Part shown: positions 1 to 64,000 of the stretch, in pieces | Layout of the letters: every line of letters starts with the position of its first letter | Position numbering within the stretch: position 1 is the stretch's first letter | Assembly (NCBI GenBank): GCA_951812955.1 | Contig: OX638340.1 | Coordinates: 2,688,001-2,752,000 of the forward strand | Direction: 5' to 3' | DNA: 64,000 nucleotides | Source of the DNA: an uncultured Gemmatimonadota bacterium | Lineage (GTDB): Bacteria; JAAXHH01 | Program-made: the position numbers and the translations under genes | Notes under the pieces: generated by a model | Told to the model about the DNA's origin: nothing | The model's input: only the letters and a program-made list of their open reading frames with translations | The model's database searches: none

Positions 1-397
1 CGAAGGTCGACAGCTTCGCTTCGCCGCGGCCATACTTGGGCTCGGTACGCAGATGGCCCAGCAGCGTGATGTTGTAGTTCAGTCCCCGTATTCCGGCTTC
101 GGAGGCCATGCGCACGGTCTCGCACATGCGGTCCAGCGCACGGTCCCGCTCATCGCTCTTTCCCAGAAATATGGCTCCAGCTTCGTTGTCGAAGGCACTG
201 GCGGAACCCAGGGGGATATGGATCATCTCCAGGTTGATCCCGTACCGGTCGAACCGTTCACGCTGGGCTTTGAGCAAGTCGGCCGTCCACTCGGACCAGG
301 GCTCCGAAGGCGTCTGGTCCACGTTGAACACGCCGAGTTGGGCCAGGACCTCGATATCCGTGTCGTTTCTGCACCGGGTCTGTGTTCCGATGTACAT
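1..397 (-). CDS. TIM-barrel sugar-acid dehydratase, mannonate dehydratase (UxuA)-like. N-terminal part only; the gene continues beyond the window start.
   Basis: The minus-strand ATG at 397 has a GGAGG RBS 6 nt upstream. The N-terminus MYIGTQTRCRNDTDIEVLAQLGV...ALDRMCETVRMASEAGIRGLNYNI matches the UxuA pattern TLRNLAQCGIRTVCYNF. The plus-strand ORF 53..475 is the antisense artefact. Confidence 0.45.
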   Translation of the reverse strand, partial: MYIGTQTRCRNDTDIEVLAQLGVFNVDQTPSEPWSEWTADLLKAQRERFDRYGINLEMIHIPLGSASAFDNEAGAIFLGKSDERDRALDRMCETVRMASEAGIRGLNYNITLLGHLRTEPKYGRGEAKLSTF

Positions 398-547
398 GTA
401 ATTCCTCCAAAAATGAATGGTGATGTATTACTCGTGGTGCGTCAGGACTATGGCGCGTTAGATTCGTGTTCGTGACGCGGCTTTCATGATCTCGCCGCAG
501 CTTGACCTCGTTCCGTCAAACCACGACTATAGCCCGGTTCTTGATCC

Positions 548-1966
548 TCAACCCGTTCCTTCAGCGACCTCTTCCGATTCCTTGCCAAAGAGCCGGACGC
601 GCTTTCCGGCCAGCATGTCTCGCAGTTTGCTGCGAATCGCCCAGAGACAGGCCAGAGATGGGATCACCATCAGCGTTGTAATGACGAAGAAGGTCCCCCA
701 GTCGCCATCGAGCCAGTCGACCATCGCGCCGGAGGAAGCCGCGAAGATGGTCCGTCCCGCCGTCCCGATCGACGCGAGCAGGGCGTACTGCGTGGCCGTG
801 TACGTCCGGTCGACGAGCAGGGAGATGAAGGCGACGAAGGTCACGGTTGCGAAGGCGCTGGTAAGGTCGTCTACCACGACTGCGGTCGCGAACAGCAGTT
901 CTGACCTGTCCGACCAGGCCATGGTGGCGAACAGGAGATTGGTCACCGCCATGGCGATTCCCGCGGCGAACATGGCCCGGACGAGTCCGATGCGGATCGC
1001 GAGGAAACTGCCCAGCACGGTGAAAGCCACGGTGACAACCCAGCCCAGTCCCTTGGAGTAGAGGGCGATGTCCGACTTGGAGAACCCGATCTCCTTGTAG
1101 AAAATGAGGGACATGCGTCCGAGGAAGGCCTCGCCGATCTTGAACAGGAAGATGAAACCGAGCACGGCGGCGGCGATGGCGTACCCGTTGCGCCGGAAGA
1201 AGCTGGTCAGCGGGTTGGCCACGGTGCCTGCGAACCAGGCGACGACACGGCTGTACCTGCTTGGAATATGAAGGTGGGAGATGATCTTTTCATCATCCTC
1301 CACCTGTGCCGCGATGCGTTCCGAGGCGGCGGTCTCATGTACGAAGAGGAGGCCGATGTTGCAGAGGATGACCAGGGCGCCCAGACAGAGAAAGGTGGCC
1401 TGCCAGTAGTCTTCGACGCCGGCGCCTTGAAAGGCTTCCGCTGCCTCCAGGGCGATTACGCCGCCCAGTTTGAAGCCCGTCCACCATCCGACGACGGCCG
1501 TAGCCGCCCCGGCGGCCATGGACTCGCTTTCCGTCTTGCCGATCTGCTCGATACGCAGCGCGTCGATGGCGATGTCCTGGGTGGCGGACGCGATGGCAAT
1601 GGCGAGCCCGATGGCGACCACGCCGCTGAGATCGGCCGTCGGCTGGGCGACGCTCCAGAGCACGAGGCAGGTGAGGATGACGGCCTGCAGCGCGAAGATC
1701 CACGCCCGTCGATGTCCAAGCCAGGCCGTCAACAGGGGTATCCGGACCCGATCGATCAGCGGCGCCCAGAGGAAGTTGACGGCGTAAACGGCGAAGATCA
1801 GGCTCGCCCAGCCTATCGTGGTGCGGGAAAGGCCCTCTTCCTTCAACCATAAATTGAGGCAACTGCCAATGAGCACCCAGGGAAAACCGCTGATGATGCC
1901 CAGCAGGAGGATGCGGGCCATACGGCGCTCGAAATAGATCGACAGCGATTCCAAAAAGCTCCGCAT
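548..1966 (-). CDS. ampG: AmpG-family muropeptide MFS permease
   Basis: Polytopic MFS protein with an AmpG-like N-terminus (MRSFLESLSIYFERRMARILLLGIISGFPW...). The start is ATG at 1966, so the track ORF's 85-aa N-extension is not used. Confidence 0.8.
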   Translation of the reverse strand: MRSFLESLSIYFERRMARILLLGIISGFPWVLIGSCLNLWLKEEGLSRTTIGWASLIFAVYAVNFLWAPLIDRVRIPLLTAWLGHRRAWIFALQAVILTCLVLWSVAQPTADLSGVVAIGLAIAIASATQDIAIDALRIEQIGKTESESMAAGAATAVVGWWTGFKLGGVIALEAAEAFQGAGVEDYWQATFLCLGALVILCNIGLLFVHETAASERIAAQVEDDEKIISHLHIPSRYSRVVAWFAGTVANPLTSFFRRNGYAIAAAVLGFIFLFKIGEAFLGRMSLIFYKEIGFSKSDIALYSKGLGWVVTVAFTVLGSFLAIRIGLVRAMFAAGIAMAVTNLLFATMAWSDRSELLFATAVVVDDLTSAFATVTFVAFISLLVDRTYTATQYALLASIGTAGRTIFAASSGAMVDWLDGDWGTFFVITTLMVIPSLACLWAIRSKLRDMLAGKRVRLFGKESEEVAEGTG

Positions 1967-2068
1967 GGGATGCTCCGAAGGGAGTTTGCTTCCGCCCCTG
2001 CCGTGGTTCGTGAAGGGCGGCGAAGACGACGGGAATGTATGCACGCGGGGCCATATCGTCAATCGAAT

Positions 2069-2108
2069 TGAAAGCAGCGCCAGCCGCGCGAAAGCAGCGC
2101 CAGCCGCG
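2069..2108. repeat. Perfect 20-bp tandem duplication (gaaagcagcgccagccgcgc x2) in the divergent ampG / cytochrome c-PCuAC intergenic region
   Basis: Direct reading of the sequence at 2069-2088 and 2089-2108. Confidence 0.8.
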
Positions 2109-2199
2109 CCCGGGCCCAGTCGCGCGCGCCCGGGAAGAACATGGCTTTCCGCCGGCGGTAGTCGTTGACAGAAAGGCGGAATATCGCTAGGATAAAGCC

Positions 2200-3069
2200 A
2201 TGTTTTCGGCTGGTACGACACGGGTGCGGTTGCCTCGGACGCTGCGGATCTGCGGCAGCATATTGGTCCTCTATGGACTGGTGTTCTGCCACTTCGGATG
2301 CGGTTCGTCTGGTTCGGAGGTGGATCCGAATGACAGAGAGGCCGTGGCCCGGGCGTTCTTGGACCAGTTGATCGAGGGCACGATCACGCCCGGAACGATC
2401 GGTTTCCACGAAGTACCCGAACAGTTCGTGCAGGATGGGAAGGCGTTGTATACCCGGTACGGCTGTACCGTGTGCCACGGCATGGACGGCCACGGGGACG
2501 GGCCGGTCGCCTATACGCTGAAGCCACCACCCCGCGACTTCAGGGACCCCGGCGCCTACCGCGTCGGCCGCGACGTGGTCACGATCGCCGGCACACTGAG
2601 GGACGGCATGCCCGACAGCCCGTCCATGGTGCCCTTCCCCCATATCAAGGACGAAGAGCGCTTCAAGATCGCCATGTACGTGGCTTCGCTGCAGCCGGCG
2701 GACGACCTGGAGATCGCCGGGACCTGGGTGCGGGCCACACCGCCGAACCGCGACGTTACCGCCGCCTACCTGGTGATCAAGAACCGGTCGGACCGGACCC
2801 GGGAATTGCTGTCCGTCGAGACGCCGGCCGCTGAATACACGGAACTGCATACCATGCGGTACGTAGACGACATGATGGAGATGGAAAAGATTGAACGCCT
2901 GGTGGTTCCAGCGCAGGGCGAGGCGGCATTGAAGCCTGGCGGAAACCACATCATGTTGTTCGGTGTGAAACGACAGATGGTGGAAGGCGATTCGGTATCC
3001 CTGACTCTGCGTTTCGCCGACCAGTCGACCCGGAACATTGTGGCCGAAGTGTTGAAAAGCAAACCATAG
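2200..3069 (+). CDS. Cytochrome c domain fused to a PCu(A)C copper chaperone (DUF461). Signal peptide/lipoprotein-like N-terminus.
   Basis: CTVCHG heme-binding motif in the N-terminal half. PCuAC-like H/M-rich region in the C-terminal half (ELHTM...MMEMEKIERL...GGNHIMLFG). Confidence 0.7.
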   Translation: MFSAGTTRVRLPRTLRICGSILVLYGLVFCHFGCGSSGSEVDPNDREAVARAFLDQLIEGTITPGTIGFHEVPEQFVQDGKALYTRYGCTVCHGMDGHGDGPVAYTLKPPPRDFRDPGAYRVGRDVVTIAGTLRDGMPDSPSMVPFPHIKDEERFKIAMYVASLQPADDLEIAGTWVRATPPNRDVTAAYLVIKNRSDRTRELLSVETPAAEYTELHTMRYVDDMMEMEKIERLVVPAQGEAALKPGGNHIMLFGVKRQMVEGDSVSLTLRFADQSTRNIVAEVLKSKP

Positions 3070-3206
3070 TACCTACAATATGTTGTGTGTAGTAGTGGAA
3101 AAAAGTACAACATGCTTGTCTAATAGGATTTATTTGGGATTTCACACCACAAACAACTATCTTATAGATACTTCCTCAATTCCGTATACCTATCCCCCTA
3201 GGGAGT

Positions 3207-3404
3207 ATGTACATGCCTCGATCTGAGTCCAAACGCGTACAAGAACATGAAGCCATGCTCCAAGAAGCACTATCCCGTCCTGGTGTTAAAGAGGTCATGG
3301 AGGTTTATAGAGGATGGCTAGAATCAGACCAGGGAATGACCCCATATCGTGTGGCTACTAAGGAACCTCATCGGATCACGACAACTAATTCCACTAATCA
3401 ATAA
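3207..3404 (+). CDS. Hypothetical small protein (65 aa), first gene of the AT-rich islet
   Basis: ATG preceded by GGGAG at 7 nt spacing. No recognisable motif. Confidence 0.45.
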   Translation: MYMPRSESKRVQEHEAMLQEALSRPGVKEVMEVYRGWLESDQGMTPYRVATKEPHRITTTNSTNQ

Positions 3405-3428
3405 ACAGTGTGACGCGGGAGCTATTCG

Positions 3429-4433
3429 TTGCCAATCTGGAGCGAAATCCTTAAAGAGTTGACACCGACACAAAATGGACTTCCAGTTGATTTTGATGGC
3501 GTTCGAAGGAAATATCTACTGAAACTCCATCAGCACACGGAACGGAATGTAATTCTGTACGCCTCAGGATGGCTTCAAGGGGAAGCCCCTCCTGCGCTTG
3601 TTTCAATAAATGATGAAGACATACAGGCGTTCATGGAAGTTAGTCACGGTCTACATGGAGATCAGCTCGATCTGATCCTACATAGCCCCGGAGGTTTTCC
3701 CGAAGCAGCCGAAGCGATCGTTGCGTATCTGAGGTCTCGATTTTCTCATATAAGAGTAATTGTTCCACAACTCGCAATGTCGGCAGCAACTATGATAGCA
3801 TGTGCTGCCGATAAGATCGTGTTAGGCAAGCATTCATTTCTCGGTCCTACTGATCCTCAGATAATGCTGGCAACCCCTCTAGGTGTGCGTTCAGTACCGG
3901 CTCAGTCTGTCCTGGATCAGTTTGATCGGGCCAAGAAGGAATGTTCCGACCCAGCCAAATTGTCGGCTTGGTTACCGATGTTAAGTCAATATGGTCCGGA
4001 TTTACTGGTTCAATGTGAGACCGCGTTAGAAATGTCTAAAGTGCTAGTGAAGTCTTGGTTGGAATCGTACATGTTTAAAGGGATGGATGATCGTAAATCA
4101 AGGGCGGAAAACGTCTCGACGTGGCTCGCTGATCACATGGAGTTCAAAAGCCACAGTCGACACATACCACGCGAAGAACTTGAAGACCACCAGTTGTCGA
4201 TATCTAGGTTGGAAGAAGATACGATATTGCAGGACATGAGCCTTTCAGTGTTTCATGCAACTACTCATACCTTTTCCGGCACCCCCGCTGTAAAGATCGT
4301 CGAGAACCATACAGGTCGTGCATTCATAAAACAAAATGTTACTCAACCGGTGCAGGTTGCCATGCAGCCAGTCCAGTCGATAGAAGTTGCACCAGTACCA
4401 CTAGTAATGCCCGAACATAGTGCCGATAGTTGA
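3429..4433 (+). CDS. SDH-family (serine dehydrogenase proteinase, S49/ClpP-fold) serine peptidase
   Basis: Motifs ILYASGWLQG, LILHSPGGFPEAAEAIVAYLRS and AMSAATMIACAADKIVLGKHSFLGPTDPQ are typical of the ClpP-fold SDH/S49 family. TTG start with GGGAG upstream. Low GC. Confidence 0.65.
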   Translation: MPIWSEILKELTPTQNGLPVDFDGVRRKYLLKLHQHTERNVILYASGWLQGEAPPALVSINDEDIQAFMEVSHGLHGDQLDLILHSPGGFPEAAEAIVAYLRSRFSHIRVIVPQLAMSAATMIACAADKIVLGKHSFLGPTDPQIMLATPLGVRSVPAQSVLDQFDRAKKECSDPAKLSAWLPMLSQYGPDLLVQCETALEMSKVLVKSWLESYMFKGMDDRKSRAENVSTWLADHMEFKSHSRHIPREELEDHQLSISRLEEDTILQDMSLSVFHATTHTFSGTPAVKIVENHTGRAFIKQNVTQPVQVAMQPVQSIEVAPVPLVMPEHSADS

Positions 4434-5076
4434 ACCTACCCTAGGCGGCGGGATTCCCACTCCTGTTCGACGGTACTTCTGCTATTATGTGATTTCGATC
4501 TGCGCGGCCCTGCTGCTCATTCCAGGATGCCGCACCGAATCCCCTCCTCCGTCCCAGATCGACGTCCCCGCACTCCTGGACTACGGCGAACGCTTCGGCG
4601 GCGATTTCACGCTGACCGACCAGGACGAAGCGCTATTCAACCTTTCTGAATACCGCGGCGACGCCTTCCTGATCTTCTTCGGCTACACCTTTTGCCCCGA
4701 TGCCTGCCCGCTCATGCTCTCCAAGCTGGCGGCCGTCTACGACGTGCTCGATCTCGAACCAGGCCAGCACGTACGCACGGTATACATCACCGTCGATCCA
4801 TCGCGCGACACGCCCGAGCAACTCAGAGAGTACCTGGCCTACTTCTCCACGGTGGACGTCCGCGGCCTGACGGGATCGCGGGAGGAGATCGACGAGGTCG
4901 CCGAACGGTACGGCGTGCTGTACAAACTGCAGGAGCCGAACGAGGCGGGGCACTACCTGGTGGCCCACACCACCACCCTGTTCCTGGTGGATACGGAGGG
5001 CCGCCTGCGTTTCCGGTTCCATCCAAGCGACACCCCGGAATACATCGCGGCGGGCGTGAAACTGCTCTTCGAATAG
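4420..5076 (+). CDS. SCO1/SenC copper chaperone (thioredoxin fold, CxxxC)
   Basis: FGYTFCPDACP motif and conserved C-terminal H. Lipoprotein-like signal (LLLIPGC). The exact start is uncertain: 4420 is GTG and overlaps the islet end, and alternative GTG starts lie downstream. Confidence 0.8.
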   Translation: MPIVEPTLGGGIPTPVRRYFCYYVISICAALLLIPGCRTESPPPSQIDVPALLDYGERFGGDFTLTDQDEALFNLSEYRGDAFLIFFGYTFCPDACPLMLSKLAAVYDVLDLEPGQHVRTVYITVDPSRDTPEQLREYLAYFSTVDVRGLTGSREEIDEVAERYGVLYKLQEPNEAGHYLVAHTTTLFLVDTEGRLRFRFHPSDTPEYIAAGVKLLFE

Positions 5077-5142
5077 CCCGAGGATCTCAGGTTTTTAGGG
5101 ACCGATCGTGGCTTGCGGGATAGCTGTGCTTGTTCTGAAGAC

Positions 5143-7545
5143 CTAATGCTCGCGCCGCAGCGCGTCCACCGGGTTCATCGTGGCGGCCTGAAGGGTCTGG
5201 GTACTCACCGTGATCCAGGCGATGAGCAGTCCGAGCAGGCCCGCGGCGGGGAACAACAGCAGCGAGATCTCGGTGTGATAGGCGTACTGCCGAAGCCACT
5301 GCTGCGTGACGAAGTAGGCCGCTGGCCAGGCGATGACGTTCGCAATTACCACGAGGATGGTGTATTCCCTTGAAAGTAGCAAGACGAGTTGCCGCGCCGA
5401 CGCGCCCAGGGCCTTCCGGATTCCCACCTCCCTGGTGCGCTGTTTCGCCGTGAAGACCGCAAGGCCGAACAGTCCGAGGCACGCCGTAAAGACCGCCAGC
5501 CCGGCAAACATGGTGACGAGCCGTCCCAGCAACTGATCCGAACGATACAGGCGTTCCACGTCCTGGTCGAGGAACGAATATACGAAGGGGATATCCGGCG
5601 TGGACGCCTTCCACATGGCTTCCAGGTCCCTCAAGGTTCCGCCGGGATCGCCGGGAACGAACCGCACGGCCCAGTAGCCGGAACCCCCGAAGGTGAAGAT
5701 TACCGGATCGATCCGCTCGTGGAGGCTCCTGAGGTGGAAGTCGCCCACCACCCCGACGACCTGCATCTCGCTGTTCCCCATTTTTACGAACTGATCCATG
5801 GCTTCTTCGGGCGATCCCCATCCCAGTCGACGGACCGCCTCCTCGTTCAGGAGACTTCCGGTCGATCTCCCCCATCCTCCTCCATCTGGGTCCTCGACCC
5901 ATTCGAAATCTCTTTCAAAGGATATGTCGCGTCCGACAAGCGACTCGAGCCCGAGCGTCCGTACAAGACCGCCCTCGGTATGGATGTGTTGCATCTCGAC
6001 CGTCCCCGCCGCCGGGTCGTCTACGCGGCCCACGGGCAGGATCGGCAGTCTCCCCCGGCCGGCCGCTCGTCCGGGCATGTAGTTCGCCCCGGCAACGCTG
6101 ACTACCCCGGCGTGCTGTGGGTAACGATCACGGATCATGTCGAAGTCCATGCCCTCGAGGTCGGGCAGGATCACCACGTGTTCCTTCTCGAATCCCAGGT
6201 GTTTCTCCCGCATGTACTCCAGCTGCTGGTAGACGGTTCCCGTGCCGAACATCAGCAGGATGGCCAGGGAGAATTGCATGACCACGAGGGCTTTTCGCAG
6301 GGTTGCGGCGCCGGTACCCGAAAGTCCGCGAAAGATCGCAACGGGACTGATCCGGGACAGCAGCAGGGCGGGGTAGGCGCCGGCGAGGACGCCCGCCGTG
6401 AGGATAATAGCCGTGCCGCCCAGAATTGACCACGGTTCGAGCGAAGGCATGGAAAGTACGTGGCCCGTCATGGACCGGAAGAGGGGCAGGACCACCCAGA
6501 CAGCGGCCAGGGCGACGAGGAACGCCACGGCACTCAGGAGTATGGTTTCACCCAGGAACTGGCGGCCGATCTGGCTTCTGGTGGCTCCTGAGACTTTGCG
6601 CATGCCGATTTCCCGGGCCCGGGAGATGGACCGGACAATCGCCAGATTCGTGAAATTCATGCAGGCAATCAGCAGGATGAAGACCGCGATGGCGATCAGC
6701 ATCCAGATGAAAGACACTTCGCCGTTTGCCTCCATCTCCAATTCCAGTTGAGAATGCAGATGGATATCGAAAAGCGGCTGCAATTCATAGGTGTGGGTAA
6801 AGGCCGTCGCCCGGACCGATGCGTCGACATGTTCCGTGAGCCGTGTCTGCAGCAGGTTGCCTATCTGTTCGGGCGAGACGCCGAGCGGCAGGAGCAGGTA
6901 GGTGTAGTACGCGCTGTTCGCCCAGTTTCTCAAAAGACCGATAGGATCGCCGCGTCCGGTCGTCGTGGCGATGGAGACGTAGAAATCGGGATGATAGTGG
7001 GCGTAAGGCGGTGGGTCTTCCATGATGGCGGTGATCGTGAAGGGAAACAGGTGGTCACCGGTGATCGTCTTGCCGATCGGGTCGGCGTCCCCGAAATACT
7101 TGCGGGCCATGGATGCGCTGATGACCATCGTATTCGGCGCCGTGAGCGCGGAGGAAGGGTTGCCGCGCACCAGGGAGACATCGAAGACTTCGAAGAGGTT
7201 GCCATCCGCCCAGTAGACCCGTTGCTCATAGAACTGCTTGTCTTCGGTGGTGAAAAGCCAGGTCCCCACGGTCGCCCGAAGGCGGAGCACTTGCTCCACT
7301 TCGGGAAGCTGCGTACCGATGAAGTCGCCCAGAATGCCGGGCGTCCGCGCCGTGCGATCCGTGACGACCCGGTATATACGGTCGCCGCGGGAGTTGTGCC
7401 GGTCGTAGCTCAACTCGTCGCGGATGTACAGCAGGATGACCAGGCAGCAGGCCATGCCGATGGCGAACCCGATGACGTTGATCGCGGCGTGGGACCTGGA
7501 CGAGAGTACGTTCCGCCAGGCGGTTAGGAGGTAGTGTCCGATCAT
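5143..7545 (-). CDS. ABC transporter permease, FtsX/MacB-like, with two FtsX domains (800 aa)
   Basis: N-terminal TM followed by a MacB-type periplasmic domain and repeated FtsX 4-TM modules. Typical 800-aa standalone permease. Confidence 0.8.
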   Translation of the reverse strand: MIGHYLLTAWRNVLSSRSHAAINVIGFAIGMACCLVILLYIRDELSYDRHNSRGDRIYRVVTDRTARTPGILGDFIGTQLPEVEQVLRLRATVGTWLFTTEDKQFYEQRVYWADGNLFEVFDVSLVRGNPSSALTAPNTMVISASMARKYFGDADPIGKTITGDHLFPFTITAIMEDPPPYAHYHPDFYVSIATTTGRGDPIGLLRNWANSAYYTYLLLPLGVSPEQIGNLLQTRLTEHVDASVRATAFTHTYELQPLFDIHLHSQLELEMEANGEVSFIWMLIAIAVFILLIACMNFTNLAIVRSISRAREIGMRKVSGATRSQIGRQFLGETILLSAVAFLVALAAVWVVLPLFRSMTGHVLSMPSLEPWSILGGTAIILTAGVLAGAYPALLLSRISPVAIFRGLSGTGAATLRKALVVMQFSLAILLMFGTGTVYQQLEYMREKHLGFEKEHVVILPDLEGMDFDMIRDRYPQHAGVVSVAGANYMPGRAAGRGRLPILPVGRVDDPAAGTVEMQHIHTEGGLVRTLGLESLVGRDISFERDFEWVEDPDGGGWGRSTGSLLNEEAVRRLGWGSPEEAMDQFVKMGNSEMQVVGVVGDFHLRSLHERIDPVIFTFGGSGYWAVRFVPGDPGGTLRDLEAMWKASTPDIPFVYSFLDQDVERLYRSDQLLGRLVTMFAGLAVFTACLGLFGLAVFTAKQRTREVGIRKALGASARQLVLLLSREYTILVVIANVIAWPAAYFVTQQWLRQYAYHTEISLLLFPAAGLLGLLIAWITVSTQTLQAATMNPVDALRREH

Positions 7546-7671
7546 GGGTGATGCCGCCGCAGTGAGGAATGCTGCCGGGAAAACAGCCAGGGGTCCCTCA
7601 AGATACCAACGACACAGCCGGAATGTCCACCAGTTTGCGGTGCTGGAAGCCGCCGGGAGGCCAGGGCTCGC

Positions 7672-8778
7672 TTAAGGCGCCAGCCTGTTCCAGTGGACGT
7701 CCATGGCCGTTTCGGTACCCGCGTAGTACACCACCAGGACCGTGCCGTCGGGCAGGGCTTCCGCATAGGGCAGGCCGAAGGACCACACCGAGAAGCCCAG
7801 GGCGCCCTTGGGATCTTCCTTAGGCGCCTCGTGGGTATACAGGGTCACCTCGGTTTCCGGATCGAACGTCCCGTCGATGGAAGGCGCGACGCGGGCCTTG
7901 ATGGACTGGTCGTGGAAGCGGTCCACCCACGGCAGGACGATGCGTCCGTCCGGCAGCACCGCGGGATGGGCCGCCTGGTCGGTGACGCCGATGTCTTCCG
8001 GCGCGGACCAGGTTCGCCCGCCGTCGGAGCTGACGCGGCGGTGAATGTTCAGGTAGGATTCCGTTTCGGTGTTGTAGGTCCAGGCGAACGCACCGATTCT
8101 GCCGTCCGGCGCCACGGCCGACCGCAGATCCCAGTTGTAGATCAGGCCCGTCGGATCGAACCCGATGTTCACCGGTTCACCCCAGGTCCTTCCCCCGTCC
8201 GTGGAGTGAAATGCGACGACCCGCTGGTACCATTTCGAGGTGTCGAGGTAGTGCTTGTTGGTTTCGATGGTCATGACCAGGGCGCCGTCCGGAAGTTGCA
8301 TGATTGGATTGGTCAGGCTCGCCGGTCCAATCTCCTCCGGCATGGGTACCTCGCGCCACGCCGTCCAGGTTTTTCCCCCGTCCGCGGAGTCCGCCAGGAG
8401 GATGGACATGGGCACGCAGCCCTCGGTCTCCGGATTGAAGAGTCCCGGGGCGTCAGGATAGGTTTCGCGGTCGATCCACATTGATGCGGCGATGATCCGT
8501 CCGGGCGCCAGTTCAGTCAGGTAGACGATCTTGACCGTCCCCCGGACTCCGTGAAGCGTTGGGCTTCCGAAGGGGCGTTCGGGTGCGCTCCAGGTCTTTC
8601 CGAGATCGGAGGAGCGGCTGAGTTCCACCACTTCGTCCGCGCAGTCCTTCGTCGTGCCGCTGTGCCAGGTGGCGATCAGCGTGCCGTCGGTCTTGCTAAG
8701 GACTGAGGGGAACGTGAGATTGGCCCGGTCCGTGCCGGGCGTGCTGCGGCTGAGGACGCCGGAGTCGACGATGCGCAT
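7672..8778 (-). CDS. BNR/Asp-box repeat glycoside hydrolase, sialidase-like
   Basis: Four SxDxGxTW Asp-box motifs (SSDLGKTWS, SADGGKTWT, STDGGRTWG, SSDGGRTWS). Confidence 0.7.
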   Translation of the reverse strand: MRIVDSGVLSRSTPGTDRANLTFPSVLSKTDGTLIATWHSGTTKDCADEVVELSRSSDLGKTWSAPERPFGSPTLHGVRGTVKIVYLTELAPGRIIAASMWIDRETYPDAPGLFNPETEGCVPMSILLADSADGGKTWTAWREVPMPEEIGPASLTNPIMQLPDGALVMTIETNKHYLDTSKWYQRVVAFHSTDGGRTWGEPVNIGFDPTGLIYNWDLRSAVAPDGRIGAFAWTYNTETESYLNIHRRVSSDGGRTWSAPEDIGVTDQAAHPAVLPDGRIVLPWVDRFHDQSIKARVAPSIDGTFDPETEVTLYTHEAPKEDPKGALGFSVWSFGLPYAEALPDGTVLVVYYAGTETAMDVHWNRLAP

Positions 8779-8819
8779 GGTGGCTGGCCTTTCGAGATTG
8801 GTTGTTAAACCTTTTTCAG

Positions 8820-8866
8820 TTCGGATGTGCCTTCACGATTCGGATGTGCCTTCCATGTTCGGATCC
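8820..8866. repeat. Short tandem repeat (ttcggatgtgccttc x2 plus a partial third copy) upstream of the sialidase-like gene
   Basis: Direct reading of the sequence. Confidence 0.6.
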
Positions 8867-8891
8867 GGCAAGGATCCAATCCGGGTACCGA

Positions 8892-10883
8892 TCAGACCCG
8901 TTTGATCCCCTCGCACAGATCGATCATGGCGGAGAGGATGGATTCCGCCAGGCAGTCGATGGCTTCCCGTGTTCCCGCGATGTCTACCGAGGCCGCCGAA
9001 ACGTAGCACTTGACCGTGGGTTCGGTGCCCGACGGTCGCACGATGACCCGCGTATGTCCGGACTCAGAAAAGGTGAAGACCAGGATATCCGCGCGATCGC
9101 CGTCAACGGGCGTAGTCGTTCCCGTTCGCAGATCCTGCGCCTGGCCGCTCTGCCGGTCGATCACGCGGCAAACGGCGCGTCCGCCTATCCGCTCGGGAGG
9201 CGCTTCACGCAGCGCGGCCATCATGCCTTCGATCCTCCGTGTGCCCTCCGCGCCGGGCAGCGCGACCGACCGCTGGACTTCCCTGAAATATCCGTACGTT
9301 CGGTAGATATCGTCCAGTTCATCGCGCAGGGTGCGGTTGTCCTTCTTCGCCAGGGCGGCGAACTCGGCGAGCAGGATGCCGGTGGCAGCCTCCTTGTCCC
9401 GTATCCGGGCGTCGGCCAGATAGCCGTGGCTTTCCTCGGTACCGAACACGAAGGACATATCCGGCGGCAAGCCTTCGATCGCCGCGCCAACGTGTTTGAA
9501 ACCGATGGGCAGGTCGTCGATGACCTCCAGTCTGAAGGACCGGGCGATGATCGAGGCAAGGTCCGAGGTGACCAGCGTCTTGCAGAACAGACCCCTAGGG
9601 GGCAGCGTACCCGCCGCTTGCTTCCGGCTGAGTATGTAGTGGCAGAGGAGGACGCCGATCTGGTGACCGTTTAAACTCAGTTCTTCCGGCGGAGCTTCCC
9701 ATCCCCTGTCCGGCAGCGGCAGCGCGCACCCGATCCGGTCGGCGTCGGGGTCGCTCGCGAGCACGAGGTCCGCGCCGACTTCCGCGGCTTTTCTGAAGCC
9801 CAATTGAAAGGCCGCCGGTTTTTCGGGGTTTGCGATCCCATGGTCCAGCGTGGAGAACGCACCGTCCGGGACGACCTGCTCATCCACGTAGTGCACGTCC
9901 TCATAACCCAGCTTATCCAGTGCCGCGGCCACCGAGGTCATGCCCACGCCGTGCAGTGGGGTATACACCACACGCACGTCTCGGCCATCGGCCAGCGACA
10001 GGTCCGACAGGACGCCGATATACCCCTCGTCCAGGTCCCTGCCGATGATCCGGATCAGGCCGTTTCGGAGGCCTTCTTCGTAGTCGATCCGCCTGATCTC
10101 ACCGGCCTGCCTCATCTCTCTCGTGATGTCCCCGTCCCGGGGCGCCACCACCTGCCCCCCGTCGGGTCCGTAAACCTTGAATCCGTTGTCTTCGGGTGGA
10201 TTGTGGCTCGCGCTGATCATCACACCGGCCGCCGCCCGGAGTTCGCGGACGGCGAAGGAAAGCGCGGGGGTGGAGCGAAAACCGTCGAAGATCAGGACGT
10301 CTATGCCGTTGGCGGCCAGCACGCCGGCCGTCTCTTTCGCAAACAACTCCGAATTGCGCCGGGTGTCCCATGCCACGACGACGCCGCGCGCCCCAGCGGG
10401 ACCGCGGTGATTTTCACTAACTTGCCCATCACCGCCTTGCCCATCGCCCTCGAGCCCTGCACCGACACGTTCCCCGTCGCCATCGTCGCCCTGCCCATCG
10501 CCGCCTCGCCCATCACCTTCGCGCTCTGCACCGACGCGATCCCTGTCGCGCTCTGCACCCTCGCGATCCCCATCGCCTCTCCCCATCATCCCGGTGACAT
10601 ACCTGGCCAGTCCCTGTGCCGCCAGGCCCACGGTGTGGGTGTTGAGCCGGTTCGGCCCCGGTCCCATCCGACCTCGGATGCCGCCCGTTCCAAAGGAGAG
10701 GACCGAACCGAATGCGTCCTCCAGTTCGTCGGTGCCGCCGGCATCGATGAGGGCATGGATCTCATCCCGGTACGCCGCGAGGCCGGGCTCCGTAGACCAT
10801 AGTACCAGGGCATCCGAGGCCGCACGGGACAGGATGCCGTTTTCGGTCCAGGCGTTGATCCTGCTGACGCGTTGTTGATTCAT
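8892..10883 (-). CDS. Phosphoglucomutase/phosphomannomutase-family alpha-D-phosphohexomutase, with a low-complexity insertion
   Basis: N-terminus ...AFGSVLSFGTGGIRG and the active-site ISASHNPPEDNGFKVY are as expected. ATG at 10883, so the track ORF's 105-aa N-extension is rejected. A Gly/Asp/Arg-rich insertion of about 65 aa is present. Confidence 0.8.
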   Translation of the reverse strand: MNQQRVSRINAWTENGILSRAASDALVLWSTEPGLAAYRDEIHALIDAGGTDELEDAFGSVLSFGTGGIRGRMGPGPNRLNTHTVGLAAQGLARYVTGMMGRGDGDREGAERDRDRVGAEREGDGRGGDGQGDDGDGERVGAGLEGDGQGGDGQVSENHRGPAGARGVVVAWDTRRNSELFAKETAGVLAANGIDVLIFDGFRSTPALSFAVRELRAAAGVMISASHNPPEDNGFKVYGPDGGQVVAPRDGDITREMRQAGEIRRIDYEEGLRNGLIRIIGRDLDEGYIGVLSDLSLADGRDVRVVYTPLHGVGMTSVAAALDKLGYEDVHYVDEQVVPDGAFSTLDHGIANPEKPAAFQLGFRKAAEVGADLVLASDPDADRIGCALPLPDRGWEAPPEELSLNGHQIGVLLCHYILSRKQAAGTLPPRGLFCKTLVTSDLASIIARSFRLEVIDDLPIGFKHVGAAIEGLPPDMSFVFGTEESHGYLADARIRDKEAATGILLAEFAALAKKDNRTLRDELDDIYRTYGYFREVQRSVALPGAEGTRRIEGMMAALREAPPERIGGRAVCRVIDRQSGQAQDLRTGTTTPVDGDRADILVFTFSESGHTRVIVRPSGTEPTVKCYVSAASVDIAGTREAIDCLAESILSAMIDLCEGIKRV
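10400..10605. repeat. Degenerate tandem repeat (about 63-bp period) encoding a [GDRE]-rich insertion inside the phosphohexomutase gene
   Basis: Repeated gccctgcaccgacacgttccccgtcgcc-like units. The encoded protein segment is GRGDGDREGAERDRDRVGAEREGDGRGGDGQGDDGDGERVGAGLEGDGQGGDGQ. Confidence 0.7.
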
Positions 10884-10951
10884 CTCATGAGAGGAGGATT
10901 GGGAAACCGCGGTCGAGCGCCACGTTTTCCATGTGGAGTTCCGTGTCCCCT

Positions 10952-12907
10952 TTAGAAGAACTGGAGTTCGTGTATTGACCCTCGAAAATACCAGAAGTCC
11001 ACCAGGATCGCAACGGCGGCGCCGAGGACATAGCCTACCATGATGCCGATCATCAGCGGCTGGACAGCCTGGTAGAGGCGTACACCGCCTACCCTGATCA
11101 GTATGGTTTTCAACAGCCAGGCCAGAAAGACGGGAAAGAATGCGTTGCGCGCGGGACCGCCGGCGGCCACCACGAAACCGATAGGCGAAATGGGCCACCA
11201 GCTGAAGTAATAGCGGGCAACGCTCATACCCGTGACCATGGCCATGCCCACGACCAGGAAGAACACCTCCGCACCCGAAATGGTGGTACTGTTCTGCATC
11301 CAGGTTATGATCAAGTTATAGAAACCGGGGTCTCCGGCGATATTGTTGTAGTAATTCGCCGCACCGCCCAGCCGGTATCCGGAATAGGCCGAAAAACCGA
11401 TGGCCGTAATCGAGCTGACGACGAAGGTGACCGATGCCCAGAAGAACAGGACCCGTCCGGAGACGCCGAGTATGGACTGCATCCGCGCGACGTGGGAGGG
11501 GATGATCATCGTAAAGGTCTTCCAGTTGCGTGCAAAAGCGCTTCCCAAGCCCAGGGCCGTCAGGTTCTGCGGCGACAGTGAGGCGGAGCCCAGCATGCCC
11601 ACAGTAAACTGGTGGGCGTTGATGGGCAGGTCCAGGAAGACCAGCCCCGATTCCGCCATCACGCGGCACAGTGCGAAGTAGAAGAGGAAAAGCAGGACGA
11701 GAAAGACGGCGATCACCGGGAAGGACATGCCGATCACGTGCAGCCACCAGGAGATATAGGCCATGCCGCAGACGCCCGTGACCAGGGCCGCCCGGTAGGA
11801 AATGAACTCGTCTTCGTCGCGCAGGTTCGTTTCGTGTCCCCGTACGTGGCGCCACACCATCGCCAGGTGCCGCCGCGCGATCCAGAAACCCCAGAGCGCG
11901 AAGGCGATCATGCCCCCGATGAACTGCACGGCGACCAGTCCGCCCGGTATGGCCGTACCCGAGGCTGCGACAACGCCGACCCGGGCCAGGATGCCCTGCT
12001 GTAGCGTATTGATGATCTGGAACAGCCACACGCTGAAAAGGATATCCACGTTGATGAAGTAGGAGAAGGCAAAGGTGAGGACGTTCATTCGGATTGGATG
12101 CGCCGGAAAAGCATGTCCGAAATTAACGCTGAGCACGGTGCTCGCGTCGACGGGAAAGGACGACCACTGGGTCCAGTATGATGCGGTGTTCCAGAGCATG
12201 ATGGAGAAGGTGACCACCGCGCCGGTGATGAACATGCGGTTTCGCATGATCGTCGGCAGGACGGCGTCCGGCTCATCCTTCGTTTCCGTCATGACGACCG
12301 GCGCCTGGACGAGGGGATAGGAAAGCCGCTCGTGCTCGACCCACTGCCTGCGCATCAGGATGACGAAGCAGATGCCCACGGCCAGGAGGCCGCCAAAGAA
12401 AGACAGCCACCAGAACGACGGAATGATCCAGGCCGCCCAGGGGATCGGCATGCTTTCTGGTAGGCCCCAGTAATAGTCCCGGTTCGCGTTCTGTTCGTTC
12501 GTGACGATGAGCCAGTCGGGCAGATAGGCGAAGAACATCTCGCGCCACTGGTTCTCGGGCGACGCGAAGTATTCCGCCGTGGCCATCACGTTCACGACGT
12601 AGTTGGACATGCCCCAGGTCGGCACCATGAAACCGACCCAGCCAAGTACGAAAACGAAGAGTACTTCTTTGTCCCGCAATCCCAATGACGGACGGATCGC
12701 CTTGACCAGCAGGTTGGGACCCAGGACACCCAGCAGGAAGGGAATCAGCAGGGCGAGATCTATGTGGGCGAAGGTAAGGTGCACATACCCCAGGTGGTAG
12801 TTGCTCGACACGGAGAAAAGATTGACGACGACGGCCAGGGCCAGGCCCGCCGCCACCGCCCGGGGCGTTACCACCTTCGAGGAGGTTCTTTGTTCCAGTT
12901 CGCTCAT
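10952..12907 (-). CDS. Uncharacterised polytopic membrane protein (651 aa), paralog A of a tandem pair
   Basis: At least 12 predicted TM segments. Conserved blocks (NANRDYYWGLP, FSYFINVDILFSVWLFQIINTL, YYFSWWPISPIGFVVAAGGP) are shared with the downstream paralog. Confidence 0.7.
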   Translation of the reverse strand: MSELEQRTSSKVVTPRAVAAGLALAVVVNLFSVSSNYHLGYVHLTFAHIDLALLIPFLLGVLGPNLLVKAIRPSLGLRDKEVLFVFVLGWVGFMVPTWGMSNYVVNVMATAEYFASPENQWREMFFAYLPDWLIVTNEQNANRDYYWGLPESMPIPWAAWIIPSFWWLSFFGGLLAVGICFVILMRRQWVEHERLSYPLVQAPVVMTETKDEPDAVLPTIMRNRMFITGAVVTFSIMLWNTASYWTQWSSFPVDASTVLSVNFGHAFPAHPIRMNVLTFAFSYFINVDILFSVWLFQIINTLQQGILARVGVVAASGTAIPGGLVAVQFIGGMIAFALWGFWIARRHLAMVWRHVRGHETNLRDEDEFISYRAALVTGVCGMAYISWWLHVIGMSFPVIAVFLVLLFLFYFALCRVMAESGLVFLDLPINAHQFTVGMLGSASLSPQNLTALGLGSAFARNWKTFTMIIPSHVARMQSILGVSGRVLFFWASVTFVVSSITAIGFSAYSGYRLGGAANYYNNIAGDPGFYNLIITWMQNSTTISGAEVFFLVVGMAMVTGMSVARYYFSWWPISPIGFVVAAGGPARNAFFPVFLAWLLKTILIRVGGVRLYQAVQPLMIGIMVGYVLGAAVAILVDFWYFRGSIHELQFF

Positions 12908-12997
12908 GCTCTATACGGCGCGCCGCGATCTGCGCATTGGTCGGTGCCGTGGCCGGCGCGTTCACCGGACGGCAAGTGGCCCATAACGGGTCCCGTT

Positions 12998-14953
12998 TCA
13001 AAAGGAATGGGGATTATGAACGGCTCCGGGAAAATACAGCAGATCGGCCAGGATAGCAATGGAAGCGCCAAGGACGTAGCCCACGAGGATGCCGATCATC
13101 AACGGCTGAACGGCATGGTATAGCCGCACGCCGCCTGCCCTGATCAGGATGGTTTTCAACAGCCAGGCGAGAAGGACCGGGAAGAAGGCGTTGCGGGGCG
13201 GACCGCCGGCCGCTACCACGAAGCCGATGGGTGAAATGGGCCACCAACTGAAGTAGTAACGGCATACAGTCATTCCCAGGACCATCGCCATGCCCGCGAT
13301 CAGAAAGAACACCTCGGAACCGGAAATCGTCGTGTTGTTCTTCATCCAGCTGATGATCAGGTCGTAGAATCCGGGGTTACCTGCGATATCAGCGTAGAAG
13401 TTCGACGCGCCGCCGAGCCGGTATCCGGAATAGGCTGTGAAGCCTACGGCGGAAATCGCGCTGAGGGAGAAGGCGACGGCGCTCCAGAAGAACAGTGTGC
13501 GCCCTTCGACGCCAATCACCGATCTCAGCCGCGCGACGTGGGACGGTATGATCATGGGAAAGGTCTTCCAGTTGCGCGCGAAAGCGCTTCCCAGGCCCAA
13601 CGCCGACAGGTTCCGGGGTGAAAGCGAAGCGGAGCCCAGCATGGCGACGGTAAACTGGTGGGCGTTAACGGGAAGGTCCAGGAAGACCAGTCCGGATTCC
13701 GCCATTACGCGGCAGAAGGCGAAGTAGAATAGGAACAGCACCGTCAGAAACGCGGCGATCACCGGAAAGGACATGCCCACGGCGTGCAACCACCACACGA
13801 TGTAGGCCATGCCGCACGCCCCGGTGATCACGGCCGTCCGGTAGGAGAAGAACTCGTCCTCGTCACGCAGGTTCGTGGCGCCTCCCAGCACATGGCGCCA
13901 CACAGTCCCCAGGTGCCGCCGCGCGATCCAGATCCCCCAGAGCGCGAAGGCGATCATCCCGCCGATGAACTGGACTGTGACCAGCCCTCCAGGTACGGCG
14001 GTTCCTGAATCTGCGATGATGCCGAGCCGGGCCAGGACGCCTTGCTCCAGCGTGTTGATGATCTGGAAGAGCCATACGCTGAACAGGATGTCCACGTTGA
14101 TGAAGTAGGAGAATGCGAAGGTAAGGACGTTCATGCGAATGATTTGAACCGGGAAGGCGCGGCCGATCTCGATATTGATCAGGAACTTCGTATCGATGGG
14201 AAAGGACGTCCATTGCGTCCAGTATGACACCGTGTTCCAGAGCATGAGGGAAAACGTGATGATAGCGCCGGTGATGAACAGCCGGTTGCGCATGATCGAC
14301 GGCAGGACCGAATCCGTTTCGTCGTCCGCATCCGTCATGACGACCGCCGTCTGCGCGAGGGGATAGGAAAGGCGCTCGTGCTCGGCCCATTGCCGGCGCA
14401 TCAGGACGACATAGCAGAGGCCGACGGCTAGCAGGCCGGCGAAAAAGGAAAACCACCAGAACACGGGAATGATCCACGCCGCCCAGGGAATCGGAGCGCC
14501 GGCAGGAAGACCCCAGTAGTAGTCCCGGTTCGCGTTCTGTTCGTTCCTGATAATTACCCAGTCCGGGAGAAAGGGGAAAATCAGTTCGCGCCACTGGTTC
14601 TCGGGCGTGGCGTAGTATTCCGCCGTGGCCATCATGCCGACCAGGTAGTTCGACATGCCATAGGTGGGTACCATGAAACCGATCCAGCCCAGGACGAAGA
14701 CGAACAGGAGTTCCTTGTTTCGCAGTCCCCACGACGGATTAATCGCCTTGACCAGGATATTGGGGCCAAGTACGCCCAGGAAGAAAGGGATCAGCAGGCC
14801 GAGGTCGATATGGGCGAAGGTGAGATGGGTAAACCCGACGAGATAACTGGTCGACACCGACAGGATGTTGACCGCGACGGCCAGCGCCAGACCCATGATT
14901 ATGGCCCGGGGGGTCGCTGCGCGCGGGCTGGACGGGTCGACCGTATCGGTCAT
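12998..14953 (-). CDS. Uncharacterised polytopic membrane protein (651 aa), paralog B
   Basis: Collinear with paralog A over its full length at roughly 70% identity. Confidence 0.7.
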   Translation of the reverse strand: MTDTVDPSSPRAATPRAIIMGLALAVAVNILSVSTSYLVGFTHLTFAHIDLGLLIPFFLGVLGPNILVKAINPSWGLRNKELLFVFVLGWIGFMVPTYGMSNYLVGMMATAEYYATPENQWRELIFPFLPDWVIIRNEQNANRDYYWGLPAGAPIPWAAWIIPVFWWFSFFAGLLAVGLCYVVLMRRQWAEHERLSYPLAQTAVVMTDADDETDSVLPSIMRNRLFITGAIITFSLMLWNTVSYWTQWTSFPIDTKFLINIEIGRAFPVQIIRMNVLTFAFSYFINVDILFSVWLFQIINTLEQGVLARLGIIADSGTAVPGGLVTVQFIGGMIAFALWGIWIARRHLGTVWRHVLGGATNLRDEDEFFSYRTAVITGACGMAYIVWWLHAVGMSFPVIAAFLTVLFLFYFAFCRVMAESGLVFLDLPVNAHQFTVAMLGSASLSPRNLSALGLGSAFARNWKTFPMIIPSHVARLRSVIGVEGRTLFFWSAVAFSLSAISAVGFTAYSGYRLGGASNFYADIAGNPGFYDLIISWMKNNTTISGSEVFFLIAGMAMVLGMTVCRYYFSWWPISPIGFVVAAGGPPRNAFFPVLLAWLLKTILIRAGGVRLYHAVQPLMIGILVGYVLGASIAILADLLYFPGAVHNPHSF

Positions 14954-16443
14954 AGGCTGTACAGGGAGCTGTACTTATCGTGTACGTAAGCCAGGAAGTA
15001 ATCCGCCGATAGCACTTCGCCGGTGACGTGCTGCACGAGTTCACCGGCGCGGTAGGTCATGCCGGGCCGATGGATGCGGTCCCTGAGCCAGTCTCGAAGG
15101 GGAAGCAATTCTCCGCGTGCGATTCGTTCCGACAGGTCGGGTATTTCCCGCTCGGCGGCGCGGTAGAACTGGGCGGCGTAGAGATTCCCAAGGGTATAGG
15201 TGGGGAAATACCCGAAACTTCCGTGCGACCAGTGGATGTCCTGCAGCACGCCGTCCCGGTCGTCCGGTGGCTCGATGCCGAGAAAGGCCTTCATATTCTC
15301 GTTCCATACCGCCGACAGATCGCCCGCCGCGTATTCGTCCGTGAACAGTCCGCGCTCTATTTCGAACCGGAGCAGGATGTGGAGATTGTAGGTGATTTCG
15401 TCCGCTTCCACCCGGATGAGCGAGGGTTTCACCTCGTTAACCGCGGCGTAGACTTCTTCTTCGCTCACGTCCGCCGAGTTTTCAGGGAATATCGCCGAGA
15501 ATTCGGGGAAGAAGTGTTGCCAGAATGCCCTGCTTCGACCGACCATGTTTTCCCACATACGGGATTGGGATTCGTGTATGCCGAGGGACACCGAAGCCCC
15601 GCGGGGCGTGCCCTCGTTCTCCGGGTCGTGTCCCTGTTCATAGAGACCGTGCCCCGCCTCGTGGATCACGCCGTAGAAGGATTGCATGGGGAGCGTCTCG
15701 GAATACCGGGTCGTCATTCGGACGTCGTTGACGCCCATGTGCGTGCAGAATGGATGGGGAGAGATATCCAGGCGGCCTGCCTCGAAATCGAAGCCCATGC
15801 GTTCGGCGGCCATGACGCCCATGCGCCGCTGGTCGTCGACGGGGTAGTTACGCTCCAGGAAATCGGTGCGAGGCTTGACGCCAGAGTCGGCGATGCGCTG
15901 CACCAGGTCCACGAGGGGACCACGTATAGAATCGAAGACCGCCGCGGTCTCTTTCGTCGAAGCGTAAGGCTCGTATTCATCGAGCAGCGCGTCGTAGGGT
16001 TCGTCCTCGTATCCCACCGCCTCGGCGACCTCGCGCTGGAGGGCGACCAGCTTGTCGACCCACGGGGCGAAAGCCGGGAAATCATCCTCCTGCCGGGCTT
16101 TGATCCACACACCGATGGCCGCCGAACTCGTTTCCGCCAGGTCCTTGACCAGGCCGACGGGGATCTTTACCGCCCGGTCGCTGAAACGGGAAATCTCGCG
16201 GACGTTGACCTCTTCGTCGGCCGTCAGCGATTCGGAACGGGCCCCGTCCAGCGCGCCGCGCATTTCATCGGAGGTGATCCGTTCGTGGGCCATGCCTGAG
16301 AGCGTGGCGAGTTGCCGTCCCCTGCTGGCCGCGCCCTTGGGGGGCATGTAGGTTTCCTGGTCCCACCCCATCAGGGCCAGGGCGGCGTACAGGTCACTTA
16401 TCTCCCGATAGATCTCCATTACCCGATCATAGTGCTTTGGCAC
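14950..16443 (-). CDS. M32 metallocarboxypeptidase (carboxypeptidase Taq family)
   Basis: HEAGHGLYEQG (HExxH), HPF and IRVEADE motifs. Length is typical. Confidence 0.85.
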   Translation of the reverse strand: MPKHYDRVMEIYREISDLYAALALMGWDQETYMPPKGAASRGRQLATLSGMAHERITSDEMRGALDGARSESLTADEEVNVREISRFSDRAVKIPVGLVKDLAETSSAAIGVWIKARQEDDFPAFAPWVDKLVALQREVAEAVGYEDEPYDALLDEYEPYASTKETAAVFDSIRGPLVDLVQRIADSGVKPRTDFLERNYPVDDQRRMGVMAAERMGFDFEAGRLDISPHPFCTHMGVNDVRMTTRYSETLPMQSFYGVIHEAGHGLYEQGHDPENEGTPRGASVSLGIHESQSRMWENMVGRSRAFWQHFFPEFSAIFPENSADVSEEEVYAAVNEVKPSLIRVEADEITYNLHILLRFEIERGLFTDEYAAGDLSAVWNENMKAFLGIEPPDDRDGVLQDIHWSHGSFGYFPTYTLGNLYAAQFYRAAEREIPDLSERIARGELLPLRDWLRDRIHRPGMTYRAGELVQHVTGEVLSADYFLAYVHDKYSSLYSL

Positions 16444-16523
16444 GGCGTATATCTCCCTTGTCTGGAACCGCTCTGGCCGTTTCTCGTCTGTCAGGAGGCT
16501 TCCGTGAGCGGTCTCGTTTCTCT

Positions 16524-17819
16524 CTAGTTGCCCAGGACCGGTTGGACGCGCAATTCAAGCAGGCCATGGGCCCTTCGAAGCACTTGTTCCACCTGGCCGG
16601 GTTGATCTCCTCGTGCGAATATGAAACCGGGGTAACTGGCGCCTTCGGGAAGCGGAGTCAGCAGGTCGCCTTCCTTTGCGGTGATTACCACGTCTTCCAC
16701 GCCCGGAACCTTCTTCGCCGTTTCGACACCGTCGTATCGCAGAAACTGTCCGCTTTCCGGAACGGGCAGCATCATCACGCCCGCGGCCTTCGTCTGCCCG
16801 GTACTTCGCCCGAAGTCCGTCGCGTCGAGACCTGTACCGCTCGTGTCCTGTCCCAGGGCGTGACGCAGGATGAGTTCCTCCAGGGACAGCCCGATTCCGA
16901 ACTCCAGGACGCGCGAGCAAAGCCCCCCGATGGATCGGCCGGCGATTTCAATGATCCTGGCCTCGCCGTGGTGGATGCGCAGTTCGGCGTGGACCGGACT
17001 CTCCGACAGGCCCACGGCCGTGGAAGCCCTTTGTACGGCTTCGGCTACGACCTTTTGCGTCTTGCCGGGCAAGCGCGAAGGCGTTATGTAAATCGACTCC
17101 TCGAAATAGGGCCCCTCCAGCGGATCGGGCTTGTCGAACAGCGCGAGCACGCGCAGCAGTCCGCCGGTCAGTAATCCCTCCAGGGCTACCTCTGCGCCTG
17201 GTATGTAGGATTCCACCATGATGCGTCGGGCGTCGGGATCGAGGCTCGGCGGCCTGTCCGTCGCGCTGTCGAGTAGGTGGCTGATTCTCCGGAATGCTTC
17301 TATAAAGCCTGATGGCGAGTCGGCCCGTATTACGCCCCGGCTGCCCGATAGCAGGACGGGTTTGAGCACACAGGGGTAAGGTTGCTCCAGCGCGATTTCC
17401 TCGACCGGGACCGACAGGTCGAACAGGGCGAAATACGGGTTCCATACCCCCGCGGACGAGAGCATTTCACGCATGCGGTACTTGTTGCGCGCGGCGACGG
17501 CCGCTTCGGGCGTGTTGTGCGGAAGGTCGAGGATCTGACATGCCCTGGCGGCGATCTCGGTGGTATAATCGTCGACTGGTACGATGGCATCGAGGGTATG
17601 ATCACGGGCGTAGGCCACGATTTCCTCCACGGCCTGCGACACGTATCTCAGCCGAAGCGACAGCGGGACGTCCCAAGCTTCCGCCAGCACGTGGCAGAAG
17701 TCCGAACCCACGACGACTTCAATGCCCATACGCCGCGCCGCAGCCAGAAACGGATCCGCGCGATAGGTCGTCGTCGGCATCAGGAGCAGTAGTTTTTTGG
17801 ACCGGGTCTCTGCTGGCAT
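16524..17819 (-). CDS. ATP-grasp domain protein (carboxylate-amine ligase-like)
   Basis: A pre-ATP-grasp fold followed by ATP-grasp fold features (VLKP, ESYIPG, EINPR-like). Confidence 0.65.
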   Translation of the reverse strand: MPAETRSKKLLLLMPTTTYRADPFLAAARRMGIEVVVGSDFCHVLAEAWDVPLSLRLRYVSQAVEEIVAYARDHTLDAIVPVDDYTTEIAARACQILDLPHNTPEAAVAARNKYRMREMLSSAGVWNPYFALFDLSVPVEEIALEQPYPCVLKPVLLSGSRGVIRADSPSGFIEAFRRISHLLDSATDRPPSLDPDARRIMVESYIPGAEVALEGLLTGGLLRVLALFDKPDPLEGPYFEESIYITPSRLPGKTQKVVAEAVQRASTAVGLSESPVHAELRIHHGEARIIEIAGRSIGGLCSRVLEFGIGLSLEELILRHALGQDTSGTGLDATDFGRSTGQTKAAGVMMLPVPESGQFLRYDGVETAKKVPGVEDVVITAKEGDLLTPLPEGASYPGFIFARGDQPGQVEQVLRRAHGLLELRVQPVLGN

Positions 17820-17911
17820 GGTTAGACTGGAAAATAGAAATTTTGTCGATCGAAATCAATGAAATCGCCCGCCCCGTCGAGATACCATACACAGGTATAG
17901 CGAAAAAAAAA

Positions 17912-17941
17912 CTTGCATACGCAATCGCGTAGAAAATATAT
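17912..17941 (+). promoter_or_regulatory. Candidate sigma70 promoter for hup (TTGCAT-18-TATATT)
   Basis: Reading of the AT-rich divergent region 118 nt upstream of the HU ATG. An imperfect palindrome tacgcaatcgcgta overlaps the spacer. Confidence 0.3.
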
Positions 17942-18058
17942 TGCACGTACATTTCGCTTAAATCACCCGCAGGCACGGGACCTTAGAACGGTCTGTCGCG
18001 GGAATTCTCGCACTCTATCGGGTGCATTACTCCCATTATTTCATCTGGAGGGTAATCA

Positions 18059-18331
18059 ATGAATCGCACAGAATTGGCCGGTAAGGTCGCTGATGCTACC
18101 GGGTTGTCCAAAGCGCAAGCCGATAGCGCGGTCGCCGCAGCACTCGACGCCATCAAGAGCAGTCTCAGTGACGGCGATTCCGTCACGCTGATCGGCTTCG
18201 GCACGTTCAGCGTATCGAATCGTGCTGCTCGCCAGGGGCGAAATCCCGGTACGGGAGAGTCCATTACGATCGCTGCGAGAAACGTGGCCAAGTTTACGGC
18301 GGGCAAGGCTTTAAAAGACGCCATAGGCTAA
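18059..18331 (+). CDS. hup: HU-family nucleoid-associated DNA-binding protein
   Basis: MNRTELAGKVADATGLSKAQADSAVAAALDAIKSSL...GFGTF...RNPGTGESITI is a canonical HU/IHF fold sequence. Confidence 0.9.
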   Translation: MNRTELAGKVADATGLSKAQADSAVAAALDAIKSSLSDGDSVTLIGFGTFSVSNRAARQGRNPGTGESITIAARNVAKFTAGKALKDAIG

Positions 18332-18342
18332 GAAAAGCTACG

Positions 18343-18375
18343 GGGCCCGTCCGGCCTCATCGGTCGGACAGGCCC
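18343..18375 (+). terminator. Hairpin downstream of hup (GGGCCCGTCCG/CGGACAGGCCC, one mismatch). No clean U-tract.
   Basis: Inverted repeat read directly. T-runs follow further downstream at 18459-18465 and 18496-18502. Confidence 0.3.
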
Positions 18376-18602
18376 TGTTGAACGGTACTCGGACAGCCGG
18401 GCCGGAGAGGCCTGCCGGAGCGAATAAAAGCTTCAGTCGCCCCGGTTAGTGACGATCTGCCTGTCCTTTTTTTAAACGGATCCTTGAATCGTTCGTTTTT
18501 TTGCCTTGCTAAGCACACGTGTGCATATCCGGCTCAGGTAGACTGCACGAACTCGTTAGCGTTCTGTCGCACCGACATCGAGAAGACAACTGGAGGATTG
18601 CC

Positions 18603-19262
18603 TTGCCGCTCTATGAATTCAACCTCACGGATTTTCTTTTTCCCGCGGATCTCCCGAACAACAAGGCCAATTTCCGCTTTGTTGTCGATCTGCGATTCAT
18701 AAATCATCGCAGTCAGTTTGCCACCGAACACGCCGTGATGCCTAGCCTCGACACGTTCTGGGAATGCGATACCGAACGGTCGGGAAAACCGAATTACGTT
18801 CGCGGCGCTGGAGAGGAAGCGTTGCGGATTGGCGATCTTCCGGCCGGCCGTTGCGGCCGTTTCGAGATGGCGGAGATTGACGATTGGGACAAACTCATTT
18901 TGCTGGTACGGGGGAAGCGTATCCATTCCATTCAATTCAAGGTATACGACGTGGATCGCAGAGATGCCTGGGACAAGATCAAGGATTTCCTGGCCGGGAT
19001 CGTCGAGGCCGTCGTCGGCAGAATCCGAGGGGCGGTCCCGGAGAACCTCCCCTTGCATCTGCCGGAATCCCTGGGCGGCGCGGCGGACGACCTGCAGTCC
19101 TTCCTGCTGAAAAAGATCGCGGGTGGCGACGCGGTCCTGTTCCGGGGATCTGCGAATCTTGCCGAGCTTTCCGGTGAAGGATCGACGCACCATACGGTGC
19201 ATGGCCGGGGAACCCGGGGAACGTACATGATCGGTTTCAGCCTGACCCAGCGGGATGGGTGA
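18603..19262 (+). CDS. Hypothetical protein (about 220 aa) with no recognisable domain. First gene of a two-gene operon with the metallophosphoesterase.
   Basis: TTG start at 18603 with a perfect GGAGG 6 nt upstream. The in-frame GTG at 18519 has no RBS. Varied amino-acid composition. The antisense 482-aa ORF 18534..19982 is the artefact. GC is intermediate (about 53-55%). Confidence 0.5.
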   Translation: MPLYEFNLTDFLFPADLPNNKANFRFVVDLRFINHRSQFATEHAVMPSLDTFWECDTERSGKPNYVRGAGEEALRIGDLPAGRCGRFEMAEIDDWDKLILLVRGKRIHSIQFKVYDVDRRDAWDKIKDFLAGIVEAVVGRIRGAVPENLPLHLPESLGGAADDLQSFLLKKIAGGDAVLFRGSANLAELSGEGSTHHTVHGRGTRGTYMIGFSLTQRDG

Positions 19263-19274
19263 ATCCATGCCGCC

Positions 19275-20651
19275 ATGCTGGTAATCGTCAGCGACCTGCA
19301 TTTGACGGACGGCACATCCGGCCGGACCATCAATGCGCATGCCTTTCGGTTGTTCGCCGACCGGGTTCGGGACATGGCCTTCGACGCCTCCTGGCGGCGC
19401 GGGGGTTCCTACCGGCCGGTCGAGCGCGTCGACATCCTCCTTCTGGGAGATATCCTGGACGTCATTCGCTCGACCCGGTGGCTTGAGACCGATCGCGGGA
19501 CGCGTCCCTGGAGCGACCCCGCGGACGTCCGGCTCGCCCGGAAGGTGAATGAAGTAACCGATGAGATCCTGAAGCACAATGCGCACGCGCTGTCTCATCT
19601 CGGGAACCTGGCGCGTCCCGGAGGCCTCCTGCTTTCTCCGCCCGGGGGAGCGAATGGGAACCCGAAGCATTCCGAGCCCGGCCTGCCGGTACGGATCGGC
19701 ATCCACTACATGGTCGGCAACCACGACTGGTTCTATCATTTGCCCGGCGCGGACTACCACCCTCTGAGGAGGAAGGTCTCGGACGCCCTGGGGCTGGAGA
19801 ACGACCCTGACGCGCCCTTCCCCCACGATCAGGAAGAATCGGCCCGACTCGACGGCATACTTCGTGATCACGGGGTCATCGCCCGCCATGGAGACGTCTT
19901 CGATCCCTTCAATTACTCCGGATCGAGGAACGAGCCGTCGCTGGGGGACGGCGTCGTCATAGAATTGGTGATCCGCTTCCACCGGGAGGTCCTCGCCCGC
20001 CTGGGATCACGAATGCCCCGGTCGTTCATCGACGGACTGCGGGAGATGGACAATGTCCGCCCCCTGGCAGCCGTTCCCGTCTGGATCGACGGCCTGTTAC
20101 GTAGTCACGGGGTGCCAGGAAGAGAGGCTCGCAAGGTAAAAGACACCTGGAACGACCTGGTCGACGCCTTCCTCGATCTGGATTTCATCCGGGGGCGGGA
20201 CGCTTACTTGAATCCCTTCGACAGCGTGGACCGGCTGGAATACGCGCTGAGGATCACGCGAGACATTCCGCTAGTCGCGGCGAGCGCGCTGGGCGCGTGG
20301 TGGAACGACCTGGCGAGTGGTCCAGGCGGCACGGACGAATCCTATCATGCCCACGCTGCCGGGGAAAAGGCGGTGCTGGACAGGGAGGCACGGCACGTGG
20401 TATACGGCCATACCCACCACTACGAAATCGTGCCCCTCGACGCCATGACGCGGGACGGCCGGCGATTCGAACAGGTCTACTTCAACGCGGGCACGTGGCG
20501 CAGGGTACATCGGCTCGCTCGTTCGTCCCGGCGCGGCCGGTCCTTTGTAGCCTACGACGTCATGACCTTCCTGACATTTTTCAAGGACGACGAACGCATG
20601 GGCCGCCCGTTCGCCTGCTGGTCGGGGACGCTGGGCGAGGCGCGCCGGTAG
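19275..20651 (+). CDS. Calcineurin-like metallophosphoesterase (458 aa) with large insertions between catalytic motifs
   Basis: Catalytic motifs IVSDLHLTDG (DxH), LLLGDILD (GDxxD), GNHD and VVYGHTHH are in canonical order. ATG lies 13 nt after the upstream stop. Confidence 0.75.
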   Translation: MLVIVSDLHLTDGTSGRTINAHAFRLFADRVRDMAFDASWRRGGSYRPVERVDILLLGDILDVIRSTRWLETDRGTRPWSDPADVRLARKVNEVTDEILKHNAHALSHLGNLARPGGLLLSPPGGANGNPKHSEPGLPVRIGIHYMVGNHDWFYHLPGADYHPLRRKVSDALGLENDPDAPFPHDQEESARLDGILRDHGVIARHGDVFDPFNYSGSRNEPSLGDGVVIELVIRFHREVLARLGSRMPRSFIDGLREMDNVRPLAAVPVWIDGLLRSHGVPGREARKVKDTWNDLVDAFLDLDFIRGRDAYLNPFDSVDRLEYALRITRDIPLVAASALGAWWNDLASGPGGTDESYHAHAAGEKAVLDREARHVVYGHTHHYEIVPLDAMTRDGRRFEQVYFNAGTWRRVHRLARSSRRGRSFVAYDVMTFLTFFKDDERMGRPFACWSGTLGEARR

Positions 20652-21300
20652 GACGGGATATGAGTATCAGAACCGCAATCCGAATCAAAGTCAACTGAGA
20701 TTGAACGACATAAACGAGTTACGGTCAGCAAAGAATAGTTTACCCTAACTGCTGATATTCGTACATTTTGTTGACGAGCATTTGACTCCAAGTTCTAACG
20801 ATACTTCGCATGCGATGCGTGTTTTTCAAACCAAAGATCGTGTTGGAAGTGTTATACTGAGTGAGGATACGTGTGAATTGCCGACGAGATTCCTGACAAA
20901 AACTTAATAGAATTTGGCCACAAAGGAGACTGTTATGTCTGAGGATAGACATACTTCCAGAGAGCAGAACGATATAGAAATCAAGAGTGTAAACGAAGAT
21001 TCGCCAGGAATCGAGACTATGCCCGATATTACCCCGGAGATGATTTCGCCAAATCCTCCCCAAAGCAACAGTGAGAACAACCAGCACGATCAAACAGGGT
21101 CATCAAATGTAGAAAGTGACTAAGATGTCGAGTTCAGTTCAGGCGATATAGAGTGGGTGCAATTGCACAAGAAAAAGTAACAAATAAAACTGTATTCAAC
21201 CGCTTGATTAGAATCCTTGTTAAGACTGGCAGCAGACCCTTTTCACTTGACTTGAAAGACCTCTCGCCCTACCATGGTGCAGTTGTTTAGGGAGATATCG
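20652..21300. other. AT-rich segment between the metallophosphoesterase operon and the tRNA genes
   Basis: Compositional shift to roughly 40-45% GC. Confidence 0.6.
20935..21123 (+). CDS. Small acidic, S/N/Q/P-rich hypothetical protein (62 aa)
   Basis: ATG preceded by AAAGGAG at 6 nt spacing. Composition is atypical for this genome. The track ORF begins at an upstream TTG (20914). Confidence 0.35.
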   Translation: MSEDRHTSREQNDIEIKSVNEDSPGIETMPDITPEMISPNPPQSNSENNQHDQTGSSNVESD

Positions 21301-21309
21301 GGAAGGTAT

Positions 21310-21396
21310 GCCGGGGTGGTGGAATTGGTAGACACAGGAGACTTAAAATCTCCCGGACCTCAATAGTCCGTGCCGGTTCGAGTCCGGCCCTCGGCA
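21310..21396 (+). tRNA. tRNA-Leu (anticodon UAA), type II with a long variable arm
   Basis: The cloverleaf was read manually. It has a GCCGGGG acceptor, an anticodon loop cuUAAaa, a long variable stem-loop and a GTTCGAGTC T-loop. Confidence 0.85.
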
Positions 21397-21435
21397 TTCG
21401 GGGTCGTGAACAAACTGGTGAATGCTGGATATGCA

Positions 21436-21509
21436 GGGCGCTTAGCTCAGATGGTTAGAGTGCCACGTTGACATCGTGGAGGTCAGTGGTTCGATCCCAC
21501 TAGCGCCCA
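21436..21509 (+). tRNA. tRNA-Val (anticodon GAC)
   Basis: Acceptor GGGCGCT/AGCGCCC, anticodon stem CCACG/CGTGG with loop TTGACAT, and T-loop GTTCGATCC. Confidence 0.8.
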
Positions 21510-21522
21510 TTCCGTTCCGAAC

Positions 21523-21553
21523 CAAGCAAATGCCCGGCCCTGGTCGCTCCGGC
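21523..21553 (+). terminator. Rho-independent terminator after the tRNA pair (CCCGGCC-11 nt loop-GGCCGGG followed by TTTCTT)
   Basis: Inverted repeat plus T-tract read directly. Confidence 0.5.
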
Positions 21554-21597
21554 CGGGTTTCTTAATTCCCCCTGCTCCTAAACCAGTTTGCTCCAGC

Positions 21598-22647
21598 ATG
21601 AAAATCACGGATATCAAGGCCGTCTACCCGGCATGGAAGAAAAAGGGGTCGGGCGCCTGGCAAGAGTATTACTGGCAGATCGTGGTCCGGGTGGAGACGG
21701 ACACCGGCGTCCTGGGGTACGGGTACGGCGGAGGCGGAGAACCCGGCAAACTGATCGTCAACGGTCATCTGCGCGATGCGCTGATTGGCAGGACGATCGG
21801 CAGCGTGGATGATATTCGCGACACCTGGGACCATCTCTACTTCAAATCCCTGCCGTACGGCCGCAATGGCATTGTGATCATGGCCCTCAGCGGAATCGAT
21901 CTGGCCCTGTGGGACCTGCTCGGTAAAACCGAAGGCAAGCCCGTATACGAGCTGATCGGGGGATTGAAGAAGGACAAGGTCCGTGCCTACGCGACAGGGG
22001 GCGACCCTGCACGGGTCCGCGACCTGGGCTATACGGCCGTAAAGCGCTCGCACAAGTGGCGGTCTGACGCCGACTACGACGTAGCCGCGGTCCAGGCGGC
22101 CCGGTGCAGGGAGCTGTTCGGTCCGGACGCGCTGCTCATGTTCGACTGCTACATGTCCTGGGATGCCTGGGTAGCCCTGCGGATGCGCGAAATCCTGGCC
22201 GAATACGAACCCTACTGGTTCGAGGATCTCATCACCCCCGACCATCTGGACGAACTGGCCGAACTCAGGCCGCGGCTGGCGCCTGTTCTACTGGCCGGCG
22301 GCGAGCACGATTTCTCCCACCATGCGTTCCGCGCCATTGCCCGCGCCGGCGCCCTGGACCTGTGGCAGCCCGATATCACCTGGTGCGGTGGAATAACGGC
22401 GGGGTTGCGCATCCTGGACCTGGCCAGATCGCAAGGGGTGCCTGTATGTCCCCATCGTGGGGGCGAAATCTGGGGGCTGCACCTAATCGCCGCGACGGAT
22501 TGCATGGATCTGGCGGAGACCCACCCGGATAGGCGGAACGATATGGACGGCTCGGTGCTGCTCGACGAGCCCGTGGTATCCGGCGGCGAGATCGCACCGG
22601 CTGACCGTCCGGGGTTCGGCGTCACGCTGAAACCGGCGTATTGCTAG
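21598..22647 (+). CDS. Enolase-superfamily enzyme (mandelate racemase/muconate lactonizing enzyme-like, probably an acid-sugar dehydratase)
   Basis: N-terminal capping domain followed by a TIM barrel. The conserved acid/base and metal-ligand segments are in place (GIDLALWDLLGK, FDCY, EDL, GEHD, WCGGIT). Confidence 0.8.
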   Translation: MKITDIKAVYPAWKKKGSGAWQEYYWQIVVRVETDTGVLGYGYGGGGEPGKLIVNGHLRDALIGRTIGSVDDIRDTWDHLYFKSLPYGRNGIVIMALSGIDLALWDLLGKTEGKPVYELIGGLKKDKVRAYATGGDPARVRDLGYTAVKRSHKWRSDADYDVAAVQAARCRELFGPDALLMFDCYMSWDAWVALRMREILAEYEPYWFEDLITPDHLDELAELRPRLAPVLLAGGEHDFSHHAFRAIARAGALDLWQPDITWCGGITAGLRILDLARSQGVPVCPHRGGEIWGLHLIAATDCMDLAETHPDRRNDMDGSVLLDEPVVSGGEIAPADRPGFGVTLKPAYC

Positions 22648-22825
22648 CATATGCATCCGCTCTCGTGGGATATAAGGAAGCGCTTCGACTACTCTATCTA
22701 GCTGAAACCATGTAACTTGTGGATTAAATCCCCGGTTTTCGGGGATTTGGCGCCGGATCATATCCGGCTTGTTGATGCATCGGCAAGGACCGCGCCTCGT
22801 ACTGCAGCACGGCGGCGCAAAAACG

Positions 22826-22945
22826 AAAGGAGGTTTGTATGATATCTAAACCACGGAGGCGTGAAGACTGATCTGATCAGTTGACACGCCTCCAGACGTG
22901 ACCCGGGCGTCTTGTCTAGTGCAAGGCGTCCGGTTTTTTTGTGCT
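22826..22945 (+). promoter_or_regulatory. Candidate leader-peptide/attenuator element upstream of pyrD
   Basis: Perfect SD AAAGGAGG, then after 5 nt a 10-codon ORF MISKPRRRED (22839-22871). A PyrR-box-like CCACGGAGGCGU lies inside the ORF, and a T7 run sits at 22934-22940. Confidence 0.3.
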
Positions 22946-23051
22946 TGCACCTCGAACCGGGCGGATGTAGTCCTCTAGTATCGGATTGGTTTCTACCGAT
23001 GATTGCGGGCCTCCGGCGAGACATTCTTTCCACTAACCCTGTCACACTTCC

Positions 23052-24173
23052 ATGTCCATGTACCGTCTGCTTCGTCCCGTTCTTTTTCGTCTCGATCCCG
23101 AGTGGATACACCGTGCCACATTGTCCGCGGTCGGTGCGGCGGGCCGTATTCGGCCGGTGCGGGACCTGCTTCATAACCTGCTCACCGAAGAAGACTCGCG
23201 GCTGAGGGTGGAGGCTGGAGGACTTGCCTTCCCGAATCCTGTGGGACTGGCAGCCGGGTTCGACAAGAACGGCGTCGCCATGGAAGGGCTCGCGGCAGCG
23301 GGATTCGGTTTCGTAGAGGTGGGTTCGGTCTCTGCCCATCCGTCGTCGGGTAATCCGGAACGGCCCAGGCTGTTCCGGGTACCGAAGGACGAGTCGATCG
23401 TGGTCAACTACGGGGTGCCCAATGACGGCGCGGAAGCGGTGGCACGGCGGTTCGCATCCACCAGGCTGTCCGTCCCCCTCGGCATCAACCTGGTCGAAAC
23501 GAACACAGGAAGGCCGGCGGGCGCGGACGAGGTGGTGGTGGAACTGATCGAGGCGATGCGTCCCTTTCTCGGCCTCGCGGATTACGCGACGCTCAATCTG
23601 AACTGCCCCAACACGACATCGGGCCGCAGCCCTTTCGACGATCCGAACACCTTGCGGTCGCTACTCGAAGGATACGCGAAGTACGAGGCCATGCCCCCCA
23701 CCTTCCTGAAGGTGGTGCCCACCACCGATCCGGGTACGATCGAAGGAACGCTCGCGGCCATGGATTCTTTTCCCTACGTGAAGGGGATCGTGTTCGGCCT
23801 GCCGACGGGGAAACCCTATGACAACCTGAAGACGCCGCCGCAGGTCCTCGGCGCTATGCCCGGGACCCTTTGCGGCAGGCCCACGCGGGAATTGATCGAC
23901 GATTCCATTCGGGCATGGTTTGCCCGGATGGACCATGGCCGTCACGTGATCGTGGGCACCGGGGGTGTTTTCACCGCCGAAGACGTCTACCGGAAGATCC
24001 GCCTGGGCGCTACACTCGTTCAACTATACACGGCCCTGATCTATCACGGCCCGGGTCTGGTTAAGCGCATCAACCGGGGCCTGGGCAGCCTGATGGACCG
24101 GGACGGCCTGAGCCGGATTTCCGACGCTGTGGGCGTGGATAATCGGCAGAAGAGGAGTACCCTCGATGTCTGA
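23052..24173 (+). CDS. pyrD: Dihydroorotate dehydrogenase (quinone), class 2
   Basis: LFRLDPEWIH, GLAAGFDKNG, VEVGSV, LNLNCPNT, IVGTGGVF and the LVQLYTALIYHGPGL C-terminus match class-2 PyrD throughout. Confidence 0.85.
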   Translation: MSMYRLLRPVLFRLDPEWIHRATLSAVGAAGRIRPVRDLLHNLLTEEDSRLRVEAGGLAFPNPVGLAAGFDKNGVAMEGLAAAGFGFVEVGSVSAHPSSGNPERPRLFRVPKDESIVVNYGVPNDGAEAVARRFASTRLSVPLGINLVETNTGRPAGADEVVVELIEAMRPFLGLADYATLNLNCPNTTSGRSPFDDPNTLRSLLEGYAKYEAMPPTFLKVVPTTDPGTIEGTLAAMDSFPYVKGIVFGLPTGKPYDNLKTPPQVLGAMPGTLCGRPTRELIDDSIRAWFARMDHGRHVIVGTGGVFTAEDVYRKIRLGATLVQLYTALIYHGPGLVKRINRGLGSLMDRDGLSRISDAVGVDNRQKRSTLDV

Positions 24174-25263
24174 GGTTGTGTCGTCTCTGGACGCCTTAAC
24201 GCCTGAACTGCTGACCTCTATACTCCGCAAGAACGGCAAGCTGGGACAGGGCAGGGTCCTGGGCATGAGGATTCAACCCAATCCCGCGTTCAATTCAATC
24301 GCCGCACACCTTGAGCCGGTGTACACCACGAACGCGCAGGCCGACGTTCCGAAGCGCCTGTTCATCAAGATAAATCAGACGCATGGTGGAAGGGATGAGA
24401 TCGCCTTCTATGGCCTGGTCTCCGCGCAAAAACAGCCACTTTCCATGATGATTCCGGTCATCGACGGCGCGTACGACGAGGACACGGGGGTTTCGCACTG
24501 CCTGATGCACGACGTATCCGGTACGCACCATGCACCCGTCTCCCGCGAGCGCATACTGGCTGGAGACGGCGTGCCTGAGGAAGGGGAACTGACCGGTTGT
24601 GTGGAAGCCCTGGCCGGCCTGCACGCATATTGGTGGGAACATCCGGTCCTGCGGGACGGCCCCGTAAGGACCCCGCTGCCGTTCAGGGATGAAGAACGCT
24701 ACATGGCCGAGGTGCGGGAGCAGGCGGAGGAATGGAGGCGATTCAGATCATCGGAAGCAGACGGATTATCTCGAGATTTGCTCGAACTGTACGACAGTCG
24801 AATAGAAGCGCTTCCCACGCTTTGGGACCGGTATCTAAATCACAGATTCACCCATTTCTCAAAGCTCACGGTTTGCCACTCGGATTGTTACTTCACCCAG
24901 TTCCTCTGTCCCGACGACCCGGAGGTTCACGGAACCTATCTGTCGGATTTGGAGGAGGCATGCGTCTACCTGGGCGCTGAAGACCTGGTATACCTGATCG
25001 CGACGTTTTGGACGCGTGAACAGAGACAGGAAAATGACCGGGAAATACGATGCCTGACGCGGTACTACGAGGCGCTGGTGAATCGCGGTGTTGAAAACTA
25101 CTCGTGGGACGATCTCTGCAGGGATTACCGCCTTCAACTGATCTGGCGGGTCGAACTTCCCATCTGGGATCAGCAAAACGGGAGTTCGGGGGACTACTGG
25201 CGGCCAAAGATGCAGTGTCTGGCCGACGCGTACCGCGACTGGGACTGCGCGGCGCTCCTGTAG
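24166..25263 (+). CDS. Phosphotransferase-family protein (APH/choline-kinase-like fold). Overlaps the pyrD stop by 8 nt.
   Basis: Kinase-like HxD motif (CHSDCYFTQF). This is a weak family-level call. Confidence 0.5.
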   Translation: MSEVVSSLDALTPELLTSILRKNGKLGQGRVLGMRIQPNPAFNSIAAHLEPVYTTNAQADVPKRLFIKINQTHGGRDEIAFYGLVSAQKQPLSMMIPVIDGAYDEDTGVSHCLMHDVSGTHHAPVSRERILAGDGVPEEGELTGCVEALAGLHAYWWEHPVLRDGPVRTPLPFRDEERYMAEVREQAEEWRRFRSSEADGLSRDLLELYDSRIEALPTLWDRYLNHRFTHFSKLTVCHSDCYFTQFLCPDDPEVHGTYLSDLEEACVYLGAEDLVYLIATFWTREQRQENDREIRCLTRYYEALVNRGVENYSWDDLCRDYRLQLIWRVELPIWDQQNGSSGDYWRPKMQCLADAYRDWDCAALL

Positions 25264-25321
25264 CCGGCGCCGCTGTTACAAGCGCTTCTGTAACCCGTGG
25301 GCCAGCGATGGACAGTCCGGC

Positions 25322-26482
25322 CTAGAACGTGCCTTCCACGCTCAGCGTCGCGCCGCCGGTTCCCTCTTTTCGCATCGTGGACGAACGGATTCGCTCCTGT
25401 AGTTTTTCGTAGTACAGGTTTTCGTCCACCGGGATATCGACCAAGCCGTCCGTCCAGGCGGACAGCAACATGGCGTTGGCCAGTTCCACGCCACGGATGC
25501 CCTCGACGCCCGGCGCGATCAGCGGCGTTCCCTCGCGGATTGCGCCCACCCAGTCCCTGGTGATGCCGCGATGCTCTTCTCCGCCGCCGCGGAAGGGAAT
25601 CTCGCATTTCCAGGTCTCCGGACTGCCGAACCCGCCCTTCCATTCGCGGTTGAAGACGTTCATCGGCGTCCGGTTGCGCCAGAAGGTGATCCGGCCCTCT
25701 TCCATGACCACCTTGCCGTTGTCGCCCGTGATCTCCATACGGTTGGTGCCGGGCGATTCGCCCGTTGTCGTGATGAATACGCCGGTGGCGCCGTTTTCGT
25801 ATTCGGCATAGGCCGTCACGTCGTCTTCCACCTCGATGTCGTGGTATTTCCCGAAACCGCAGAAAGCCCGGATACGTACCGGCATGCCGCAGATCCACTG
25901 CCAGAGGTCGAGGTTGTGGGGGCACTGGTTGGCCAGCACGCCGCCGCCTTCGCCGGCCCACGTGGCGCGCCATCCGCCCGAGTCATAGTAGCTCTGCGCG
26001 CGGAACCAGTTCGTGATGATATAGTTCGTCCTGCGAAGTTCGCCCAGTTCCCCGGAATCCACCAGTTCCTTGAGCTTGCGGTGCTCCCCGAGGGTGCGCT
26101 GGTTGAACATGAGGCCGAAGACCAGGCTGCTCTTCTCCGCTGCCGCGTTCATTTCCCTGACCTGGCCGGTATACACGCCGGCCGGTTTCTCGCACAGGAC
26201 GTGGAGGCCGTGGCCAAAGGCCTTGATCGCCAGTGGCGGATGGTCGTAGTGGGGCGTGGCGATGATCACGGCGTCGATTCCGTTCGAACGCAGCAGCTCG
26301 TCCGCGTCCCTGTAGGCTTCGACGCCGTCCCCGGTCCGGGACTTCGCACGGGCCAGTTGGTCCGGATCGACGTCGCAGACGGCCTTCAACTCCGCGCCCG
26401 GTATTTCGTTCCCGGCGAGGTATTCTATGTGGAAGTTGCCCATGTTTCCGAGGCCGATGACACCTATGCGTACGCCGTCCAT
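25322..26482 (-). CDS. Gfo/Idh/MocA-family NAD(P)-dependent oxidoreductase
   Basis: VRIGVIGLGNMGNFH Rossmann N-terminus, the EKP motif and a GFO-type C-terminal domain. Confidence 0.85.
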   Translation of the reverse strand: MDGVRIGVIGLGNMGNFHIEYLAGNEIPGAELKAVCDVDPDQLARAKSRTGDGVEAYRDADELLRSNGIDAVIIATPHYDHPPLAIKAFGHGLHVLCEKPAGVYTGQVREMNAAAEKSSLVFGLMFNQRTLGEHRKLKELVDSGELGELRRTNYIITNWFRAQSYYDSGGWRATWAGEGGGVLANQCPHNLDLWQWICGMPVRIRAFCGFGKYHDIEVEDDVTAYAEYENGATGVFITTTGESPGTNRMEITGDNGKVVMEEGRITFWRNRTPMNVFNREWKGGFGSPETWKCEIPFRGGGEEHRGITRDWVGAIREGTPLIAPGVEGIRGVELANAMLLSAWTDGLVDIPVDENLYYEKLQERIRSSTMRKEGTGGATLSVEGTF

Positions 26483-26522
26483 TGCATACTCCTCCCAAAA
26501 CCGCGCCGGCCGGGAATTCCAT

Positions 26523-27386
26523 TCACCCGGCGAGGGCGGCCATCTTTCCGTTTCGCATCACGCTGGGGAAATGCTCGCCCGCCTGGTTCATGGGTCCGCC
26601 GTCCGGCAGGTCGACGAAGGCTTTCATCACATGCTGGCCCGAGGCGACGAAGCGGGACTCGCCGGTCATGTAATGCATGGCGATGGCGCGTCTCGGCGTC
26701 TGGGAATGGTTGAAGGGCGAGCCGTGCCAGGTCAGCGAATGGTGGAACGAGACCTCGCCGGCCTGCACAGGCCAAGGCCTGGGCTCCACGACGGAGGTTT
26801 CGGCGTCGTCTGGCGGCGAGAAGCCCTCGATCTGTCCGAAGTCCCCGGCCTGCTTCAGGTGGGCCTGCGTCCGCAGGAACTCGATCTGGTTGCCCCACCG
26901 GTGGCTGCCCGGCGTCATCCACATGCATCCGTTTTCCACCGTGGCGTCGTCCAGGGCGACCCAGGCGGAGACCGGCGTCATGGGCCGTATGATAGGCCAG
27001 AGCGGCGCGTCCTGGTGCCAGCTCGTCACACCGCCGTGTCCCGGTGGCTTGTACTGGATCTGGTCGTGCCAGACCAGAAGCTCTTCGGCCCCGGTGAGCT
27101 GGCTGATGGCTTCGACGATCAGGGGATGATGGATCAGGCGTCGGTAGGCGTCGGACACTTCCCAGATATTCACGATCTGCCATACGCAGCGTTCAGGCTC
27201 GCGTTCCCGGACCATGTTGTGAAAGAGTACCGGTCTCGGCCCTTCCTCGGGGAATCCCTCCGGACCGGTATCCAGCACGCGTTGCAATTCGTCCCTCAGT
27301 TCCTGGATCCCGGCGTCGTCCAGCACGGGGCCGCCATTGAGAAACCCGTTCCGGTGAAACTCGGCGATCTGCCGACGGTTAAGCAT
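26523..27386 (-). CDS. Phytanoyl-CoA dioxygenase (PhyH) family Fe(II)/2OG oxygenase
   Basis: WHQD...H facial triad (VTSWHQDAPLWP ... SFHHSLTWHGS). ATG at 27386 with GAGGA upstream. The N-extension in the track is not used. Confidence 0.75.
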   Translation of the reverse strand: MLNRRQIAEFHRNGFLNGGPVLDDAGIQELRDELQRVLDTGPEGFPEEGPRPVLFHNMVREREPERCVWQIVNIWEVSDAYRRLIHHPLIVEAISQLTGAEELLVWHDQIQYKPPGHGGVTSWHQDAPLWPIIRPMTPVSAWVALDDATVENGCMWMTPGSHRWGNQIEFLRTQAHLKQAGDFGQIEGFSPPDDAETSVVEPRPWPVQAGEVSFHHSLTWHGSPFNHSQTPRRAIAMHYMTGESRFVASGQHVMKAFVDLPDGGPMNQAGEHFPSVMRNGKMAALAG

Positions 27387-27488
27387 GTCCTGGTCCTCGA
27401 ATCGTTGGGCGTCGTGAAACGGACTTCTGGTCGCGGCGCGTCGTGTACCTGTTCCTGTGGTGAGCACTGGCTTTCTGCGGTAAAAAAG

Positions 27489-28304
27489 TCAAAAATCCTT
27501 CGTGTAAATCAGGCGAACCCTGTCCGTATACCGGAAGGTATTGACTATCATGCTCCGGTCTCCTGCCCCCATGCTCCCGCGTTCCAACCTGATCAGCGTA
27601 CCAACCTGGTCACCCGTAATGGTGAACGTCAGTTCGGTGCCATCCACGGAGTAGGTGCCTGGATAGGCTCTGCCGTCAAAGTTCGTCAGGATCAGACGGT
27701 CGCGGGAAACCAGCCACTGGCCCTCGTCCCCCGTGCCGTCCGTGTACAGTCCATCGGGCCCGAACCGGATAAGGCGGAAGCCTGCCTGGTCCAGCACTTC
27801 CTCAAAATAACCGATGACCTTTCTTATGCTCTCGTCAATACGAGTTTTGCGCCTGCGCCTAACCGCCGCCTGATCGGCCTGTTCGGCCTGCTCCACCAGG
27901 TACCTGCGGATATTGTTCGGTATCTCTTCGGCGAAATCATGCCGCGCCAACCGCCAGGCACCCACCAGCGCCGGATCCATTGTGGCGGGGGCAGATCCGG
28001 ATGTACCTGATGTCCCGGATGCCTCGGGTCCCGGCGATGAAGGGAACTTCCCGGATCCTGCTACTTCAATCGCTTCCAGGATCCGATCCAGTTGCCTTTC
28101 GATCTCGTCAAAACGCCGGTCCTGCGCTCCCAGCCTGTTTTTGATTCGTGACAGCTCCCATTCGATCTGGTTGAGCTTGACCATGATCTGGCTTTGCCGG
28201 AAATCGACGGACTGATCGTCCGCGGCGGTCCGGTTCCATCCGCCGGCAAACGCGAGGAGGACGAGAATGCCTAGAGGCGGGAGTATGTACAGCAGTCGTT
28301 TCAT
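27489..28304 (-). CDS. Hypothetical secreted protein with a coiled-coil segment
   Basis: Signal-peptide-like N-terminus MKRLLYILPPLGILVLLAFAGG. No known motif. Confidence 0.5.
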   Translation of the reverse strand: MKRLLYILPPLGILVLLAFAGGWNRTAADDQSVDFRQSQIMVKLNQIEWELSRIKNRLGAQDRRFDEIERQLDRILEAIEVAGSGKFPSSPGPEASGTSGTSGSAPATMDPALVGAWRLARHDFAEEIPNNIRRYLVEQAEQADQAAVRRRRKTRIDESIRKVIGYFEEVLDQAGFRLIRFGPDGLYTDGTGDEGQWLVSRDRLILTNFDGRAYPGTYSVDGTELTFTITGDQVGTLIRLERGSMGAGDRSMIVNTFRYTDRVRLIYTKDF

Positions 28305-28390
28305 CTATTTGCCCTTTGGTATGCGCGGCGGGCTATCAATTTACCCCAAGACACGACGCTGCCAAAGCCTTTTTTGACCGAAGCCCCGTG

Positions 28391-28419
28391 TTGACATAAA
28401 CAGTGGAAAACCCTATAAT
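28391..28419 (+). promoter_or_regulatory. Near-consensus sigma70 promoter upstream of htpG (TTGACA-17 nt-TATAAT)
   Basis: -35 at 28391-28396 and -10 at 28414-28419. The htpG ATG is at 28587. Confidence 0.5.
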
Positions 28420-28586
28420 ACGCATGTTGTCCGGCCCGACGCGTACGTAAGAATGGCCGAAGCGGGACAACGCTTATCTAACAGGGAAACCAGGCAACAA
28501 CGGCAGCATCCGGAAGACGATCAGACCTGGGAAAGTATGTCGCGCCGGGAGTAAACCGCTCCCCGTTCACGAGGAAAGGCCAGACG

Positions 28587-30515
28587 ATGTCCGAAGCATC
28601 CGCCCCATCCACCGAAACCATGGAATTCAAGAGCGAGTTGAGGCAGATCCTCCACCTGATTACCCACTCGCTATATTCTCACAAGGAGATCTTCCTCCGC
28701 GAGTTGATAAGCAACGCCAGCGACGCGATCAACAAGATACGGTTCAATTCCATCAACAACAGCGATCTGCTGGACGGCGACACCGAGTGGAAAATCAGGT
28801 TGATCGTCGACAAGGACAAGAAAACCCTTACGGTTTCCGATAACGGCGCGGGGATGTCCCGCGATACCATCATCGATCAACTGGGTACGATCGCAAAGTC
28901 CGGCACGAAGGCGTTCATCGAGACCCTGCAGCAGGCCGACGAGGCCAGCCGGCCCGAACTGATCGGCCAGTTTGGCGTGGGGTTCTACTCCGCCTTCATG
29001 GTGGCCGACCGGGTCACGGTCGTTTCCCGTCTGGCCGGGGATCCGGTGGACCAGGGCGTACGCTGGGTCTCTGCGGGAGAAGGCGATTTCACGGTCAAGA
29101 TCGTGGATAAGGAGTCCCATGGCACCGACGTCACGCTCCATCTCAAGGAGGACGAGCAGGAGTTCCTGGAGGAGTGGCGGCTCCGGCTGGTCGTCAAGGA
29201 GTTCTCCGATTTCATCGAGTACCCGGTCGTCATGGACGTGGAACGGAACGAACCGGTCGAAGGGGAGGACGAAAAGACCGAGACGGTGATCCGGGAAGAA
29301 ACGCTCAACTCCATGAAGGCGCTCTGGCTGCGGTCGAAGGACGAAATCGAAGAGGACGAATACAACGCCTTCTACCGCCAGATCTCCCACGATTACGGCG
29401 ATCCGGCGAAGGTGATCCATTATACGGCCGAAGGGCTGACGGAATTCAAAGTGCTGCTCTTCATACCGGCCAAGCGTCCCTTCGACATGATGTTCGGCGA
29501 TCCCAAGGTAGGGCCCAGACTGTACGTACAGCGGGTACAGATCATGGAAAACTGCGAGGAACTGCTTCCGCCCTACCTGCGCTTAATCAAGGGCGTGGTG
29601 GACTGCGCCGACCTGCCCCTCAACGTCTCTCGCGAGATCCTGCAGCAGAATCCCATACTGGACCGCATCCGCAAGAACATCGTAAAGCGGATCTTCACCA
29701 CGCTGGAGGAGATGAAGAAGGATGAGTTCGACAAGTACGTGGATTTCTTCAAAGAGCTGGGCTTGATCCTCAAGGAAGGGATGGCGCAGGACTTCGAAAA
29801 CCGGGATACCCTCACCTCGCTTGCAGTTTACGAGTCCATGAATACCGAGGCCGGGAAGTTCATTCCCATGGACGAATACGTCGACCAGATGCCGCCCGAC
29901 CAGGAAGAGATCTACTACCTGATCGGCGAGCATCGCGGCATGCTCGAAAGGACGCCGTACCTGGAGGTTTTCCGGGACCGCGGCTGGAACGTCCTCTTCA
30001 TGACGGATCCCATCGACGAATTCGTCATGTCGTCGGTGACCGAGTACCGCGAGAAGAAGTACAAGGCGGCCAACAAGGGCGACATAGCAGCCGACGAATC
30101 CGCCAAGGCCCGCGCGGAGGACGACGAAAAGACATTCAAGGCCCTGATCGAAACGCTGAAGGGCAAAATATCGGATGTGCAGGATATCCGGTTGTCGACC
30201 CGGCTCACGGACAGCGCATCCTGCCTGGTGGCCGACGAAGGCGCCATGAGCGCCCACATGGAACGGCTCATGCAGCGCATGGGCGAAGGCGAAGGCCAGG
30301 ATTCGAAGCGCATCCTGGAACTCAATGCCGGCCATCCTGTCGTCCAGGGACTGCAGAAGCTGCACGACAGCGACAACGGCGACGCGCGCGTCGAATCCAT
30401 CGGCCGCCTGCTTTACGAACAGGCCGTCGTGGCTGAGGGGTCCAAGCTTGATGATCCGGTGGGTTTTGCGGGCCGCATCAACGAGTTGCTTGTAAAGGAG
30501 CTGATCCGGGTTTAG
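28587..30515 (+). CDS. htpG: Molecular chaperone HtpG (Hsp90)
   Basis: Bergerat ATPase N-terminus LISNASDAINKIRF and full-length Hsp90 architecture. Confidence 0.95.
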   Translation: MSEASAPSTETMEFKSELRQILHLITHSLYSHKEIFLRELISNASDAINKIRFNSINNSDLLDGDTEWKIRLIVDKDKKTLTVSDNGAGMSRDTIIDQLGTIAKSGTKAFIETLQQADEASRPELIGQFGVGFYSAFMVADRVTVVSRLAGDPVDQGVRWVSAGEGDFTVKIVDKESHGTDVTLHLKEDEQEFLEEWRLRLVVKEFSDFIEYPVVMDVERNEPVEGEDEKTETVIREETLNSMKALWLRSKDEIEEDEYNAFYRQISHDYGDPAKVIHYTAEGLTEFKVLLFIPAKRPFDMMFGDPKVGPRLYVQRVQIMENCEELLPPYLRLIKGVVDCADLPLNVSREILQQNPILDRIRKNIVKRIFTTLEEMKKDEFDKYVDFFKELGLILKEGMAQDFENRDTLTSLAVYESMNTEAGKFIPMDEYVDQMPPDQEEIYYLIGEHRGMLERTPYLEVFRDRGWNVLFMTDPIDEFVMSSVTEYREKKYKAANKGDIAADESAKARAEDDEKTFKALIETLKGKISDVQDIRLSTRLTDSASCLVADEGAMSAHMERLMQRMGEGEGQDSKRILELNAGHPVVQGLQKLHDSDNGDARVESIGRLLYEQAVVAEGSKLDDPVGFAGRINELLVKELIRV

Positions 30516-30546
30516 AGGTCGGGAGACCGGGATAGCCGGCGTTTCC

Positions 30547-30670
30547 CATGGCACGCACGGCCGGTACGATCGGCAGGCATGGCACGCACGTCCCGCAGGC
30601 ACGGCAGGCACGCGTGGCAGGCAGGCACGACACCCACGGCAACGGCACGCACGGCCGGTCGGCACGTGGT
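30547..30670. repeat. Array of GGCACGCACG/GGCAGGCACG decamer repeats in the htpG / substrate-binding-protein intergenic region
   Basis: At least five copies read directly. It underlies the spurious N-extension of the 617-aa track ORF. Confidence 0.6.
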
Positions 30671-30730
30671 CACGGACCGCCGTATTTCAAGCTGTCATCA
30701 AACCATTGGCATCTTCAGGTAGCTGTCATT

Positions 30731-32401
30731 ATGCGCGTACCCGTAATACTCGTATCGATACTTGCACTGGTCTCCTGCGGCGAGAGTGAACGCGCCGCCG
30801 AACAACCCGAGGCAGGGGGACGCGTAAACTCGATCGGCGTGGTCCTCCCGGATGACGCGGTGGACGCCTCCCGCCAGGTGCTGCGCTCCATGAGTCCCGA
30901 GCCCAAGAGCCTGGACCCCAGTATCGAACCCTACGATACCGAACAGACGATCCTGCCCTTTGAAGCGCTGCTGTTCAAGGACGAACACTGGAACCCGATC
31001 CCGGGCGCCGCGCACAGCTGGGGTTCGGAAGACGGCATTGTCTGGACCTTCAATCTCAGGTCCGGGATGCGCTGGAGCGACGGATCGCCTCTGACCGCGC
31101 ACGACTTCGTGTATTCCTATCGCCGGATGCTCAATCCCGAATCCACCAACATCTACGCCTTTTTCTACTACGACATCAAAAACGCCGAAGCCATCGTCAA
31201 AGGGGAGAACAAGGATATCGAGTCCCTGGGCATAAAGGCGGTGGATGACACGACCCTGGTCATCGAAACGGAAAAACGCGCACCTTACCTGCCCCATATC
31301 GTTTCCTTCGGCGACGCCATGCCGGTGCCGAAGCGGCTGGTGGACAAATACGGACGCAAGTGGACCGAGCCGGAGCACATCATCACCAATTCCGGCTTCA
31401 AAGTATCTGAATGGGTTCACGGCAGCCACATGACCCTCGTTCCCAATCCCTATTACAACGGCCCCCACAAGCCATTCCTGGAGAAGGTTATCCACCCCTT
31501 CCGAAACGCGGCCGCGGCGACCATACTTCCCTACGAGGGCGACGAAGTCGACATGGAGAACGTGGATATCAACGATCTGAATCGAATTGAAAGTGATCCT
31601 CAACTGAAGAAGGATCTCGTGCGATTCCACGGATTGAATACCTGGTATGTCTTTTTCAGGACGCAGTTGCCGCCGTTCAACGACATTCGCGTGCGGGAAG
31701 CCTTCACGCGGGTGATGGACCGTGAAAACATCTGCAACATCATCCTGCGGGGCGGAGCAGTTCCGGCCTATTCCATGATCCCGCCAGGATTCAAGGAATT
31801 CGAAGGCGACACGCACGCCGCGGTGCAGGGTTTCGATCCCGAACGGGCGCGGCAGCTGATGCGCGAAGCCGGATATCCCGGGGGACAGGGATTCCCCCGG
31901 CAGGAGCTGTGGCTGCGGGCGCCGACCCCCTCCGTCCGCCTCATCGGCGTGGCGATCCAGAGCATGCTGAAGGAGCATCTCGGCATCGAGGTGGACATCC
32001 GGACGGCCGACCTGCACTCCTACATGGACCACCTGTACAAGTGGGACATGAACCTCGGCTTGATCGCTTTCGGCGCCGATTTCCTCGACCCGCGCAACAT
32101 GCTGGACATGATATGGCACTCCCAGCCCCAGGGTCATGGGCGGCAGGACTGGCACAATCCCGGCTTCGACCGCCTTGTGGACTCGGCGGCCGCGGAACTG
32201 AACCAGGAAACACGGTACAGCCTGTACCGGGAAGCCTCGGCCGTCATGGCGGCGGACTATCCCGCCGCCTTCCTCTATCACGGGATGGGCCTGCAGCTCC
32301 GGAAACCCTGGCTTAAAGGCTATGCCGTAAACGAAGACGGCACCGTGGGTTCCTTCCGCTGGCACAAGCTGTACATCGCCGAGGTGGACGATGGGGAGTA
32401 G
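30731..32401 (+). CDS. ABC transporter substrate-binding protein, family 5 (oligopeptide/dipeptide/nickel type)
   Basis: Lipoprotein-like signal MRVPVILVSILALVSCGE. SBP_bac_5 blocks are present (MRWSDGSPLTAHDFVYSYRRMLNPES...). Confidence 0.8.
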   Translation: MRVPVILVSILALVSCGESERAAEQPEAGGRVNSIGVVLPDDAVDASRQVLRSMSPEPKSLDPSIEPYDTEQTILPFEALLFKDEHWNPIPGAAHSWGSEDGIVWTFNLRSGMRWSDGSPLTAHDFVYSYRRMLNPESTNIYAFFYYDIKNAEAIVKGENKDIESLGIKAVDDTTLVIETEKRAPYLPHIVSFGDAMPVPKRLVDKYGRKWTEPEHIITNSGFKVSEWVHGSHMTLVPNPYYNGPHKPFLEKVIHPFRNAAAATILPYEGDEVDMENVDINDLNRIESDPQLKKDLVRFHGLNTWYVFFRTQLPPFNDIRVREAFTRVMDRENICNIILRGGAVPAYSMIPPGFKEFEGDTHAAVQGFDPERARQLMREAGYPGGQGFPRQELWLRAPTPSVRLIGVAIQSMLKEHLGIEVDIRTADLHSYMDHLYKWDMNLGLIAFGADFLDPRNMLDMIWHSQPQGHGRQDWHNPGFDRLVDSAAAELNQETRYSLYREASAVMAADYPAAFLYHGMGLQLRKPWLKGYAVNEDGTVGSFRWHKLYIAEVDDGE

Positions 32402-33347
32402 GGATATTCTTCGGGGTGAGTGGGGACTCCGGGGTGAACGGAGACTGTCCGCTCTCATTTTCCTTCTCACGCCGCTCCTCCTGGGCGCCTCGGCCCTGTT
32501 CTGGATTCCCGGGGCGGCAGTGGCGCAGGAAAGTCCGGTCATCCTCGAAGCGATCAGCGTCCTCCCCGTGGAAGGTCCCGAATCCAACCAGCCATCGGGA
32601 CTCTTCGTCCATCAAGACACCCTGTTTACCGTTTCCGACAAGCACGACGATACCATCTTCAGGATTGAACTTCGGGAGGATGCCGCGGTTTTCGTGCCAC
32701 ACGTCCGTTTCGACCCACCCAGACCCTTCGGTGTGTTCAGGCTGGACCTGGAAGGCATCACCCGCGATGAGGACGGAAGTTTCTATCTCGTCAGCGAAGG
32801 GGCCTTCGCCATTCTGAAGGTCGACGCGGACTCGAAAAAGGCATCCTGGGTCACCACGAACCTACGGGACGTGGGCGCTTCGGCGGGGCTCTTCCAGACC
32901 CGCGGCGGTTATCTCGAGGGGATCACGCTGATGGCCAAAGACCGGTTTCTGGTCACCGCCGAACGGCAGCCCTGCGGCCTGATCGAAGTCGACATGGCCC
33001 CCGTGCAAAGGGTCGTGGAGATCGCTAATCATGGATCGACGAACAGTTACACGGGTCTGCACCGGGAGGTCGAAAACGTATACATTCTGCAGCGGAGCAC
33101 CGCGACCATCCGGAAGACCATCCGGTACCTGGACGTGGACAGTCCCTCGGCGATCTGGTCCTTCGCCCATATCGTCAACGACCCGGAATATCTCTATCAG
33201 CACGAACAATTCGGCGCGAAAACGGCAGAGGGACTCGCCATGGACCGCGACCGGGTCTACGTCATCCTCGATAACAACAATGACGCGCGCAGGATGTATC
33301 CCACCGATCACAGGCCCTTGCTCCTGATCATGAAGCGGCCCGACTGA
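32391..33347 (+). CDS. Secreted beta-propeller-like protein (SdiA-regulated / phytase-like esterase family)
   Basis: Signal peptide, and a DLEGITRDEDGSFYLVSEG block resembling the YjiK/phytase-like propeller families. The family call is tentative. Confidence 0.4.
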   Translation: MGSRDILRGEWGLRGERRLSALIFLLTPLLLGASALFWIPGAAVAQESPVILEAISVLPVEGPESNQPSGLFVHQDTLFTVSDKHDDTIFRIELREDAAVFVPHVRFDPPRPFGVFRLDLEGITRDEDGSFYLVSEGAFAILKVDADSKKASWVTTNLRDVGASAGLFQTRGGYLEGITLMAKDRFLVTAERQPCGLIEVDMAPVQRVVEIANHGSTNSYTGLHREVENVYILQRSTATIRKTIRYLDVDSPSAIWSFAHIVNDPEYLYQHEQFGAKTAEGLAMDRDRVYVILDNNNDARRMYPTDHRPLLLIMKRPD

Positions 33348-33361
33348 CGCGCTCCGCGGCA

Positions 33362-33450
33362 TGAAACGGCCGGCCACCAGTGCCGCGTATTGAGAAGCGA
33401 CCCGGCTGAAACGGCCGGCCACCAGCGCCGCGGATCACGAAGCGGCCCCT
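33362..33450. repeat. Imperfect tandem duplication with a 44-bp period (tgaaacggccggccaccagYgccgcg...) upstream of the AmgK-like gene
   Basis: Direct reading of the sequence. Confidence 0.6.
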
Positions 33451-34970
33451 TTGACGGAACGCCGGATCGTACCCGGCCGGGACAGGCGACCATGATTCCA
33501 GATGCCCGGGACAGGCTGGCACGACTCTTCCGAAACACATTCGGCCATGCACCGGCGCACATCGCCACCCTGGGCGCGGACGGATCGATACGGCGGTACT
33601 TCCGGCTGCAGGGCGAAGATCAAACCGTCATCGGCGCAGCCAACAACGACCGGCGCGAGAACACCGCCTTCCTTTTCCTGTCCCGCCACTTCCGTCGCCA
33701 CGGACTGCCGGTACCCGAGATATACGCCCAGGATCTGGACCAGGGCGTCTACCTGCAGCAGGACCTGGGCGACGAGACGCTGTTCAGCCGGTTGGCCGCC
33801 GCCCGCGCGGAGGAGGGGACGTTTCCGGAACGGTTGGCCGCCGCCCGCGCGGAGGAGGGGACGTTTCCGGAACGGTTGGCGGCGATATACCGGCGGGTTC
33901 TCGACGACCTGCCCCGTTTCCAGGTCACCGCGGCGGAGAATCTGGACTTCTCGGTCTGCTACCCAAGGAGCCGTTTTGACGGGCAATCCATCCAGTGGGA
34001 CCTGAACTACTTCAAGTACCACTTCCTGAAGCTCGTGCCTGTCGACTTTGACGAGCAGGCCCTTGAAAACGATTTCGAACGATTCACGGCGTACCTCTTG
34101 GAAGCCGATACCCGATACTTCCTGTACCGGGATTTCCAGTCCCGGAATATCATGCTGCACGATGGCCGGCCGCATTACATAGACTACCAGGGCGGGCGGC
34201 AGGGCGCCCTTCAGTACGACATCGCGTCGCTCCTTCAGGACGGCAGGGCCGACATCCCGTGGGCAACGCGGGACGAACTCCTGGATTATTATGTCGAGAA
34301 AATCGGAGCGTACGCGGCTGTTTCAAGAGCATCGTTTCTGTCCCACTACTACGGCTACGCCCTGGTCCGTCTCATGCAGGCGCTGGGCGCCTACGGGTAC
34401 CGCGGGCTGTACGAAGGCAAGTCCCACTTCCTGACCAGTATCTCCCATGGCGTTCGTAACCTCGAGGGTCTGTTGGTGCGGGCCGCCCTGCCGGACGACC
34501 TGCCTGAACTGACCCGGGCCTGGTCGCGGATCGTCGACGATCCTGCGCTTCGGCGAATGGGAGCGGTTTCCGGAGAAGGGCTGACCGTCCACCTCTGGAG
34601 TTTTTCCTATCACCTCGGCCTGCCCCGGGACCCGAGCGGAAACGGCGGGGGTTTCATCTTCGACTGCCGGATCGTGAAGAACCCCGGGCGTATTCCCGAA
34701 TACGCGGCCCTGACGGGGAAGGACGCACCGGTGGCCGTATTCCTGGACAAAAATGAGGATGCGCGGACCTTCCTGGGGGATGCGAAGACCATGGTCGACC
34801 GGGCGGTAGAACACCACCTGCGGCGCGGGTTCACCGACCTGACCGTCGCCTTCGGTTGTACCGGCGGCCAGCACCGTTCGGTATACTTCGCAGAGCGCCT
34901 GGCGGCGCACCTGTCGGAGCGTCCGGGCCTGACGGTCCGGCTGAGGCACCGGGAGCAGGAGGATTCGTGA
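33390..34970 (+). CDS. Fusion protein. N-terminal AmgK-like MurNAc/GlcNAc anomeric kinase (APH fold), C-terminal RapZ (YhbJ) C-terminal domain.
   Basis: The N-terminal half has the GADGSIRRYFRL and YRDFQSRNIML motifs of the AmgK/APH family. The C-terminal 110 aa align with the RapZ C-domain motif by motif (FIFDCRIVKNPGR..., VAVFLD, DLTVAFGCTGGQHRSVYFAERLAAHL). The likely start is ATG at 33492. Confidence 0.65.
   Translation: MRSDPAETAGHQRRGSRSGPFDGTPDRTRPGQATMIPDARDRLARLFRNTFGHAPAHIATLGADGSIRRYFRLQGEDQTVIGAANNDRRENTAFLFLSRHFRRHGLPVPEIYAQDLDQGVYLQQDLGDETLFSRLAAARAEEGTFPERLAAARAEEGTFPERLAAIYRRVLDDLPRFQVTAAENLDFSVCYPRSRFDGQSIQWDLNYFKYHFLKLVPVDFDEQALENDFERFTAYLLEADTRYFLYRDFQSRNIMLHDGRPHYIDYQGGRQGALQYDIASLLQDGRADIPWATRDELLDYYVEKIGAYAAVSRASFLSHYYGYALVRLMQALGAYGYRGLYEGKSHFLTSISHGVRNLEGLLVRAALPDDLPELTRAWSRIVDDPALRRMGAVSGEGLTVHLWSFSYHLGLPRDPSGNGGGFIFDCRIVKNPGRIPEYAALTGKDAPVAVFLDKNEDARTFLGDAKTMVDRAVEHHLRRGFTDLTVAFGCTGGQHRSVYFAERLAAHLSERPGLTVRLRHREQEDS
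33791..33874. repeat. Perfect 42-bp in-frame tandem duplication inside the AmgK-like gene (encodes LAAARAEEGTFPER x2)
   Basis: Identical 42-mers at 33791-33832 and 33833-33874. Confidence 0.85.
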
Positions 34971-34975
34971 AGGCC

Positions 34976-35728
34976 ATGATCCTCGCCGCGGGACTGGGTA
35001 CCCGGTTGCGGCCCCTCACTGACACCCGGCCTAAAGCCCTCGTGCCGGTGGCCGGCAGACCCATGATTCACTGGGTGATCGCGCGACTCGCCAGTCACGG
35101 CTTCACGGACATCATCATCAATGCCCATCATTTCGCGGCGCAGATCGAGACCTTCGCGGCCGCGTACAAAGGTCCGGGCTCCCCACTGACTGTTTCCGTA
35201 GAGGAGGAGATCCTGGACACGGGCGGCGGGGTGCGGAAGGCCGCGTGGTTCTTCGACCGCGAGGAGCCGTTCCTGGTGCACAACGTGGACGTGCTGACCG
35301 ACCTGGATCTATCCGGCCTGATGAACGCTCACCTGGCTTCGGATGCCCATTCGGCCTATGGGGCCCTGGTCACCTTGGCCGTGAAGAGTAGAAAAAGTTC
35401 GCGTCACCTCCTGTTCGATGAGGCGGGACGGCTGGGCGGCTGGCGTTCGGACGTTACGGGAGAGACGCGCACGGTCCGGCCGATAGCGGGTCCCGTCACC
35501 CCCGTGCCCTTCATGGGCGTCTACGTCATGTCCCCTGCCGTGTTGAGAAAGATGGCCGATCCCGGTCCCTTTTCGATCATCGACTTCTTCCTGGACCAGG
35601 CAGGTGGCGGCGCGCCGATTCGGGCCTATCGGGCTGATGATGCCAGGTGGGCGGATCTCGGAAGCGAGGACCGCATCGCGGCGGCCGAGCGGCTCTTCGG
35701 TACGGACTGGTTCGCGGAGATCGGTTAA
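34976..35728 (+). CDS. murU: MurU-like sugar-1-phosphate nucleotidyltransferase (N-acetylmuramate alpha-1-phosphate uridylyltransferase family)
   Basis: MILAAGLGTRLRPLT...KALVPV nucleotidyltransferase N-terminus. Sits immediately downstream of the AmgK-like gene, which is the canonical AmgK-MurU pair. Confidence 0.65.
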   Translation: MILAAGLGTRLRPLTDTRPKALVPVAGRPMIHWVIARLASHGFTDIIINAHHFAAQIETFAAAYKGPGSPLTVSVEEEILDTGGGVRKAAWFFDREEPFLVHNVDVLTDLDLSGLMNAHLASDAHSAYGALVTLAVKSRKSSRHLLFDEAGRLGGWRSDVTGETRTVRPIAGPVTPVPFMGVYVMSPAVLRKMADPGPFSIIDFFLDQAGGGAPIRAYRADDARWADLGSEDRIAAAERLFGTDWFAEIG

Positions 35729-36330
35729 TCCGTTCTCCAGACGAACACATACACGCAAAGGCCAGGCTTACCCGCCATCGGTCGAAATGACTTGAAGCGC
35801 AGCGCGCCAACGGTTATCTTGGTACCGTATCGATCTTCCTATAAACACGCCCTCACCCGAAGGAGGTTTGAATTGGCTGACGCATCGTCCTCCCGCGGCG
35901 CGAGGCAGTGTCTGCGTAGTCTGCTCTATCGCGGTTGTTGCCCCCGCCGAAGTTTTACTCCTACATAACCGGCGACAGCGGGCAAATACGCGGTGAAGAC
36001 GTTTCCTTCAGGATTCGCGCTCGTTGAGCGTCTCCGGTAATCCTCGCGGAACGGTTTCTCCTCCATTATGGCCCGGACGGTCATCTTGTTCGTACCGCCC
36101 GGGGCGATGGCAACTCGTGGATATACGGAATTCCCTGCCCGAAGCCAGGCGGGAATCCTGTCCTGTAGCAGCCTTTCTCCTGCCCCGCGCGGATCGTGCA
36201 TCTATTGATCCGAGCCACGACCCGTCGCTACACGATAGCGAGTCGAGCTGCGAGAAGCGTGCAGAGCGTGTTCAATTTTCAGTGCGCAGGATATCCGCGC
36301 CGGCTCTCCGAAATCAGTAAGGTAGGTACT

Positions 36331-37722
36331 ATGTCCGGCAGAATGAATGGAAGCCCCCCCAAATTCCAGATTTACGATCTCAGGAACTACAGAAAAATAC
36401 CCCAGATTGAGCATCTCCGGGACGAGCTGAAATTCGAAATGGAAGTCGTCGCGCAGGTTCTACCGTTCCGGACCAATTCCCACGTGGTGGAGAACCTGAT
36501 CCAATGGGAGAACATCCCCGACGACCCCATGTTCCAGCTCACTTTTCCGCAGCGGGAGATGCTGTCGCCGGACCACTTCGACGCGGTGGCTGCATTGGTG
36601 AAAAAGCAGGCGGGCAAAGCGGAAATGGCGCGCACGGTGAACCGGATCCGATGGGATCTGAATCCACAGCCCGCGGGCCAACTCGAGCACAATGTCCCCA
36701 GGGAGGACAACGAGAGACTGGATGGCATGCAGCACAAGTACCGGGAGACGGTACTGTTCTTTCCATCCCAGGGACAGACCTGCCACGCATACTGCACCTT
36801 CTGCTTCCGCTGGCCCCAGTTCGTGGGGATCGATGAGCTGAAGTTCGCCAGCCGCGAGGTCGAAAGTCTCATCAGATATCTTGAGGAAAATCCCCAGGTC
36901 ACCGACGTACTTTTCACGGGCGGCGATCCCATGGTCATGCGAGCAAAGAACCTTAGCGTGTATGTCGATGCGTTGCTGAAGGCGGACCTCCCCAATCTGC
37001 ACACGATCCGAATCGGGACGAAATCGCTGGCGTACTGGCCCTACAAGTACCTTACTGACCCGGACGCGGACGACGTGCTGGCGCTCTTCGAACGGGTAAT
37101 TCGCGCCGGTAAGCACCTGGCCATCATGGCCCATTGCAGCCATCCCGCCGAACTGCAACCCGACGCGGTGGCAAAAGCGGTCGGCCGGATCCGTGGTACG
37201 GGGGCAAGAGTTTACACGCAGTCTCCCATTCTGAGGCATATCAACGACGATCCGAACACCTGGGCCGCCATGTGGCGCAAGCAGGTGGACCTGGGGATGG
37301 TTCCCTATTACATGTTCGTGGTGCGAGACACCGGCGTGCAGCGCTTCTTCGCCGTGCCGCTGGTTCGCGCGTGGGAGATCTTCCAGAACGCCTATCAGCA
37401 GGTAAGTGGGATATGCCGGACCGTGCGCGGCCCCAGCATGTCGGCCCATCCCGGGAAGATCCATGTCCTGGGCGTCAGCGAGGTCCGCGGAGAGAAGATC
37501 ATCGCCCTGCAATTCCTGCAGGGACGCAATCCCGACTGGGTCCTGCGGCCGTTCTTCGCCCGGTACGACGAAAGAGCCATCTGGCTGGACGACCTCGAGC
37601 CGGCCTTTGGCGAGGAGTCGTTTTTCTTCGAAGAAGAGTTGGCGCAGTTGTGCGCTGAGGACCTGCCCTCCGGCCAGTGGGACGTGATGGAGTCCCTGGT
37701 GCTGGAAGGCGTGGAGTTTTAG
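36331..37722 (+). CDS. KamA-family radical SAM aminomutase (lysine 2,3-aminomutase-like)
   Basis: CHAYCTFCFRW (CxxxCxxC), LFTGGDP and IRIGTK blocks, and the long KamA-type C-terminus. ATG at 36331. Confidence 0.8.
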   Translation: MSGRMNGSPPKFQIYDLRNYRKIPQIEHLRDELKFEMEVVAQVLPFRTNSHVVENLIQWENIPDDPMFQLTFPQREMLSPDHFDAVAALVKKQAGKAEMARTVNRIRWDLNPQPAGQLEHNVPREDNERLDGMQHKYRETVLFFPSQGQTCHAYCTFCFRWPQFVGIDELKFASREVESLIRYLEENPQVTDVLFTGGDPMVMRAKNLSVYVDALLKADLPNLHTIRIGTKSLAYWPYKYLTDPDADDVLALFERVIRAGKHLAIMAHCSHPAELQPDAVAKAVGRIRGTGARVYTQSPILRHINDDPNTWAAMWRKQVDLGMVPYYMFVVRDTGVQRFFAVPLVRAWEIFQNAYQQVSGICRTVRGPSMSAHPGKIHVLGVSEVRGEKIIALQFLQGRNPDWVLRPFFARYDERAIWLDDLEPAFGEESFFFEEELAQLCAEDLPSGQWDVMESLVLEGVEF

Positions 37723-37875
37723 TGAACGGGGCAGGGGTCAGGGTACGGTACTTGATGACCTCCCTGGGATCAGCGTTTTTCGGCCACAGCCTCAGCCAGC
37801 TGTTCTTTAGCCCACTGATTAACACTCACGCCGCCCACCTCGGCCGCCTCGGCTACCGCTGCGTGGGTTTCCGGA

Positions 37876-39336
37876 TCAATCCCCCAGCCCCGCATACCGG
37901 CAGACAATCTCCACGGCCTTGACCAGGGTCTTCGCGCCGAGTACGGCGTATTCCTCGATCAGGTTGCCTTCCTGGTCGAGCGTACCCAGGCCGGGACCGA
38001 GGAACATCTTCCCGCTGTAAATCGTGGCCGGTTCGACGCCCATGTGCTCCTGGGCGAGGACGATGGGATTGGTGTTGGCCCACAGGTCTTCCAGGTTGAA
38101 GATCGGGATGCCGAAGGCGCCGTCTTTCCACGTGCGTTCGTAGTTGAGCTCGGTGCCGCCGAGCTGGTAGGTTTTCGTGAAGATCAGGTCGTCGCGGAAT
38201 CGGGAGGGTTCCATCCGGGCGAATTCCTCTACGATGATTTCGTGGAACCGGTCCACGGGATCGGTGACCAGGCGGGGACGGTCGCGGAGGACCTTCAGGT
38301 AAGCGGTCAGACCGACCAGGGTGTCCCGGCCGGGATCACTGAAGGTATAGACCGCCTTGCCGTGGGAGGACAGCTCGCCGTACCGCTGGCCGCCCAGGCC
38401 CATGCCCTTGCGGATCGGGTTTATGACCTCTTCGCGGCCAATCAGCAACCCCGACGCAGGCGCACGGCCCGGCTTGTCCATGCTGTAGGTGATGATGTCG
38501 CAGCCGATGTCCCGGGGATCCATGCCGACGATGGGAATCGATCCTCCCGTGTCCACGATGTAGGGCACGTCGTAGTCCCGGGCCACGTCGGCGAGTTTCT
38601 TCAGGAGGATCGGCGCGCCGTTCTCGTCCTGTTCGCCGAGTCCGTAGCTGGGTGTGTCGTATCCCACCGTGGCGATGCCCGTGAGCAGGGAAGCGTTCCG
38701 TTCGGCGGCCTTCTTCACGTTTCCGATGGTGCCGTCCACGTCCACCCCGGTGAGCAACGAGGTGGGATTATACCGGATGCCGTGCGGATCGTATTTCGCG
38801 CCGGCCATGGGTACGTAGAGCGTCTCGAGGTTCGCCAGGCTCTTGTTCTCGATGCCCAGTTCGCCGCCGGCGATAGTCCGGTCCACGAGAAGGTTCTTGT
38901 ACCGCGGCGGGAAGGCCCGGCCGTAGCCGCCGATCCATTCGTAGTCCTCGCCGTAAGGCATGAGCAGGCGGCCGCGGTAGATGTCGCCGTGGCGCATGGA
39001 GGGCGGAGCGCAAAGCGTCTCCAGGGTCAGGCGCAGCAGCGATTCGCAGGTGTTGGCGGCCACCGCGTCGAACTCATCGCCGTAGACGTCCTTGACGACT
39101 TCCCGCAGTTCGTCTTCGACCACCCGCACCGGGTAGGTCTTGCCGCCCCGGTTGGCTTCCACAATCGCGTCGAGAACGTAATCGGGGAGGTTGCCTGGTC
39201 TCGCCGAACTGCCGGCGTACAGGCCGATGTCCTGCCGTAGCTTCAGCGTGCCGATCTCTTCGCCGTATATCCGGGCCTCTTCGGCGATTTTACCCAAATT
39301 GTCGTAGATTGACTGGTACCACTGGAACTTGTACAT
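37876..39336 (-). CDS. SelA-like (seryl-tRNA(Sec) selenium transferase fold) PLP-dependent enzyme of unknown specificity
   Basis: DIITYSMDKPGRAPASGLLIG resembles the SelA PLP-lysine block (VTFSGDKLLGGPQAG). ATG at 39336. The N-extension in the track is not used. Confidence 0.5.
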   Translation of the reverse strand: MYKFQWYQSIYDNLGKIAEEARIYGEEIGTLKLRQDIGLYAGSSARPGNLPDYVLDAIVEANRGGKTYPVRVVEDELREVVKDVYGDEFDAVAANTCESLLRLTLETLCAPPSMRHGDIYRGRLLMPYGEDYEWIGGYGRAFPPRYKNLLVDRTIAGGELGIENKSLANLETLYVPMAGAKYDPHGIRYNPTSLLTGVDVDGTIGNVKKAAERNASLLTGIATVGYDTPSYGLGEQDENGAPILLKKLADVARDYDVPYIVDTGGSIPIVGMDPRDIGCDIITYSMDKPGRAPASGLLIGREEVINPIRKGMGLGGQRYGELSSHGKAVYTFSDPGRDTLVGLTAYLKVLRDRPRLVTDPVDRFHEIIVEEFARMEPSRFRDDLIFTKTYQLGGTELNYERTWKDGAFGIPIFNLEDLWANTNPIVLAQEHMGVEPATIYSGKMFLGPGLGTLDQEGNLIEEYAVLGAKTLVKAVEIVCRYAGLGD

Positions 39337-39420
39337 GGCTGTTCTTTCTCGGATCCGCACTGCGTTGGACGAGACGGGAAGATCGTCTACGGGCGGTTTC
39401 ACGCCGGACCGTCGTGGGGA

Positions 39421-40575
39421 TCAGGGTATGCTGGAAATCACTTCGAGGGCCCGTTCCACGTCGGACACCCGGTTGTACAAGTGGGGCGAGAATCGGATCA
39501 CGTCGCCGCGCAACGCGACCATGACGCCGGACTGCTTCAGATGCTTCGCCACGCTGGAGATGTCGTGGCCGGGAAAACGGGCGGTAACAATGGCCGAGCG
39601 TTCGGCGGCGTTCCGGGGGGAAGTGACCTCGGCGCCGATATCCGCCAGGCCGCTGATGAGGTGGTCGGCGAGGACCTGGTTATGGGCGAAGATCTCGTCG
39701 ATACCCGTGTCCACGAGGAATCCGATCGACTTCGCGAACCCGCCGGCCAACCCATAGGCCATGGTGCTGAACTCGAACCGGGACGCGTCCTCCGGGTAAT
39801 CCGGCGGATCGGTGCTGATGTCCCAGATGTCGACCTGGCTCCGAAAGCCCACCAGGCCGGGTTCGAGGCTCGTGGCGAGATGCGGAGCGAGGTACATGAC
39901 GGCGATACCGAAAGGACCGCACAGCCACTTGTATGCTCCGGCGGCAACGGCGTCGATGCCCATGCCGGGTGCGTCGATGGGGACGGCGCCCGCGGACTGC
40001 GTGGCGTCCACGACGAGCAGGGCTCCGTGCCGGTGCGCGATCTCGGCAAAAGCGGCGAGGTCCCAGCGCTGGCCGCTGCGGAATTCGACGTGGGACAGGG
40101 CCACTACGGCCGTGTTGTCGTCAATGAGGTCCCGGACGCGGCCGGGATCGACAGTACCTCCCCCCCGCGCGTGCGCCAGCCGGATCTCACAGCCCGTGTG
40201 GTTGGCGACCCGTCTCCAGGGGTAGACCGAAGCGGGGAAGGATACGTCCGTGCTGACGACGTTGGTTTCCGGTCCGGGCATGACCGCCCAGGCGAGGGAA
40301 CTCAGGAGCTCGGTGGTGCTGGACCCGGCGGCGATGTCGGTCGGCGACGCGTTGAAGAGCCGGGCGGCCTGCCGGTGCAACTCATCGAATACCGTGGCTT
40401 CGGCTTCTTCGTCGAAGTGGTTGCTGCCGTTCTCGGCGACGTCCCGGTACCATTCGGTGATCGCGGACGCGGCCGGACGGTACATGGGCGTTACGTTCGC
40501 CGCGTTGATGTAGGTGCAGGTCTGTGCTACGGGAAACTCATCGACCGGAACCAGCGGATCGAGGGACTGTGGCAT
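39421..40575 (-). CDS. Class V aminotransferase / cysteine-desulfurase-fold PLP enzyme
   Basis: AYKWLCGPFG block and the fold-type I class V layout. Confidence 0.75.
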   Translation of the reverse strand: MPQSLDPLVPVDEFPVAQTCTYINAANVTPMYRPAASAITEWYRDVAENGSNHFDEEAEATVFDELHRQAARLFNASPTDIAAGSSTTELLSSLAWAVMPGPETNVVSTDVSFPASVYPWRRVANHTGCEIRLAHARGGGTVDPGRVRDLIDDNTAVVALSHVEFRSGQRWDLAAFAEIAHRHGALLVVDATQSAGAVPIDAPGMGIDAVAAGAYKWLCGPFGIAVMYLAPHLATSLEPGLVGFRSQVDIWDISTDPPDYPEDASRFEFSTMAYGLAGGFAKSIGFLVDTGIDEIFAHNQVLADHLISGLADIGAEVTSPRNAAERSAIVTARFPGHDISSVAKHLKQSGVMVALRGDVIRFSPHLYNRVSDVERALEVISSIP

Positions 40576-40593
40576 GGTAAGGCCTCCCGGCGA

Positions 40594-41772
40594 TCAACCG
40601 GCGGCCGCGTCGCGCTCGTTCACTGTTCCCGCGTCCTCTTCCTCGGCGACCTGGCGGAGCAGGCTGGCAATCCGGCGCAGTCCCTCGTTCAGGTAGTCGG
40701 ACGGCAGGCCGTAGCTGATGCGGAGATGGTTAGGTATGCCGAAGTAGTCCCCTGGACCGATGAGCACCGACTTCTCCTGGATCAGTCGATTCGCCAGTGT
40801 CGCGGAATCGGCCTTCAGGTTGTACCGGACGAAGGAAACGGCCGTTGCCTGGGGCGGAACGAGACTCAGGATGTCCGAGTTGTCGCTGATCCAGCCGTGG
40901 TAGTTCTCCCATCCCCGCCGGATATAGCCCCGCGTCCTTTCGAAGATGGCCTGCCGCACGTCCGGGCGCAGCGCCAGCGGCGCGAGGAAATGGTTGGACA
41001 ACTTGGCGGTGCTCAAAGTCAGGTACTCGTGGCGCTTCCAAAGCTCCCTGAGCAGGTCTTCAGGACCCACGAGCCAGCCGATCCGCAGGCCGGGCATGCC
41101 GAAGGACTTGGACATGCTGCCCGCCGCGATGACCCGGTCGTACCGACCGTAGAAGGTGGGCGAAACCTCCTCCCGCTCCCGCTCGGACCCGGCGTAGATC
41201 TCGTCGGCGAGCAGGTAGGCGCCGCTGCGTTCGGCCGCGCGGACGACGGCGTCCATTTCGGATTCCGTCAGGATCTGCCCCGTCGGGTTGTTTGGGTTGC
41301 AGATGGAGATCAGTTTCGTTTCGTCAGATACGGCGGACTCCAGGCTGTCGGTATCGAGCGCCCATCCCCGGTCGGGATCGAGGGTGAACGTCCGGCGGAT
41401 GGCGCCCATGTTGTGCGCGAGCCCCCAACTCTGGAGGTAGCATGGCACCTGGACCGCCACCTCGCCCCCGCCTTCCAGCAGCGTCTGGAACGTGATGTAA
41501 TTGGCCTCGATGCATCCGATGGTCACCAGTACGTTATCGGCCGTGGCGCCGGGGTAGTACTGGGCAATGGCCTCCCGCAGTTCAGGCGAACCGTTGGCGT
41601 ATCCGTAGCCCAGTTCGGTATCCAGCATGCGGTCCAGGATATCGGGATCGTGGGCGATCAGTTCCCTGACCTTGACCGGGTGCGCGCCGCTCTCGGACAG
41701 GTTGTATTCCACGACCTGTTCCCAGTCCGACATGATGCGTTCCAGGTCAAAAGTCTGGAAGGTCGATGCCAT
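40594..41772 (-). CDS. Class I/II aminotransferase (aspartate/aromatic family)
   Basis: NPNNPTG and SMSKSFGMPGLRIGW (SxSK PLP-lysine) motifs. Confidence 0.8.
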   Translation of the reverse strand: MASTFQTFDLERIMSDWEQVVEYNLSESGAHPVKVRELIAHDPDILDRMLDTELGYGYANGSPELREAIAQYYPGATADNVLVTIGCIEANYITFQTLLEGGGEVAVQVPCYLQSWGLAHNMGAIRRTFTLDPDRGWALDTDSLESAVSDETKLISICNPNNPTGQILTESEMDAVVRAAERSGAYLLADEIYAGSEREREEVSPTFYGRYDRVIAAGSMSKSFGMPGLRIGWLVGPEDLLRELWKRHEYLTLSTAKLSNHFLAPLALRPDVRQAIFERTRGYIRRGWENYHGWISDNSDILSLVPPQATAVSFVRYNLKADSATLANRLIQEKSVLIGPGDYFGIPNHLRISYGLPSDYLNEGLRRIASLLRQVAEEEDAGTVNERDAAAG

Positions 41773-41927
41773 GTGCTTGCTCCTTGGTTTGATGGGCCGT
41801 CAGTGTTCGGTGCGCCGGCCATGTCGGCCTGCTAATCCGGTCAGCCTGGTCAGTGTGGCCGGCCAAGTCAGCCTGGCCGGCCGTGTCAGCCCGCCAGTCC
41901 GGCCGCTCGGTCATTCCGTCCGTCTGT

Positions 41928-42875
41928 CTACTTTACGGCGTGGTATACGGCCTTGGATATCTGGATATCCTGTACGGCGACGCCCGTCGAATCGGCGATC
42001 GTGATCTGGTCGTCGGAAGTGCGGCCGAGGGAAGGATTCTGAATCACGTTCCCGAGCTCGACCACCTTGTCCTCGGTTATGGCGCCCGCCATCATCGCCT
42101 GGGCGATCTCGCCCCGCAACCTGCACTGGGGGATGCTGTCCGCCACGACCACGTCGGCCTTTACGAGCACGCCTGGATCCAACTCGATCTTGTCCGGCGT
42201 ATCCGATCCCATGGCGGTGATGTGGGTCCCGGGCCGGACCTGCTCGGCGGTCAGCAGCGGCGACAGGGACGGGGTGGACATGATGATGAGATTGCTTGTC
42301 GCCGCCACCGCGCCGGCGTCATCCGTTGTCTCGACGGAGTATCCCTGGGCTTCCATGTCACGCATGTAGGACGCCTTGCTCTCGTCGGAACGTCCCCACG
42401 CGATCACGTCCGTGCAGTCGACGACACCCTTCAGGTACTCAACCTGCATGCGTGCCTGCAGGCCCGTACCGAAAACGCCGATGCGGCTGACGTTCTTCGG
42501 CGCGAGGACCTTGGCCACGACTGGCCCCATGGCGGCCGTACGTACGTTGGTGAGGTAGCCCTGGTCGAGCAGGAACGCCACCGGCTGGCCCGTTCTCTGA
42601 TTGAAGACCAGCATCATGCCCTGGACGCGGGGGAGGCCCACGTTCGGATTATCGCTGAAACCGGAGGCCAGCTTGATAACGTAATAGTCATCGTTGTTGA
42701 TCGCGCCGTACTTGATATGCACGTTCCCTGGAGGATCCTCGAAGTGCATCTCGCCGACGGGCGGCACCTGCACATTTCCCTGCGAATATGCGACGAAACC
42801 GTCCTCTATATCCTGAATGACGTCAATGCCCTCTACGGCTTCCTTGATTCGGTCCAGTTCGACGATGAGCGGCAT
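41928..42875 (-). CDS. Ornithine cyclodeaminase / mu-crystallin family protein
   Basis: Rossmann GVFGTGLQA motif and an OCD-family layout. Confidence 0.8.
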   Translation of the reverse strand: MPLIVELDRIKEAVEGIDVIQDIEDGFVAYSQGNVQVPPVGEMHFEDPPGNVHIKYGAINNDDYYVIKLASGFSDNPNVGLPRVQGMMLVFNQRTGQPVAFLLDQGYLTNVRTAAMGPVVAKVLAPKNVSRIGVFGTGLQARMQVEYLKGVVDCTDVIAWGRSDESKASYMRDMEAQGYSVETTDDAGAVAATSNLIIMSTPSLSPLLTAEQVRPGTHITAMGSDTPDKIELDPGVLVKADVVVADSIPQCRLRGEIAQAMMAGAITEDKVVELGNVIQNPSLGRTSDDQITIADSTGVAVQDIQISKAVYHAVK

Positions 42876-43157
42876 GGTTGAACTCCTCCTGGCAATCTGG
42901 TAAACCTGAGTATTTGCCCGGTGCGAAAGGCAATCCGGATTATTTATAAAAATGAGCAGACAAGTTAACGGATGCGCGGGCCGAAGTCAACCAAAACCGC
43001 GCGGATATCGCGCCCGGAACGACCTGCTCGGGCACGCCTGGACGCTCTCCGCAGTTCACCGGCAGGGCGGGGGATATTGTATTGACAAAAACGGCTTCAT
43101 GTCTCACAATACGGGAGTCTTCCCTACATGCCGGCAGGTCCCAGGAGGAGTACTTAC

Positions 43158-44258
<1,101 letters not shown>

Positions 44259-44274
44259 CCGCGGGGCGCCGCCT

Positions 44275-44352
44275 GGTCCAGTTCACCCCGGGTCTCCCGT
44301 ATGATCATGCACCGGTCCAGTTCACCCCGGGCCTCCCGTTTTATCCCGCACC
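44275..44352. repeat. Imperfect tandem duplication with a 39-bp period (ggtccagttcaccccgggYctcccg...) in a convergent intergenic region
   Basis: Direct reading of the sequence. Confidence 0.6.
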
Positions 44353-44403
44353 GGACTTTCCCTTCCAACGGTGCGGCCCCCGTTACCGTATGAGAAGCCG
44401 GCG

Positions 44404-45303
44404 TCAGCCCAGGTGGGCGCGTTTGGCGAGGAAGGTCAACAGGGCCTGGTCGAAGGGCGTGCCCGTATCCAGGCTGAGATAGTCCGCCGCGTTTTCCCGA
44501 CAGACACGGGTATAAACTTCGTCCTGCTTCTCCAGGTCGCCCAGGTACGCTTCGCGGATCGCATGCGGGTGGGTATATACTTCTTCACCGGTTTCCATGT
44601 CGCGGAAGCGGGCGGGCTGCCGGAATGTAAAGTCCTTCTCGGCGGGATCAAGGAGGCGAAATACGATCACTTCATGCTTCCGATGGCGAAAATGCCGGAT
44701 GCTGTCGACGATGTCCCCGGGTTCGTCGAACAAATCGGAAATGACGATGATCAACCCGCGCCGCTTGATCCGTTCCGCCAGCGAGTGAAAGGTCGCCCGG
44801 CTTCGTGTTCCGGACCCGGGCACCGCGGCTTGCAGCCGCTGCAGAATGACGTGCAGATGATTGCGGACCGACCGCGGTGGCACGTATTGCCTTATCTGCT
44901 CGTCGTACAGCACCAGGCCCACCGAGTCCTGCTGGCTCAGCATGAGGTAGGTGAGGGCGGCCGCCAGGTACCTGCCGTACTCCAGTTTGCTTATACCCGC
45001 GGATCCGTATTCCATCGACGCGCTGACGTCCAGGAAGATATAGGATTTCAGATTGGTTTCTTCTTCATATTCCTTGATATAATACCTGTCGGATTTAGCG
45101 AAGACCTTCCAGTCGATATGCTTGATCGGATCGCCCGGCATGTACTGCCTGTGTTCCGCGTATTCGACGCTGAACCCATGGTAGGGGCTGCTGTGCAGTC
45201 CGGCGATGAACCCTTCCACGACCAGTCGCGCCTTAAGGTCCAACCGGGCGAGCCGGGACACGGTCATCGGATCGAGGTATTTGCGGTAATCGGGCGTATT
45301 CAT
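44404..45303 (-). CDS. DUF58-family protein (vWA-like, partner of MoxR)
   Basis: DUF58 hallmarks HGFSVEYAEHRQYMPGD, IDWK, YIFLDVSASM. ATG at 45303. Confidence 0.75.
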   Translation of the reverse strand: MNTPDYRKYLDPMTVSRLARLDLKARLVVEGFIAGLHSSPYHGFSVEYAEHRQYMPGDPIKHIDWKVFAKSDRYYIKEYEEETNLKSYIFLDVSASMEYGSAGISKLEYGRYLAAALTYLMLSQQDSVGLVLYDEQIRQYVPPRSVRNHLHVILQRLQAAVPGSGTRSRATFHSLAERIKRRGLIIVISDLFDEPGDIVDSIRHFRHRKHEVIVFRLLDPAEKDFTFRQPARFRDMETGEEVYTHPHAIREAYLGDLEKQDEVYTRVCRENAADYLSLDTGTPFDQALLTFLAKRAHLG

Positions 45304-45328
45304 GGTTATTGGCAGGCGTGAAGAGGGA

Positions 45329-46333
45329 TCAGGAGCCTGTCGTTTCATCCATCAGTTGCGTGATGATGTCGTCGGCGGAGACTCCGTCCGCGTCGGCGTT
45401 GAAATTGGTCACGATGCGGTGCCTGAGCACGGGCAGCGCCAGGGCGCGCACGTCTTCCGGAGTGGGCGTATAGTTTCCCATGAGCACCGCCCGGGCCTTC
45501 GCGCCGAGGATCAGGTACTGGGAGGCCCGGGGTCCGGCGCCCCAGCTGACCCGTTCGCGGATGAAAGGTGGCGCGTCCGTCTCGTTCGGACGGGTCATGC
45601 GGGCCAGCGAAACGGCGTACTCGACGACGTGGTCCGCCACGGGCACTCTTCGGATCAGCTGTTGCAGTTTATTCACGTCGTCCCCCGTCAGGATATGTTC
45701 CGGCACGGCCTCCTGAACGCTCGTCGTACTCCGGGCGATTTCGATTTCTTCGGTGCGGGACGGATAATCCATGTAGATACTGAACATGAAACGGTCCAAT
45801 TGGGCCTCGGGCAGGGGATAGGTTCCTTCCTGCTCGATGGGGTTTTGGGTCGCCAGGACGAAAAACGGCTCGTCGAGCCGCATGGATTCCCCCGCGGCAG
45901 TCACTTCGTGTTCCTGCATCGCCTGCAATAGGGCCGCCTGCGTCTTGGGCGGCGTGCGGTTTACCTCGTCCGCCAGAATCACGTTCGCGAAAATCGGCCC
46001 GCGGATAAACTTGAACTCCCGGTGACCGGTCGACCGATCCTCTTCCAGGATTTCCGTTCCCGTGATGTCGGACGGCATCAGGTCCGGCGTGAACTGAATG
46101 CGGCTGAACTTGAGATCGAGCGTCCTGGAAAGCGTGTTGATCAGGAGCGTCTTGGCCAGTCCCGGAACGCCGATCAGCAGTGCGTGGCCGTTTGCCAGTA
46201 GGACGGTCAGGAGCTGCTGTACCACCTCCTGCTGACCGATGATGACCTTGGATATTTCAGCCCTTATGCGATCTCCCGCCTCCTGTAATTCCTCGACGAT
46301 TTCCAGATCGCCGTGCCGCTGTTCGTCTGCCAT
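45329..46333 (-). CDS. MoxR-family AAA+ ATPase
   Basis: Walker A GVPGLAKT, Walker B ADEVNR, and a MoxR-type C-terminus. Confidence 0.9.
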   Translation of the reverse strand: MADEQRHGDLEIVEELQEAGDRIRAEISKVIIGQQEVVQQLLTVLLANGHALLIGVPGLAKTLLINTLSRTLDLKFSRIQFTPDLMPSDITGTEILEEDRSTGHREFKFIRGPIFANVILADEVNRTPPKTQAALLQAMQEHEVTAAGESMRLDEPFFVLATQNPIEQEGTYPLPEAQLDRFMFSIYMDYPSRTEEIEIARSTTSVQEAVPEHILTGDDVNKLQQLIRRVPVADHVVEYAVSLARMTRPNETDAPPFIRERVSWGAGPRASQYLILGAKARAVLMGNYTPTPEDVRALALPVLRHRIVTNFNADADGVSADDIITQLMDETTGS

Positions 46334-46564
46334 TTATGTTTCCTTGGTGGTTAGTCCCGCGCAACGCATGAGCGTTTGAGATGCTCCGGGTGCCGGTAGA
46401 CCGGACTGCCCCGATTCGACGCCCGTCAAGATACAGGGGGGTGAAGCCGCCAATCAAGTAGAATAGAAACCAGCCGCCCGGTCCCGGGATGCCCGCAGCG
46501 GGCACTTTCGACGGGGATTCCCGTACGGAACCCAAGTTCCTTCGGATCGGACGATTGCGGCCGG

Positions 46565-47656
46565 TCAATCTTCCCAGGCCGTCCGGGGACCGTCCACGTA
46601 ATCCAGGTACCGGTCCGCGACGGCCGCCTCGTGCGAATCGCCGGTGTGAATGACGACGCGCCATCGGAAGGTGGTTTCTGAATCCGCCGCGCAGTGGTGG
46701 TCGTCCCAGACCATCCAGCAATTCGCGGCGAACAGTCCATACCCTCTCACGTGCCAGGCTGTGGGGTACCGGAGGTTGTCCGAGTGGTCGAAGACGGCGA
46801 AGCCCGCGGTCTCGTCTCCCACCGGGCCGCAGTAGTCCATCCAGTGCGCCCGCCGGGACCAGCAACCGGTCTCGTCGTCCGCGCCGTAGACGTTGCGCAT
46901 CCGGCCGTCGCCCGAGGCGTTCATGGAGGGGTTGACGCGGATGCTCAGGAACCCGCCCTCTTTCGTGGAACCGATGGTGACGGGACCCCGATCGGCGAGG
47001 AGGGTGAAGAGGACGTCCAGTACCACGGCGTCGCGCCCGGTGTCGAAGAGGCGGTACCACCTGCGGTCGGACATCAGCGGCCGTTCTCCCTCGTACCAGG
47101 TGTTGCCCGTGGCGATGGTAAGCGACAGGGGGCCCTGATGGATCGACATTTCGTCCTGTACGGTCCGTCCGAACCCTGGCCGGTCGAACTCTCCCCAGCA
47201 ATCCACCCCGTTGATGGCGCCCTGCATCAGGGTGAGACCCCGCTGCCAGGGATGCTCCCCCTCGCTGTAAGCCGGCAGGGGTTCCCTCAGCATGTTGACG
47301 CCCCCCGGCGTAAGAATGGGATTGATGAAGGGCTTGGGATATCCGGCGCCGTGGTGAAAGGTCATGAACGGCGATTCGCCCAGAGACACTTCCACCCGGT
47401 CCTCACGGCAAACATGTTCAATGCCGCAGCGGGGCGCCGTGTTCTTGGCGGCTGCCGCGACCCAGGTTGAGACCTCGCCCACTTCCATCGATGGCAGGAT
47501 GGCGTGATATATGGCGGACAGGGGATCCCGTTCGGCGAAAAGGGTGGAACCGCCGCTTCCGGTAAGCCGAAGCACCGGCGCGTTACAACCATCGGGCGCC
47601 GGTATGGCAGCCAGTTGTTCTCTTCTGGATCGCGGCGAAGTCAGGGTCAGTTTCAT
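46565..47656 (-). CDS. Hypothetical protein, possibly PmoA-like/DUF6807 family
   Basis: Long ORF of varied composition. ATG at 47656. The family assignment is tentative and rests on overall resemblance only. Confidence 0.4.
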   Translation of the reverse strand: MKLTLTSPRSRREQLAAIPAPDGCNAPVLRLTGSGGSTLFAERDPLSAIYHAILPSMEVGEVSTWVAAAAKNTAPRCGIEHVCREDRVEVSLGESPFMTFHHGAGYPKPFINPILTPGGVNMLREPLPAYSEGEHPWQRGLTLMQGAINGVDCWGEFDRPGFGRTVQDEMSIHQGPLSLTIATGNTWYEGERPLMSDRRWYRLFDTGRDAVVLDVLFTLLADRGPVTIGSTKEGGFLSIRVNPSMNASGDGRMRNVYGADDETGCWSRRAHWMDYCGPVGDETAGFAVFDHSDNLRYPTAWHVRGYGLFAANCWMVWDDHHCAADSETTFRWRVVIHTGDSHEAAVADRYLDYVDGPRTAWED

Positions 47657-47812
47657 GAAACGTATCGCTCCCTTGTTTAAACGTGTCGTTTCCTTGTATG
47701 GTTTATCGTATTTGCCCGGTTCCGTGGCGCGGACACGTACTCGTAAAAACATCGCATTCCGGAAATCTGCACGGCCCGGCGTCCTGGCAGTAAGGGAAAA
47801 GCCCGGTATCCC

Positions 47813-49189
47813 TTACTTCAATGTGGCGATCATGCGCTCCCGTACCAGGGACCGTATCACGTCGTCGAAAGCGTCGAGGGTCAACGCGATGTCCTCGTCG
47901 GTATGGGCGGAGGAGGTGACGCCGCCCGTGTAGGAGACCAGGTCGATGCCTCGGGCGAGCAGCATCTTCTGGAAGGCGGCGACCACGGGAGCCGGGATCC
48001 CTTTAAGGACGTTCACGTCGCGGGTGACCAGCCGTTCCCGGCCAGAAGCGCCGCTTCCCGGGAAGGCCTCCAGGTAGACGTGGAAGATGGACACGTCCCC
48101 GTAAACGTAACCGGCGACGCCTTCCTCGCGGAGGATGTCGTCCATGCCCTGCCGGAGCCGTTCGGCCAGCCGGTTCGCCCGTTCGTGCGGCAGACCGGTG
48201 GCCACGCGTTTCAGGGTGGCGATGCCGGCGGCCGTGGATACCGGGTTGGCGTTGAAGGTTCCCAGGTGATGGACCCGTTCGTACCGGTCCCGGTGTGCGT
48301 CACCTGTGTAGTCGAACACTTCCATGATGTCGGCACGGCCGGCGACCACGCCGCCCGGCATGCCGCCGGCCACGATCTTGCCGTGAAAACTCATGTCCGG
48401 CGTGATCCCCGAGTATTCCTGGTAGCCTCCAGGCGCGTAACGGAACCCCGTAATGACCTCGTCGTAGATCAGGAGCACGCCGGCCGCACGGGTCAGATCG
48501 CGGAGTTTCTCATTGAACTCCACGGACAGGGGTCCGGTACCCCAGGAGGCACCTGACGGCTCCAGCATGACGGCGGCGATATCCCGGTCCTTCTCCAGTA
48601 CTTCGGCCACGCGGTCGAGTTCCGCCGGGATAACCTCGATCGTATCGAGCACGGCCGGAGGGATGCCCGCCGAGACTGGCTGGTCGAAGGGGATCATGGC
48701 CCCCTTGCCCACCCCGTCGTGCCATCCGCTGAAATGTCCCTCGAAGCGCAGCACCCTGGTCTTTCCTGTGTAGGCCCGGGCAACGCGGAGCGCGAGCATG
48801 CTTCCCTCGGACCCCGAGTTCACGAAACGCACGCGTTCGGCGCAGGGGACCAGCTTCCGGATCAGTTCGGCCCACTCCAGTTGCATCGGGTGGTCGTTCC
48901 CGAAATGAAAGCCGAGTTCGAGGGCGTCGCCCATGGCCCGGCACACATCCGGCGGAGCGTGACCCAGCAGCAGCGCGGCGTTCCCCATGCCGTAGTCGAT
49001 GTATTCACGGCCGTCCTCGTCCCACTTGCGTGAGCGTGCCGCATGGGACATGTACAATGGCAGGGGATGGCCTCTGCGCAGGTCGTGACCCACACCGCCG
49101 GCCAGCGATTCCATCGCACGCGAATACAGTTCCACGGACCGCGGCCGGGTCTTCCGAAGCGCTTCGATTTTTGCGTCACCCATGTGCAA
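47813..49189 (-). CDS. Class III aminotransferase (glutamate-1-semialdehyde aminomutase-like)
   Basis: The LIYDEVITGFR block and the class III PLP fold. Confidence 0.8.
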   Translation of the reverse strand: MHMGDAKIEALRKTRPRSVELYSRAMESLAGGVGHDLRRGHPLPLYMSHAARSRKWDEDGREYIDYGMGNAALLLGHAPPDVCRAMGDALELGFHFGNDHPMQLEWAELIRKLVPCAERVRFVNSGSEGSMLALRVARAYTGKTRVLRFEGHFSGWHDGVGKGAMIPFDQPVSAGIPPAVLDTIEVIPAELDRVAEVLEKDRDIAAVMLEPSGASWGTGPLSVEFNEKLRDLTRAAGVLLIYDEVITGFRYAPGGYQEYSGITPDMSFHGKIVAGGMPGGVVAGRADIMEVFDYTGDAHRDRYERVHHLGTFNANPVSTAAGIATLKRVATGLPHERANRLAERLRQGMDDILREEGVAGYVYGDVSIFHVYLEAFPGSGASGRERLVTRDVNVLKGIPAPVVAAFQKMLLARGIDLVSYTGGVTSSAHTDEDIALTLDAFDDVIRSLVRERMIATLK

Positions 49190-49268
49190 TCCTCACTTGA
49201 GCCGTACGACCGTGATGAGGCCGGAACCGCTAATCGCTTCAACCACTTTGCCGGGTACGAGCGGACAA

Positions 49269-50708
49269 TCAGCGCAACCTTTCAATCAACGCCAGCGTGC
49301 GGTCGACGACCCGCCGCTCCGAATCCGGGTGGATGGCCGTGGGCATGCTGTAGGCCTGGAACAGCAGATCGGGTACGCCGTACCAGCGCTTGCGAATGTC
49401 CCAGCCGCCCGCTGGGAAATCCTCCGCCCTGGGTAGGTAACATACGCATCCGTTGGTGTAACCCAGCGCCAGGGTATGGAGGAAAGGCGAACCGGCCTTG
49501 ATGGCCAGGCCGGTTTCGAAAAAGGTCTCCGTGCTGTTCGCGGCCAGGACGATATCGTTGATTCGTATGGCCTGGACCACGACGTCGATCGAAGCGCCAC
49601 CGGCTTCGACGGCGGCGACGAGCCGGTCGCTCCAGTCCGCGAATCTGGTGGTCACGAGGAATTCCCATACTTCGCCTCCCCGGGAGGCGACCGTATCCCG
49701 GGCCTGGTGACATTCCGCCCTGATGGCCAGGGCATCGGAGTGCGGGGGCAGGTCGATGAACCCGAGCGAAAGGCTTTCGTCCGCGGCGGCCAGAACGGTG
49801 CATGTTGCGCCGGTGACCGGTTCCCAGGGCCAGACCGAAATGCGGGAAAGCGATCCCATGCGCCGGCGTTCCCCGCGCTTCCTGTGCGTGTGGATCGCCG
49901 CGGCGGTCTTGACGACTTCGGCCCCCAGCGTGGACCCGATACGGTCTTTTTCGTCCCTGCAGTCGGCCTCCATGATCAGGCCGCCCCGCGGCATGATGTT
50001 CCCGCCGCACCCCTGGAGAAAGAGCGAAAGCCCCCCGATCGCGTTTTCGACCAGGGTCCTCGCCGCGCCCGGGAAATCGGGCGAAGCCACCATGGACCGG
50101 GGTCCTATGGTCACCGGGTGGCATCCGTAGGAGAACACGGTGGCAATGGGACGGCCATCCAGATTGTCCACGCGCAGGACACCCACGTCCGGATCGGTCG
50201 AATGACCGGGTACTTCGCCGAGGAAAACCTCGCCGTCGGGATCGGTTTCTCGGCGGTATACCCCGATGCCGCATTCGCCCCGTCCCGCGCCGATGCGCGC
50301 AGGAACCTTTCGTTCGTCCGCTTCCCGCGCCGCCTCCTCGATCCAGCCGCACAGGTCATCCTGGTAACGGGCCTGCAGGGCGATCTGCTCGGGTTCATCG
50401 GGGAACCACTCCGGCATGGCGGGCGAACTGTGGGTGTGGTTCAGGTTGATCATGACGTGGGAGGAGGCGGTTCCCACCGCTTCGGCAACGCGTTCCCGCA
50501 GACCGTTCATCACGGGCAGGTCCATCCACCCGGTATCCGAGGCGACGATCACGACCTTCGCCTTTCCGTCCGAAAGGACCAGCGCCGTGGCCGACAGGTC
50601 GCTTTCGATCGCCTGGACGACCCCTTCCCTCGAACTGAAGCCGAAGGTCCGGATACCCCGTGGGGGATTGATCACGCGCCGGGCGGCGCCGGCGTAAAGG
50701 TCAGGCAT
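49269..50708 (-). CDS. Neutral/alkaline ceramidase-like hydrolase (N-terminal domain family)
   Basis: NLNHTHSSP resembles the ceramidase HTH-SGP block. The family call is tentative. Confidence 0.45.
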   Translation of the reverse strand: MPDLYAGAARRVINPPRGIRTFGFSSREGVVQAIESDLSATALVLSDGKAKVVIVASDTGWMDLPVMNGLRERVAEAVGTASSHVMINLNHTHSSPAMPEWFPDEPEQIALQARYQDDLCGWIEEAAREADERKVPARIGAGRGECGIGVYRRETDPDGEVFLGEVPGHSTDPDVGVLRVDNLDGRPIATVFSYGCHPVTIGPRSMVASPDFPGAARTLVENAIGGLSLFLQGCGGNIMPRGGLIMEADCRDEKDRIGSTLGAEVVKTAAAIHTHRKRGERRRMGSLSRISVWPWEPVTGATCTVLAAADESLSLGFIDLPPHSDALAIRAECHQARDTVASRGGEVWEFLVTTRFADWSDRLVAAVEAGGASIDVVVQAIRINDIVLAANSTETFFETGLAIKAGSPFLHTLALGYTNGCVCYLPRAEDFPAGGWDIRKRWYGVPDLLFQAYSMPTAIHPDSERRVVDRTLALIERLR

Positions 50709-50714
50709 GTCGCG

Positions 50715-51563
50715 TTATACCGGCACATGCGGTTGCATGAGGTCTTTCGTGAAGATGGTCTCGGTCAGGCAGTCGACCTGGTTGCAGTCGAACCACGTCA
50801 TGTACACGAATTCGATGGACAGGCAGCCGCCGTAGTCCAGCCGTTCGAGCCGCCGGGCAATGTCCACGAAATCGATGGTGTTCTCGTCGAGCCTGGACTG
50901 CAGTTTCCCGGGCCGCGCCGCACGGATGTGGAAATGGTCGGTATGGGCGAGGAGCGGGTGGATCCGTTCCTCGGGGATGTACTGCATGACGAAGTGCGAG
51001 TAATCCAGGGTGACCGTGGCCCGCGGCGCCCGCTCCAGCAGGGCCAGCGCCCGTTCCGGCGTGTCGACGACGGACTGTACGTGGGGTTCGAAGCGGACCG
51101 TGACTTCCCGTTCTCCCGCCAGTTCGGCCAATTCGTTCATGGCTTCCACGGCCGTATCGAGATTCTCCTCGAAGGAACGATCCGGGTGGTGCATGCCCGG
51201 ACTGATCGTGAATCCCGGGATGCCTACGGCCTCGCAGAAGCGGATGATCCCCTCGAATGATGTCCTGTTCAGCTTCCTCACCGCCGGGTCCGGGGCATTG
51301 AAGGACCGCTCGTCGAGAGATGCGCCGAACTGGGGAAAGTAATCGACGGCCTCCAGTTCGTATTTCGCCAGCAGGCGTTTGACCCGGTTCGCGTGACTCA
51401 GCGGGTCCGCACCCACTTCGTCCGGTTCCAGGCTGCATCGGCCCCGGTCGTGGAATCCGGCGATGTCCACCCCCTTGAAACCGATGGCCCGGGCCAGCGC
51501 GAACGTGCCTTCCAGGTCCAGGTATTCGAAGGAATGGTTGCTAAGCGTCAGCCGCATCGGCAA
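50715..51563 (-). CDS. Sugar phosphate isomerase/epimerase (xylose-isomerase-like TIM barrel)
   Basis: AP-endonuclease-2/xylose-isomerase-like barrel blocks (TVRFEPH, LDYSHF). Confidence 0.75.
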   Translation of the reverse strand: MPMRLTLSNHSFEYLDLEGTFALARAIGFKGVDIAGFHDRGRCSLEPDEVGADPLSHANRVKRLLAKYELEAVDYFPQFGASLDERSFNAPDPAVRKLNRTSFEGIIRFCEAVGIPGFTISPGMHHPDRSFEENLDTAVEAMNELAELAGEREVTVRFEPHVQSVVDTPERALALLERAPRATVTLDYSHFVMQYIPEERIHPLLAHTDHFHIRAARPGKLQSRLDENTIDFVDIARRLERLDYGGCLSIEFVYMTWFDCNQVDCLTETIFTKDLMQPHVPV

Positions 51564-52404
51564 CTCCCAGCAGGTTGTTCCAGCATTTCCACCGTATCTG
51601 GCGTTCCTTGTAGTGATCGCTCTGCCCGACGCCGATCGGGTTGCCGAAAGACAGGACGTTCTTGGGGTCTTCCCGTTTCCCGCCCCAGGCGGTGGGTACG
51701 TTCATTACGTCGGGATCGTGGTTCCAGGTCGGCGCCTTGTTGTCCCGGACCCTTCTGAACAGGAACTTGATCATGTGGCGCTTGACCGGCGTGCGATTGG
51801 CCGCGGTGCCGTGCCAGAGGTCGTAGTGGGTCAGGGCAAAGGTCCCGGCCTTTAACACCATGGGCACCTGGCCGCGGATGTTGGTATAGGTGGCCATGCG
51901 GTCCGTCGGCGCGTTGCGGAACTGCGTGCCCGGGACGATGATGGTCGGACCCATCTCCGGTGTGATGTCGGTGGGGTAAAACAGCCCGAGCAGCCGGTCG
52001 ATACGCGTGTCCCGACTGTTGGTGCTGTCCTGGTGCCAGGACATGTGTCCGGTGTGCGGCTGCTTGCAATGCCAGTGCCGGTGTCCCATCACTTCGTAAT
52101 CCTCACCGAGCAGGCTGGCGAGCGCGCTTTTCACGGCGGGATGCTCGATCACCTGCCACAGGTCGGGGACGACTTCCGCGATGGCGTCGCCTGGATTGTA
52201 GTCCAGGCCGTCCAGCTGGCCGGCCATGCGCTCGTTGAGTCCCTCGGGAAGATCGAGTTCGAGCAGATGATAGCCGTTTACGATAAACTCGACCATCTCC
52301 AAATCGGTGAGCAGATGGGACATGTCTGTTCCATTTTCTCGCCGTTCCGCGTCGGCGGGCAGCGATTCCGCCCTCGACTCCGCTTGCAGTTGGTTCTTAT
52401 CCAT
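51541..52404 (-). CDS. Phytanoyl-CoA dioxygenase (PhyH) family oxygenase
   Basis: HQD...H triad (MSWHQDSTNS ... THYDLWHGTA). ATG at 52404 with GGAGGAGG upstream. Confidence 0.7.
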   Translation of the reverse strand: MDKNQLQAESRAESLPADAERRENGTDMSHLLTDLEMVEFIVNGYHLLELDLPEGLNERMAGQLDGLDYNPGDAIAEVVPDLWQVIEHPAVKSALASLLGEDYEVMGHRHWHCKQPHTGHMSWHQDSTNSRDTRIDRLLGLFYPTDITPEMGPTIIVPGTQFRNAPTDRMATYTNIRGQVPMVLKAGTFALTHYDLWHGTAANRTPVKRHMIKFLFRRVRDNKAPTWNHDPDVMNVPTAWGGKREDPKNVLSFGNPIGVGQSDHYKERQIRWKCWNNLLGVADAADA

Positions 52405-52696
52405 CCCGGACCTCCTCCAGTTTCTGCAAGATGAACTCGTATCCCACGACGTCCAGGTCCCTGTCGTCGATGGGCGCCTGTAGATGGGGAAACTGCACGA
52501 TCTGCCAGCCGTCGACGAGCGCGTCGTGCACGGTGTTGTAAGGCCAATCGGAGACATCCGCCGTGATTTCCGCCCTGTAGTCCCTGACCGGTTCTACAGG
52601 CGTATATCCCAGGATATCGGAGAAAACGCTGGGCGTCCGCGCATGCAGGTACAGCAGCCGCTGCCTGACGCCGGGATTTGAAGAGGAAGAAGACAT
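52397..52696 (-). CDS. Hypothetical small protein (about 100 aa), first gene of the PhyH operon
   Basis: ATG at 52696. No known motif. Confidence 0.3.
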   Translation of the reverse strand: MSSSSSNPGVRQRLLYLHARTPSVFSDILGYTPVEPVRDYRAEITADVSDWPYNTVHDALVDGWQIVQFPHLQAPIDDRDLDVVGYEFILQKLEEVRDG

Positions 52697-52719
52697 ATCT
52701 ATGACGCGCTCTGCGCAAG

Positions 52720-53870
52720 ACGTTTGGATCGCGTTACGTTCATATTGAAAAGAATAAGATAAGCGTCCGGGGTCTCCAGTCCAAGAGAATCGCATACGGG
52801 GATTAGACATCCAGCAAAGGAGTCAAGGCGCCACCCCGTTGGGGCCTGAAATTCACCTCAGAGGGAGACTACGATTGTTAATTGACAAACCGAATAATCC
52901 ATATTGGAATTAATCCATAAAATGATATATTTGGAAAATGAACCGAAGTCCGACATCATCCTGTCTTACGCTTGGAAAACAAAGCAATAACGGAATCCAT
53001 GTCACGCACCTTGATGGCGGATCTTCCACACCAGGTCCATGGCGTTCCGTTTCAGTCAAGACAGGGAAAGATGCTTTTATAGACAGGTACAGATGCTCTT
53101 TAACGAACTGAGGAGAGGCAAATGGATGCACCGAGTGGAAGGCGCGAGACACGTTACGGGATACCAGAGGCTGATCAAGTGATATTCAATCGCCATTACA
53201 TTATTGGTTATTCCTACTATTTTCGCCAAGCCAAGTGGGCACTTGAAATTGTCGATCGTGATCATACCGGACTGGATCGGGCCGATAACTTCCGTCCCGA
53301 TTACCGCGTGCCGGAGATGTTTCGCGCAGACCTCGCAGATTACACGGGATCCGGTTATGATAGAGGGCATCTGGTGGCAAGCGCCAATCAAAGGGAAGTG
53401 GAATTGCAAAACAGCGAAACCTTCTTGCTTTCCAATATGTCTCCACAAGTTCCGCGTTTTAACCGCGGAGTGTGGAAGGAACTTGAAGGCGCGGTAAGAG
53501 CGTTGAATGAACAGGAAAAAATACTGGAGACCTACGTCATTTGCGGTCCTCTTTTTCACTTTGACAAGGCGACCGAATTGATCGGGGCCGAAGATGACAA
53601 CGGCGTCACGCTCCCCATTCCCCACGCATACTTCAAGTCCATCCTGACCGAAAACAACCGGGGAACGTTGGATTTCTGGTCTTTCATCCTGCCCAACGAA
53701 GATATTGATAGGCCGCTTAAATCATTTCTCGTTCCGACGAGAAAAATCGAACAATATGCGGGCATCTACATCTGGAACCGCCTGCAAGGCACGTCCATAG
53801 CACGAAAAAAGAGAGTACAGAAAAGACGTATGTGGAGATTCTAAGTCAGCATCGATGTTGAATCTTGCGA
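52720..53870. other. AT-rich islet carrying a single plus-strand nuclease gene between two minus-strand host genes
   Basis: Compositional shift to roughly 45% GC. Confidence 0.6.
53122..53844 (+). CDS. DNA/RNA non-specific endonuclease (Serratia NucA family, beta-beta-alpha-Me) with no signal peptide
   Basis: YDRGHLVASANQ (DRGH active site), NMSPQVPRFNRGVWKELE (Asn metal-ligand region) and GPLF. There is no N-terminal hydrophobic signal. Confidence 0.75.
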   Translation: MDAPSGRRETRYGIPEADQVIFNRHYIIGYSYYFRQAKWALEIVDRDHTGLDRADNFRPDYRVPEMFRADLADYTGSGYDRGHLVASANQREVELQNSETFLLSNMSPQVPRFNRGVWKELEGAVRALNEQEKILETYVICGPLFHFDKATELIGAEDDNGVTLPIPHAYFKSILTENNRGTLDFWSFILPNEDIDRPLKSFLVPTRKIEQYAGIYIWNRLQGTSIARKKRVQKRRMWRF

Positions 53871-53935
53871 GGCTGTCTGTGCAATCTATTCATCGCTTAT
53901 TGCTTTTCGCCTCAAGCGATTCACCACACCCTCCG

Positions 53936-54670
53936 TCACCCTCCCCTACCAGGCGGCCAGGTAGCGAAGTACTCCGGCGCCCAGCGCCTGGCGAGGTGGA
54001 AATCGTGTCGATGACAGGCCGCCAGGGGCGGCGCCGTCTCCGCGTCGATCCAGGCCTCGGCGCCTGCGAGTCCGGGAAATTCCAGGATCCAGGCGAACTC
54101 GCCGTGGGTACCGGCGCCCATCATTTGGAAGACCTCGCCATGTAAGAGTCCGTGGTCCAGGCTTACTTTCCGCATTCGACGCCATCGCGCTTCGTCGTGC
54201 GCCCCGGGGTCATCAAGACCCGCGCCTCGATGACGTCCGTCGAAGGCCAGCAGGACGATCGAAGCAGGGTTGGCTGAAAGGGGCGGGATCGCCCTCGGAT
54301 CTGCGCCCGGGACCACGAGGGGCTCGGGCTTTCGAGGCATCCAGGCCAGGGCCTCCGGCCGCCAGCGGCGGGCAAGGGTATAGTCGTAGAAGCCGTAGCG
54401 TCCGTATGGGGGTTCCGTTTCGGCCGACATCCAGGCCTCGGCGCCGGCGAGGTCCGGGAATTCGATGGTCCAGAACCGCTCCCAGTTCCCTCGGGGTCCC
54501 AATAGCCGATAACCGTGGATTCCGATCAGGCCGTAGCGTTCGGAGACCGAAAGCATCAGGTCGACGTGCAGACGCTCGTAGTCGGTCCGCCGGGTCTCGT
54601 CGAGTTGATGCCATTCCGGCAGGCGACCACCGCGAAAGAGTATGAACACGCTATCGTCCCGTCCGGTCAT
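53936..54670 (-). CDS. Hypothetical protein with an internal tandem domain duplication
   Basis: Two repeats of about 110 aa ending in FPDLAGAEAWMSAETEPP...LARRW and FPGLAGAEAWIDAETAPP...LARRW. ATG at 54670. Confidence 0.5.
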   Translation of the reverse strand: MTGRDDSVFILFRGGRLPEWHQLDETRRTDYERLHVDLMLSVSERYGLIGIHGYRLLGPRGNWERFWTIEFPDLAGAEAWMSAETEPPYGRYGFYDYTLARRWRPEALAWMPRKPEPLVVPGADPRAIPPLSANPASIVLLAFDGRHRGAGLDDPGAHDEARWRRMRKVSLDHGLLHGEVFQMMGAGTHGEFAWILEFPGLAGAEAWIDAETAPPLAACHRHDFHLARRWAPEYFATWPPGRGG

Positions 54671-54794
54671 GAAAGCCTTCCTCTCGATTTGGCTTAAGAA
54701 CGGCGACAGTCCGCGGTTATCCCTCGGACCGGTCGGTACGTCAATAGTAAAACACGCGGACCGTCCTTCCCGCATCCACTGGAACGATGTCCCG

Positions 54795-55868
54795 TCAGCC
54801 ACCCATATCGGAGAACGTCCCGGCCTCCGGCAGTCCCGCCACGGTGCAGTTCACGCCTGCGACACGATTCGCGAGACGGGTTGCCCGGGCGGGGTCCTTC
54901 GAAGCCAGGTACTCGGTTACGAAGCCGGCGGCAAAGGCGTCCCCGCAGCCGGTGGTGTCGACCACGTCACGGACCGGCTCCGAAGGGATGGCAAAGGCCT
55001 TCGATTCGCGGTCTTCCCGGTAAACCGTGACAGGACCGAGGGGCCCCCGGGTAATAACGCATACCGAGGGACCGAGAGAAATCACGGACCGTCCGAAGGC
55101 GATGAAATCATCGACCGATTCCAACGTGCCGCCTGGTCCGCCTGGTCCAGTCGCATCAAACCGTCCGCGCAGTCCCCCCGGTTCGCCCGCATCCAAGGAT
55201 CCGCCCGTTCCGCCCGTTCCGCCTGTTTCCCCCGGTTCGCCCGCATCCAGCGATCCGCCCGTTCCGCCTGGCGCCGCCGCTTCGTTACCTGTACCGGCCA
55301 GCAGACGAGCCTCCACTTCGTTCATCTGAACGACGTCGAACATCTCGATCCATCGCCGCCAGTCCGTGGGTGCCCGTCTTCGCCGGTAGCCCTCCGCGTC
55401 GATACCCAGACAGAGGTTGTGCACATCCAGGTAACGCAACCCGGAGGCGCTGCCCCGTATCGTCTCCATGGTCTTCAGGCTGATATCGTCGCCTACGATG
55501 AAATTCACCAGCAGGGCGTCGAGATCAAGGAAAGGTTCGATCTGTTCGAGGGGAATGGGTCCGACATGGTTGGTCAGCTGCTCGACTTTCTCCATATTTT
55601 CGTCGTAACGTATCCGGTTTCGGCTGGTACCCGATGGGGAAAGGGAGATTCCGCGGGTGCTCACGGCGGGACGTGGATCCAGGATGGCGCGCATGGCGCC
55701 GTAACGCTCCGCTCCGATCCGGCTGATGGGATACAGTTCGTCCCCTTCGCTCACGAGGTCTGCCATTACGGTGGTGTTGTACAATATGCCGCCGAGGTCT
55801 TGAATCTGACGGCCGCCGGACATGAAGATGGTGTCGTGGTTGATGAGGCCTATGATGCCAACGCGCAT
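54795..55868 (-). CDS. PfkB-family carbohydrate kinase with a Gly-rich repeat insertion
   Basis: DTTGCGDAFAAGF anion-hole/GD motif and ribokinase-like layout, plus a low-complexity insertion of about 50 aa. Confidence 0.75.
   Translation of the reverse strand: MRVGIIGLINHDTIFMSGGRQIQDLGGILYNTTVMADLVSEGDELYPISRIGAERYGAMRAILDPRPAVSTRGISLSPSGTSRNRIRYDENMEKVEQLTNHVGPIPLEQIEPFLDLDALLVNFIVGDDISLKTMETIRGSASGLRYLDVHNLCLGIDAEGYRRRRAPTDWRRWIEMFDVVQMNEVEARLLAGTGNEAAAPGGTGGSLDAGEPGETGGTGGTGGSLDAGEPGGLRGRFDATGPGGPGGTLESVDDFIAFGRSVISLGPSVCVITRGPLGPVTVYREDRESKAFAIPSEPVRDVVDTTGCGDAFAAGFVTEYLASKDPARATRLANRVAGVNCTVAGLPEAGTFSDMGG
55125..55290. repeat. Tandem repeat (about 54-bp units, 2 copies) encoding GGTGGSLDAGEPG x2 inside the PfkB kinase gene
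   Basis: Repeated ccccggttcgcccgcatccaRSgatccgcccgttccgcc read directly. Confidence 0.7.
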
Positions 55869-55880
55869 GTGTTTTCCGAA

Positions 55881-56918
55881 TCAGTCTGTGACAGGGGGTA
55901 CAGGTTTCCCGAGATAGACGGCCACGGCTTCGACCACCTGCTCCGCGGTGATGCCGCGCATGCAGTCGTGGGTCCCGATGGGACAGCGATTTCCGCCATG
56001 GGAACTGCACGGCCGGCAGTCCAGTGGCGTCTCGACGACCCGGTGCCCGTGTCCGTAAGGGACAAAGCCAAATGCGGGTACCGTCGGTCCGAAGACGGCT
56101 ACAACCGGCGTGTTCATGGCGGCGGCCACGTGGCCCATTCCGGTGTCGTTCGATACCACGGCGGAGCAACGGGCGGCGAGCGCTGCCGATTGCAGCAGGG
56201 TCAGCAGTCCGGCCGTATTTATCGGATCGACGCCGGACTCGGCGGCGATTTCGGCGCAAAGTGGCCGGTCCTCGGCACTGCCGAAGAGCACGGCACGGTA
56301 CCCGTATGTTTCGGCGAGACGGCGGATCAACTTCGCGAAACGGCCAGGCAGCCATTGCTTGGTCGCCCAGACCGATCCGGGACTCACCCCGCAAATATGT
56401 TCGGACGGTGCAATACCCGATTCCCGCATCAGCGAATCCACCCTTTCCCTGTCGTGGTCATCCGGGTAAAGGGCGGGGTGTATCCCGGCCGTATCCACCT
56501 CCCATGAAGCGAGAAGAGAGAGGTTACGCTCGACTTCGTGGACGGCCCGGTAGTGGACCCGGTCCGTAAGGAGCATCCTGCCCGCGCTCCGATCGAAACC
56601 CACCCGGACGGGTACGCCGGCCAGGTAAGCCAGCAGCGCGCTACGGAACGACCGGTGGGGGATCAACGCCGCGTCGAAGGAAGCGCCACGCAACCCGTGG
56701 GCAAGGCGAAGCAGTTCCAGGGGTCCTTTTTGCAGGCCTTTCTTGTCGTAAATGACGATGTCGTCGACGTGGGGATTGTTCCGAAGCAGATTCGCCGTTT
56801 CGGGCCGCACTACGGCTCCGACGCGGCCGGCGCCCAGCCGCGTCCTGGCCGCTTCGATCAAAGGGGTGGACAGCACGAGGTCGCCCACGAATGCGGTTTG
56901 TATGACGAGAATGCTCAA
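55881..56918 (-). CDS. Glycosyltransferase family 9 (LPS heptosyltransferase, WaaC/WaaF-like)
   Basis: MSILVIQTAFVGDLVLSTPLIEA N-terminus and GT9 C-terminal blocks (VSNDTGMGHVAAAMNTPVVAVFGPT). Confidence 0.8.
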   Translation of the reverse strand: MSILVIQTAFVGDLVLSTPLIEAARTRLGAGRVGAVVRPETANLLRNNPHVDDIVIYDKKGLQKGPLELLRLAHGLRGASFDAALIPHRSFRSALLAYLAGVPVRVGFDRSAGRMLLTDRVHYRAVHEVERNLSLLASWEVDTAGIHPALYPDDHDRERVDSLMRESGIAPSEHICGVSPGSVWATKQWLPGRFAKLIRRLAETYGYRAVLFGSAEDRPLCAEIAAESGVDPINTAGLLTLLQSAALAARCSAVVSNDTGMGHVAAAMNTPVVAVFGPTVPAFGFVPYGHGHRVVETPLDCRPCSSHGGNRCPIGTHDCMRGITAEQVVEAVAVYLGKPVPPVTD

Positions 56919-56962
56919 CCCGTTGGGATCCCTGGTCGAAACGCGGACTCAAAGGCGCGCGA

Positions 56963-57628
56963 TTACTTCCTGAGCGAATTCAACAACGCCTGGAACTCGC
57001 CTTCCGCGCTCAGGACGGTCTTTTCCGGTCCGGTGAGTTTGAGGAATACGTTGCCTTCCGGCGCTTCGATGATGGCGCCGAGCATCTTGTAGCCCGGTTT
57101 TTTCGCGGTGCCGGACTGGAACATGGGGCCCATGGAGGCGAGGTACGTACCCGCCAGGGACACCGTGGTCACGGCCAGATCGTTTATGTTCGACTTCCGC
57201 TCGGCCGGTGAGGACGGTCCACCGGATTCCGTCTCGAACTGGTCCTTCCATCGCTGCAGGTTCAGGTCAACGCTGCCTCCCTGTCCCTGGCCGAAAAAGA
57301 ACACGGCGCATTCACCGGGTTCGTCGTCCCCTTGGGCCATCGGAATCAGATAGGTCGCCACGCGCATCATTCGGGGAGGTTGCGGTTCCCATCGCGAGGG
57401 CACGGTCCAGGCGACGCCCGCGGCTTCGCCCGACGTCGTATTCTCCTGGGCATTCATCGTCGCGGGGACGTCCGCTCTCTCAGCGACGGCGGGAATCGTA
57501 GCCGGTGGTGGGGGATCGGCCGGCGGTTGCTGCGACCGCGGATCGGATTGTTCTCCACCGTTTCCGCAGGCCGTTGAGATTCCGAACAGCATAACGGCGG
57601 TAATAGCAACGAGGGGATGGCGTGGCAT
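56963..57628 (-). CDS. Hypothetical lipoprotein
   Basis: Lipobox MLFGISTACG. ATG at 57628. Confidence 0.5.
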   Translation of the reverse strand: MPRHPLVAITAVMLFGISTACGNGGEQSDPRSQQPPADPPPPATIPAVAERADVPATMNAQENTTSGEAAGVAWTVPSRWEPQPPRMMRVATYLIPMAQGDDEPGECAVFFFGQGQGGSVDLNLQRWKDQFETESGGPSSPAERKSNINDLAVTTVSLAGTYLASMGPMFQSGTAKKPGYKMLGAIIEAPEGNVFLKLTGPEKTVLSAEGEFQALLNSLRK

Positions 57629-57642
57629 GTAACAGGTCTCCT

Positions 57643-58548
57643 TTACTGTACGTGATTTGAATCCGCGGGCGCCGGGGTCTTCCACCGCCGGTGTACCCAG
57701 AACCAGTGATCGGGATAATCCAGGATGTACCGGGCCAGCACGTCCGTGTACGCCTGTGTAATCCGTACGATATCGGCCGGTTCATCACCGGTCGAAATCG
57801 CTTCGATCGGGGTTTCGAAGCAGACCCGGTGGCGTTCCGGGCCGGATCGAATGATGAAACAGGGCACGATGGGCGCGCCCGTGCGCAGCGCGAAGAGTGC
57901 CGGTCCCTGGTAGGTGGACGCCCCTGATCCCAGAAACTCGACGAACACGCCGCTGGCGCCCGCGTCCTGGTCCGCAAGCAGCCCGACACATTCGTTTCGC
58001 CGCAGTGCCCTGAAGATCGCAGGCGGCGCGGAATCCATCGGGGTCACCGCCATGCCCAGTCGCTCGCGCCCCTCGTGCACCAGGCGGTCGACGGCGGGAT
58101 TGTGCAGCTTCTTCGCGACGACGGTAATGGGATAGCCGAGAAAGGCGACCGTCGCGCCAAGTAACTCCCAGTAACCGAAATGGCCGGTGACCAGGATGAC
58201 CCCGCGCCCCCCCTGGCGGGCACGTGCGACGTGTTCTTCTCCCGAGATCGCAAGCTGGTCCCGCAGGTCCGGCGTCCTCCCCGCGAGCAAGCGGGCGTGT
58301 TCCACGGCCGTCCGGCCCAATTGACGGTATACAGACCGGGCCGTGGCCTGGCGCCTGTCGCCATCCCCGGTTTCGCCGTAGATTCGGACCAGGTGCTCCA
58401 TGACCATCTTCTTCCGTATGCCGGTCACGTGAAAGACCAGGTCTCCCAGGATATCACCCACCCGCGTCGCCCGGACAGGAGACAACCGCCTTGTCAGCGA
58501 CATCAACAGCCGGAGTCCCGCGTATTCGGCCAGGTGCGAGAGTCTCAT
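57643..58548 (-). CDS. Lipid A biosynthesis (Kdo)2-lipid IVA acyltransferase (LpxL/HtrB/MsbB family)
   Basis: Family-typical C-terminus DYPDHWFWVHRRWKT, and an HxxxxD-type acyltransferase layout. Confidence 0.8.
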   Translation of the reverse strand: MRLSHLAEYAGLRLLMSLTRRLSPVRATRVGDILGDLVFHVTGIRKKMVMEHLVRIYGETGDGDRRQATARSVYRQLGRTAVEHARLLAGRTPDLRDQLAISGEEHVARARQGGRGVILVTGHFGYWELLGATVAFLGYPITVVAKKLHNPAVDRLVHEGRERLGMAVTPMDSAPPAIFRALRRNECVGLLADQDAGASGVFVEFLGSGASTYQGPALFALRTGAPIVPCFIIRSGPERHRVCFETPIEAISTGDEPADIVRITQAYTDVLARYILDYPDHWFWVHRRWKTPAPADSNHVQ

Positions 58549-58636
58549 TCGAAAGGGACTCTCAATTGCGCACGATCACTCCGTTCGATATCACCGTCCT
58601 GTTCGGTGCCTGCAAGGTTCCGACGGTGGGTAGCGA

Positions 58637-59650
58637 TCATTCATCCCGCTCCCTGGACATGATCCACTCTTCATTCTTCCTTCGCCAGTCGTCTTCGTCC
58701 GTGCGCCAGTCGTTCACCTCTTCGCGCGCCCAGCGGCGCAGCGTTGCCTTCCTCCGTCTTCGGATCTGAATGAACGCGAGAAGACAAAGGACGCCGAACA
58801 GAGGTGCGACGACAAGGGTCAGGCTTTCACCGAGCAACATGCGCCAGCCGTAATTGCGTTCCATAAACGCCAGCCAGTCTCGCTCGAAACCCACGATACT
58901 CATTCCGAAGGCGTCGAAACAGGCCTGGTCGATGGAGCCGGTCCGCCTCAGGCTGTCGAACAGGGTGTGCAGTCCCGCTTCACCGTATCGCCGGAGTATG
59001 TACTGCACGGCGAGCGCGCTTTCCTGGTAGGCCAGTTGAGCCCGGTGTTCGGGGAACTTGTTCACGCCCTGGATCGCGCCCAGAGAGACCAGGTTCCCGG
59101 ATACGACGGCGACGACCAGGGACGCCCGGTCCCAGAATCCCCAGTCCCGCGCCATGTGCATCGCGAATCCCTCGTCCAGCCAGCGGGGAATGTCCGCGCC
59201 GCGAAGCGCGCTGTGCAACATCACGTGGGCCAGCTCGTGCACTACCAGTTCTTCGGAACCGTCATACGTACCGGTAATCCGGGGAGACTTGAGTACCATG
59301 AGCCTTCGGTGCGGAACGGCATAACCCGCGCCCCAATCAGGTATGGCGCCGGGTGTGTAGGTCAGGAAGGCTTCCTGCGTGGGGGCGATATGGACGTGAA
59401 TGGTATCGGCAGCGGGCAGGCCCAGCGTGGCGCGCAGATGAGGCGACGCCTCGCGCACGACGCCCAGCACGTGTTCCACGAAGGAGGAGTCGGCGGACTC
59501 GAAAGTAACACGAACGCCCATGTCGTTTCTCACGGACTGTTCAGCGCCGGCTCCGAGGCCCGGCAGCGACAAAAGCACTACGCAGGCCAATCCAAGGCAC
59601 CAGGATCGAAGACGGCCGGAATCGCGATGTGGCGCCTTGTCGACGGGCAT
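58637..59650 (-). CDS. Putative membrane-anchored zinc metallopeptidase (HExxH...E gluzincin-like)
   Basis: Signal/TM N-terminus, VVHELAHVMLH followed by WLDEGFAMH, and a C-terminal TM plus charged tail. ATG at 59650. The 146-aa N-extension in the track is an artefact that overlaps mnmA. Confidence 0.5.
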   Translation of the reverse strand: MPVDKAPHRDSGRLRSWCLGLACVVLLSLPGLGAGAEQSVRNDMGVRVTFESADSSFVEHVLGVVREASPHLRATLGLPAADTIHVHIAPTQEAFLTYTPGAIPDWGAGYAVPHRRLMVLKSPRITGTYDGSEELVVHELAHVMLHSALRGADIPRWLDEGFAMHMARDWGFWDRASLVVAVVSGNLVSLGAIQGVNKFPEHRAQLAYQESALAVQYILRRYGEAGLHTLFDSLRRTGSIDQACFDAFGMSIVGFERDWLAFMERNYGWRMLLGESLTLVVAPLFGVLCLLAFIQIRRRRKATLRRWAREEVNDWRTDEDDWRRKNEEWIMSRERDE

Positions 59651-59657
59651 AACAACC

Positions 59658-60869
59658 TCATTCGCGTATGATACCGCCTCCCAGGACCGTCTCGCCGTCG
59701 TAGAACACGACGGACTGTCCCGGTGTAACCGCCCGCTGAGGATATTCGAAAGCGACCTGCGCGACACCGGGCTCACAGGCCGTGATGACCGCGGGCGTTG
59801 CTTCCTGACGGTACCTGATCTTGGCCTGGCCGCGTACCTCGCCCACCGGGGTAACGGTGGACTGCCAGTTGACCCCGTCCGCGATGAGCCGGTCGCTGCG
59901 GAGATCCTCGTCCTCGCCCACCACGATCGTATTCGTATCGGGCTGGATGTCGACCACGTACACCGGATGTCCCGCGGCCAGGCCAAGTCCCTTCCGCTGT
60001 CCGATCGTGTAGAGCGGATGTCCCCGGTGTTCACCCAGGAAGCGGCCGTTCGTGTCCACGATCGGTCCCGGCCGTATGGGATCTTCAATGTCCAGCAGCC
60101 CTTCGTCCATTGTCACGGGGTGTTTCGCAGTCCACTCTTTGAGAAACCTCTCATGGCCCCTGTCCTGGATGAAGCAGATCTCGTAACTGTCCTTCTTGCC
60201 GGCCACCCGCGGTGCGAGACTTTCGGCGATATTCCGCGTCTGCGCCTTCGTGAGCATGCCGACGGGAAAGACGCTGCGCGCGAGCTCGTCCTGGGTCATC
60301 TCCCACAGGGCGTAGGATTGATCCTTATTTCCGTCCAGGCCCTGCTTCAGTACGTATCGGCCCGTGATTTCATCGATCGCCACCCGGGCATAGTGTCCGG
60401 TCGCCACGTAATCGGCGCCGAGCTCCGCGGCCCGGTCGAGCAGAACGCCGAACTTGACCTTGCTGTTGCAGGCCACGCAGGGATTGGGCGTGCGCCCCTG
60501 CATGTACTCGGACACGAAATTGGATATGACGCCCCGTTCGAACTCCTCGCGGAAATCCACCACGTAGTACGGGATATCGAGCCGGCCGGCCACAACCCGC
60601 GCGTCGTTCCGGTCCTCGACCGTGCAGCAGCCGTGCTCGAACCGCGCATTGCCGCCCACGCTGTCGTAGTCCCACAGGTGCATCGTGACGCCGATGACCT
60701 CGCAGCCGGCTTCCTTGAGCATCGCGGCCGCCACGGAGCTGTCCACGCCGCCGCTCATGGCCACCACGACCGTCGACCCTTTCGGCGGCAGCCGATTGAT
60801 GGACGGGTCGAAGGTTGATGCGGTGTCGAGTCCGCCGGGATCAGTAGGATTGGCGTTTGCCGGCTTCAT
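59658..60869 (-). CDS. mnmA: tRNA-specific 2-thiouridylase MnmA
   Basis: PP-loop VVVAMSGGVDSS, and CxxC and C-terminal barrel blocks. The ATG at 60869 gives a 30-aa N-extension that overlaps the iscU 3' end. The true start may be the GTG just before VVAMSGG. Confidence 0.85.
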   Translation of the reverse strand: MKPANANPTDPGGLDTASTFDPSINRLPPKGSTVVVAMSGGVDSSVAAAMLKEAGCEVIGVTMHLWDYDSVGGNARFEHGCCTVEDRNDARVVAGRLDIPYYVVDFREEFERGVISNFVSEYMQGRTPNPCVACNSKVKFGVLLDRAAELGADYVATGHYARVAIDEITGRYVLKQGLDGNKDQSYALWEMTQDELARSVFPVGMLTKAQTRNIAESLAPRVAGKKDSYEICFIQDRGHERFLKEWTAKHPVTMDEGLLDIEDPIRPGPIVDTNGRFLGEHRGHPLYTIGQRKGLGLAAGHPVYVVDIQPDTNTIVVGEDEDLRSDRLIADGVNWQSTVTPVGEVRGQAKIRYRQEATPAVITACEPGVAQVAFEYPQRAVTPGQSVVFYDGETVLGGGIIRE

Positions 60870-61254
60870 ATTCGTCTTTCGGGTTCGCGTCCTGACGGTT
60901 CCGGTAATCTTCGATTGCCGTCCGCACGCCGTCCGCGGCCATGGCGGAACAATGCATCTTGGTCGGCGGAAGTCCGCCCAGGGCATCTGCGATCGTTTTG
61001 TTTTCGATAGCTGCGGCCTGTTCGGTCGTCCTGCCGATCAACCATTCGGTGACCATGCTGCTTGCCGCAATAGAAGCGGCGCAGCCGAAGGTCCTGAACT
61101 TTGCGTCCGTGACGGTCCCGTCCGCGATCCGCAGATACAACGCAATGGTATTCCCGCTGATGGGGTTGCCCGCGTTGCCCACCCCGTCCGCGTCCGGCAG
61201 GTCTCCCACGTTGCGGGGAGAGCGAAAGTGATCCATCACGGTGGATGAGTACAT
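60841..61254 (-). CDS. iscU: Fe-S cluster assembly scaffold IscU/NifU
   Basis: The three conserved Cys and the LPPVK-like motif (GLPPTKMHCS). Confidence 0.85.
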   Translation of the reverse strand: MYSSTVMDHFRSPRNVGDLPDADGVGNAGNPISGNTIALYLRIADGTVTDAKFRTFGCAASIAASSMVTEWLIGRTTEQAAAIENKTIADALGGLPPTKMHCSAMAADGVRTAIEDYRNRQDANPKDEYEAGKRQSY

Positions 61255-61264
61255 GAGACACGCC

Positions 61265-62428
61265 TTAACCGGGTACCTGCGCTGCGGAAACTTCTCGAAG
61301 GCGGGATACGATGCCGGGCAACCTGCTCATGACGTAGTCCACGTCCTCCATGGTATTGTCGTGCCCGAAGCTGAACCGGACCGAACCGAGTGCGGTGCGT
61401 GGGTCTCGGCCCAGCGCCAGCAACACGTGGGAAGGTTCGATGGCTCCCGATGTGCAGGCCGATCCGGTGGATACGGCAATTCCCGCGAGATCCAGGCTCA
61501 TGATCAGCGAATCGCCTTCCGCGCCGGAGAAGGAAACGTTCAACGTACCGGGCAGGCGCCGTTCCGGATGCCCGTTAATCCGCACGCCGTCGATCTCGAA
61601 CCGGATGCGCGCTTCCAGGGCGTCGCGCATCTCGGACAGATTCCGGAATTCGCGTTCCCGTTCTTCGGCGGCCAGTTCGGCGGCCTTGCCCAGCCCCACA
61701 ATGCCCACGGTGTTCTCCGTGCCTGATCGCACGTCGTTTTCGTGATGGCCGCCGTGGGCCGTGGGTTCGATCTCGACCCCATTGCGGATGTAGATGGCCC
61801 CCACGCCCTTGGGACCGTAGATCTTGTGGCCTGAAAGCGAAAGGAGGTCCGCATGCATCGCCTCCACGTCGACAGGCAGCTTGCCGGCGGACTGTACCGC
61901 GTCGGTGTGGAAGCACACGCCATTGTCCCGGGCGATCCTTCCGATTTCACCCACGGGCTGGACCGTGCCGATCTCATTGTTCGCGTGCATGATGCTGATG
62001 AGTATCGTATGGTCGGTCAGGGCGTCCGCCACCTGGCCGGGATCGATCCGGCCGTATTCGTCCACGGGAAGATAGGTCACTTCGAAGCCTTCCCGTTCGA
62101 GAAACCCGCAACTGTTCAGCACGGCCGAATGCTCTATATTCGTCGTGATAATGTGCCTGCCGAACGCCCTGCGGGTGTAGGCGATGCCCTTGAGCGCCAG
62201 GTTGTCGGACTCGGTGCCGCCGCTGGTGAAATAGATCTCACTGGGTCTTGCATTCACCAGGCCGGCTACCCGGGACCGCGCCTCTTCCACGGCAGAACGC
62301 GCCTCCTGTCCGTACCGGTGTATACTCGATGCATTGCCGAACCGGACTCTGAAGAACGGTTCCATCGCATCGTACACTTCGGGTCTGACCGGCGTGGTCG
62401 CGTTATGATCCAGATAGATGCTCGCCAT
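61265..62428 (-). CDS. iscS: Cysteine desulfurase IscS/NifS
   Basis: IYLDHNATTP N-terminus, the SGHKIYGPKGVGAIYIR PLP-lysine block, and the catalytic-Cys loop SGSACTSG. ATG at 62428. Confidence 0.9.
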   Translation of the reverse strand: MASIYLDHNATTPVRPEVYDAMEPFFRVRFGNASSIHRYGQEARSAVEEARSRVAGLVNARPSEIYFTSGGTESDNLALKGIAYTRRAFGRHIITTNIEHSAVLNSCGFLEREGFEVTYLPVDEYGRIDPGQVADALTDHTILISIMHANNEIGTVQPVGEIGRIARDNGVCFHTDAVQSAGKLPVDVEAMHADLLSLSGHKIYGPKGVGAIYIRNGVEIEPTAHGGHHENDVRSGTENTVGIVGLGKAAELAAEEREREFRNLSEMRDALEARIRFEIDGVRINGHPERRLPGTLNVSFSGAEGDSLIMSLDLAGIAVSTGSACTSGAIEPSHVLLALGRDPRTALGSVRFSFGHDNTMEDVDYVMSRLPGIVSRLREVSAAQVPG

Positions 62429-62547
62429 GCAGATCATGATCTCCGGGAAAGGGTGGAATCCAGCCCGATCATCAAGCGTGCCAAACGCCCCCTGAAACCG
62501 TTGCCACCTTAGCGCCCAACGGTCTTTGAAATTAGAGATAATCCATT

Positions 62548-62622
62548 GAAATGTCAAGCGTTATCGGGGTTTCACGGCATTCGCGCATTCGGGGAATGCT
62601 TACCGTCATCGCTTGACATTTC
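62548..62622. promoter_or_regulatory. Perfect 13-bp inverted repeat pair, each arm containing TTGACA, in the divergent iscS / lipoprotein region
   Basis: GAAATGTCAAGCG at 62548-62560 and CGCTTGACATTTC at 62610-62622, about 49 nt apart. Confidence 0.4.
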
Positions 62623-62678
62623 GGTCGAAAATCAGTAGTTTTCGTGTAACGATTATCCAGACCGGACAGGAGTAGCGC

Positions 62679-63308
62679 ATGCGTGAATTGACGTATTCAG
62701 CGGGACTGCTGGCGGCCATCCTACTGACGGGATGTACCCACAGCGTTAAATTGAACCCCCAGATCGGTCCCACGGCGAGTATTGCCAAGCCGGTTGAACT
62801 GAGGGTCGGTCTCTATATCCCGGAAGATGTCAGGGGGTACGTGATTACGGACAGGCCGGACCTCGAAAAGTTCGTGTTCGAAGTCGGCGAGTCCCTCGAA
62901 TCGATCGTTACCAGGTCGGCCGAACGTGTCTTCTCTCACGTTTCGATCATGGATGCGCAGCCGACGAGCGAAGTGATCGAGGAAAGAAGTCTTGACCTGG
63001 TCGCGATCCCGAAGGTCACGTCGGCCATGATGACGCTGAATCAGGAAGAAGGTCCGTTTCAAAACGACGCCCGGGGAAGTACGCTGCTCTCGTTGGAGTT
63101 GACGTTCTACGACGCGGAGATGATCCTGTACGCCACCGTAGGGGCGTCAGGCATGGGGATCGCATCGGAACGCATGGGCTTTTTCAGCAGGGGGCAGCGG
63201 GAATACGCCGTGTCCGTCGAAAACGCTCTGACAAACCTCAGCAACGACCTGGTGCGTCAGATGTACGGCAATTACGACATCCGCAAGAAGGGCGAGGGGC
63301 CGGAATAG
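62679..63308 (+). CDS. Hypothetical lipoprotein
   Basis: Lipobox LLTGCT. AGGAG lies upstream of the ATG. Confidence 0.55.
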   Translation: MRELTYSAGLLAAILLTGCTHSVKLNPQIGPTASIAKPVELRVGLYIPEDVRGYVITDRPDLEKFVFEVGESLESIVTRSAERVFSHVSIMDAQPTSEVIEERSLDLVAIPKVTSAMMTLNQEEGPFQNDARGSTLLSLELTFYDAEMILYATVGASGMGIASERMGFFSRGQREYAVSVENALTNLSNDLVRQMYGNYDIRKKGEGPE

Positions 63309-63375
63309 CGCCGGAACCAGGCCGCGATGGACAGAATTTCGCCAGACTGACTTTCGTCAAACCCGGGTAACCTGA

Positions 63376-64000
63376 TATGGCAGGATTCTCCCGCCGAGAC
63401 CGTTGGATTTACAGTCTCTATGCCAGGTGGTGCCGATACCGCACCGCGCCGTTCAGCCTGTCCGAAATCCGCAATCGGCCGGTCCGGCTGCTTGTTTGCC
63501 TCCCGTCGAATCCCGAAGAAGCCCGTAAAGCGGTCGAAATCATCCCGGATCTGATTGCGTGTCTGGAGGCGGAGTCCGTTTCCGTGGTCGGCGAACCCGG
63601 GTCCGTTGCATATTGCGACCTGACGGATGAACGCATCAGCGTGGCACCATTGGACCGCGGCGCCCGATGGTGGTTCGGCCTGCCGTCCTCGGGGTTAGTG
63701 GACCGGTTGTCGGAAGAGGGGTTCAACCTGGCCGTCGATCTCAATCCTTGCGCTGAACTGCTTCCCGCGGTCCTGTGCCTGAGAACCGGCGCGCCGATAC
63801 GTCTGTGCCTGGACGATCCGCAACGCAGGTGCGTATTCAACGTGCAGGTCCTGCTCGCGGGAAAACATGACGGGGGCGGTAAGGACGCTGATCCGAGCGA
63901 GGCCGGTAAGGACGCCGATCCGCTGATCACGCCGGATCCTGCCCGGTCCGAAACACCCCTGGCCGGAATCGGCCCCTCTTCCGGGGACACGCCCTATGCT
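63376..64000 (+). CDS. Hypothetical protein, N-terminal part (runs off the window end)
   Basis: Open frame from ATG 63376 to the window end with varied composition. The minus-strand track ORF 63418..63990 is S/R-rich and judged antisense. Confidence 0.35.

Follow-up and report, generated by a model that had tools for sequence, protein, structure and literature searches.

A low-GC small-protein–peptidase gene pair between PCuAC and SCO1: a candidate accessory module in conflicts between bacteria and mobile elements

In the window – the whole 64-kb stretch of DNA analysed here – two host genes for copper chaperones, PCuAC and SCO1, are separated by a pair of genes whose composition is unlike that of either neighbour. 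What is this pair, how did it come to lie here, and does it serve its copper-handling neighbours or something else? We take it, with a confidence somewhat better than even, to be an accessory module that acts where bacteria and mobile elements are in conflict – in anti-phage or abortive-infection defence, or in closely related addiction – present here as an old, horizontally acquired cassette with no copper role; defence itself is a candidate function, read from gene context only.

An old, foreign islet and its empty counterpart

A first-pass annotation of this DNA had described a low-GC, two-gene islet at 3070–4440, and base composition bears this out. The segment has a GC of 0.462, against 0.610 for the whole window and 61–63% for the flanks, and it is the lowest 1371-bp stretch of the 64 kb: sliding 1371-bp GC has a mean of 0.610 (sd 0.033), and its minimum of 0.460 falls on 3070–4440. 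Codon usage, which the annotation had proposed as a check, deviates in the same way, with a GC3 of 0.38 in the small open reading frame (ORF) and 0.43 in the peptidase gene vs 0.80–0.81 in PCuAC and SCO1. The features of the locus are as follows.

2200–3069, + strand: cytochrome c and PCuAC copper-chaperone fusion, 289 aa, left-flank host gene (PF04314 5e-36, PF00034 4.9e-8)
3052–3079, + strand: promoter-like TTGAAA-16 nt-TACAAT (10/12 matches; 1 site found vs 2.3 expected by chance)
3057–4502, + strand: haplotype-specific block, 1446 bp (blastn of the window vs the empty-site contig L068)
3080–3113, no strand assigned: inverted repeat ATGTTGT-N20-ACAACAT, possible operator (arms 3080–3086 and 3107–3113; seen in the sequence)
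3157–3168, no strand assigned: conserved non-coding block CTATCTTATAGA, nearly invariant in 5 orthologous loci
3213–3404, + strand: small partner gene, 63 aa from ATG 3213 (65 aa if from ATG 3207)
3417–3421, + strand: Shine-Dalgarno-like GGGAG, 7 nt ahead of the peptidase TTG start
3429–4433, + strand: SDH-type ClpP-fold serine peptidase, 334 aa, soluble (PF01972)
4420–5076, + strand: SCO1/SenC lipoprotein, right-flank host gene (PF02630 8.9e-41)

A sponge-metagenome contig about 95% identical to the window, L068, provides the empty site that the annotation had anticipated in a related genome: in it, the stop codon of PCuAC and the start codon of SCO1 overlap, and the cassette is missing. Alignment of the window with L068 by blastn covers 1–3056 and 4503–7610 with nothing in between, homology on the PCuAC side stopping at 3056, and window positions 3057–4502 (GC 0.463) are replaced in L068 by 107 bp. 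The limits given earlier held for the low GC and for the suspected overlap with SCO1, whose GTG start and the peptidase 3′ end share 14 nt, but not for the extent of the foreign block. Since that block spans 3057–4502, the cassette haplotype takes in the three final codons of PCuAC and, at the other end, the initial ~28 codons of SCO1. The 5′ end of SCO1 is altered, as had been suspected: its signal-peptide region differs wholly between the cassette and empty haplotypes, the N-terminus MPIVEPTLGGG...LLLIPGC being common to the window and its cassette-bearing relatives, and MMDGLIENVMRRFGRY...LLLLPGC being that of L068. The low GC and the empty site in a close relative mark the cassette as foreign.

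The cassette occupies the same site in four relatives: L005, L006 and L041, in which synteny extends over 10 kb including the cassette, and L004, a short contig. As all four carry the pair at this site, the arrangement goes back to the ancestor of a clade. The annotation had named an ancestral arrangement at host-like GC as the outcome that would speak against it, and of this the shared site is found, but not the GC, which is 46–48% in these relatives' cassettes and not host-like. A recent insertion was considered and rejected, since the four syntenic relatives have the cassette and cassette divergence equals or exceeds flank divergence; the insertion is old. Purifying selection on both genes is strong, with dN/dS of 0.064–0.068 for the peptidase and 0.09–0.16 for the small gene (dS ~0.6–1.2), and GC3 is still near 0.42, vs 0.8 in the neighbours, despite synonymous divergence near saturation. 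In two of the four same-site relatives (L006 and L041) the peptidase gene is a pseudogene next to an intact small gene.

Affinities vary along the locus, the small protein and upstream region being nearer to L004/L006 and PCuAC nearer to L005/L041; per-segment DNA identities are too alike to discriminate import of the cassette from an L004- or L006-like donor. Close relatives probably swap the cassette-bearing and empty haplotypes through homologous recombination within the genes on either side. The locus is a clear instance of an old insertion that rewired an operon: the cassette broke PCuAC–SCO1 translational coupling, SCO1 gained a new start codon and signal-peptide region, and amelioration of GC was resisted.

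Upstream of the small gene, the promoter-like site straddles the junction: its −10 hexamer, TACAAT, lies in inserted DNA and is invariant in the 5 orthologous loci, and its −35 hexamer, TTGAAA, lies in the PCuAC 3′ end and is not kept in L005 and L041. The CTATCTTATAGA block may, together with TTGGGA (3134–3139), form an alternative weak promoter. The inverted repeat had been placed at 3095–3140, which proved incorrect; its actual arms (3080–3086 and 3107–3113) are invariant in the window, L004, L005, L006 and L041, and cassettes in other contexts lack the repeat in their upstream DNA. No common motif emerged from the 180 nt upstream of ~45 loci, and the region 2900–4700, AT-rich leader included, matched no Rfam family.

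The earlier statement that no integrase or transposase is present also stands: none was found among the neighbouring genes, which beyond PCuAC and SCO1 encode an MFS transporter and a MacB/FtsX permease. Nor were any tRNAs found in window positions 1–12000, or terminal repeats of at least 9 nt at the cassette. The sole flanking direct repeat, ACCTAC (6 nt, 3071–3076 and 4435–4440), is at chance level, and its right copy is missing in L005/L041. An autonomous or site-specific mobile element was rejected on the grounds of the missing terminal repeats, the chance-level direct repeat and the lack of a common upstream motif.

Two proteins that travel together

The assignment of the 334-aa protein to the SDH family is upheld by PF01972 (SDH_protease), which scores 68.2 bits vs a gathering score of 31.3 (E 7.7e-19) and aligns residues 79–169 to profile positions 93–175 of 286; the TTG start gives a conserved N-terminus, MPIW. 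A PHROG family, phrog_11747, matches across the full length (1e-87). The NCBIfam model NF047768 (Clp_like_SDH) gives 77 bits vs an equivalog cut-off of 250, and by its sequence the peptidase belongs to a subfamily distinct from that equivalog; NF045542 (head-maturation protease) gives 40.7 vs a cut-off of 120. The fold is of the ClpP/crotonase type, with an extra helical region (175–285), a disordered stretch at 310–334 and no membrane segment, anchor or signal peptide. S118 (in AMSAA), D142 (in GPTDPQ) and then H242 and H276 show little or no variation among 40–47 homologues, and the HSPGG oxyanion motif is conserved in the family. With S118, D142 and an invariant His (H85, H242 or H276) as candidate catalytic residues, in addition to HSPGG and the ClpP fold, the protein looks like an active protease.

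The small ORF is there, as annotated, although it most likely encodes 63 rather than 65 aa (MPRSES...). ATG 3213 is preferred as the start because it has the more Shine-Dalgarno-like spacing – the GGGAG at 3201–3205 lies 7 nt from it and just 1 nt from ATG 3207 – and because the closest homologues are likewise 63 aa long, with N-termini MPQSES or MPPSES. The small protein is taken to be cytoplasmic, and an AF2 model (mean pLDDT 69) predicts helices at 5–22, 27–42 and 45–51, followed by a disordered, Thr/Ser/Asn-rich tail that carries the conserved motif TTT(N/D)xxN.

Database searches place neither protein in a described system. A profile search with the small protein gathered 475 clusters, 0 of them with a Pfam domain; a fold search with its model, of moderate confidence at pLDDT 69, returned no structural match, and tblastn against phage genomes gave chance-level matches only. 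PADLOC-DB v2.0 yielded no match with the small protein and none with the peptidase beyond a spurious one (E 0.027), neither protein showed a toxin or antitoxin domain in Pfam, NCBIfam, PADLOC or PHROGs, and a sequence search against solved structures found no match. The exact sequence of the window peptidase is not on record. The profile libraries and literature searched contained no description of the pair and no functional study of the peptidase family.

What the two proteins have in common is each other's company. In about 50 of 61 genome-scan loci, tblastn placed the small protein upstream of the peptidase, and a hidden Markov model (HMM) of it matched directly upstream in 57 loci, one of them a Klebsiella prophage, whose copy consists of WP_032426283 and WP_008807825; all remaining distant homologues (Bacteroidota, Chlorobiota, Pseudomonas, Acidiphilium and Gordonia phage) have an ORF of 58–78 aa abutting the peptidase start. 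The small ORF and the peptidase are thus an obligate, conserved two-gene unit, present in essentially every homologous locus examined – the co-occurrence on which the annotation had made its defence hypothesis depend – and a compact one of ~1.2 kb. The spacer from the small-gene stop to the peptidase start is usually 9–31 nt (~24 nt in the window), and some loci abut or overlap.

The family is large, with ~455 clusters at 50% identity (E up to 1e-30). When 8000 candidates were scored at the 90% clustering level, 7245 proteins had E ≤ 0.001, and the best 120 of those 8000 were all 68–94% identical to the window peptidase. Homologues occur in metagenome-assembled genomes (MAGs) of more than 10 phyla, mostly sponge symbionts, and in prophages and plasmids; amino-acid identity is 60–92% across Latescibacterota, Acidobacteriota, Poribacteria, Binatia, Chloroflexota, Proteobacteria, Spirochaetia and others. 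As the close-homologue scan demanded an exact match of 8 residues with the query, its sample is skewed towards the sponge-microbiome clade. A distant DNA search of E. coli genomes with the Klebsiella copy found no match. Cassette GC is below that of the flanks in 34 of 39 loci. The cassette spreads between phyla, a single cassette being common to more than 10 phyla of sponge symbionts at 60–90% identity.

Genomic contexts and competing explanations

Beyond the copper locus, the company that the pair keeps is suggestive. Hma genes adjoin the cassette in ~10 of 39 distinct contexts (a raw tally), with matches to HmaA and HmaB at E=0 and to HmaC at 1e-248; same-strand hma genes bracket the cassette in L013, L014/L055 and L046, and in L013 it shares the locus with HEC-01. 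Other neighbours include a type IIG restriction-modification enzyme, ATPases resembling PD-T4-4 and AriA, a PD-Lambda-2_B-like protein, HEC-01, NERD and MmeI-family proteins, and a type I restriction-modification system with integrases, as well as genes of toxin–antitoxin type (HicAB, RES-Xre, SocA/Panacea, DUF5615 and an AbiEii-like ATPase). Roughly one context in two, P0088 and the window itself among them, is without a recognisable defence neighbour.

The pair is also carried by mobile elements, phage-borne copies making up 7 of 50,697 phage records. It lies in the nin region of a lambdoid Klebsiella prophage, is present in a Mu-like Shewanella phage and in Gordonia phage BeeGee, adjoins HicAB in Porphyromonas phages and sits beside an integrase in a Pseudomonas element and beside a RES-Xre toxin–antitoxin pair on an Acidiphilium plasmid. 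Phage copies follow the tail genes, sit in the early or nin region or adjoin HicAB, and are not in the portal/scaffold/capsid module. The family is also found in prophages of clinical Klebsiella and Pseudomonas.

The annotation's proposal of an accessory or defence module gains from these contexts: because the pair recurs in anti-phage systems and in prophages across phyla, it is a good candidate for a protease-based defence or addiction module. Of the cassettes embedded in Hma that have been tested, 7 of 9 gave phage protection (Payne et al., bioRxiv 10.1101/2024.01.29.577857). Sponge-microbiome communities are known to be rich in defence genes (PMC5099237, PMC5649159). Defence genes with a fast turnover are less typically retained by vertical descent for so long, and under such strong purifying selection, as the pair has been at the copper locus.

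In the favoured reading, the unit moves as two genes with their own promoter into Hma systems, restriction-modification and toxin–antitoxin neighbourhoods and the accessory slots of prophages. A plausible mechanism can be sketched. The small protein would be the dedicated partner of the peptidase, restraining it by a tail that lies in the active site or is cleaved there; once infection set in, or the partner was no longer made, the unrestrained protease would cleave targets in the phage or the host. By analogy with other ClpP-fold proteases, discussed below, gating of the protease by its small partner is probable.

Could the pair instead be purely an addiction module, in which the protease is the toxin or a degrader of antitoxin, the small protein a labile antitoxin or inhibitor, and the outcome stabilisation of the surrounding island with no phage protection? 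The gene order (small gene first, short spacer, own promoter, possible operator repeat), the frequent position beside toxin–antitoxin genes and the long retention at one site under strong purifying selection would all fit. However, loss is tolerated, as the peptidase pseudogenes in L006 and L041 and the clean loss in L068 indicate, neither protein has a known toxin or antitoxin domain, and the inverted repeat is conserved in one clade only, so that we regard a pure addiction role as unlikely. Many toxin–antitoxin modules double as abortive-infection systems, and for that reason this explanation overlaps with the one we favour; as such modules have the same genomic signatures, defence proper and addiction are not separable here. 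An origin in phages is a different matter: the pair would serve the mobile element itself – in superinfection exclusion, anti-defence, or a virion or lysogeny role – and chromosomal copies would be prophage remnants. The full-length PHROG match, the copies in Gordonia, Shewanella and Porphyromonas phages and the Klebsiella prophage, and a weak likeness to ClpP-type head-maturation proteases (E 1e-8 to 1e-10) point in this direction. Yet the phage copies lie in accessory regions and not beside capsid or portal genes, only 7 of the 50,697 phage records have the pair, most copies are lone two-gene islets without other phage genes, and a same-strand position between hma genes is not expected of an anti-defence gene; we consider this origin distinctly improbable.

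Two further explanations involve no genetic conflict. The concentration of close homologues in sponge-symbiont MAGs of many phyla, the strong purifying selection and the existence of purely metabolic contexts would suit a niche-adaptive protease (adapted, for example, to the sponge host) of regulated proteolysis or quality control, working with the small protein as adaptor or chaperone. But the sponge bias stems in part from the scan's need for exact query peptide words, distant members occur in elements of Klebsiella, Pseudomonas, Gordonia and Porphyromonas that are unrelated to sponges, and Hma embedding and adjacency to restriction-modification genes are left unexplained, which makes such a role a rather remote prospect. 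Finally, an S49/SppA-like peptidase might process the signal peptides of PCuAC and SCO1 or mature these proteins, as its position between them, on the same strand, overlapping the SCO1 start and shared by five related genomes, could be taken to imply. This is very hard to reconcile with the closest relative, which does without the cassette and still has PCuAC and SCO1 translationally coupled, with at least 39 other contexts without copper genes, with the foreign composition and the pseudogene in two of the four same-site relatives, and with a peptidase that has no membrane anchor or signal peptide when its supposed substrates are exported; we give it scarcely any credence.

Known defence effectors are mostly nucleases, NADases, membrane disruptors and ATPase-coupled modules. 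If the reading as an accessory conflict module is true, a stand-alone ClpP-fold protease with a miniature partner would bring both a new effector and a new sensor logic. A more far-reaching version can be imagined, in which the pair is the founding case of a new immune or addiction class – a self-compartmentalising, soluble, ClpP-fold (SDH-type) protease that a ~63-aa pseudo-substrate partner keeps inactive until phage infection releases it – that has recently spread on a massive scale between phyla in sponge microbiomes and whose AT-rich coding is kept by selection, however long its stay in a 63% GC genome; this version is tentative, and on balance we doubt it.

Relation to known systems

Among characterised families, the closest to the peptidase are the SDH-type proteinases (PF01972; NF047768; MEROPS S49-related), with which it shares the core (~78–171), the ClpP fold and HSPGG; its candidate catalytic residues Ser118 and Asp142, followed by invariant His residues, are conserved as well. 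It differs from them in aligning to the 286-position profile over ~90 residues, in adding a helical region and a disordered tail, and in being soluble and always preceded by the gene for a ~65-aa partner.

In genomic placement, the nearest parallel is with the Hma-embedded candidates HEC-01 to HEC-09, which likewise are short, same-strand cassettes between hma genes in several lineages and also occur outside Hma. Unlike these HEC and PDC systems, neither cassette protein is matched by a PADLOC v2 model, and the putative effector here is a ClpP-fold protease rather than the ATPase, nuclease or RNase of HEC systems. The survey of Hma-embedded cassettes was based on a RefSeq set (Payne et al., bioRxiv 10.1101/2024.01.29.577857), from which uncultured sponge symbionts, the source of most copies here, are largely absent.

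For the proposed gating, the models are other ClpP-fold enzymes that act on protein tails. The peptidase of this cassette would resemble NfeD (protease 1510-N), a ClpP-fold protease that is encoded beside stomatin and cleaves the C-terminal region of the latter (PDB 2DEO). In SppA, C-termini are bound in the active sites. The conserved tail of the small partner may be viewed by analogy with both, although these two are membrane-associated enzymes that rely on a Ser-Lys dyad, whereas the window peptidase is soluble and of SDH type, and the partner of NfeD is stomatin, whereas here it is a 63-aa, soluble, helical protein and putative substrate.

Phage prohead proteases (NF045542; phrog_94, phrog_1684) have the same fold, are weakly similar in sequence near the catalytic Ser (E 1e-8 to 1e-10) and likewise occur in phages, but the pair is not found by portal, scaffold or capsid genes, and the great majority of its copies are chromosomal two-gene islets. 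The release of a protease upon infection or loss of a partner, as proposed here, would recall Lit of prophage e14 and type II toxin–antitoxin systems with protease-labile antitoxins, which also occupy prophage accessory slots and toxin–antitoxin-rich islands – a likeness read from gene context. Lit, however, is a zinc metalloprotease, of an unrelated protease class, and no domains shared with the present pair were found.

The low-GC cassette and its two proteins

The stretch at 3070-4440 has a GC content of 46.2%, the window average being 61.0%, and the minimum of 1371-bp sliding windows (0.460; mean 0.610, sd 0.033) falls upon it. This agrees with the islet of about 45% GC described in the first-pass annotation, whose gene order was also recovered in full:

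2200-3069: cytochrome c and PCuAC fusion, 289 aa
3207/3213-3404: small ORF
3429-4433: peptidase, 334 aa
4420-5076: SCO1, with a GTG start

SCO1 overlaps the peptidase stop by 14 nt, as had been suspected. The small ORF is real, but probably not its proposed length of 65 aa: the most likely start is ATG 3213, giving 63 aa, because GGGAG at 3201-3205 lies 7 nt before it and the nearest homologues are 63 aa long, with the N-terminus MPQSES or MPPSES. The TTG start of the peptidase is judged right, since its MPIW N-terminus is conserved across about 45 loci. In this clade, the cassette has its own conserved upstream region – TACAAT at 3074-3079, an inverted repeat at 3080-3113 and a block at 3157-3168 – although the repeat arms, formerly placed at 3095-3140, actually lie at 3080-3086 and 3107-3113. 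Nearby genes encode an MFS transporter and a MacB/FtsX permease, and no integrase or transposase (as noted before), tRNA or Rfam element was found near the cassette.

The peptidase proved to be a member of the SDH family, as proposed, passing the PF01972 (SDH_protease) cut-off with 68 versus 31.3 bits over residues 79-169 only; it also matches phrog_11747 (function unknown) over its full length (1e-87). It misses the NCBIfam SDH-family proteinase equivalog by a wide margin (77 versus 250 bits) and therefore represents a separate subfamily. The confident structural model (pLDDT 87) comprises a ClpP-type alpha/beta core (~40-170), a helical region (175-285), a final beta-hairpin and a disordered Pro/Val/Gln-rich tail (310-334). 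The near-invariant residues – H85-S-P-G-G, S118 in AMSAA, G139-P-x-D142-P-Q, H242-x-R244, H276 and K289 – are compatible with a putative Ser-Asp-His enzyme. No signal peptide or membrane segment is predicted (the maximum 19-residue Kyte-Doolittle value, 1.57, falls on the catalytic helix), so the annotation of the Klebsiella homologue as a 'periplasmic serine protease' is probably wrong. The small protein, whose model (pLDDT 69) has three helices and then a disordered tail, has no match in Pfam, NCBIfam, PADLOC or PHROGs and no structural match in a fold search; its conserved core, ML..AL.RPGV.EVM.VY..W...D.GL..YR.A, is followed by (I/V)TTT(N/D)xxN.

Two further depressed-GC stretches were seen in the window. 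One, at 52397-53844 (GC about 0.49-0.51), holds a 240-aa DNA/RNA non-specific endonuclease on the plus strand (53122-53844; PF01223, 1.6e-43) and, beside it on the minus strand, a 137-aa ORF without a Pfam match (52397-52810); a further accessory toxin-immunity pair, or a further defence islet, is a possible reading. The other, at ~20700-21500 (about 0.51), has no convincing ORF and lies downstream of a 458-aa Metallophos-like gene (19275-20651).

Age at the site and the empty haplotype

The cassette occupies the same site in four MAG loci: L004 (annotated Caldilineaceae; a short contig), L005, L006 and L041, the last three sharing 10-kb synteny with the window (DNA identity 80-90%) in a single unbroken alignment that takes in the cassette. 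Cassette identity (80-89%) is on par with that of the flanks (80-91%), which, together with synteny and dS, places the pair at this site since before these genomes diverged. Both cassette genes are under strong purifying selection.

Nei-Gojobori estimates for the cassette genes and their neighbours
Peptidase: dN/dS 0.064-0.068; dS 0.59-0.97
Small gene: dN/dS 0.09-0.16; dS 0.58-1.2
PCuAC: dN/dS 0.25-0.27; dS 0.46-0.49
SCO1: dN/dS 0.09-0.16; dS 0.34-0.51

It had been reasoned that the same two genes at this site in relatives, at host-like GC, would speak for an ancestral arrangement. The pair is indeed there, but its GC is not host-like: peptidase GC3 is 0.41-0.44 in the five orthologous copies (window 3429-4433, L004:1221-2225, L005:5001-6005, L006 and L041), and that of neighbouring genes 0.80-0.89. 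The cassette shows no amelioration, for all its long stay at the site and a synonymous divergence close to saturation. Across contexts its GC tracks that of the host (r = 0.74), and in 34 of 39 it is lower than flanking GC, with a mean difference of 6.5 points. L006 and L041 have a frameshifted peptidase gene (5001-5998 in both); when the pair decays, the protease seems to go first.

An empty site was found by scanning metagenome contigs with a SCO1 alignment. This locus, L068 (MKWU01001512.1), shares 93-96% identity with the window wherever the two can be aligned within 1-9000; MKWU and LXNJ are sponge metagenomes (Horn et al. 2016; Slaby et al. 2017; PMC5099237, PMC5649159). Here the cassette is missing, the PCuAC stop overlaps the SCO1 start (GTGATG), and 107 unrelated bp replace window 3057-4502 (1446 bp), in keeping with the suggested foreign insertion between two otherwise abutting genes. 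The last three PCuAC codons also differ, as does the whole n- and h-region of the SCO1 lipoprotein signal peptide (MPIVEPTLGGGIPTPVRRYFCYYVISICAALLLIPGC in the window, MMDGLIENVMRRFGRYMVRQDRSWPHPCVSAMLAAGLLLLPGC in L068), so the anticipated alteration of the SCO1 5' end is observed.

So different a signal-peptide region in genomes ~95% identical implies two old haplotypes shuffled by recombination. The sharp bounds of the difference (~3056 and ~4503, with about 95% identity elsewhere) suggest that old alleles were exchanged through homologous recombination in the genes on either side, and disfavour a new transposition. Translation of PCuAC and SCO1 is coupled in the empty haplotype; in the window the two genes are 1.35 kb apart, with the start codon of SCO1 within the peptidase gene. 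No terminator-like site was found downstream of the peptidase gene, and SCO1 is now probably expressed by read-through, either out of the cassette or from PCuAC.

Some smaller features of the locus were recorded. The PCuAC protein carries a c-type cytochrome domain at its N-terminus (CxxCH motif at residues ~89-93), a fusion kept in L005, L041 and L068. Between L068:3875-3981 and window 4420-4502 (the SCO1 signal peptide) there is only a faint RR(Y)F..Y.V...LLL(I/L)PGC likeness. A 6-nt direct repeat, ACCTAC, flanks the cassette (3071-3076 and 4435-4440), too short to tell a target-site duplication from chance; it is present on both sides in L006, on both sides as CCTAC in L004, and on the left side only in L005 and L041.

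Pairing, spread and genomic neighbourhoods

Relatives of the peptidase number >7,000 at the 90% clustering level (the best 120 all 68-94% identical); at the 50% level there are 455 representatives at E <= 1e-30 and 4,652 at E <= 1e-3. A scan of species-representative genomes, which requires exact 8-residue words from the query and is therefore biased towards its clade, returned 61 loci, nearly all in MAGs with names indicating sponge symbionts (Poribacteria, Latescibacterota, Binatia, Bryobacterales, Caldilineaceae, Dehalococcoidia, Arenicellales, Spongiihabitans, Poriferihabitans, Rhodothermales, Gemmatimonadota, Spirochaetia and Opitutales). At the amino-acid level they are 60-92% identical to the query, far more than vertical descent across phyla would allow, and the cassette has thus been transferred between phyla. 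The scan suggests, with its method favouring the query's clade, a gene pool shared within the sponge microbiome. By title, homologues at least 60% identical (L004-L064, L068, L069) are almost all from sponge-associated MAGs or metagenomes of >10 phyla, again in a scan that favours that clade. Frameshifted or truncated peptidase genes also occur in L036, L045, L046, L049, L054 and L056-L059, the upstream small gene usually being open.

By tblastn, the small protein is encoded immediately before the peptidase in about 50 of the 61 loci; an HMM brings the number to 57 loci, among them a Klebsiella prophage (E 1.5e-6). In the remaining distant homologues (Bacteroidota, Chlorobiota, a Pseudomonas element, an Acidiphilium plasmid and Gordonia phage BeeGee, where it is unannotated), a 58-78-aa ORF, mostly with an S/T/N-rich C-terminus, always ends at the peptidase start. 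The spacer is usually 9-31 nt, a few loci abutting or overlapping, and a profile search with the small protein found 475 clusters (63-105 aa), none with a Pfam domain. The pair is an obligate two-gene unit, a co-occurrence on which the earlier defence proposal had leaned. Upstream of the small gene the DNA shows no conservation from one context to another, and hence no shared end of an element was recognised. The BeeGee ORF (58 aa; L065:3825-4001; MW601219.1 26498-26674) overlaps the beginning of the peptidase homologue, gene 31; both its location and an S/T-rich tail, YSTSATR, suggest that it corresponds to the small partner.

At 39 distinct loci the ORFs closest to the pair, two per side, were called and scanned. 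Genes of the anti-phage system Hma – HmaA (SNF2 helicase, E=0), HmaB (DUF1156 methylase, E=0) and HmaC (DUF499 ATPase, 1e-248) – adjoin the cassette in 10 of these loci, on the same strand except in L034. The list below adds three more homologues, read from their gene tables (P0034, P0067 and P0088), and the phage, element and plasmid copies of annotated records.

Neighbourhoods of the pair
L013: HmaA, pair, HmaB, HEC-01 (an embedded defence candidate)
L014 and L055: HmaC, 301-aa gene, pair, HmaB
L046: HmaA fragment, pair, HmaB
L017: pair, HmaB
L018: HmaA, pair, type IIG restriction-modification enzyme
L023: HmaA, pair, 183-aa gene, PD-Lambda-2_B-like protein
L029: HmaC, pair, ATPase resembling PD-T4-4 and AriA
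L052: HmaB, pair
L034: HmaB on the opposite strand
P0034: MmeI-family restriction-modification enzyme, DUF4268, NERD, 184-aa gene, pair
P0067: type I restriction-modification with embedded Mrr gene, pair, two tyrosine integrases (IS110 in one copy)
P0088: ordinary metabolic context
Klebsiella lambdoid prophage: nin region, between DnaB/HTH genes and Q antiterminator
Shewanella Mu-like phage: early region
Gordonia phage BeeGee: after tail genes
Porphyromonas phages: adjoining HicAB
Pseudomonas element: adjoining integrase
Acidiphilium plasmid: adjoining RES-Xre toxin-antitoxin pair and IS1 element

Neighbours at further loci include NOV_C, HEPN_Swt1, SMODS, an AbiEii-like ATPase, DUF5615 and SocA/Panacea. 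The 301-aa ORF between HmaC and the cassette (L014:3621-4526; same context in L055), without a Pfam or PADLOC match, is another Hma-embedded gene.

Embedded genes occur in 62.7% of Hma systems; 22.8% of them encode known defence systems, 96.7% are oriented like the flanking system, and 7 of 9 tested candidates protected E. coli against phage (Payne et al., bioRxiv 10.1101/2024.01.29.577857). Hma itself is rare (1,485 systems in 234,099 genomes; same source) yet present in about a quarter of the contexts here, a strong association when judged by that frequency. Within the contexts covered, the pair is enriched inside defence systems and prophage accessory-gene slots; its recurrence in or beside Hma, restriction-modification and toxin-antitoxin genes and in prophage slots upholds the initial view of a candidate accessory or defence module. 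Neither protein matches a PADLOC v2 model, including the HEC and PDC (phage-defence) candidates.

Possible function and known systems

The pair varies between close relatives, and we infer that it acts in conflict with phages or other mobile elements. A pure addiction role is possible, as are a role serving the phages that carry it and a niche-adaptive protease. Maturation of the copper chaperones, the function its position here might suggest, is very unlikely: the nearest relative has an empty site, at least 39 contexts are without copper genes, the enzyme is cytoplasmic, and the peptidase is a pseudogene in two of the four same-site relatives.

Both the protease superfamily and embedded defence cassettes as a phenomenon are already known; this pair is absent from the defence-model libraries queried, and no description of it was found in the papers searched. 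As a candidate protease-based defence or addiction cassette, it is of interest mainly for being compact, widespread, strongly conserved and directly testable, and secondarily for having spread among the phyla of sponge symbionts and for its unexplained failure to ameliorate in GC.

As to mechanism, the tail of the small protein might engage the protease active site as a substrate or pseudo-substrate, and the partner would thereby gate the protease. We offer such gating tentatively, as a rather doubtful proposal drawn from the conserved tail, the tight gene coupling and analogy with two known systems: the NfeD protease 1510-N, which cuts the stomatin of the adjacent gene in its C-terminal region, and SppA, which has been crystallised with C-termini bound in its active sites.

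Follow-up and report, generated by a model that had tools for sequence, protein, structure and literature searches.

Tandem DUF6785/DUF6784 membrane proteins of an uncultured Gemmatimonadota bacterium are predicted to be OPT-like transporters

Here we describe a tandem pair of membrane-protein genes in a 64,000-nucleotide stretch of DNA (the window) from an uncultured Gemmatimonadota bacterium. Paralog A, the downstream gene (positions 10952–12907), and paralog B, the upstream gene (12998–14953), both lie on the minus strand, start with ATG and encode 651 amino acids; a 90-nt spacer (12908–12997, minus strand) separates them. The first-pass annotation of this DNA had described full-length, collinear paralogs of this size, and its coordinates are exact. 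BLASTP aligned the two proteins without gaps at 75% identity (490/651 residues; 87% positives; E = 0), which bears out the close paralogy that had been claimed, with an identity higher than the roughly 70% first given. The blocks singled out there as highly conserved, NEQNANRDYYWGLP, FSYFINVDILFSVWLFQIINTL and YYFSWWPISPIGFVVAAGGP, occur in the same form in both proteins. A Kyte–Doolittle scan over 19 residues found approximately 13 separate hydrophobic spans per paralog.

The flanking genes are also on the minus strand. Upstream of paralog B lies a gene of the M32 (carboxypeptidase Taq) family (14950–16443; Pfam PF02074, E = 3.2e-178), the TGA stop of which overlaps the ATG of paralog B (ctATGAcc). 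The M32 gene is itself preceded, at a distance of 80 nt, by a gene for an ATP-grasp, L-amino-acid-ligase-like protein (16524–17819; Pfam ATP-grasp_4 and LAL_C2); the best PDB relatives of this protein are the L-amino acid ligase BL00235 (1e-35) and BacD. This synteny is seen only in close relatives, and the gene is possibly the first of a transcription unit shared with the M32 gene and the paralogs. A phosphoglucomutase/phosphomannomutase-family gene (PGM; 8892–10883; Pfam PGM_PMM_I–IV) is located 68 nt downstream of paralog A. Its likely start is the ATG at 10883 rather than the longest-ORF start at 11198; the orthologue in a related locus (L087) was called at the equivalent position. A BNR_2 gene (7672–8778; Pfam BNR_2, 2.2e-21), encoding a sialidase-like beta-propeller, follows after a gap of 113 nt. 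Both the phosphohexomutase and the BNR neighbour had been recognized before, and the M32 gene had been overlooked. Promoter and terminator scans returned sites no more frequent than in shuffled sequence and none in the A–B spacer. Rfam gave two tRNAs as its sole matches and no riboswitch. The window also contains an OppA-like binding-protein gene (30548–32401).

Both paralogs are full-length DUF6785 plus DUF6784 proteins. In paralog A, DUF6785 spans residues 14–514 (E = 5.5e-95, 319.2 bits) and DUF6784 spans residues 549–640 (2.1e-20, 73.2 bits); in paralog B, the corresponding domains span residues 14–514 (4.1e-94, 316.3 bits) and 549–638 (3.8e-19, 69.2 bits). The domains are in the expected order and above the Pfam gathering cut-offs (25 bits for DUF6785 and 26.4 bits for DUF6784), and the DUF6785 profile was covered from position 1 to 498 of 498. 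These Pfam entries carry no functional description, and a literature search found no mention of DUF6785 or DUF6784. Neither paralog matched NCBIfam, nor the PDB by sequence or profile search, in agreement with the earlier statement that the proteins could not be assigned to a known transporter or polymerase family. A profile search placed 7,919 clusters at 50% identity in the family, 3,015 of them with E ≤ 1e-30, and all of the 120 homologues listed carry either both domains or DUF6785 alone. The sources are mostly metagenome-assembled genomes (MAGs) of Latescibacterota and Gemmatimonadota, and also of Zixibacteria and Planctomycetota; the closest relative (94% identity) derives from a metagenome of Ircinia variabilis.

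The similarity between A and B is far above chance, and the pair is an old, ordinary tandem duplication. Both genes are under purifying selection (codon-level dS 0.78, dN 0.15, dN/dS 0.19). In the tree, both the A-type and the B-type copy are accompanied by orthologues from other genomes, the B-type clade including those of L024, L003 and L004 (bootstrap 91), and a 62%-identical single-copy gene diverges before the A/B split. The B-type copy is missing from L001 and L002, which have only the A-type gene, and is frameshifted in L006. An obligate A–B heterodimer, considered by analogy with the homodimer of barley Yellow Stripe 1 (HvYS1), is thus unlikely, because the B-type copy is dispensable in some relatives. 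The two proteins probably differ slightly in specificity or affinity. Comparison of the N-terminal with the C-terminal half gave no significant internal repeat (P = 0.015).

We predicted the structure of paralog A with AF2, using no templates and an alignment of 52 sequences (pLDDT 87.9, pTM 0.90). The model contains 25 helices, among them broken helices and short hairpin helices. With these helices and the approximately 13 strong hydropathy spans, the earlier estimate of at least 12 transmembrane segments is reasonable; members of the OPT superfamily have 16 (or 17). The only structural neighbour of the model is HvYS1 (PDB 7WSR/7WST), a member of the YSL clade of the OPT superfamily with the OPT/Yellow-Stripe fold, onto which 543 residues could be superposed. 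As expected of an OPT fold, the predicted structure combines a YS-type core with a scaffold, and most of its chain can be superposed on HvYS1. Within it, a broken helix (residues 79–92 and 101–113) and paired short helices resemble the described YS core, and HvYS1 likewise has a broken helix and hairpin-like elements. An OPT-like fold for paralog B is taken from its 75% identity to the modelled protein.

The most conserved motif of the family, RRQWVEHERLSYP (residues 186–198 of A; positions 12314–12352, minus strand; counterpart in B at 14360–14398), aligns with the OPT motif 'LRRxLVVxxxLPYPEG'. Among the 52 sequences, Q188, W189, R194, L195 and P198 are invariant, and R186, E191 and E193 are at least 90% conserved. 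R186, L195 and P198 paired with the OPT-invariant R125, L134 and P137 in all four independent hhalign runs. Where OPT proteins have P-L-R-R-x-L-V-V-x(2-4)-L-P-Y-P-E-G after TM3/4, paralog A has LMRRQWVEHERLSYPL, and the E-G after the proline is not kept. Other family motifs are ENQW and a long, conserved Trp-rich loop (residues 114–157), the latter lacking in OPT proteins. Conversely, two motifs that are invariant in OPT proteins, ENNxVQT and QDLKTG, are not retained as such in the family. QDLKTG, in the C-terminal half, is invariant in OPT alignments A3 and A5 and has no conserved DUF6785 counterpart; the aligned segment, 'IIPSHV..ARMQSIL', in a region of low-confidence alignment, carries no conserved acidic residue. 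After position 372, the residues at least 90% conserved in the 52 sequences are G, W, L, P, Y and F, with D637 as the only acidic one. The aspartates proposed as proton sites in HvYS1 (D446, D490 and D494) have no conserved equivalents in the family. D490 and D494, together with Q493, belong to QDLKTG, so the family may couple transport to ions in a different way or not at all.

At the level of sequence, none of the 52 family members matched the Pfam OPT model PF03169 (0/52, even at E ≤ 10), which detected Saccharomyces cerevisiae Opt1 as a positive control at 1.8e-166. HvYS1, with 11–14% identity to the family, was not matched by a HMMER profile search. Using hhalign with balanced alignments, the family aligned with prokaryotic OPTs plus HvYS1 over approximately 500 collinear columns (P = 3e-5 to 2.7e-6; probability 50–88%, and 73–88% with six prokaryotic OPTs plus HvYS1), and all nine forward comparisons (P = 2.7e-6 to 0.024) were better than their own reversed-sequence controls (P = 0.15–0.65; 22–83 columns). 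The signal collapsed against fungal OPTs (probability 2%, P = 0.023), and the score worsened against a proteobacteria-heavy alignment to which 14 proteobacterial sequences had been added (probability 2.5%, P = 0.019). By conventional thresholds the sequence-level link therefore falls short, and it varies with the alignment used; given the drop on adding the proteobacterial sequences, we do not claim membership of the OPT superfamily by sequence. Yeast Opt1 was tried as a bridge and abandoned: phmmer did not reach HvYS1 from it, and the fungal OPT profile gave the value above against the family.

Peptidase genes recur beside family members. The homologue neighbourhoods, which the first-pass annotation had proposed to examine, contain the M32–ATGA overlap in seven related loci (L087, L001–L004, L006 and L024), and the same 4-nt overlap occurs in divergent subfamilies (28–33% identity) with genes for mutually unrelated exopeptidases, namely an M55 peptidase (L091), an M20 peptidase and a giant M28-containing protein. 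Genes of these peptidase families accounted for 12/155 genes adjoining a family member versus 8/449 at least three positions away, in a comparison for which the seed families were picked because they had already been seen beside the gene and in which many loci are not phylogenetically independent (neighbour genes called with a GC3 filter). Bacillus subtilis offers a parallel to the M55–DUF6785 coupling in L091: its dpp operon for peptide transport includes the gene for the M55 peptidase DppA. Opp/Dpp ABC systems and the POT/PTR family would share the proposed role, small-peptide uptake feeding cytoplasmic peptidases, although their folds and families are unrelated to those of A and B. Prokaryotic OPTs (PF03169/TC 2.A.67, for example the plasmid-borne genes L081–L086) are of similar length (635–678 residues versus 651), as is HvYS1; they share with the family the invariant R, L and P of 'LRR..LPYPEG', which in HvYS1 and the family takes the form R...L-x-[YF]-P after a long helix near residue 190, and they often have peptidases in their gene context (PMC3061005). 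They differ in their taxonomic centre, which is unlike the Latescibacterota, Gemmatimonadota, Zixibacteria and Planctomycetota MAGs of the family, and no OPT genes were found near family members in 80 loci.

Part of the gene context points to sugars rather than peptides. An OPT-like transporter could carry carbohydrate-derived cargo (an oligosaccharide, sugar acid, amino sugar or sialic-acid-like compound) to be processed by the BNR_2 protein and the phosphohexomutase, the genes for which lie directly downstream of paralog A on the same strand. A BNR_2 gene is also present near the 62%-identical single-copy orthologue (L088/L089), the start of which overlaps an MR_MLE_C gene, and other subfamilies adjoin genes for AP_endonuc_2, GFO/IDH/MocA, SDR, sulfatase, alpha-L-fucosidase, pectate-lyase-like and CBM9 proteins. 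PhyH and MR_MLE genes of the sugar-acid dehydratase type are likewise among the tight neighbours elsewhere in the family; together with PGM and BNR_2 here, such neighbours point to sugars or other organic compounds for much of it. Oligosaccharides have been proposed as substrates of one prokaryotic OPT subcluster (PMC3061005). The MR_MLE gene in the window is closest to rhamnonate/galactonate dehydratases, and we therefore rejected a reading of the MR_MLE neighbours as dipeptide epimerases in support of peptide uptake. Yet no gene at the locus is linked to the pair as tightly as the M32 gene with its ATGA overlap; PGM and BNR_2 stand behind gaps of 68 and 113 nt; PGM is a common housekeeping enzyme, and the PDB sialidase matches of the BNR_2 protein are weak. 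We regard a carbohydrate-derived cargo as rather unlikely.

Other functions are considerably less probable. Operons of L-amino acid ligases that make dipeptide antibiotics usually contain an exporter, as in the bacilysin bac operon, and the ATP-grasp gene, co-directional with the pair and two genes upstream of it, could in this way supply a dipeptide-like product for export by the paralogs. We give this little credence: a carboxypeptidase between ligase and transporters fits degradation and not synthesis, the ligase association is limited to close relatives, and the characterized OPT members are all uptake symporters (PMC3061005). Import of a metal chelate (metallophore- or nicotianamine-like) is suggested by HvYS1 being the only structural neighbour and by the clustering of prokaryotic OPTs with the YSL division, the 'iron-siderophore subdivision' (PMC3061005), but is very doubtful, as peptides were inferred for most prokaryotic OPTs from gene context (PMC3061005), genes for metallophore biosynthesis, TonB-dependent receptors or metal regulation were found neither here nor in the sampled loci, and the substrate-binding residues of HvYS1 cannot be confidently mapped onto the family. 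We do not expect A and B to carry the HvYS1 substrate, Fe(III)-phytosiderophore, and the Cys250–Cys671 disulfide and the sterol-dependent dimer of HvYS1 are features of plants. The first-pass annotation had instead proposed an enzyme-like membrane protein (a polymerase, ligase or flippase, to which a glycosyltransferase may be added) on account of loop motifs with conserved charged and aromatic residues. ENQW, the Trp-rich loop and RRQWVEHERLSYP are such motifs, and in some distant subfamilies the neighbours include large TPR proteins and a giant M28/MacB_PCD/FtsX protein, with one possible fusion. However, comparison of the model with GT-C, Wzy/O-antigen ligase, MurJ/MOP and other membrane-enzyme folds revealed no similarity above background, the predicted chain as a whole superposes on a transporter, and the RRQW...YP motif has an OPT-transporter counterpart; a membrane enzyme is thus highly improbable. 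The same annotation was right to doubt a simple channel. It had named as contrary evidence a confident match to a characterized transporter family together with a gene duplication of the ordinary sort: the fold and the duplication history are essentially of that kind, and a confident sequence-family match is lacking.

We conclude that A and B are very likely OPT-like transporters of a very divergent bacterial branch, and likely importers. That the substrate at this locus is peptides is a tentative assignment. Since the predicted structure matches the OPT/Yellow-Stripe fold only, nutrient import, probably of peptides, is the most likely function, and we favour, with moderate confidence, a pair of secondary-active importers of the OPT superfamily (TC 2.A.67) that arose by old duplication and probably take up small peptides. 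By analogy with HvYS1, each protein would contain a scaffold domain and a substrate-binding core that includes helical hairpins and a discontinuous helix. Movement of the core relative to the scaffold would import a small organic solute together with a cation, probably H+. Imported peptides would then be degraded by the cytoplasmic M32 carboxypeptidase, to which paralog B is translationally coupled.

More speculatively, and with less likelihood than the above, DUF6785/DUF6784 proteins might form a large, unrecognized sister branch of the OPTs in which the canonical coupling chemistry has been replaced (no QDLKTG acid pair; an invariant E81, E118-N119-x-W121 and a Trp-rich external loop). Repeated tandem duplication might have made them a main system by which uncultivated Latescibacterota and Gemmatimonadota, sponge symbionts among them, take up organic nutrients, with subfamilies for peptides, sugars and other compounds and with some members in a fixed module with the giant M28-peptidase/MacB_PCD/FtsX membrane protein, coupling extracytoplasmic proteolysis to import. 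The tandem pair by itself is an ordinary duplication and of little interest. If confirmed, the assignment would give a testable function, that of an OPT-fold secondary transporter, to a large DUF family from phyla known almost only by metagenomes, and would provide a bacterial, sequence-divergent point of comparison for the OPT/YSL fold, until now represented by a single plant structure. It would also make for better metabolic reconstructions in Latescibacterota and Gemmatimonadota, sponge-associated lineages among them, where these abundant, multi-copy proteins are at present blank.

Two adjacent minus-strand genes, a downstream copy (A, 10952..12907) and an upstream copy (B, 12998..14953), each begin with ATG in the ORF listing, encode 651 residues and are separated by a spacer of 90 nt. 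The two proteins align by BLASTP with 490 of 651 identities (75%; 87% positives) and zero gaps, and a hydropathy scan gives each about 13 strong hydrophobic spans. The tandem of full-length 651-residue membrane paralogs described by the first-pass annotation is thus confirmed, its figure of about 70% identity being slightly low; the three conserved blocks that it quoted are found in A and B and are identical in both. Comparison of the nucleotide sequences (dS 0.78, dN 0.15, dN/dS 0.19), together with the ORFs and the hydropathy, indicates that A and B are intact and under purifying selection. Divergence between them is clustered at the N terminus, TM1, loops 125-137, 208-218 and 247-275, and the C-terminal tail.

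Both proteins have the Pfam domain DUF6785 (residues 14-514, E ~1e-95) and, C-terminal to it, DUF6784 (residues 549-640, E ~1e-20). No NCBIfam model matched either protein, no PDB chain was matched by sequence or by family profile, and our literature search found no paper mentioning DUF6785 or DUF6784. A profile search, exhaustive over 1.84 billion cluster representatives, returned 7,919 clusters at E <= 1e-3, of which 3,015 reach E <= 1e-30. Scanning a single genome for each species gave at least 591 loci, the best 80 of which lie mostly in MAGs of Latescibacterota, Gemmatimonadota, Zixibacteria and Planctomycetota; a genome often has several loci. All 151 proteins from a word-indexed homologue search are annotated as 'hypothetical', the named ones deriving from Latescibacteria, Zixibacteria and Handelsmanbacteria MAGs. 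The isolate labels of several family-bearing MAGs (such as IRC1_bin_16, APA_bin_41 and SB0665_bin_8) resemble what we take to be sponge-derived bin names. Scored on an alignment of 52 sequences (26-94% identity), the invariant residues are E81, E118, N119, W121, W132, W167, Q188, W189, R194, L195, P198, R345, G393, G421, G554 and G577. Five of the 52 DUF6785 proteins give weak matches to UPF0182 (Pfam PF03699; best E 2.5e-4), which could reflect remote relatedness or compositional bias.

The predicted fold of A uniquely matches an H+-coupled symporter of the oligopeptide transporter (OPT) superfamily. The AlphaFold2 model, built without templates on the 52-sequence alignment, has a mean pLDDT of 87.9, a pTM of 0.90 and 25 predicted helices, one of them broken (79-92/101-113) and several of them short and paired. 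Two independent methods pointed to one fold. In a Foldseek search of the PDB only two matches were significant, both to barley Yellow Stripe 1 (HvYS1; 7WST and 7WSR; E 4-6e-8, probability 1.0, TM 0.63-0.71), the next-best match having an E of 0.014 and a TM of 0.09. HvYS1, the one OPT-superfamily member whose structure has been solved, is a proton-driven symporter in two parts: a scaffold domain, through which it dimerizes, and a 'YS core' whose TM2 is discontinuous and which also contains helical hairpins and inverted repeats. An elevator mechanism has been proposed for it, and it was without structural neighbours when published (PMC9691689). In the fold comparison of A, membrane polymerases, ligases, glycosyltransferases and flippases did not score above background. 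The earlier suggestion of an enzyme-like membrane protein, such as a polymerase, ligase or flippase, is therefore not supported, the fold matched being that of the OPT superfamily.

Sequence comparison provides weaker support for a link to OPT than the fold match. No family member matches Pfam OPT (PF03169), even at E <= 10. For profile comparisons we drew OPT sequences from Saccharomyces cerevisiae Opt1 and its fungal relatives, from HvYS1 (taken from the PDB alignment) and from six annotated plasmid-borne prokaryotic OPT genes found by tblastn with HvYS1, the prokaryotic proteins (635-678 aa) being similar in size to A and B. Aligned by hhalign to the six prokaryotic OPTs plus HvYS1, the DUF6785 profile gives a probability of 73% (P 3e-5) over 502 collinear columns spanning residues 12-614; other balanced OPT subsets give 50-88% (P 1.6e-4 to 2.7e-6), fungal OPTs 2.1% (P 0.023) and an OPT alignment enriched in proteobacterial sequences 2.5% (P 0.019). 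Each of the nine forward comparisons outscores its reversed-sequence control (P 0.15-0.65, 22-83 columns). In every run the most conserved DUF6785 motif, LMRRQWVEHERLSYPL (A 184-199), aligns with OPT 'IPLRRxLVVxxxLPYPEG', such that R186, L195 and P198 of A fall on OPT-invariant R125, L134 and P137. Invariant E81 aligns with the Glu of OPT 'ENNxVQT' in some runs and not in others, and because of this inconsistency it is only a candidate ion-coupling residue. DUF6785 conserves no equivalent of the OPT-invariant 'QDLKTG', where the proposed proton-binding Asp residues of HvYS1 lie. A long loop rich in Trp (residues 114-157), conserved in DUF6785 and taking in the NEQNANRDYYWGLP block of the first-pass annotation, is absent from OPTs. 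In the weak alignment, Y41-V42 of A (F41-T42 in B) and W98 of A (Y98 in B) are candidate A-B differences at positions of interest, among which are those equivalent to G76, V78, F130, S136, Y451, K482 and Y551 of HvYS1, which may line a cavity. In our reading DUF6785 belongs to the OPT structural superfamily as a very divergent branch, outside the OPT family as currently modelled.

At the locus, the minus-strand gene order is an ATP-grasp L-amino-acid-ligase-like gene (16524-17819), an M32 carboxypeptidase (14950-16443), B, A, a phosphohexomutase (PGM/PMM, 8892-10883), BNR_2 (7672-8778) and an 800-residue ADOP-like MacB/FtsX permease (5143-7545; MacB_PCD plus FtsX). The stop codon of M32 overlaps the start of B as ATGA, the remaining gaps in the series being 68-126 nt; B is thus translationally coupled to the M32 carboxypeptidase, which is of cytoplasmic type. 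Consensus scans at the locus showed no promoter or terminator enrichment and a riboswitch search found none. The closest relative (L087; JGI 3300003251, contig IrcVar142_1000358; 94% protein identity), from an Ircinia variabilis sponge metagenome, keeps the gene order and the ATGA overlap of the window. A sponge-associated, Latescibacterota-like bacterium is the probable source of the window. The M32-transporter overlap is kept in six related genomes, as is the downstream order with some variation, and since these genomes are close relatives the conserved arrangement counts as one observation.

Several other features of the window were recorded. The permease gene at 5143-7545 is syntenic with the transporter pair in close relatives; its product gives a full-length match to the ADOP 'duplicated orphan permease' model (2.2e-80, below cut-off), and no ATPase gene adjoins it. 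Within the PGM/PMM gene on the minus strand, a 27-nt tandem repeat (2.9 copies, 10504-10580) codes for part of a low-complexity insertion rich in Gly, Asp, Arg and Glu ('...GDGDREGAERDRDRVGAEREGDGRGGDGQGDDGDGERVGAGLEGDGQGGDGQ...') in phosphohexomutase domain I, and the spacer separating the PGM/PMM stop from the BNR_2 start holds a 19-nt tandem repeat (2.7 copies, 8815-8864). On the plus strand, tRNA-Leu(taa) and tRNA-Val(gac) (21309-21509) lie upstream of an MR_MLE gene (21598-22647) of the rhamnonate/galactonate-dehydratase type. An OppA-like family-5 solute-binding protein gene (30548-32401, plus strand; NCBIfam OppA 1.4e-75, below cut-off) is followed by an ORF (32391-33347) with no NCBIfam match.

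The duplication is old, tandem and under purifying selection. A neighbour-joining tree built from A, B and their counterparts at syntenic loci puts the upstream copies (B, L024, L003, L004) together with a bootstrap of 91. The downstream copies (A, L001, L002, L006, L024, L003, L004) form a second group, the node of which carries no bootstrap value once the tree is rooted. A single-copy gene, 62% identical and from a MAG labelled Zixibacteria, branches ahead of the A/B split. These groups and the early-branching gene place the tandem duplication before the genomes concerned diverged. An A-type copy is the only one in L001 and L002. In L006, a complete MAG chromosome, one frameshift at about nt 7083 divides the B-type copy (L006:5978-7931) into parts that are 93% and 91% identical to B; it may mark a genuine pseudogene or come from faulty assembly. 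Some lineages thus do without B, which speaks against an A-B heterodimer being obligate. Elsewhere too, family members are adjacent or in tandem, in about 24 of the 80 loci.

The neighbourhoods of family members are heterogeneous, and the most telling pattern is a 4-nt stop/start overlap with an upstream hydrolase gene that recurs in divergent subfamilies. Such overlaps join an M55 D-aminopeptidase to a family member 33% identical to A (Handelsmanbacteria contig), and an M20 peptidase to one at 28% identity (5.9-Mb genome). A third partner, found at several loci of Latescibacterota and Gemmatimonadota, is the gene for a giant membrane protein of about 1,540 residues with M28-peptidase, MacB_PCD and FtsX regions; in L061 and L065 its stop shares 4 nt with the start of the DUF6785 gene. 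An MR_MLE_C gene likewise overlaps the start of the 62%-identical orthologue by 4 nt. In a distant subfamily, the giant gene, the DUF6785 gene and a gene for a 660-residue protein without Pfam or NCBIfam match form, in that order, a conserved three-gene module (L065:3379-7989, L061:3175-7923, L071:1828-3810; equivalents in L048, L056, L059 and L063). The 2,120-residue database protein P0185 joins MacB_PCD/FtsX to DUF6785/DUF6784, either as a genuine fusion or through an artefactual frameshift. An NhaC-type 'Na_H_antiporter' (PF03553) gene lies directly upstream of the DUF6785 gene on the same strand at L019:6521-7993, L037:6587-7993 and L094:5489-6895 (gap of 7 nt in L019 and L037) and may encode a second transporter or an ion-recycling partner.

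A and B are very probably OPT-like transporters and would be secondary-active ones, the core moving against the scaffold in an elevator-type manner as proposed for HvYS1; that they act as importers is probable. At this locus they would import small peptides to be trimmed by M32, A and B differing modestly in specificity or affinity. Peptides are a tentative assignment, the main rival being carbohydrate-derived compounds, as suggested by the PGM and BNR_2 neighbours. Across the family, genes of the peptidase families seen in the overlaps make up 12 of 155 genes directly beside a member, 6 of 131 at distance two and 8 of 449 further off, a count biased because the seed families were picked after being seen beside family genes, and drawn from phylogenetically non-independent loci. 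Non-peptide substrates in many subfamilies are suggested by other tight neighbours, among them xylose-isomerase-like TIM barrels (at least five cases), PhyH dioxygenases, oxidoreductases of the SDR and GFO/IDH/MocA types, sulfatases, one fucosidase and NhaC-type antiporters. The MR_MLE gene of the window belongs to the sugar-acid dehydratase type. This mixed context resembles that of the OPT family, for which context analysis in prokaryotes indicated mostly peptides, with oligosaccharides for one subcluster (PMC3061005).

The outcome that the first-pass annotation named as refuting its reading, a match to a characterized transporter family together with an ordinary duplication history, is seen at the level of the fold. 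We found no publication placing DUF6785 in the OPT superfamily, an assignment that the Pfam clan or TCDB may already record. A very large DUF family can be placed in the OPT structural superfamily, where it forms a divergent variant bearing motifs of its own.

Follow-up and report, generated by a model that had tools for sequence, protein, structure and literature searches.

Genes at the locus and the gene A family

The locus lies within a 64,000-nucleotide stretch of DNA, hereafter called the window. It consists of two adjacent genes, A and B, an AT-rich spacer holding a small gene and the remnant of another, and a pair of tRNA genes (Table 1). The upstream neighbor, a gene for an HU-type DNA-binding protein, is 96–100% identical in all 16 syntenic relatives.

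Table 1. Features of the locus, in window coordinates.
Feature	Position	Strand	Description
HU-type DNA-binding protein gene	18059–18331	+	Pfam Bac_DNA_binding, E 3.8e-32; upstream neighbor, context rather than part of the unit
Gene A Shine-Dalgarno site	18592–18596	+	GGAGG, 6 nt before the TTG; read from the sequence
Gene A	18603–19262	+	219 aa; TTG start; cytoplasmic; stand-alone family without a Pfam model
Gene B	19275–20651	+	458 aa; ATG start; calcineurin-like metallophosphoesterase of LpxH-like architecture
AT-rich leader of the small gene	20652–20934	+	Left part of the low-GC islet; GC 0.41–0.49
Small gene	20935–21123	+	62 aa; ATG start; acidic, proline-rich; AAGGAG upstream
Remnant of DUF6338 membrane-protein gene	21125–21180	+	First 8 codons (MSSSVQAI) and last 11 codons (DIEWVQLHKKK), internal deletion
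Sigma-70-type promoter of the tRNA pair	21247–21275	+	TTGACT, 17 nt, TACCAT; consensus scan
tRNA-Leu(UAA)	21309–21397	+	ARAGORN; Rfam 55.6 bits; same place in 16/16 syntenic relatives
tRNA-Val(GAC)	21436–21509	+	ARAGORN; Rfam 66 bits; in 16/16 syntenic relatives
Terminator-like hairpin with T-run	21539–21557	+	After the tRNA pair; consensus scan only

The first-pass annotation of this DNA described gene A as a 220-aa frame with a TTG start and a perfect GGAGG. The start and the ribosome-binding site stand, and the length is corrected by one residue. A GGAG-type site at equal spacing is kept in 16/16 relatives, the TTG start is likewise retained across all 16 (as GTG in two genomes), and gene A homologues begin at MPxFEL. 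A longer frame from a GTG at 18519 was rejected; three relatives lack any in-frame start farther upstream. Gene A, gene B and the small open reading frame are all conserved among relatives under purifying selection and thus exceed what chance would produce. The dN/dS of gene A, 0.117, falls among the values of the neighboring M32 peptidase, enolase-family and DHODH genes (0.113–0.132), and gene A is therefore a real gene that evolves like a core gene.

Searches of Pfam, NCBIfam and PADLOC with the gene A protein gave no match, a PDB sequence-profile search with its family profile gave nothing meaningful, and 28 family members run against Pfam at E up to 10 matched neither a C2 model nor any other consistent family, so that the earlier statement that the protein has no detectable domain holds at the level of sequence. 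An AF2 model, computed from 28 sequences, nevertheless predicts a C2-type beta-sandwich. The C2 fold is best known as a eukaryotic membrane-targeting module, occurring in synaptotagmin, myoferlin, cPLA2, PKC and others (Pfam clan C2). The likeness lies in the predicted beta-sandwich. Unlike those domains, gene A encodes a stand-alone bacterial protein rather than a module within a larger enzyme, its family matches no Pfam C2 model, and its predicted fold adds three extra C-terminal strands and a 55-residue insert (residues 120–175) that is probably disordered or helical. Five acidic residues are invariant in the family (D29, D50, E54, D116 and D124).

The family is small and well constrained, comprising 165 clusters at 50% identity. 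Its hosts, many of which are marine or sponge-associated, belong to Gemmatimonadota, Acidobacteriota, Latescibacterota and a few further groups. Gene A thus defines a small bacterial family that has no Pfam model and a fold predicted to be C2-like. At distant gene A loci, open reading frame clustering and a Pfam census of the immediate neighbors revealed no metallophosphoesterase and no consistent partner; several early neighbor clusters were discarded as alternative-frame artifacts of GC-rich DNA. In one Latescibacterota genome, a patatin phospholipase gene lies directly upstream of gene A. An apparent domain fusion (P0365, 3107 aa, 19 short matches) proved to be a repeat protein without an informative domain.

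Gene B and its relation to LpxH and to nucleases

The earlier description of the second gene as a metallophosphoesterase with a full set of motifs and large insertions is borne out. The motifs are D7-x-H9, G58-D59-x-x-D62, G148-N149-H150-D151, H205 and G378-H379-T380-H381, and all five are invariant across 30 homologues. Although the match to Pfam Metallophos (PF00149) is weak, at 23.9 bits against a gathering cut-off of 21.5, motifs, Pfam threshold and fold agree, and gene B belongs to the calcineurin-like metallophosphoesterase superfamily. A large helical insertion (about residues 223–347) divides its catalytic core after motif IV (H205) and before motif V (H379/H381); another helical insert, at about residues 85–113, falls between motifs II and III. 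With a dN/dS of 0.222, gene B is constrained half as strongly as gene A.

A PDB sequence-profile search with the gene B profile returned nothing meaningful. The best structural match of the gene B model is LpxH (PDB 5b49), and nucleases score lower. LpxH splits UDP-2,3-diacylglucosamine into lipid X and UMP. In this enzyme, a helical insertion domain (residues 119–173) interrupts the catalytic domain and holds the acyl chains of lipid X (PMC5016852). Gene B likewise has a two-metal calcineurin-like core with the five motifs, which a helical lid domain breaks at the corresponding position, and it lacks a signal peptide, which fits an enzyme of the cytoplasm or the membrane periphery.

The top structural match, the label ‘LpxH’ that JGI gives to many gene B homologues, and the ability of the organism to make lipid A, deduced from a Lip_A_acyltrans gene in the window, would all fit a genuine UDP-2,3-diacylglucosamine pyrophosphatase, which would be an isozyme of LpxH in the lipid A pathway. 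We consider this highly improbable. The protein is 458 aa long against about 240 aa for LpxH, nearly twice the length; the stretch inserted between its motifs IV and V has 174 residues rather than about 81, and it adds the helical insert between motifs II and III. Family membership at the sequence level is lacking: an NCBIfam scan at E up to 0.1 found no family match, and E. coli LpxH was aligned by hhalign with E 0.045 and a probability of 1.2%, over 55 columns around motif V only. No lipid A genes adjoin gene B, the family reaches Anaerolineales bacteria, and gene B is dispensable, being deleted or degraded in two close relatives, whereas LpxH is an indispensable enzyme of the lipid A pathway. 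Our analysis suggests that the ‘LpxH’ label on the homologues is a mis-annotation.

A housekeeping role as a DNA repair nuclease of the SbcD/Mre11 type, which the first-pass annotation had named as the alternative, is a reading whose probability we regard as close to negligible. The structural scores of such nucleases lie below that of LpxH. Gene B carries a helical lid, at the LpxH lid position, in place of the nuclease capping domain, and no gene for an SbcC/Rad50-type ATPase was found adjacent to it, either here, where its neighbors are the HU gene, gene A, the small gene and the tRNAs, or among the gene B loci examined.

Other relatives of LpxH are relevant to what gene B may do. PlcP is an LpxH-related phospholipase C-type metallophosphoesterase of phosphate-stress lipid remodeling whose gene adjoins a glycosyltransferase gene (agt); no glycosyltransferase gene was found adjacent to gene B in the window. 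LpxH2 is a further LpxH relative, without an assigned substrate in the literature. The gene B family itself is large, with more than 2000 members, and represents an uncharacterized group of double-sized LpxH-like phosphoesterases with a recurrent partner in other phyla: of 66 loci, 30 have directly downstream a gene for a conserved protein, about 385 aa long, that bears a GHSHAGN motif. A PDB sequence-profile search with the profile of this partner gave nothing meaningful. GMC-oxidoreductase/alpha-beta-hydrolase genes stand beside gene B homologues in 14 loci, and in L062 gene B is followed by genes for a 4HBT thioesterase and an alpha/beta-hydrolase. The neighbors of gene B in other loci are ester and lipid-type hydrolases.

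The AT-rich spacer and the tRNA pair

GC content is 0.51–0.67 over genes A and B and then falls to 0.41–0.49 over about 20600–21350. The spacer between gene B and the first tRNA (20652–21308) is 657 bp long at 42.5% GC, in agreement with the earlier report of a drop into an AT-rich stretch of about 650 bp carrying a 62-aa acidic open reading frame ahead of the tRNAs. Its leader is retained in L065 (88%), L003 (76%) and L009 and is absent in L013 and L019. An Rfam scan of 17700–21700 found the two tRNAs only and no family in the leader.

The small open reading frame is intact with a ribosome-binding site in eight relatives, and its conserved core reads RSVNEDSPGIETMP[DE]ITP[ED]M[IV]SP[ND]PP. 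Its pN/pS is 0.15–0.5, except in the comparison of the window with L065, where it is 0.63. It is restricted to the lineage that carries A and B, in which all 26 of its protein clusters occur, and searches of Pfam, NCBIfam and PADLOC returned nothing. An ATP-grasp ligase encoded 3 kb upstream was rejected as a modifier of the small peptide: it is of the L-amino-acid-ligase type, is encoded on the other strand and occurs in all 16 relatives, only some of which have the small frame.

Directly after the small frame, four relatives (L005, L006, L007 and L009) carry full 204-aa DUF6338 membrane-protein genes (Pfam PF19865, E 1e-15 to 1e-17); of this gene the window has kept only 19 codons, from its two ends. 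The AT-rich segment was also considered as a repeat or mobile element and rejected, as it is single copy in the window and the DUF6338 gene of the relatives had no match among phages and plasmids. The AT-rich stretch is unrelated to A and B. It represents the remains of a low-GC cassette in decay, located between gene B and the conserved tRNA promoter, whose two genes encoded the small acidic protein and the DUF6338 membrane protein. Across relatives, the spacer forms a clear erosion series of a low-GC islet beside a tRNA promoter. Deletions that spread from this unstable spacer also took away gene B in some relatives; erosion of the islet next to the promoter explains both the small orphan frame and the loss of B there.

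The promoter columns of the tRNA pair show no variation among the aligned relatives, whether or not these have the AT-rich islet. The position beside tRNA genes had been taken as a sign of a module. The adjacency is real and is only part of the synteny of the lineage.

Pairing of A and B and possible roles

The first-pass annotation proposed a two-gene operon in which the second start follows 13 nt after the first stop. The ATG of gene B does lie 13 nt after the last base of the gene A stop, which leaves a 12-nt spacer, and the retention of a spacer of 11–12 nt in all 16 relatives gives A and B the appearance of an operon. The adjacency of A and B occurs only in 16 syntenic genomes of one marine Gemmatimonadota lineage and on the related metagenome contig L065. 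Gene B was found within 8 kb of none of 44 distant gene A loci (0/44), and gene A at none of 83 other gene B loci (0/83), so the co-occurrence of their homologues across genomes, proposed earlier as a check, does not extend beyond this lineage. A 182-aa protein encoded upstream of an Anaerolineales gene B homologue was considered as a divergent A and rejected (hhalign probability 0.1%).

The locus does vary among close relatives, as had been suspected. Among the 16 syntenic loci, the pair is intact in 14 and degraded in two: gene B is deleted in L001 and degraded or fragmented in L002, with gene A and the flanks intact in both. An in-frame deletion allele of gene B is seen on three contigs, and genomes differ in whether they have the AT-rich piece, a truncated form of it or none of it. 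Gene A clearly also works without gene B. Given that the partnership is not conserved and that A stays intact where B is lost, cooperation between the two is at best facultative, and their adjacency could be incidental.

The same observations bear on the proposal of a novel accessory or anti-phage module beside tRNAs, made up of A, B and perhaps the AT-rich segment, with B as its effector phosphoesterase or nuclease. The presence/absence polymorphism of B among very close relatives, the deletion allele, the hypervariable, low-GC spacer on the tRNA side, with an IS630-like insertion in L002, and the occurrence of nucleases among metallophosphoesterase folds would all suit such a module. Against it, no PADLOC match was found for A, B or the small frame (PADLOC-DB v2, E up to 0.1), nor for the DUF6338 protein or ten flanking open reading frames; a window-wide PADLOC scan gave isolated matches only, DndA/SspA-like ones among them, away from the A-B locus. 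The flanking genes are of housekeeping type in an order fixed in 16/16 genomes, no mobility genes were seen near the locus in the window, and the ten flanking frames include no integrase, transposase or phage gene. Gene A was found on no phage or plasmid, and gene B matched a single plasmid record, of 859 kb. The unit precedes the tRNA promoter and does not sit at a tRNA 3' end, its co-occurrence is confined to one lineage, gene A evolves like a core gene, and the fold of B is closer to LpxH than to nucleases. We judge a defense module to be very unlikely. The A-B unit is neither an anti-phage defense system nor a mobile module, and neither a true LpxH nor a nuclease of the SbcD type; as a candidate defense system it fails and should not be carried forward.

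The reading we favor, with confidence that is about even, is that of a chromosomal operon, restricted to one lineage, that combines two otherwise independently distributed families, A and B, and possibly acts on a membrane lipid phosphoester. Gene B is a two-metal phosphoesterase built like LpxH, its catalytic sandwich broken by the helical insertion domain. As its architecture and neighbors suggest, it would most likely act on the cytoplasmic side of the inner membrane, where it would hydrolyze a phosphodiester or pyrophosphate bond in a hydrophobic substrate, probably a membrane lipid. The product of gene A might be a membrane-binding accessory co-expressed with B in this lineage. Four observations point toward lipid: the LpxH-like position of the insert in B, the existence of PlcP among LpxH relatives, the lipid-type hydrolases beside B homologues, and the adjacency of patatin and gene A.

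Alternatively, A and B may be functionally unrelated and co-transcribed by chance in this lineage, A being a membrane- or protein-binding protein and B an independent accessory phosphoesterase. This is a substantial possibility, though we lean against it. The two families overwhelmingly occur apart, each with other recurrent neighbors in other genomes; A remains intact where B is deleted or degraded, and its constraint is twice that of B. Chance co-transcription sits less well with a spacing of 11–12 nt held over 16 species-level genomes in which B identity ranges from 65 to 91%, and with the membrane-lipid connotations of both predicted folds.

A more specific form of cooperation, which we think unlikely, would make A and B a bacterial two-component counterpart of the eukaryotic C2-domain lipid hydrolases (cPLA2, PLC and PLD). 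A free-standing, C2-like A would attach to the inner membrane, perhaps with the help of calcium, and recruit or activate the LpxH-like B, which would then cleave a membrane lipid phosphoester, for instance during membrane remodeling in sponge-associated Gemmatimonadota. If so, the patatin gene adjoining gene A in a Latescibacterota genome would follow the same logic as a second example.

Gene A and its pairing with gene B

The first-pass annotation had read genes A and B, which lie just upstream of a tRNA pair, as an operon of a domainless 220-aa protein and a 458-aa metallophosphoesterase, and proposed an accessory or defence-type module. Its TTG start with a perfect GGAGG for A was borne out. 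Each of 16 close relatives examined, all 16, keeps this start (GTG in two genomes) together with a GGAG-type site, and the gene is real, although its product is one residue shorter (219 aa). A mechanical call from GTG 18519 (247 aa) was rejected because homologues start at a conserved MPxFEL and three relatives lack any upstream in-frame start codon. Gene A is constrained, with a dN/dS of 0.117 against 14 relatives, compared with 0.113 for the neighboring M32 peptidase, 0.132 for the enolase-family gene and 0.124 for dihydroorotate dehydrogenase.

Coordinates of features in the window and, where a locus is named, in relatives (L-numbers)
Feature	Position	Strand	Description
Gene A	18603-19262	+	TTG start, 219-aa product
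Gene A Shine-Dalgarno, GGAGG	18592-18596		6 nt before TTG
Gene B	19275-20651	+	458 aa
Small ORF	ATG 20935 to 21123	+	62 aa, acidic, AAGGAG site
DUF6338 remnant	21125-21180	+	first 8 codons (ATG 21125, MSSSVQAI) and last 11 (DIEWVQLHKKK), 19 codons in total
tRNA promoter, TTGACT-17-TACCAT	21247-21275	+	invariant in relatives' alignment
Full DUF6338 genes	L005:10479-11093, L006:10456-11070, L007:10381-11052, L009:10508-11122		
Split or truncated ATP-grasp gene equivalents	L003:5636-7141, L011:6288-7280, L012:6393-7275		

A word-indexed search returned 177 homologues of A, and a profile search run exhaustively over 1.84 billion representatives only 165 clusters, nearly all stand-alone proteins of 200-230 aa. 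Conserved blocks are NFRFVVDLR, HAVMPSLDTFWEC, PNYVR and HSIQFKVxDVDRxDxWD. As first annotated, A has no detectable sequence domain: Pfam holds no family for it, even when all 28 aligned members were scanned at E up to 10, and no solved structure matches it by sequence. Its predicted structure is a C2-like beta-sandwich, an assignment at fold level only, as a test for C2 membership at the sequence level was negative. A giant protein with Listeria-Bacteroides repeat domains (P0365, 3107 aa) gave 19 matches to positions 86-122 of the A profile, probably a repeat or low-complexity coincidence.

Consistent with an operon, the A-to-B spacer is 12 nt in the window and 11-12 nt in relatives. We fetched 60 genome loci carrying A, 16 syntenic and 44 more distant (37-67% identity). 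A is followed by B in the 16 syntenic genomes alone, 14 of which have an intact B, and no B relative lies within 8 kb of A in any of the 44 distant loci, drawn from other Gemmatimonadota, Latescibacterota, Vicinamibacterales, Bryobacterales, Thermoanaerobaculia, Ca. Palauibacter and Ca. Spongiihabitans. Among 84 loci surveyed from the B side, A lies upstream only in L065 (74% identity, same lineage), and an A profile HMM found nothing in six-frame translations of the other 83. Co-occurrence of the two families, suggested as a check on the module, was thus not seen at loci outside this one lineage.

Another suggested check, variability among close relatives, did reveal change. In L001, a deletion of ~2.2 kb joins B codon 20 in frame to codon 19 of the downstream small ORF (L001:8673-8864), giving a 64-aa protein (P0256); with records from 3 contigs, this fusion probably represents a true allele rather than an assembly error. 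What it keeps of the small protein is precisely the conserved core, now placed under the operon signals of A-B. In L002, B is reduced to two fragments. A is intact in both genomes, and B is dispensable within the lineage. Since adjacency is confined to one lineage in which B is dispensable, A-B is a lineage-specific operon and not a conserved system. A and B are distributed independently, and A persists where B is lost; both points favor a reading of the two as unrelated neighbors, which we consider possible but on the doubtful side; by the same evidence, any cooperation between them would be facultative.

An eroding islet before the tRNA genes

GC content falls as first described, from 0.51-0.67 over A and B to 0.41-0.49 afterwards (42.5% in the spacer, 20652-21308). 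Aligned with relatives, the last ~70 nt before tRNA-Leu, which contain the invariant TTGACT-17-TACCAT promoter, are conserved everywhere, and the ~560 nt preceding them occur in only some of the relatives. The small ORF, rightly annotated as well initiated, is a real gene: it is intact with its RBS in 8 relatives, its core is strictly conserved (RSVNEDSPGIETMP...SPNPP), and pN/pS is 0.15-0.5, except for the window versus L065 (0.63). Its family (26 clusters) is confined to the lineage of the window.

In L005, L006, L007 and L009, a 204-aa membrane protein matching Pfam DUF6338 (PF19865; E 1e-15 to 1e-17) comes directly after the small ORF, its start either overlapping that ORF or adjacent to it. 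This gene is down to C-terminal pieces in L012, L002 and L003, and the whole low-GC islet is lost in L013, L019 and others, so that decay is graded, with relatives ranging from an intact gene through C-terminal fragments to complete absence. The distance from B to tRNA-Leu ranges from ~120 nt to ~1800 nt. Presence and absence, DUF6338 decay and spacer length together indicate that the AT-rich stretch is an eroding low-GC two-gene islet plus a tRNA promoter. The small ORF was originally the first gene of a two-gene cassette with a DUF6338 partner, and the islet is probably of foreign origin. Phage and plasmid searches gave no match for the DUF6338 protein. In L002, HTH-domain and transposase-like ORFs in the B-to-tRNA spacer (9463-10628), read as IS630-like, occur in the same genome as the fragmented B.

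The accessory or defence-type module proposed for A-B is not supported, and a defence role now seems very unlikely. PADLOC matched neither the DUF6338 protein, nor the small protein, nor any of the ten ORFs flanking A-B (10.9-27.5 kb), and no integrase, transposase or phage gene is among the ten. Over the window as a whole, PADLOC yielded only isolated matches, all outside the ten ORFs: DndA/SspA (E about 1e-160), mad3 (2e-31), mad8 (6e-12) and TmtA, and weakly AriA and ATPase-Toprim. Three class-V aminotransferase genes in the window may explain the DndA/SspA matches.

Gene B as an LpxH-like phosphoesterase

As annotated, B carries every metallophosphoesterase motif (D7-x-H9, G58-D59-x-x-D62, G148-N149-H150-D151, H205, G378-H379-T380-H381), none of which varies among 30 aligned homologues with identities down to 49%; its Pfam Metallophos match is weak, yet above threshold. 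Homologues number >2276, with records labelled Gemmatimonadota, Acidobacteriota, Planctomycetota (Pirellulales) and Anaerolineae, and several bear the JGI label 'LpxH'. B evolves faster than A (dN 0.217 versus 0.09; B dN/dS 0.222). In a confident predicted model (pLDDT 86, pTM 0.89), the beta core is split, and residues 223-347 form a large helical region.

The helical insertion domain of LpxH buries the acyl chains of lipid X (PMC5016852). In the model, the helical block of B occupies the corresponding place, between motifs IV and V, but is about three times larger, and B is twice as long. B combines an intact two-metal phosphoesterase site with an LpxH-like two-domain build; an SbcD-like nuclease is scarcely credible. 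We rejected B as LpxH proper, a highly improbable identity despite the labels: NCBIfam gave no match, the B profile aligned with E. coli LpxH at the motif V region only (E 0.045), the length is double, and B is lost in close relatives and present in Anaerolineales bacteria. Other LpxH relatives include LpxH2, with no known substrate, and PlcP, a phospholipase C-type metallophosphoesterase of lipid remodelling.

Neither A nor B has a signal peptide. B would cleave a phosphodiester or pyrophosphate bond in a hydrophobic substrate, probably a lipid, at the inner membrane, and A could assist it through membrane binding. We regard this pairing of a lipid-type phosphoester hydrolase with a membrane-binding helper as evenly poised; the lipid substrate is suggested by the LpxH architecture, the hydrolase-rich neighborhoods in which B homologues lie and the role that C2 folds generally play. 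GMC-oxidoreductase/alpha-beta-hydrolase genes lie near B homologues in 14 loci. Directly downstream of B in 30 of 66 loci with downstream flank is a conserved ~385-aa protein with an invariant, lipase-elbow-like WGHSHAGN motif (W163-G164-H165-x-H167-x-G169-N170), no Pfam match, no meaningful PDB sequence match and no homologue in the window. It is on the same strand and in other phyla (L064:6526-7668 and 29 other B loci; alignment A4).

No consistent partner of A was found in other loci. Its neighbors there include TetR/TolC pairs, an HPF-like gene and transposases, among them a DDE_3 pair just downstream of A in L051, similar to the L002 insertion. A patatin-like phospholipase (L145:5529-7820) adjoins A (8001-8675) in Latescibacterota, FGE-sulfatase-domain and NHL-repeat proteins recur near distant homologues (L146:6467-7822; L147:9225-10127), and A has small two-helix membrane proteins as neighbors in L015, L016, L018, L022 and L042; no such association holds consistently across clades.

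For the most part the finding is unremarkable: within a single lineage, two uncharacterised families, each from a known superfamily, have come to lie side by side next to a decaying islet. Its value is modest and lies in annotation, since the 'LpxH' labels given to the B family are doubtful and the A family lacks a Pfam model.

Genomic setting

The closest public loci are MAGs labelled Gemmatimonadetes or Gemmatimonadota (A identity 98% in L001, isolate APA_bin_41, and 97% in L013), and the names of several MAGs hint at an origin in sponges or other marine settings. One gene order is common to 16 species-level genomes: DUF6785/DUF6784 membrane protein(s), M32 carboxypeptidase, ATP-grasp ligase, HU, A, B, variable spacer, tRNA-Leu(UAA), tRNA-Val(GAC), enolase-superfamily enzyme and dihydroorotate dehydrogenase. 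Pfam matches across the window are mostly to housekeeping-type families.

Tandem 651-aa paralogues (10952-12907 and 12998-14953, minus strand) are probably the window's two DUF6785/DUF6784 members; they are duplicated in some relatives (two tblastn matches in L001, L003, L009, L012 and L013) and single in others. The ATP-grasp/L-amino-acid-ligase gene upstream of HU (16524-17819) looks split or truncated in three relatives, and its relaxed constraint (dN/dS 0.227) suggests that it may be decaying. A 334-aa ORF (3429-4433, plus strand) has a GC3 of 0.43, against 0.7-0.84 in most window genes, and could be of foreign origin or the product of a mis-called frame.
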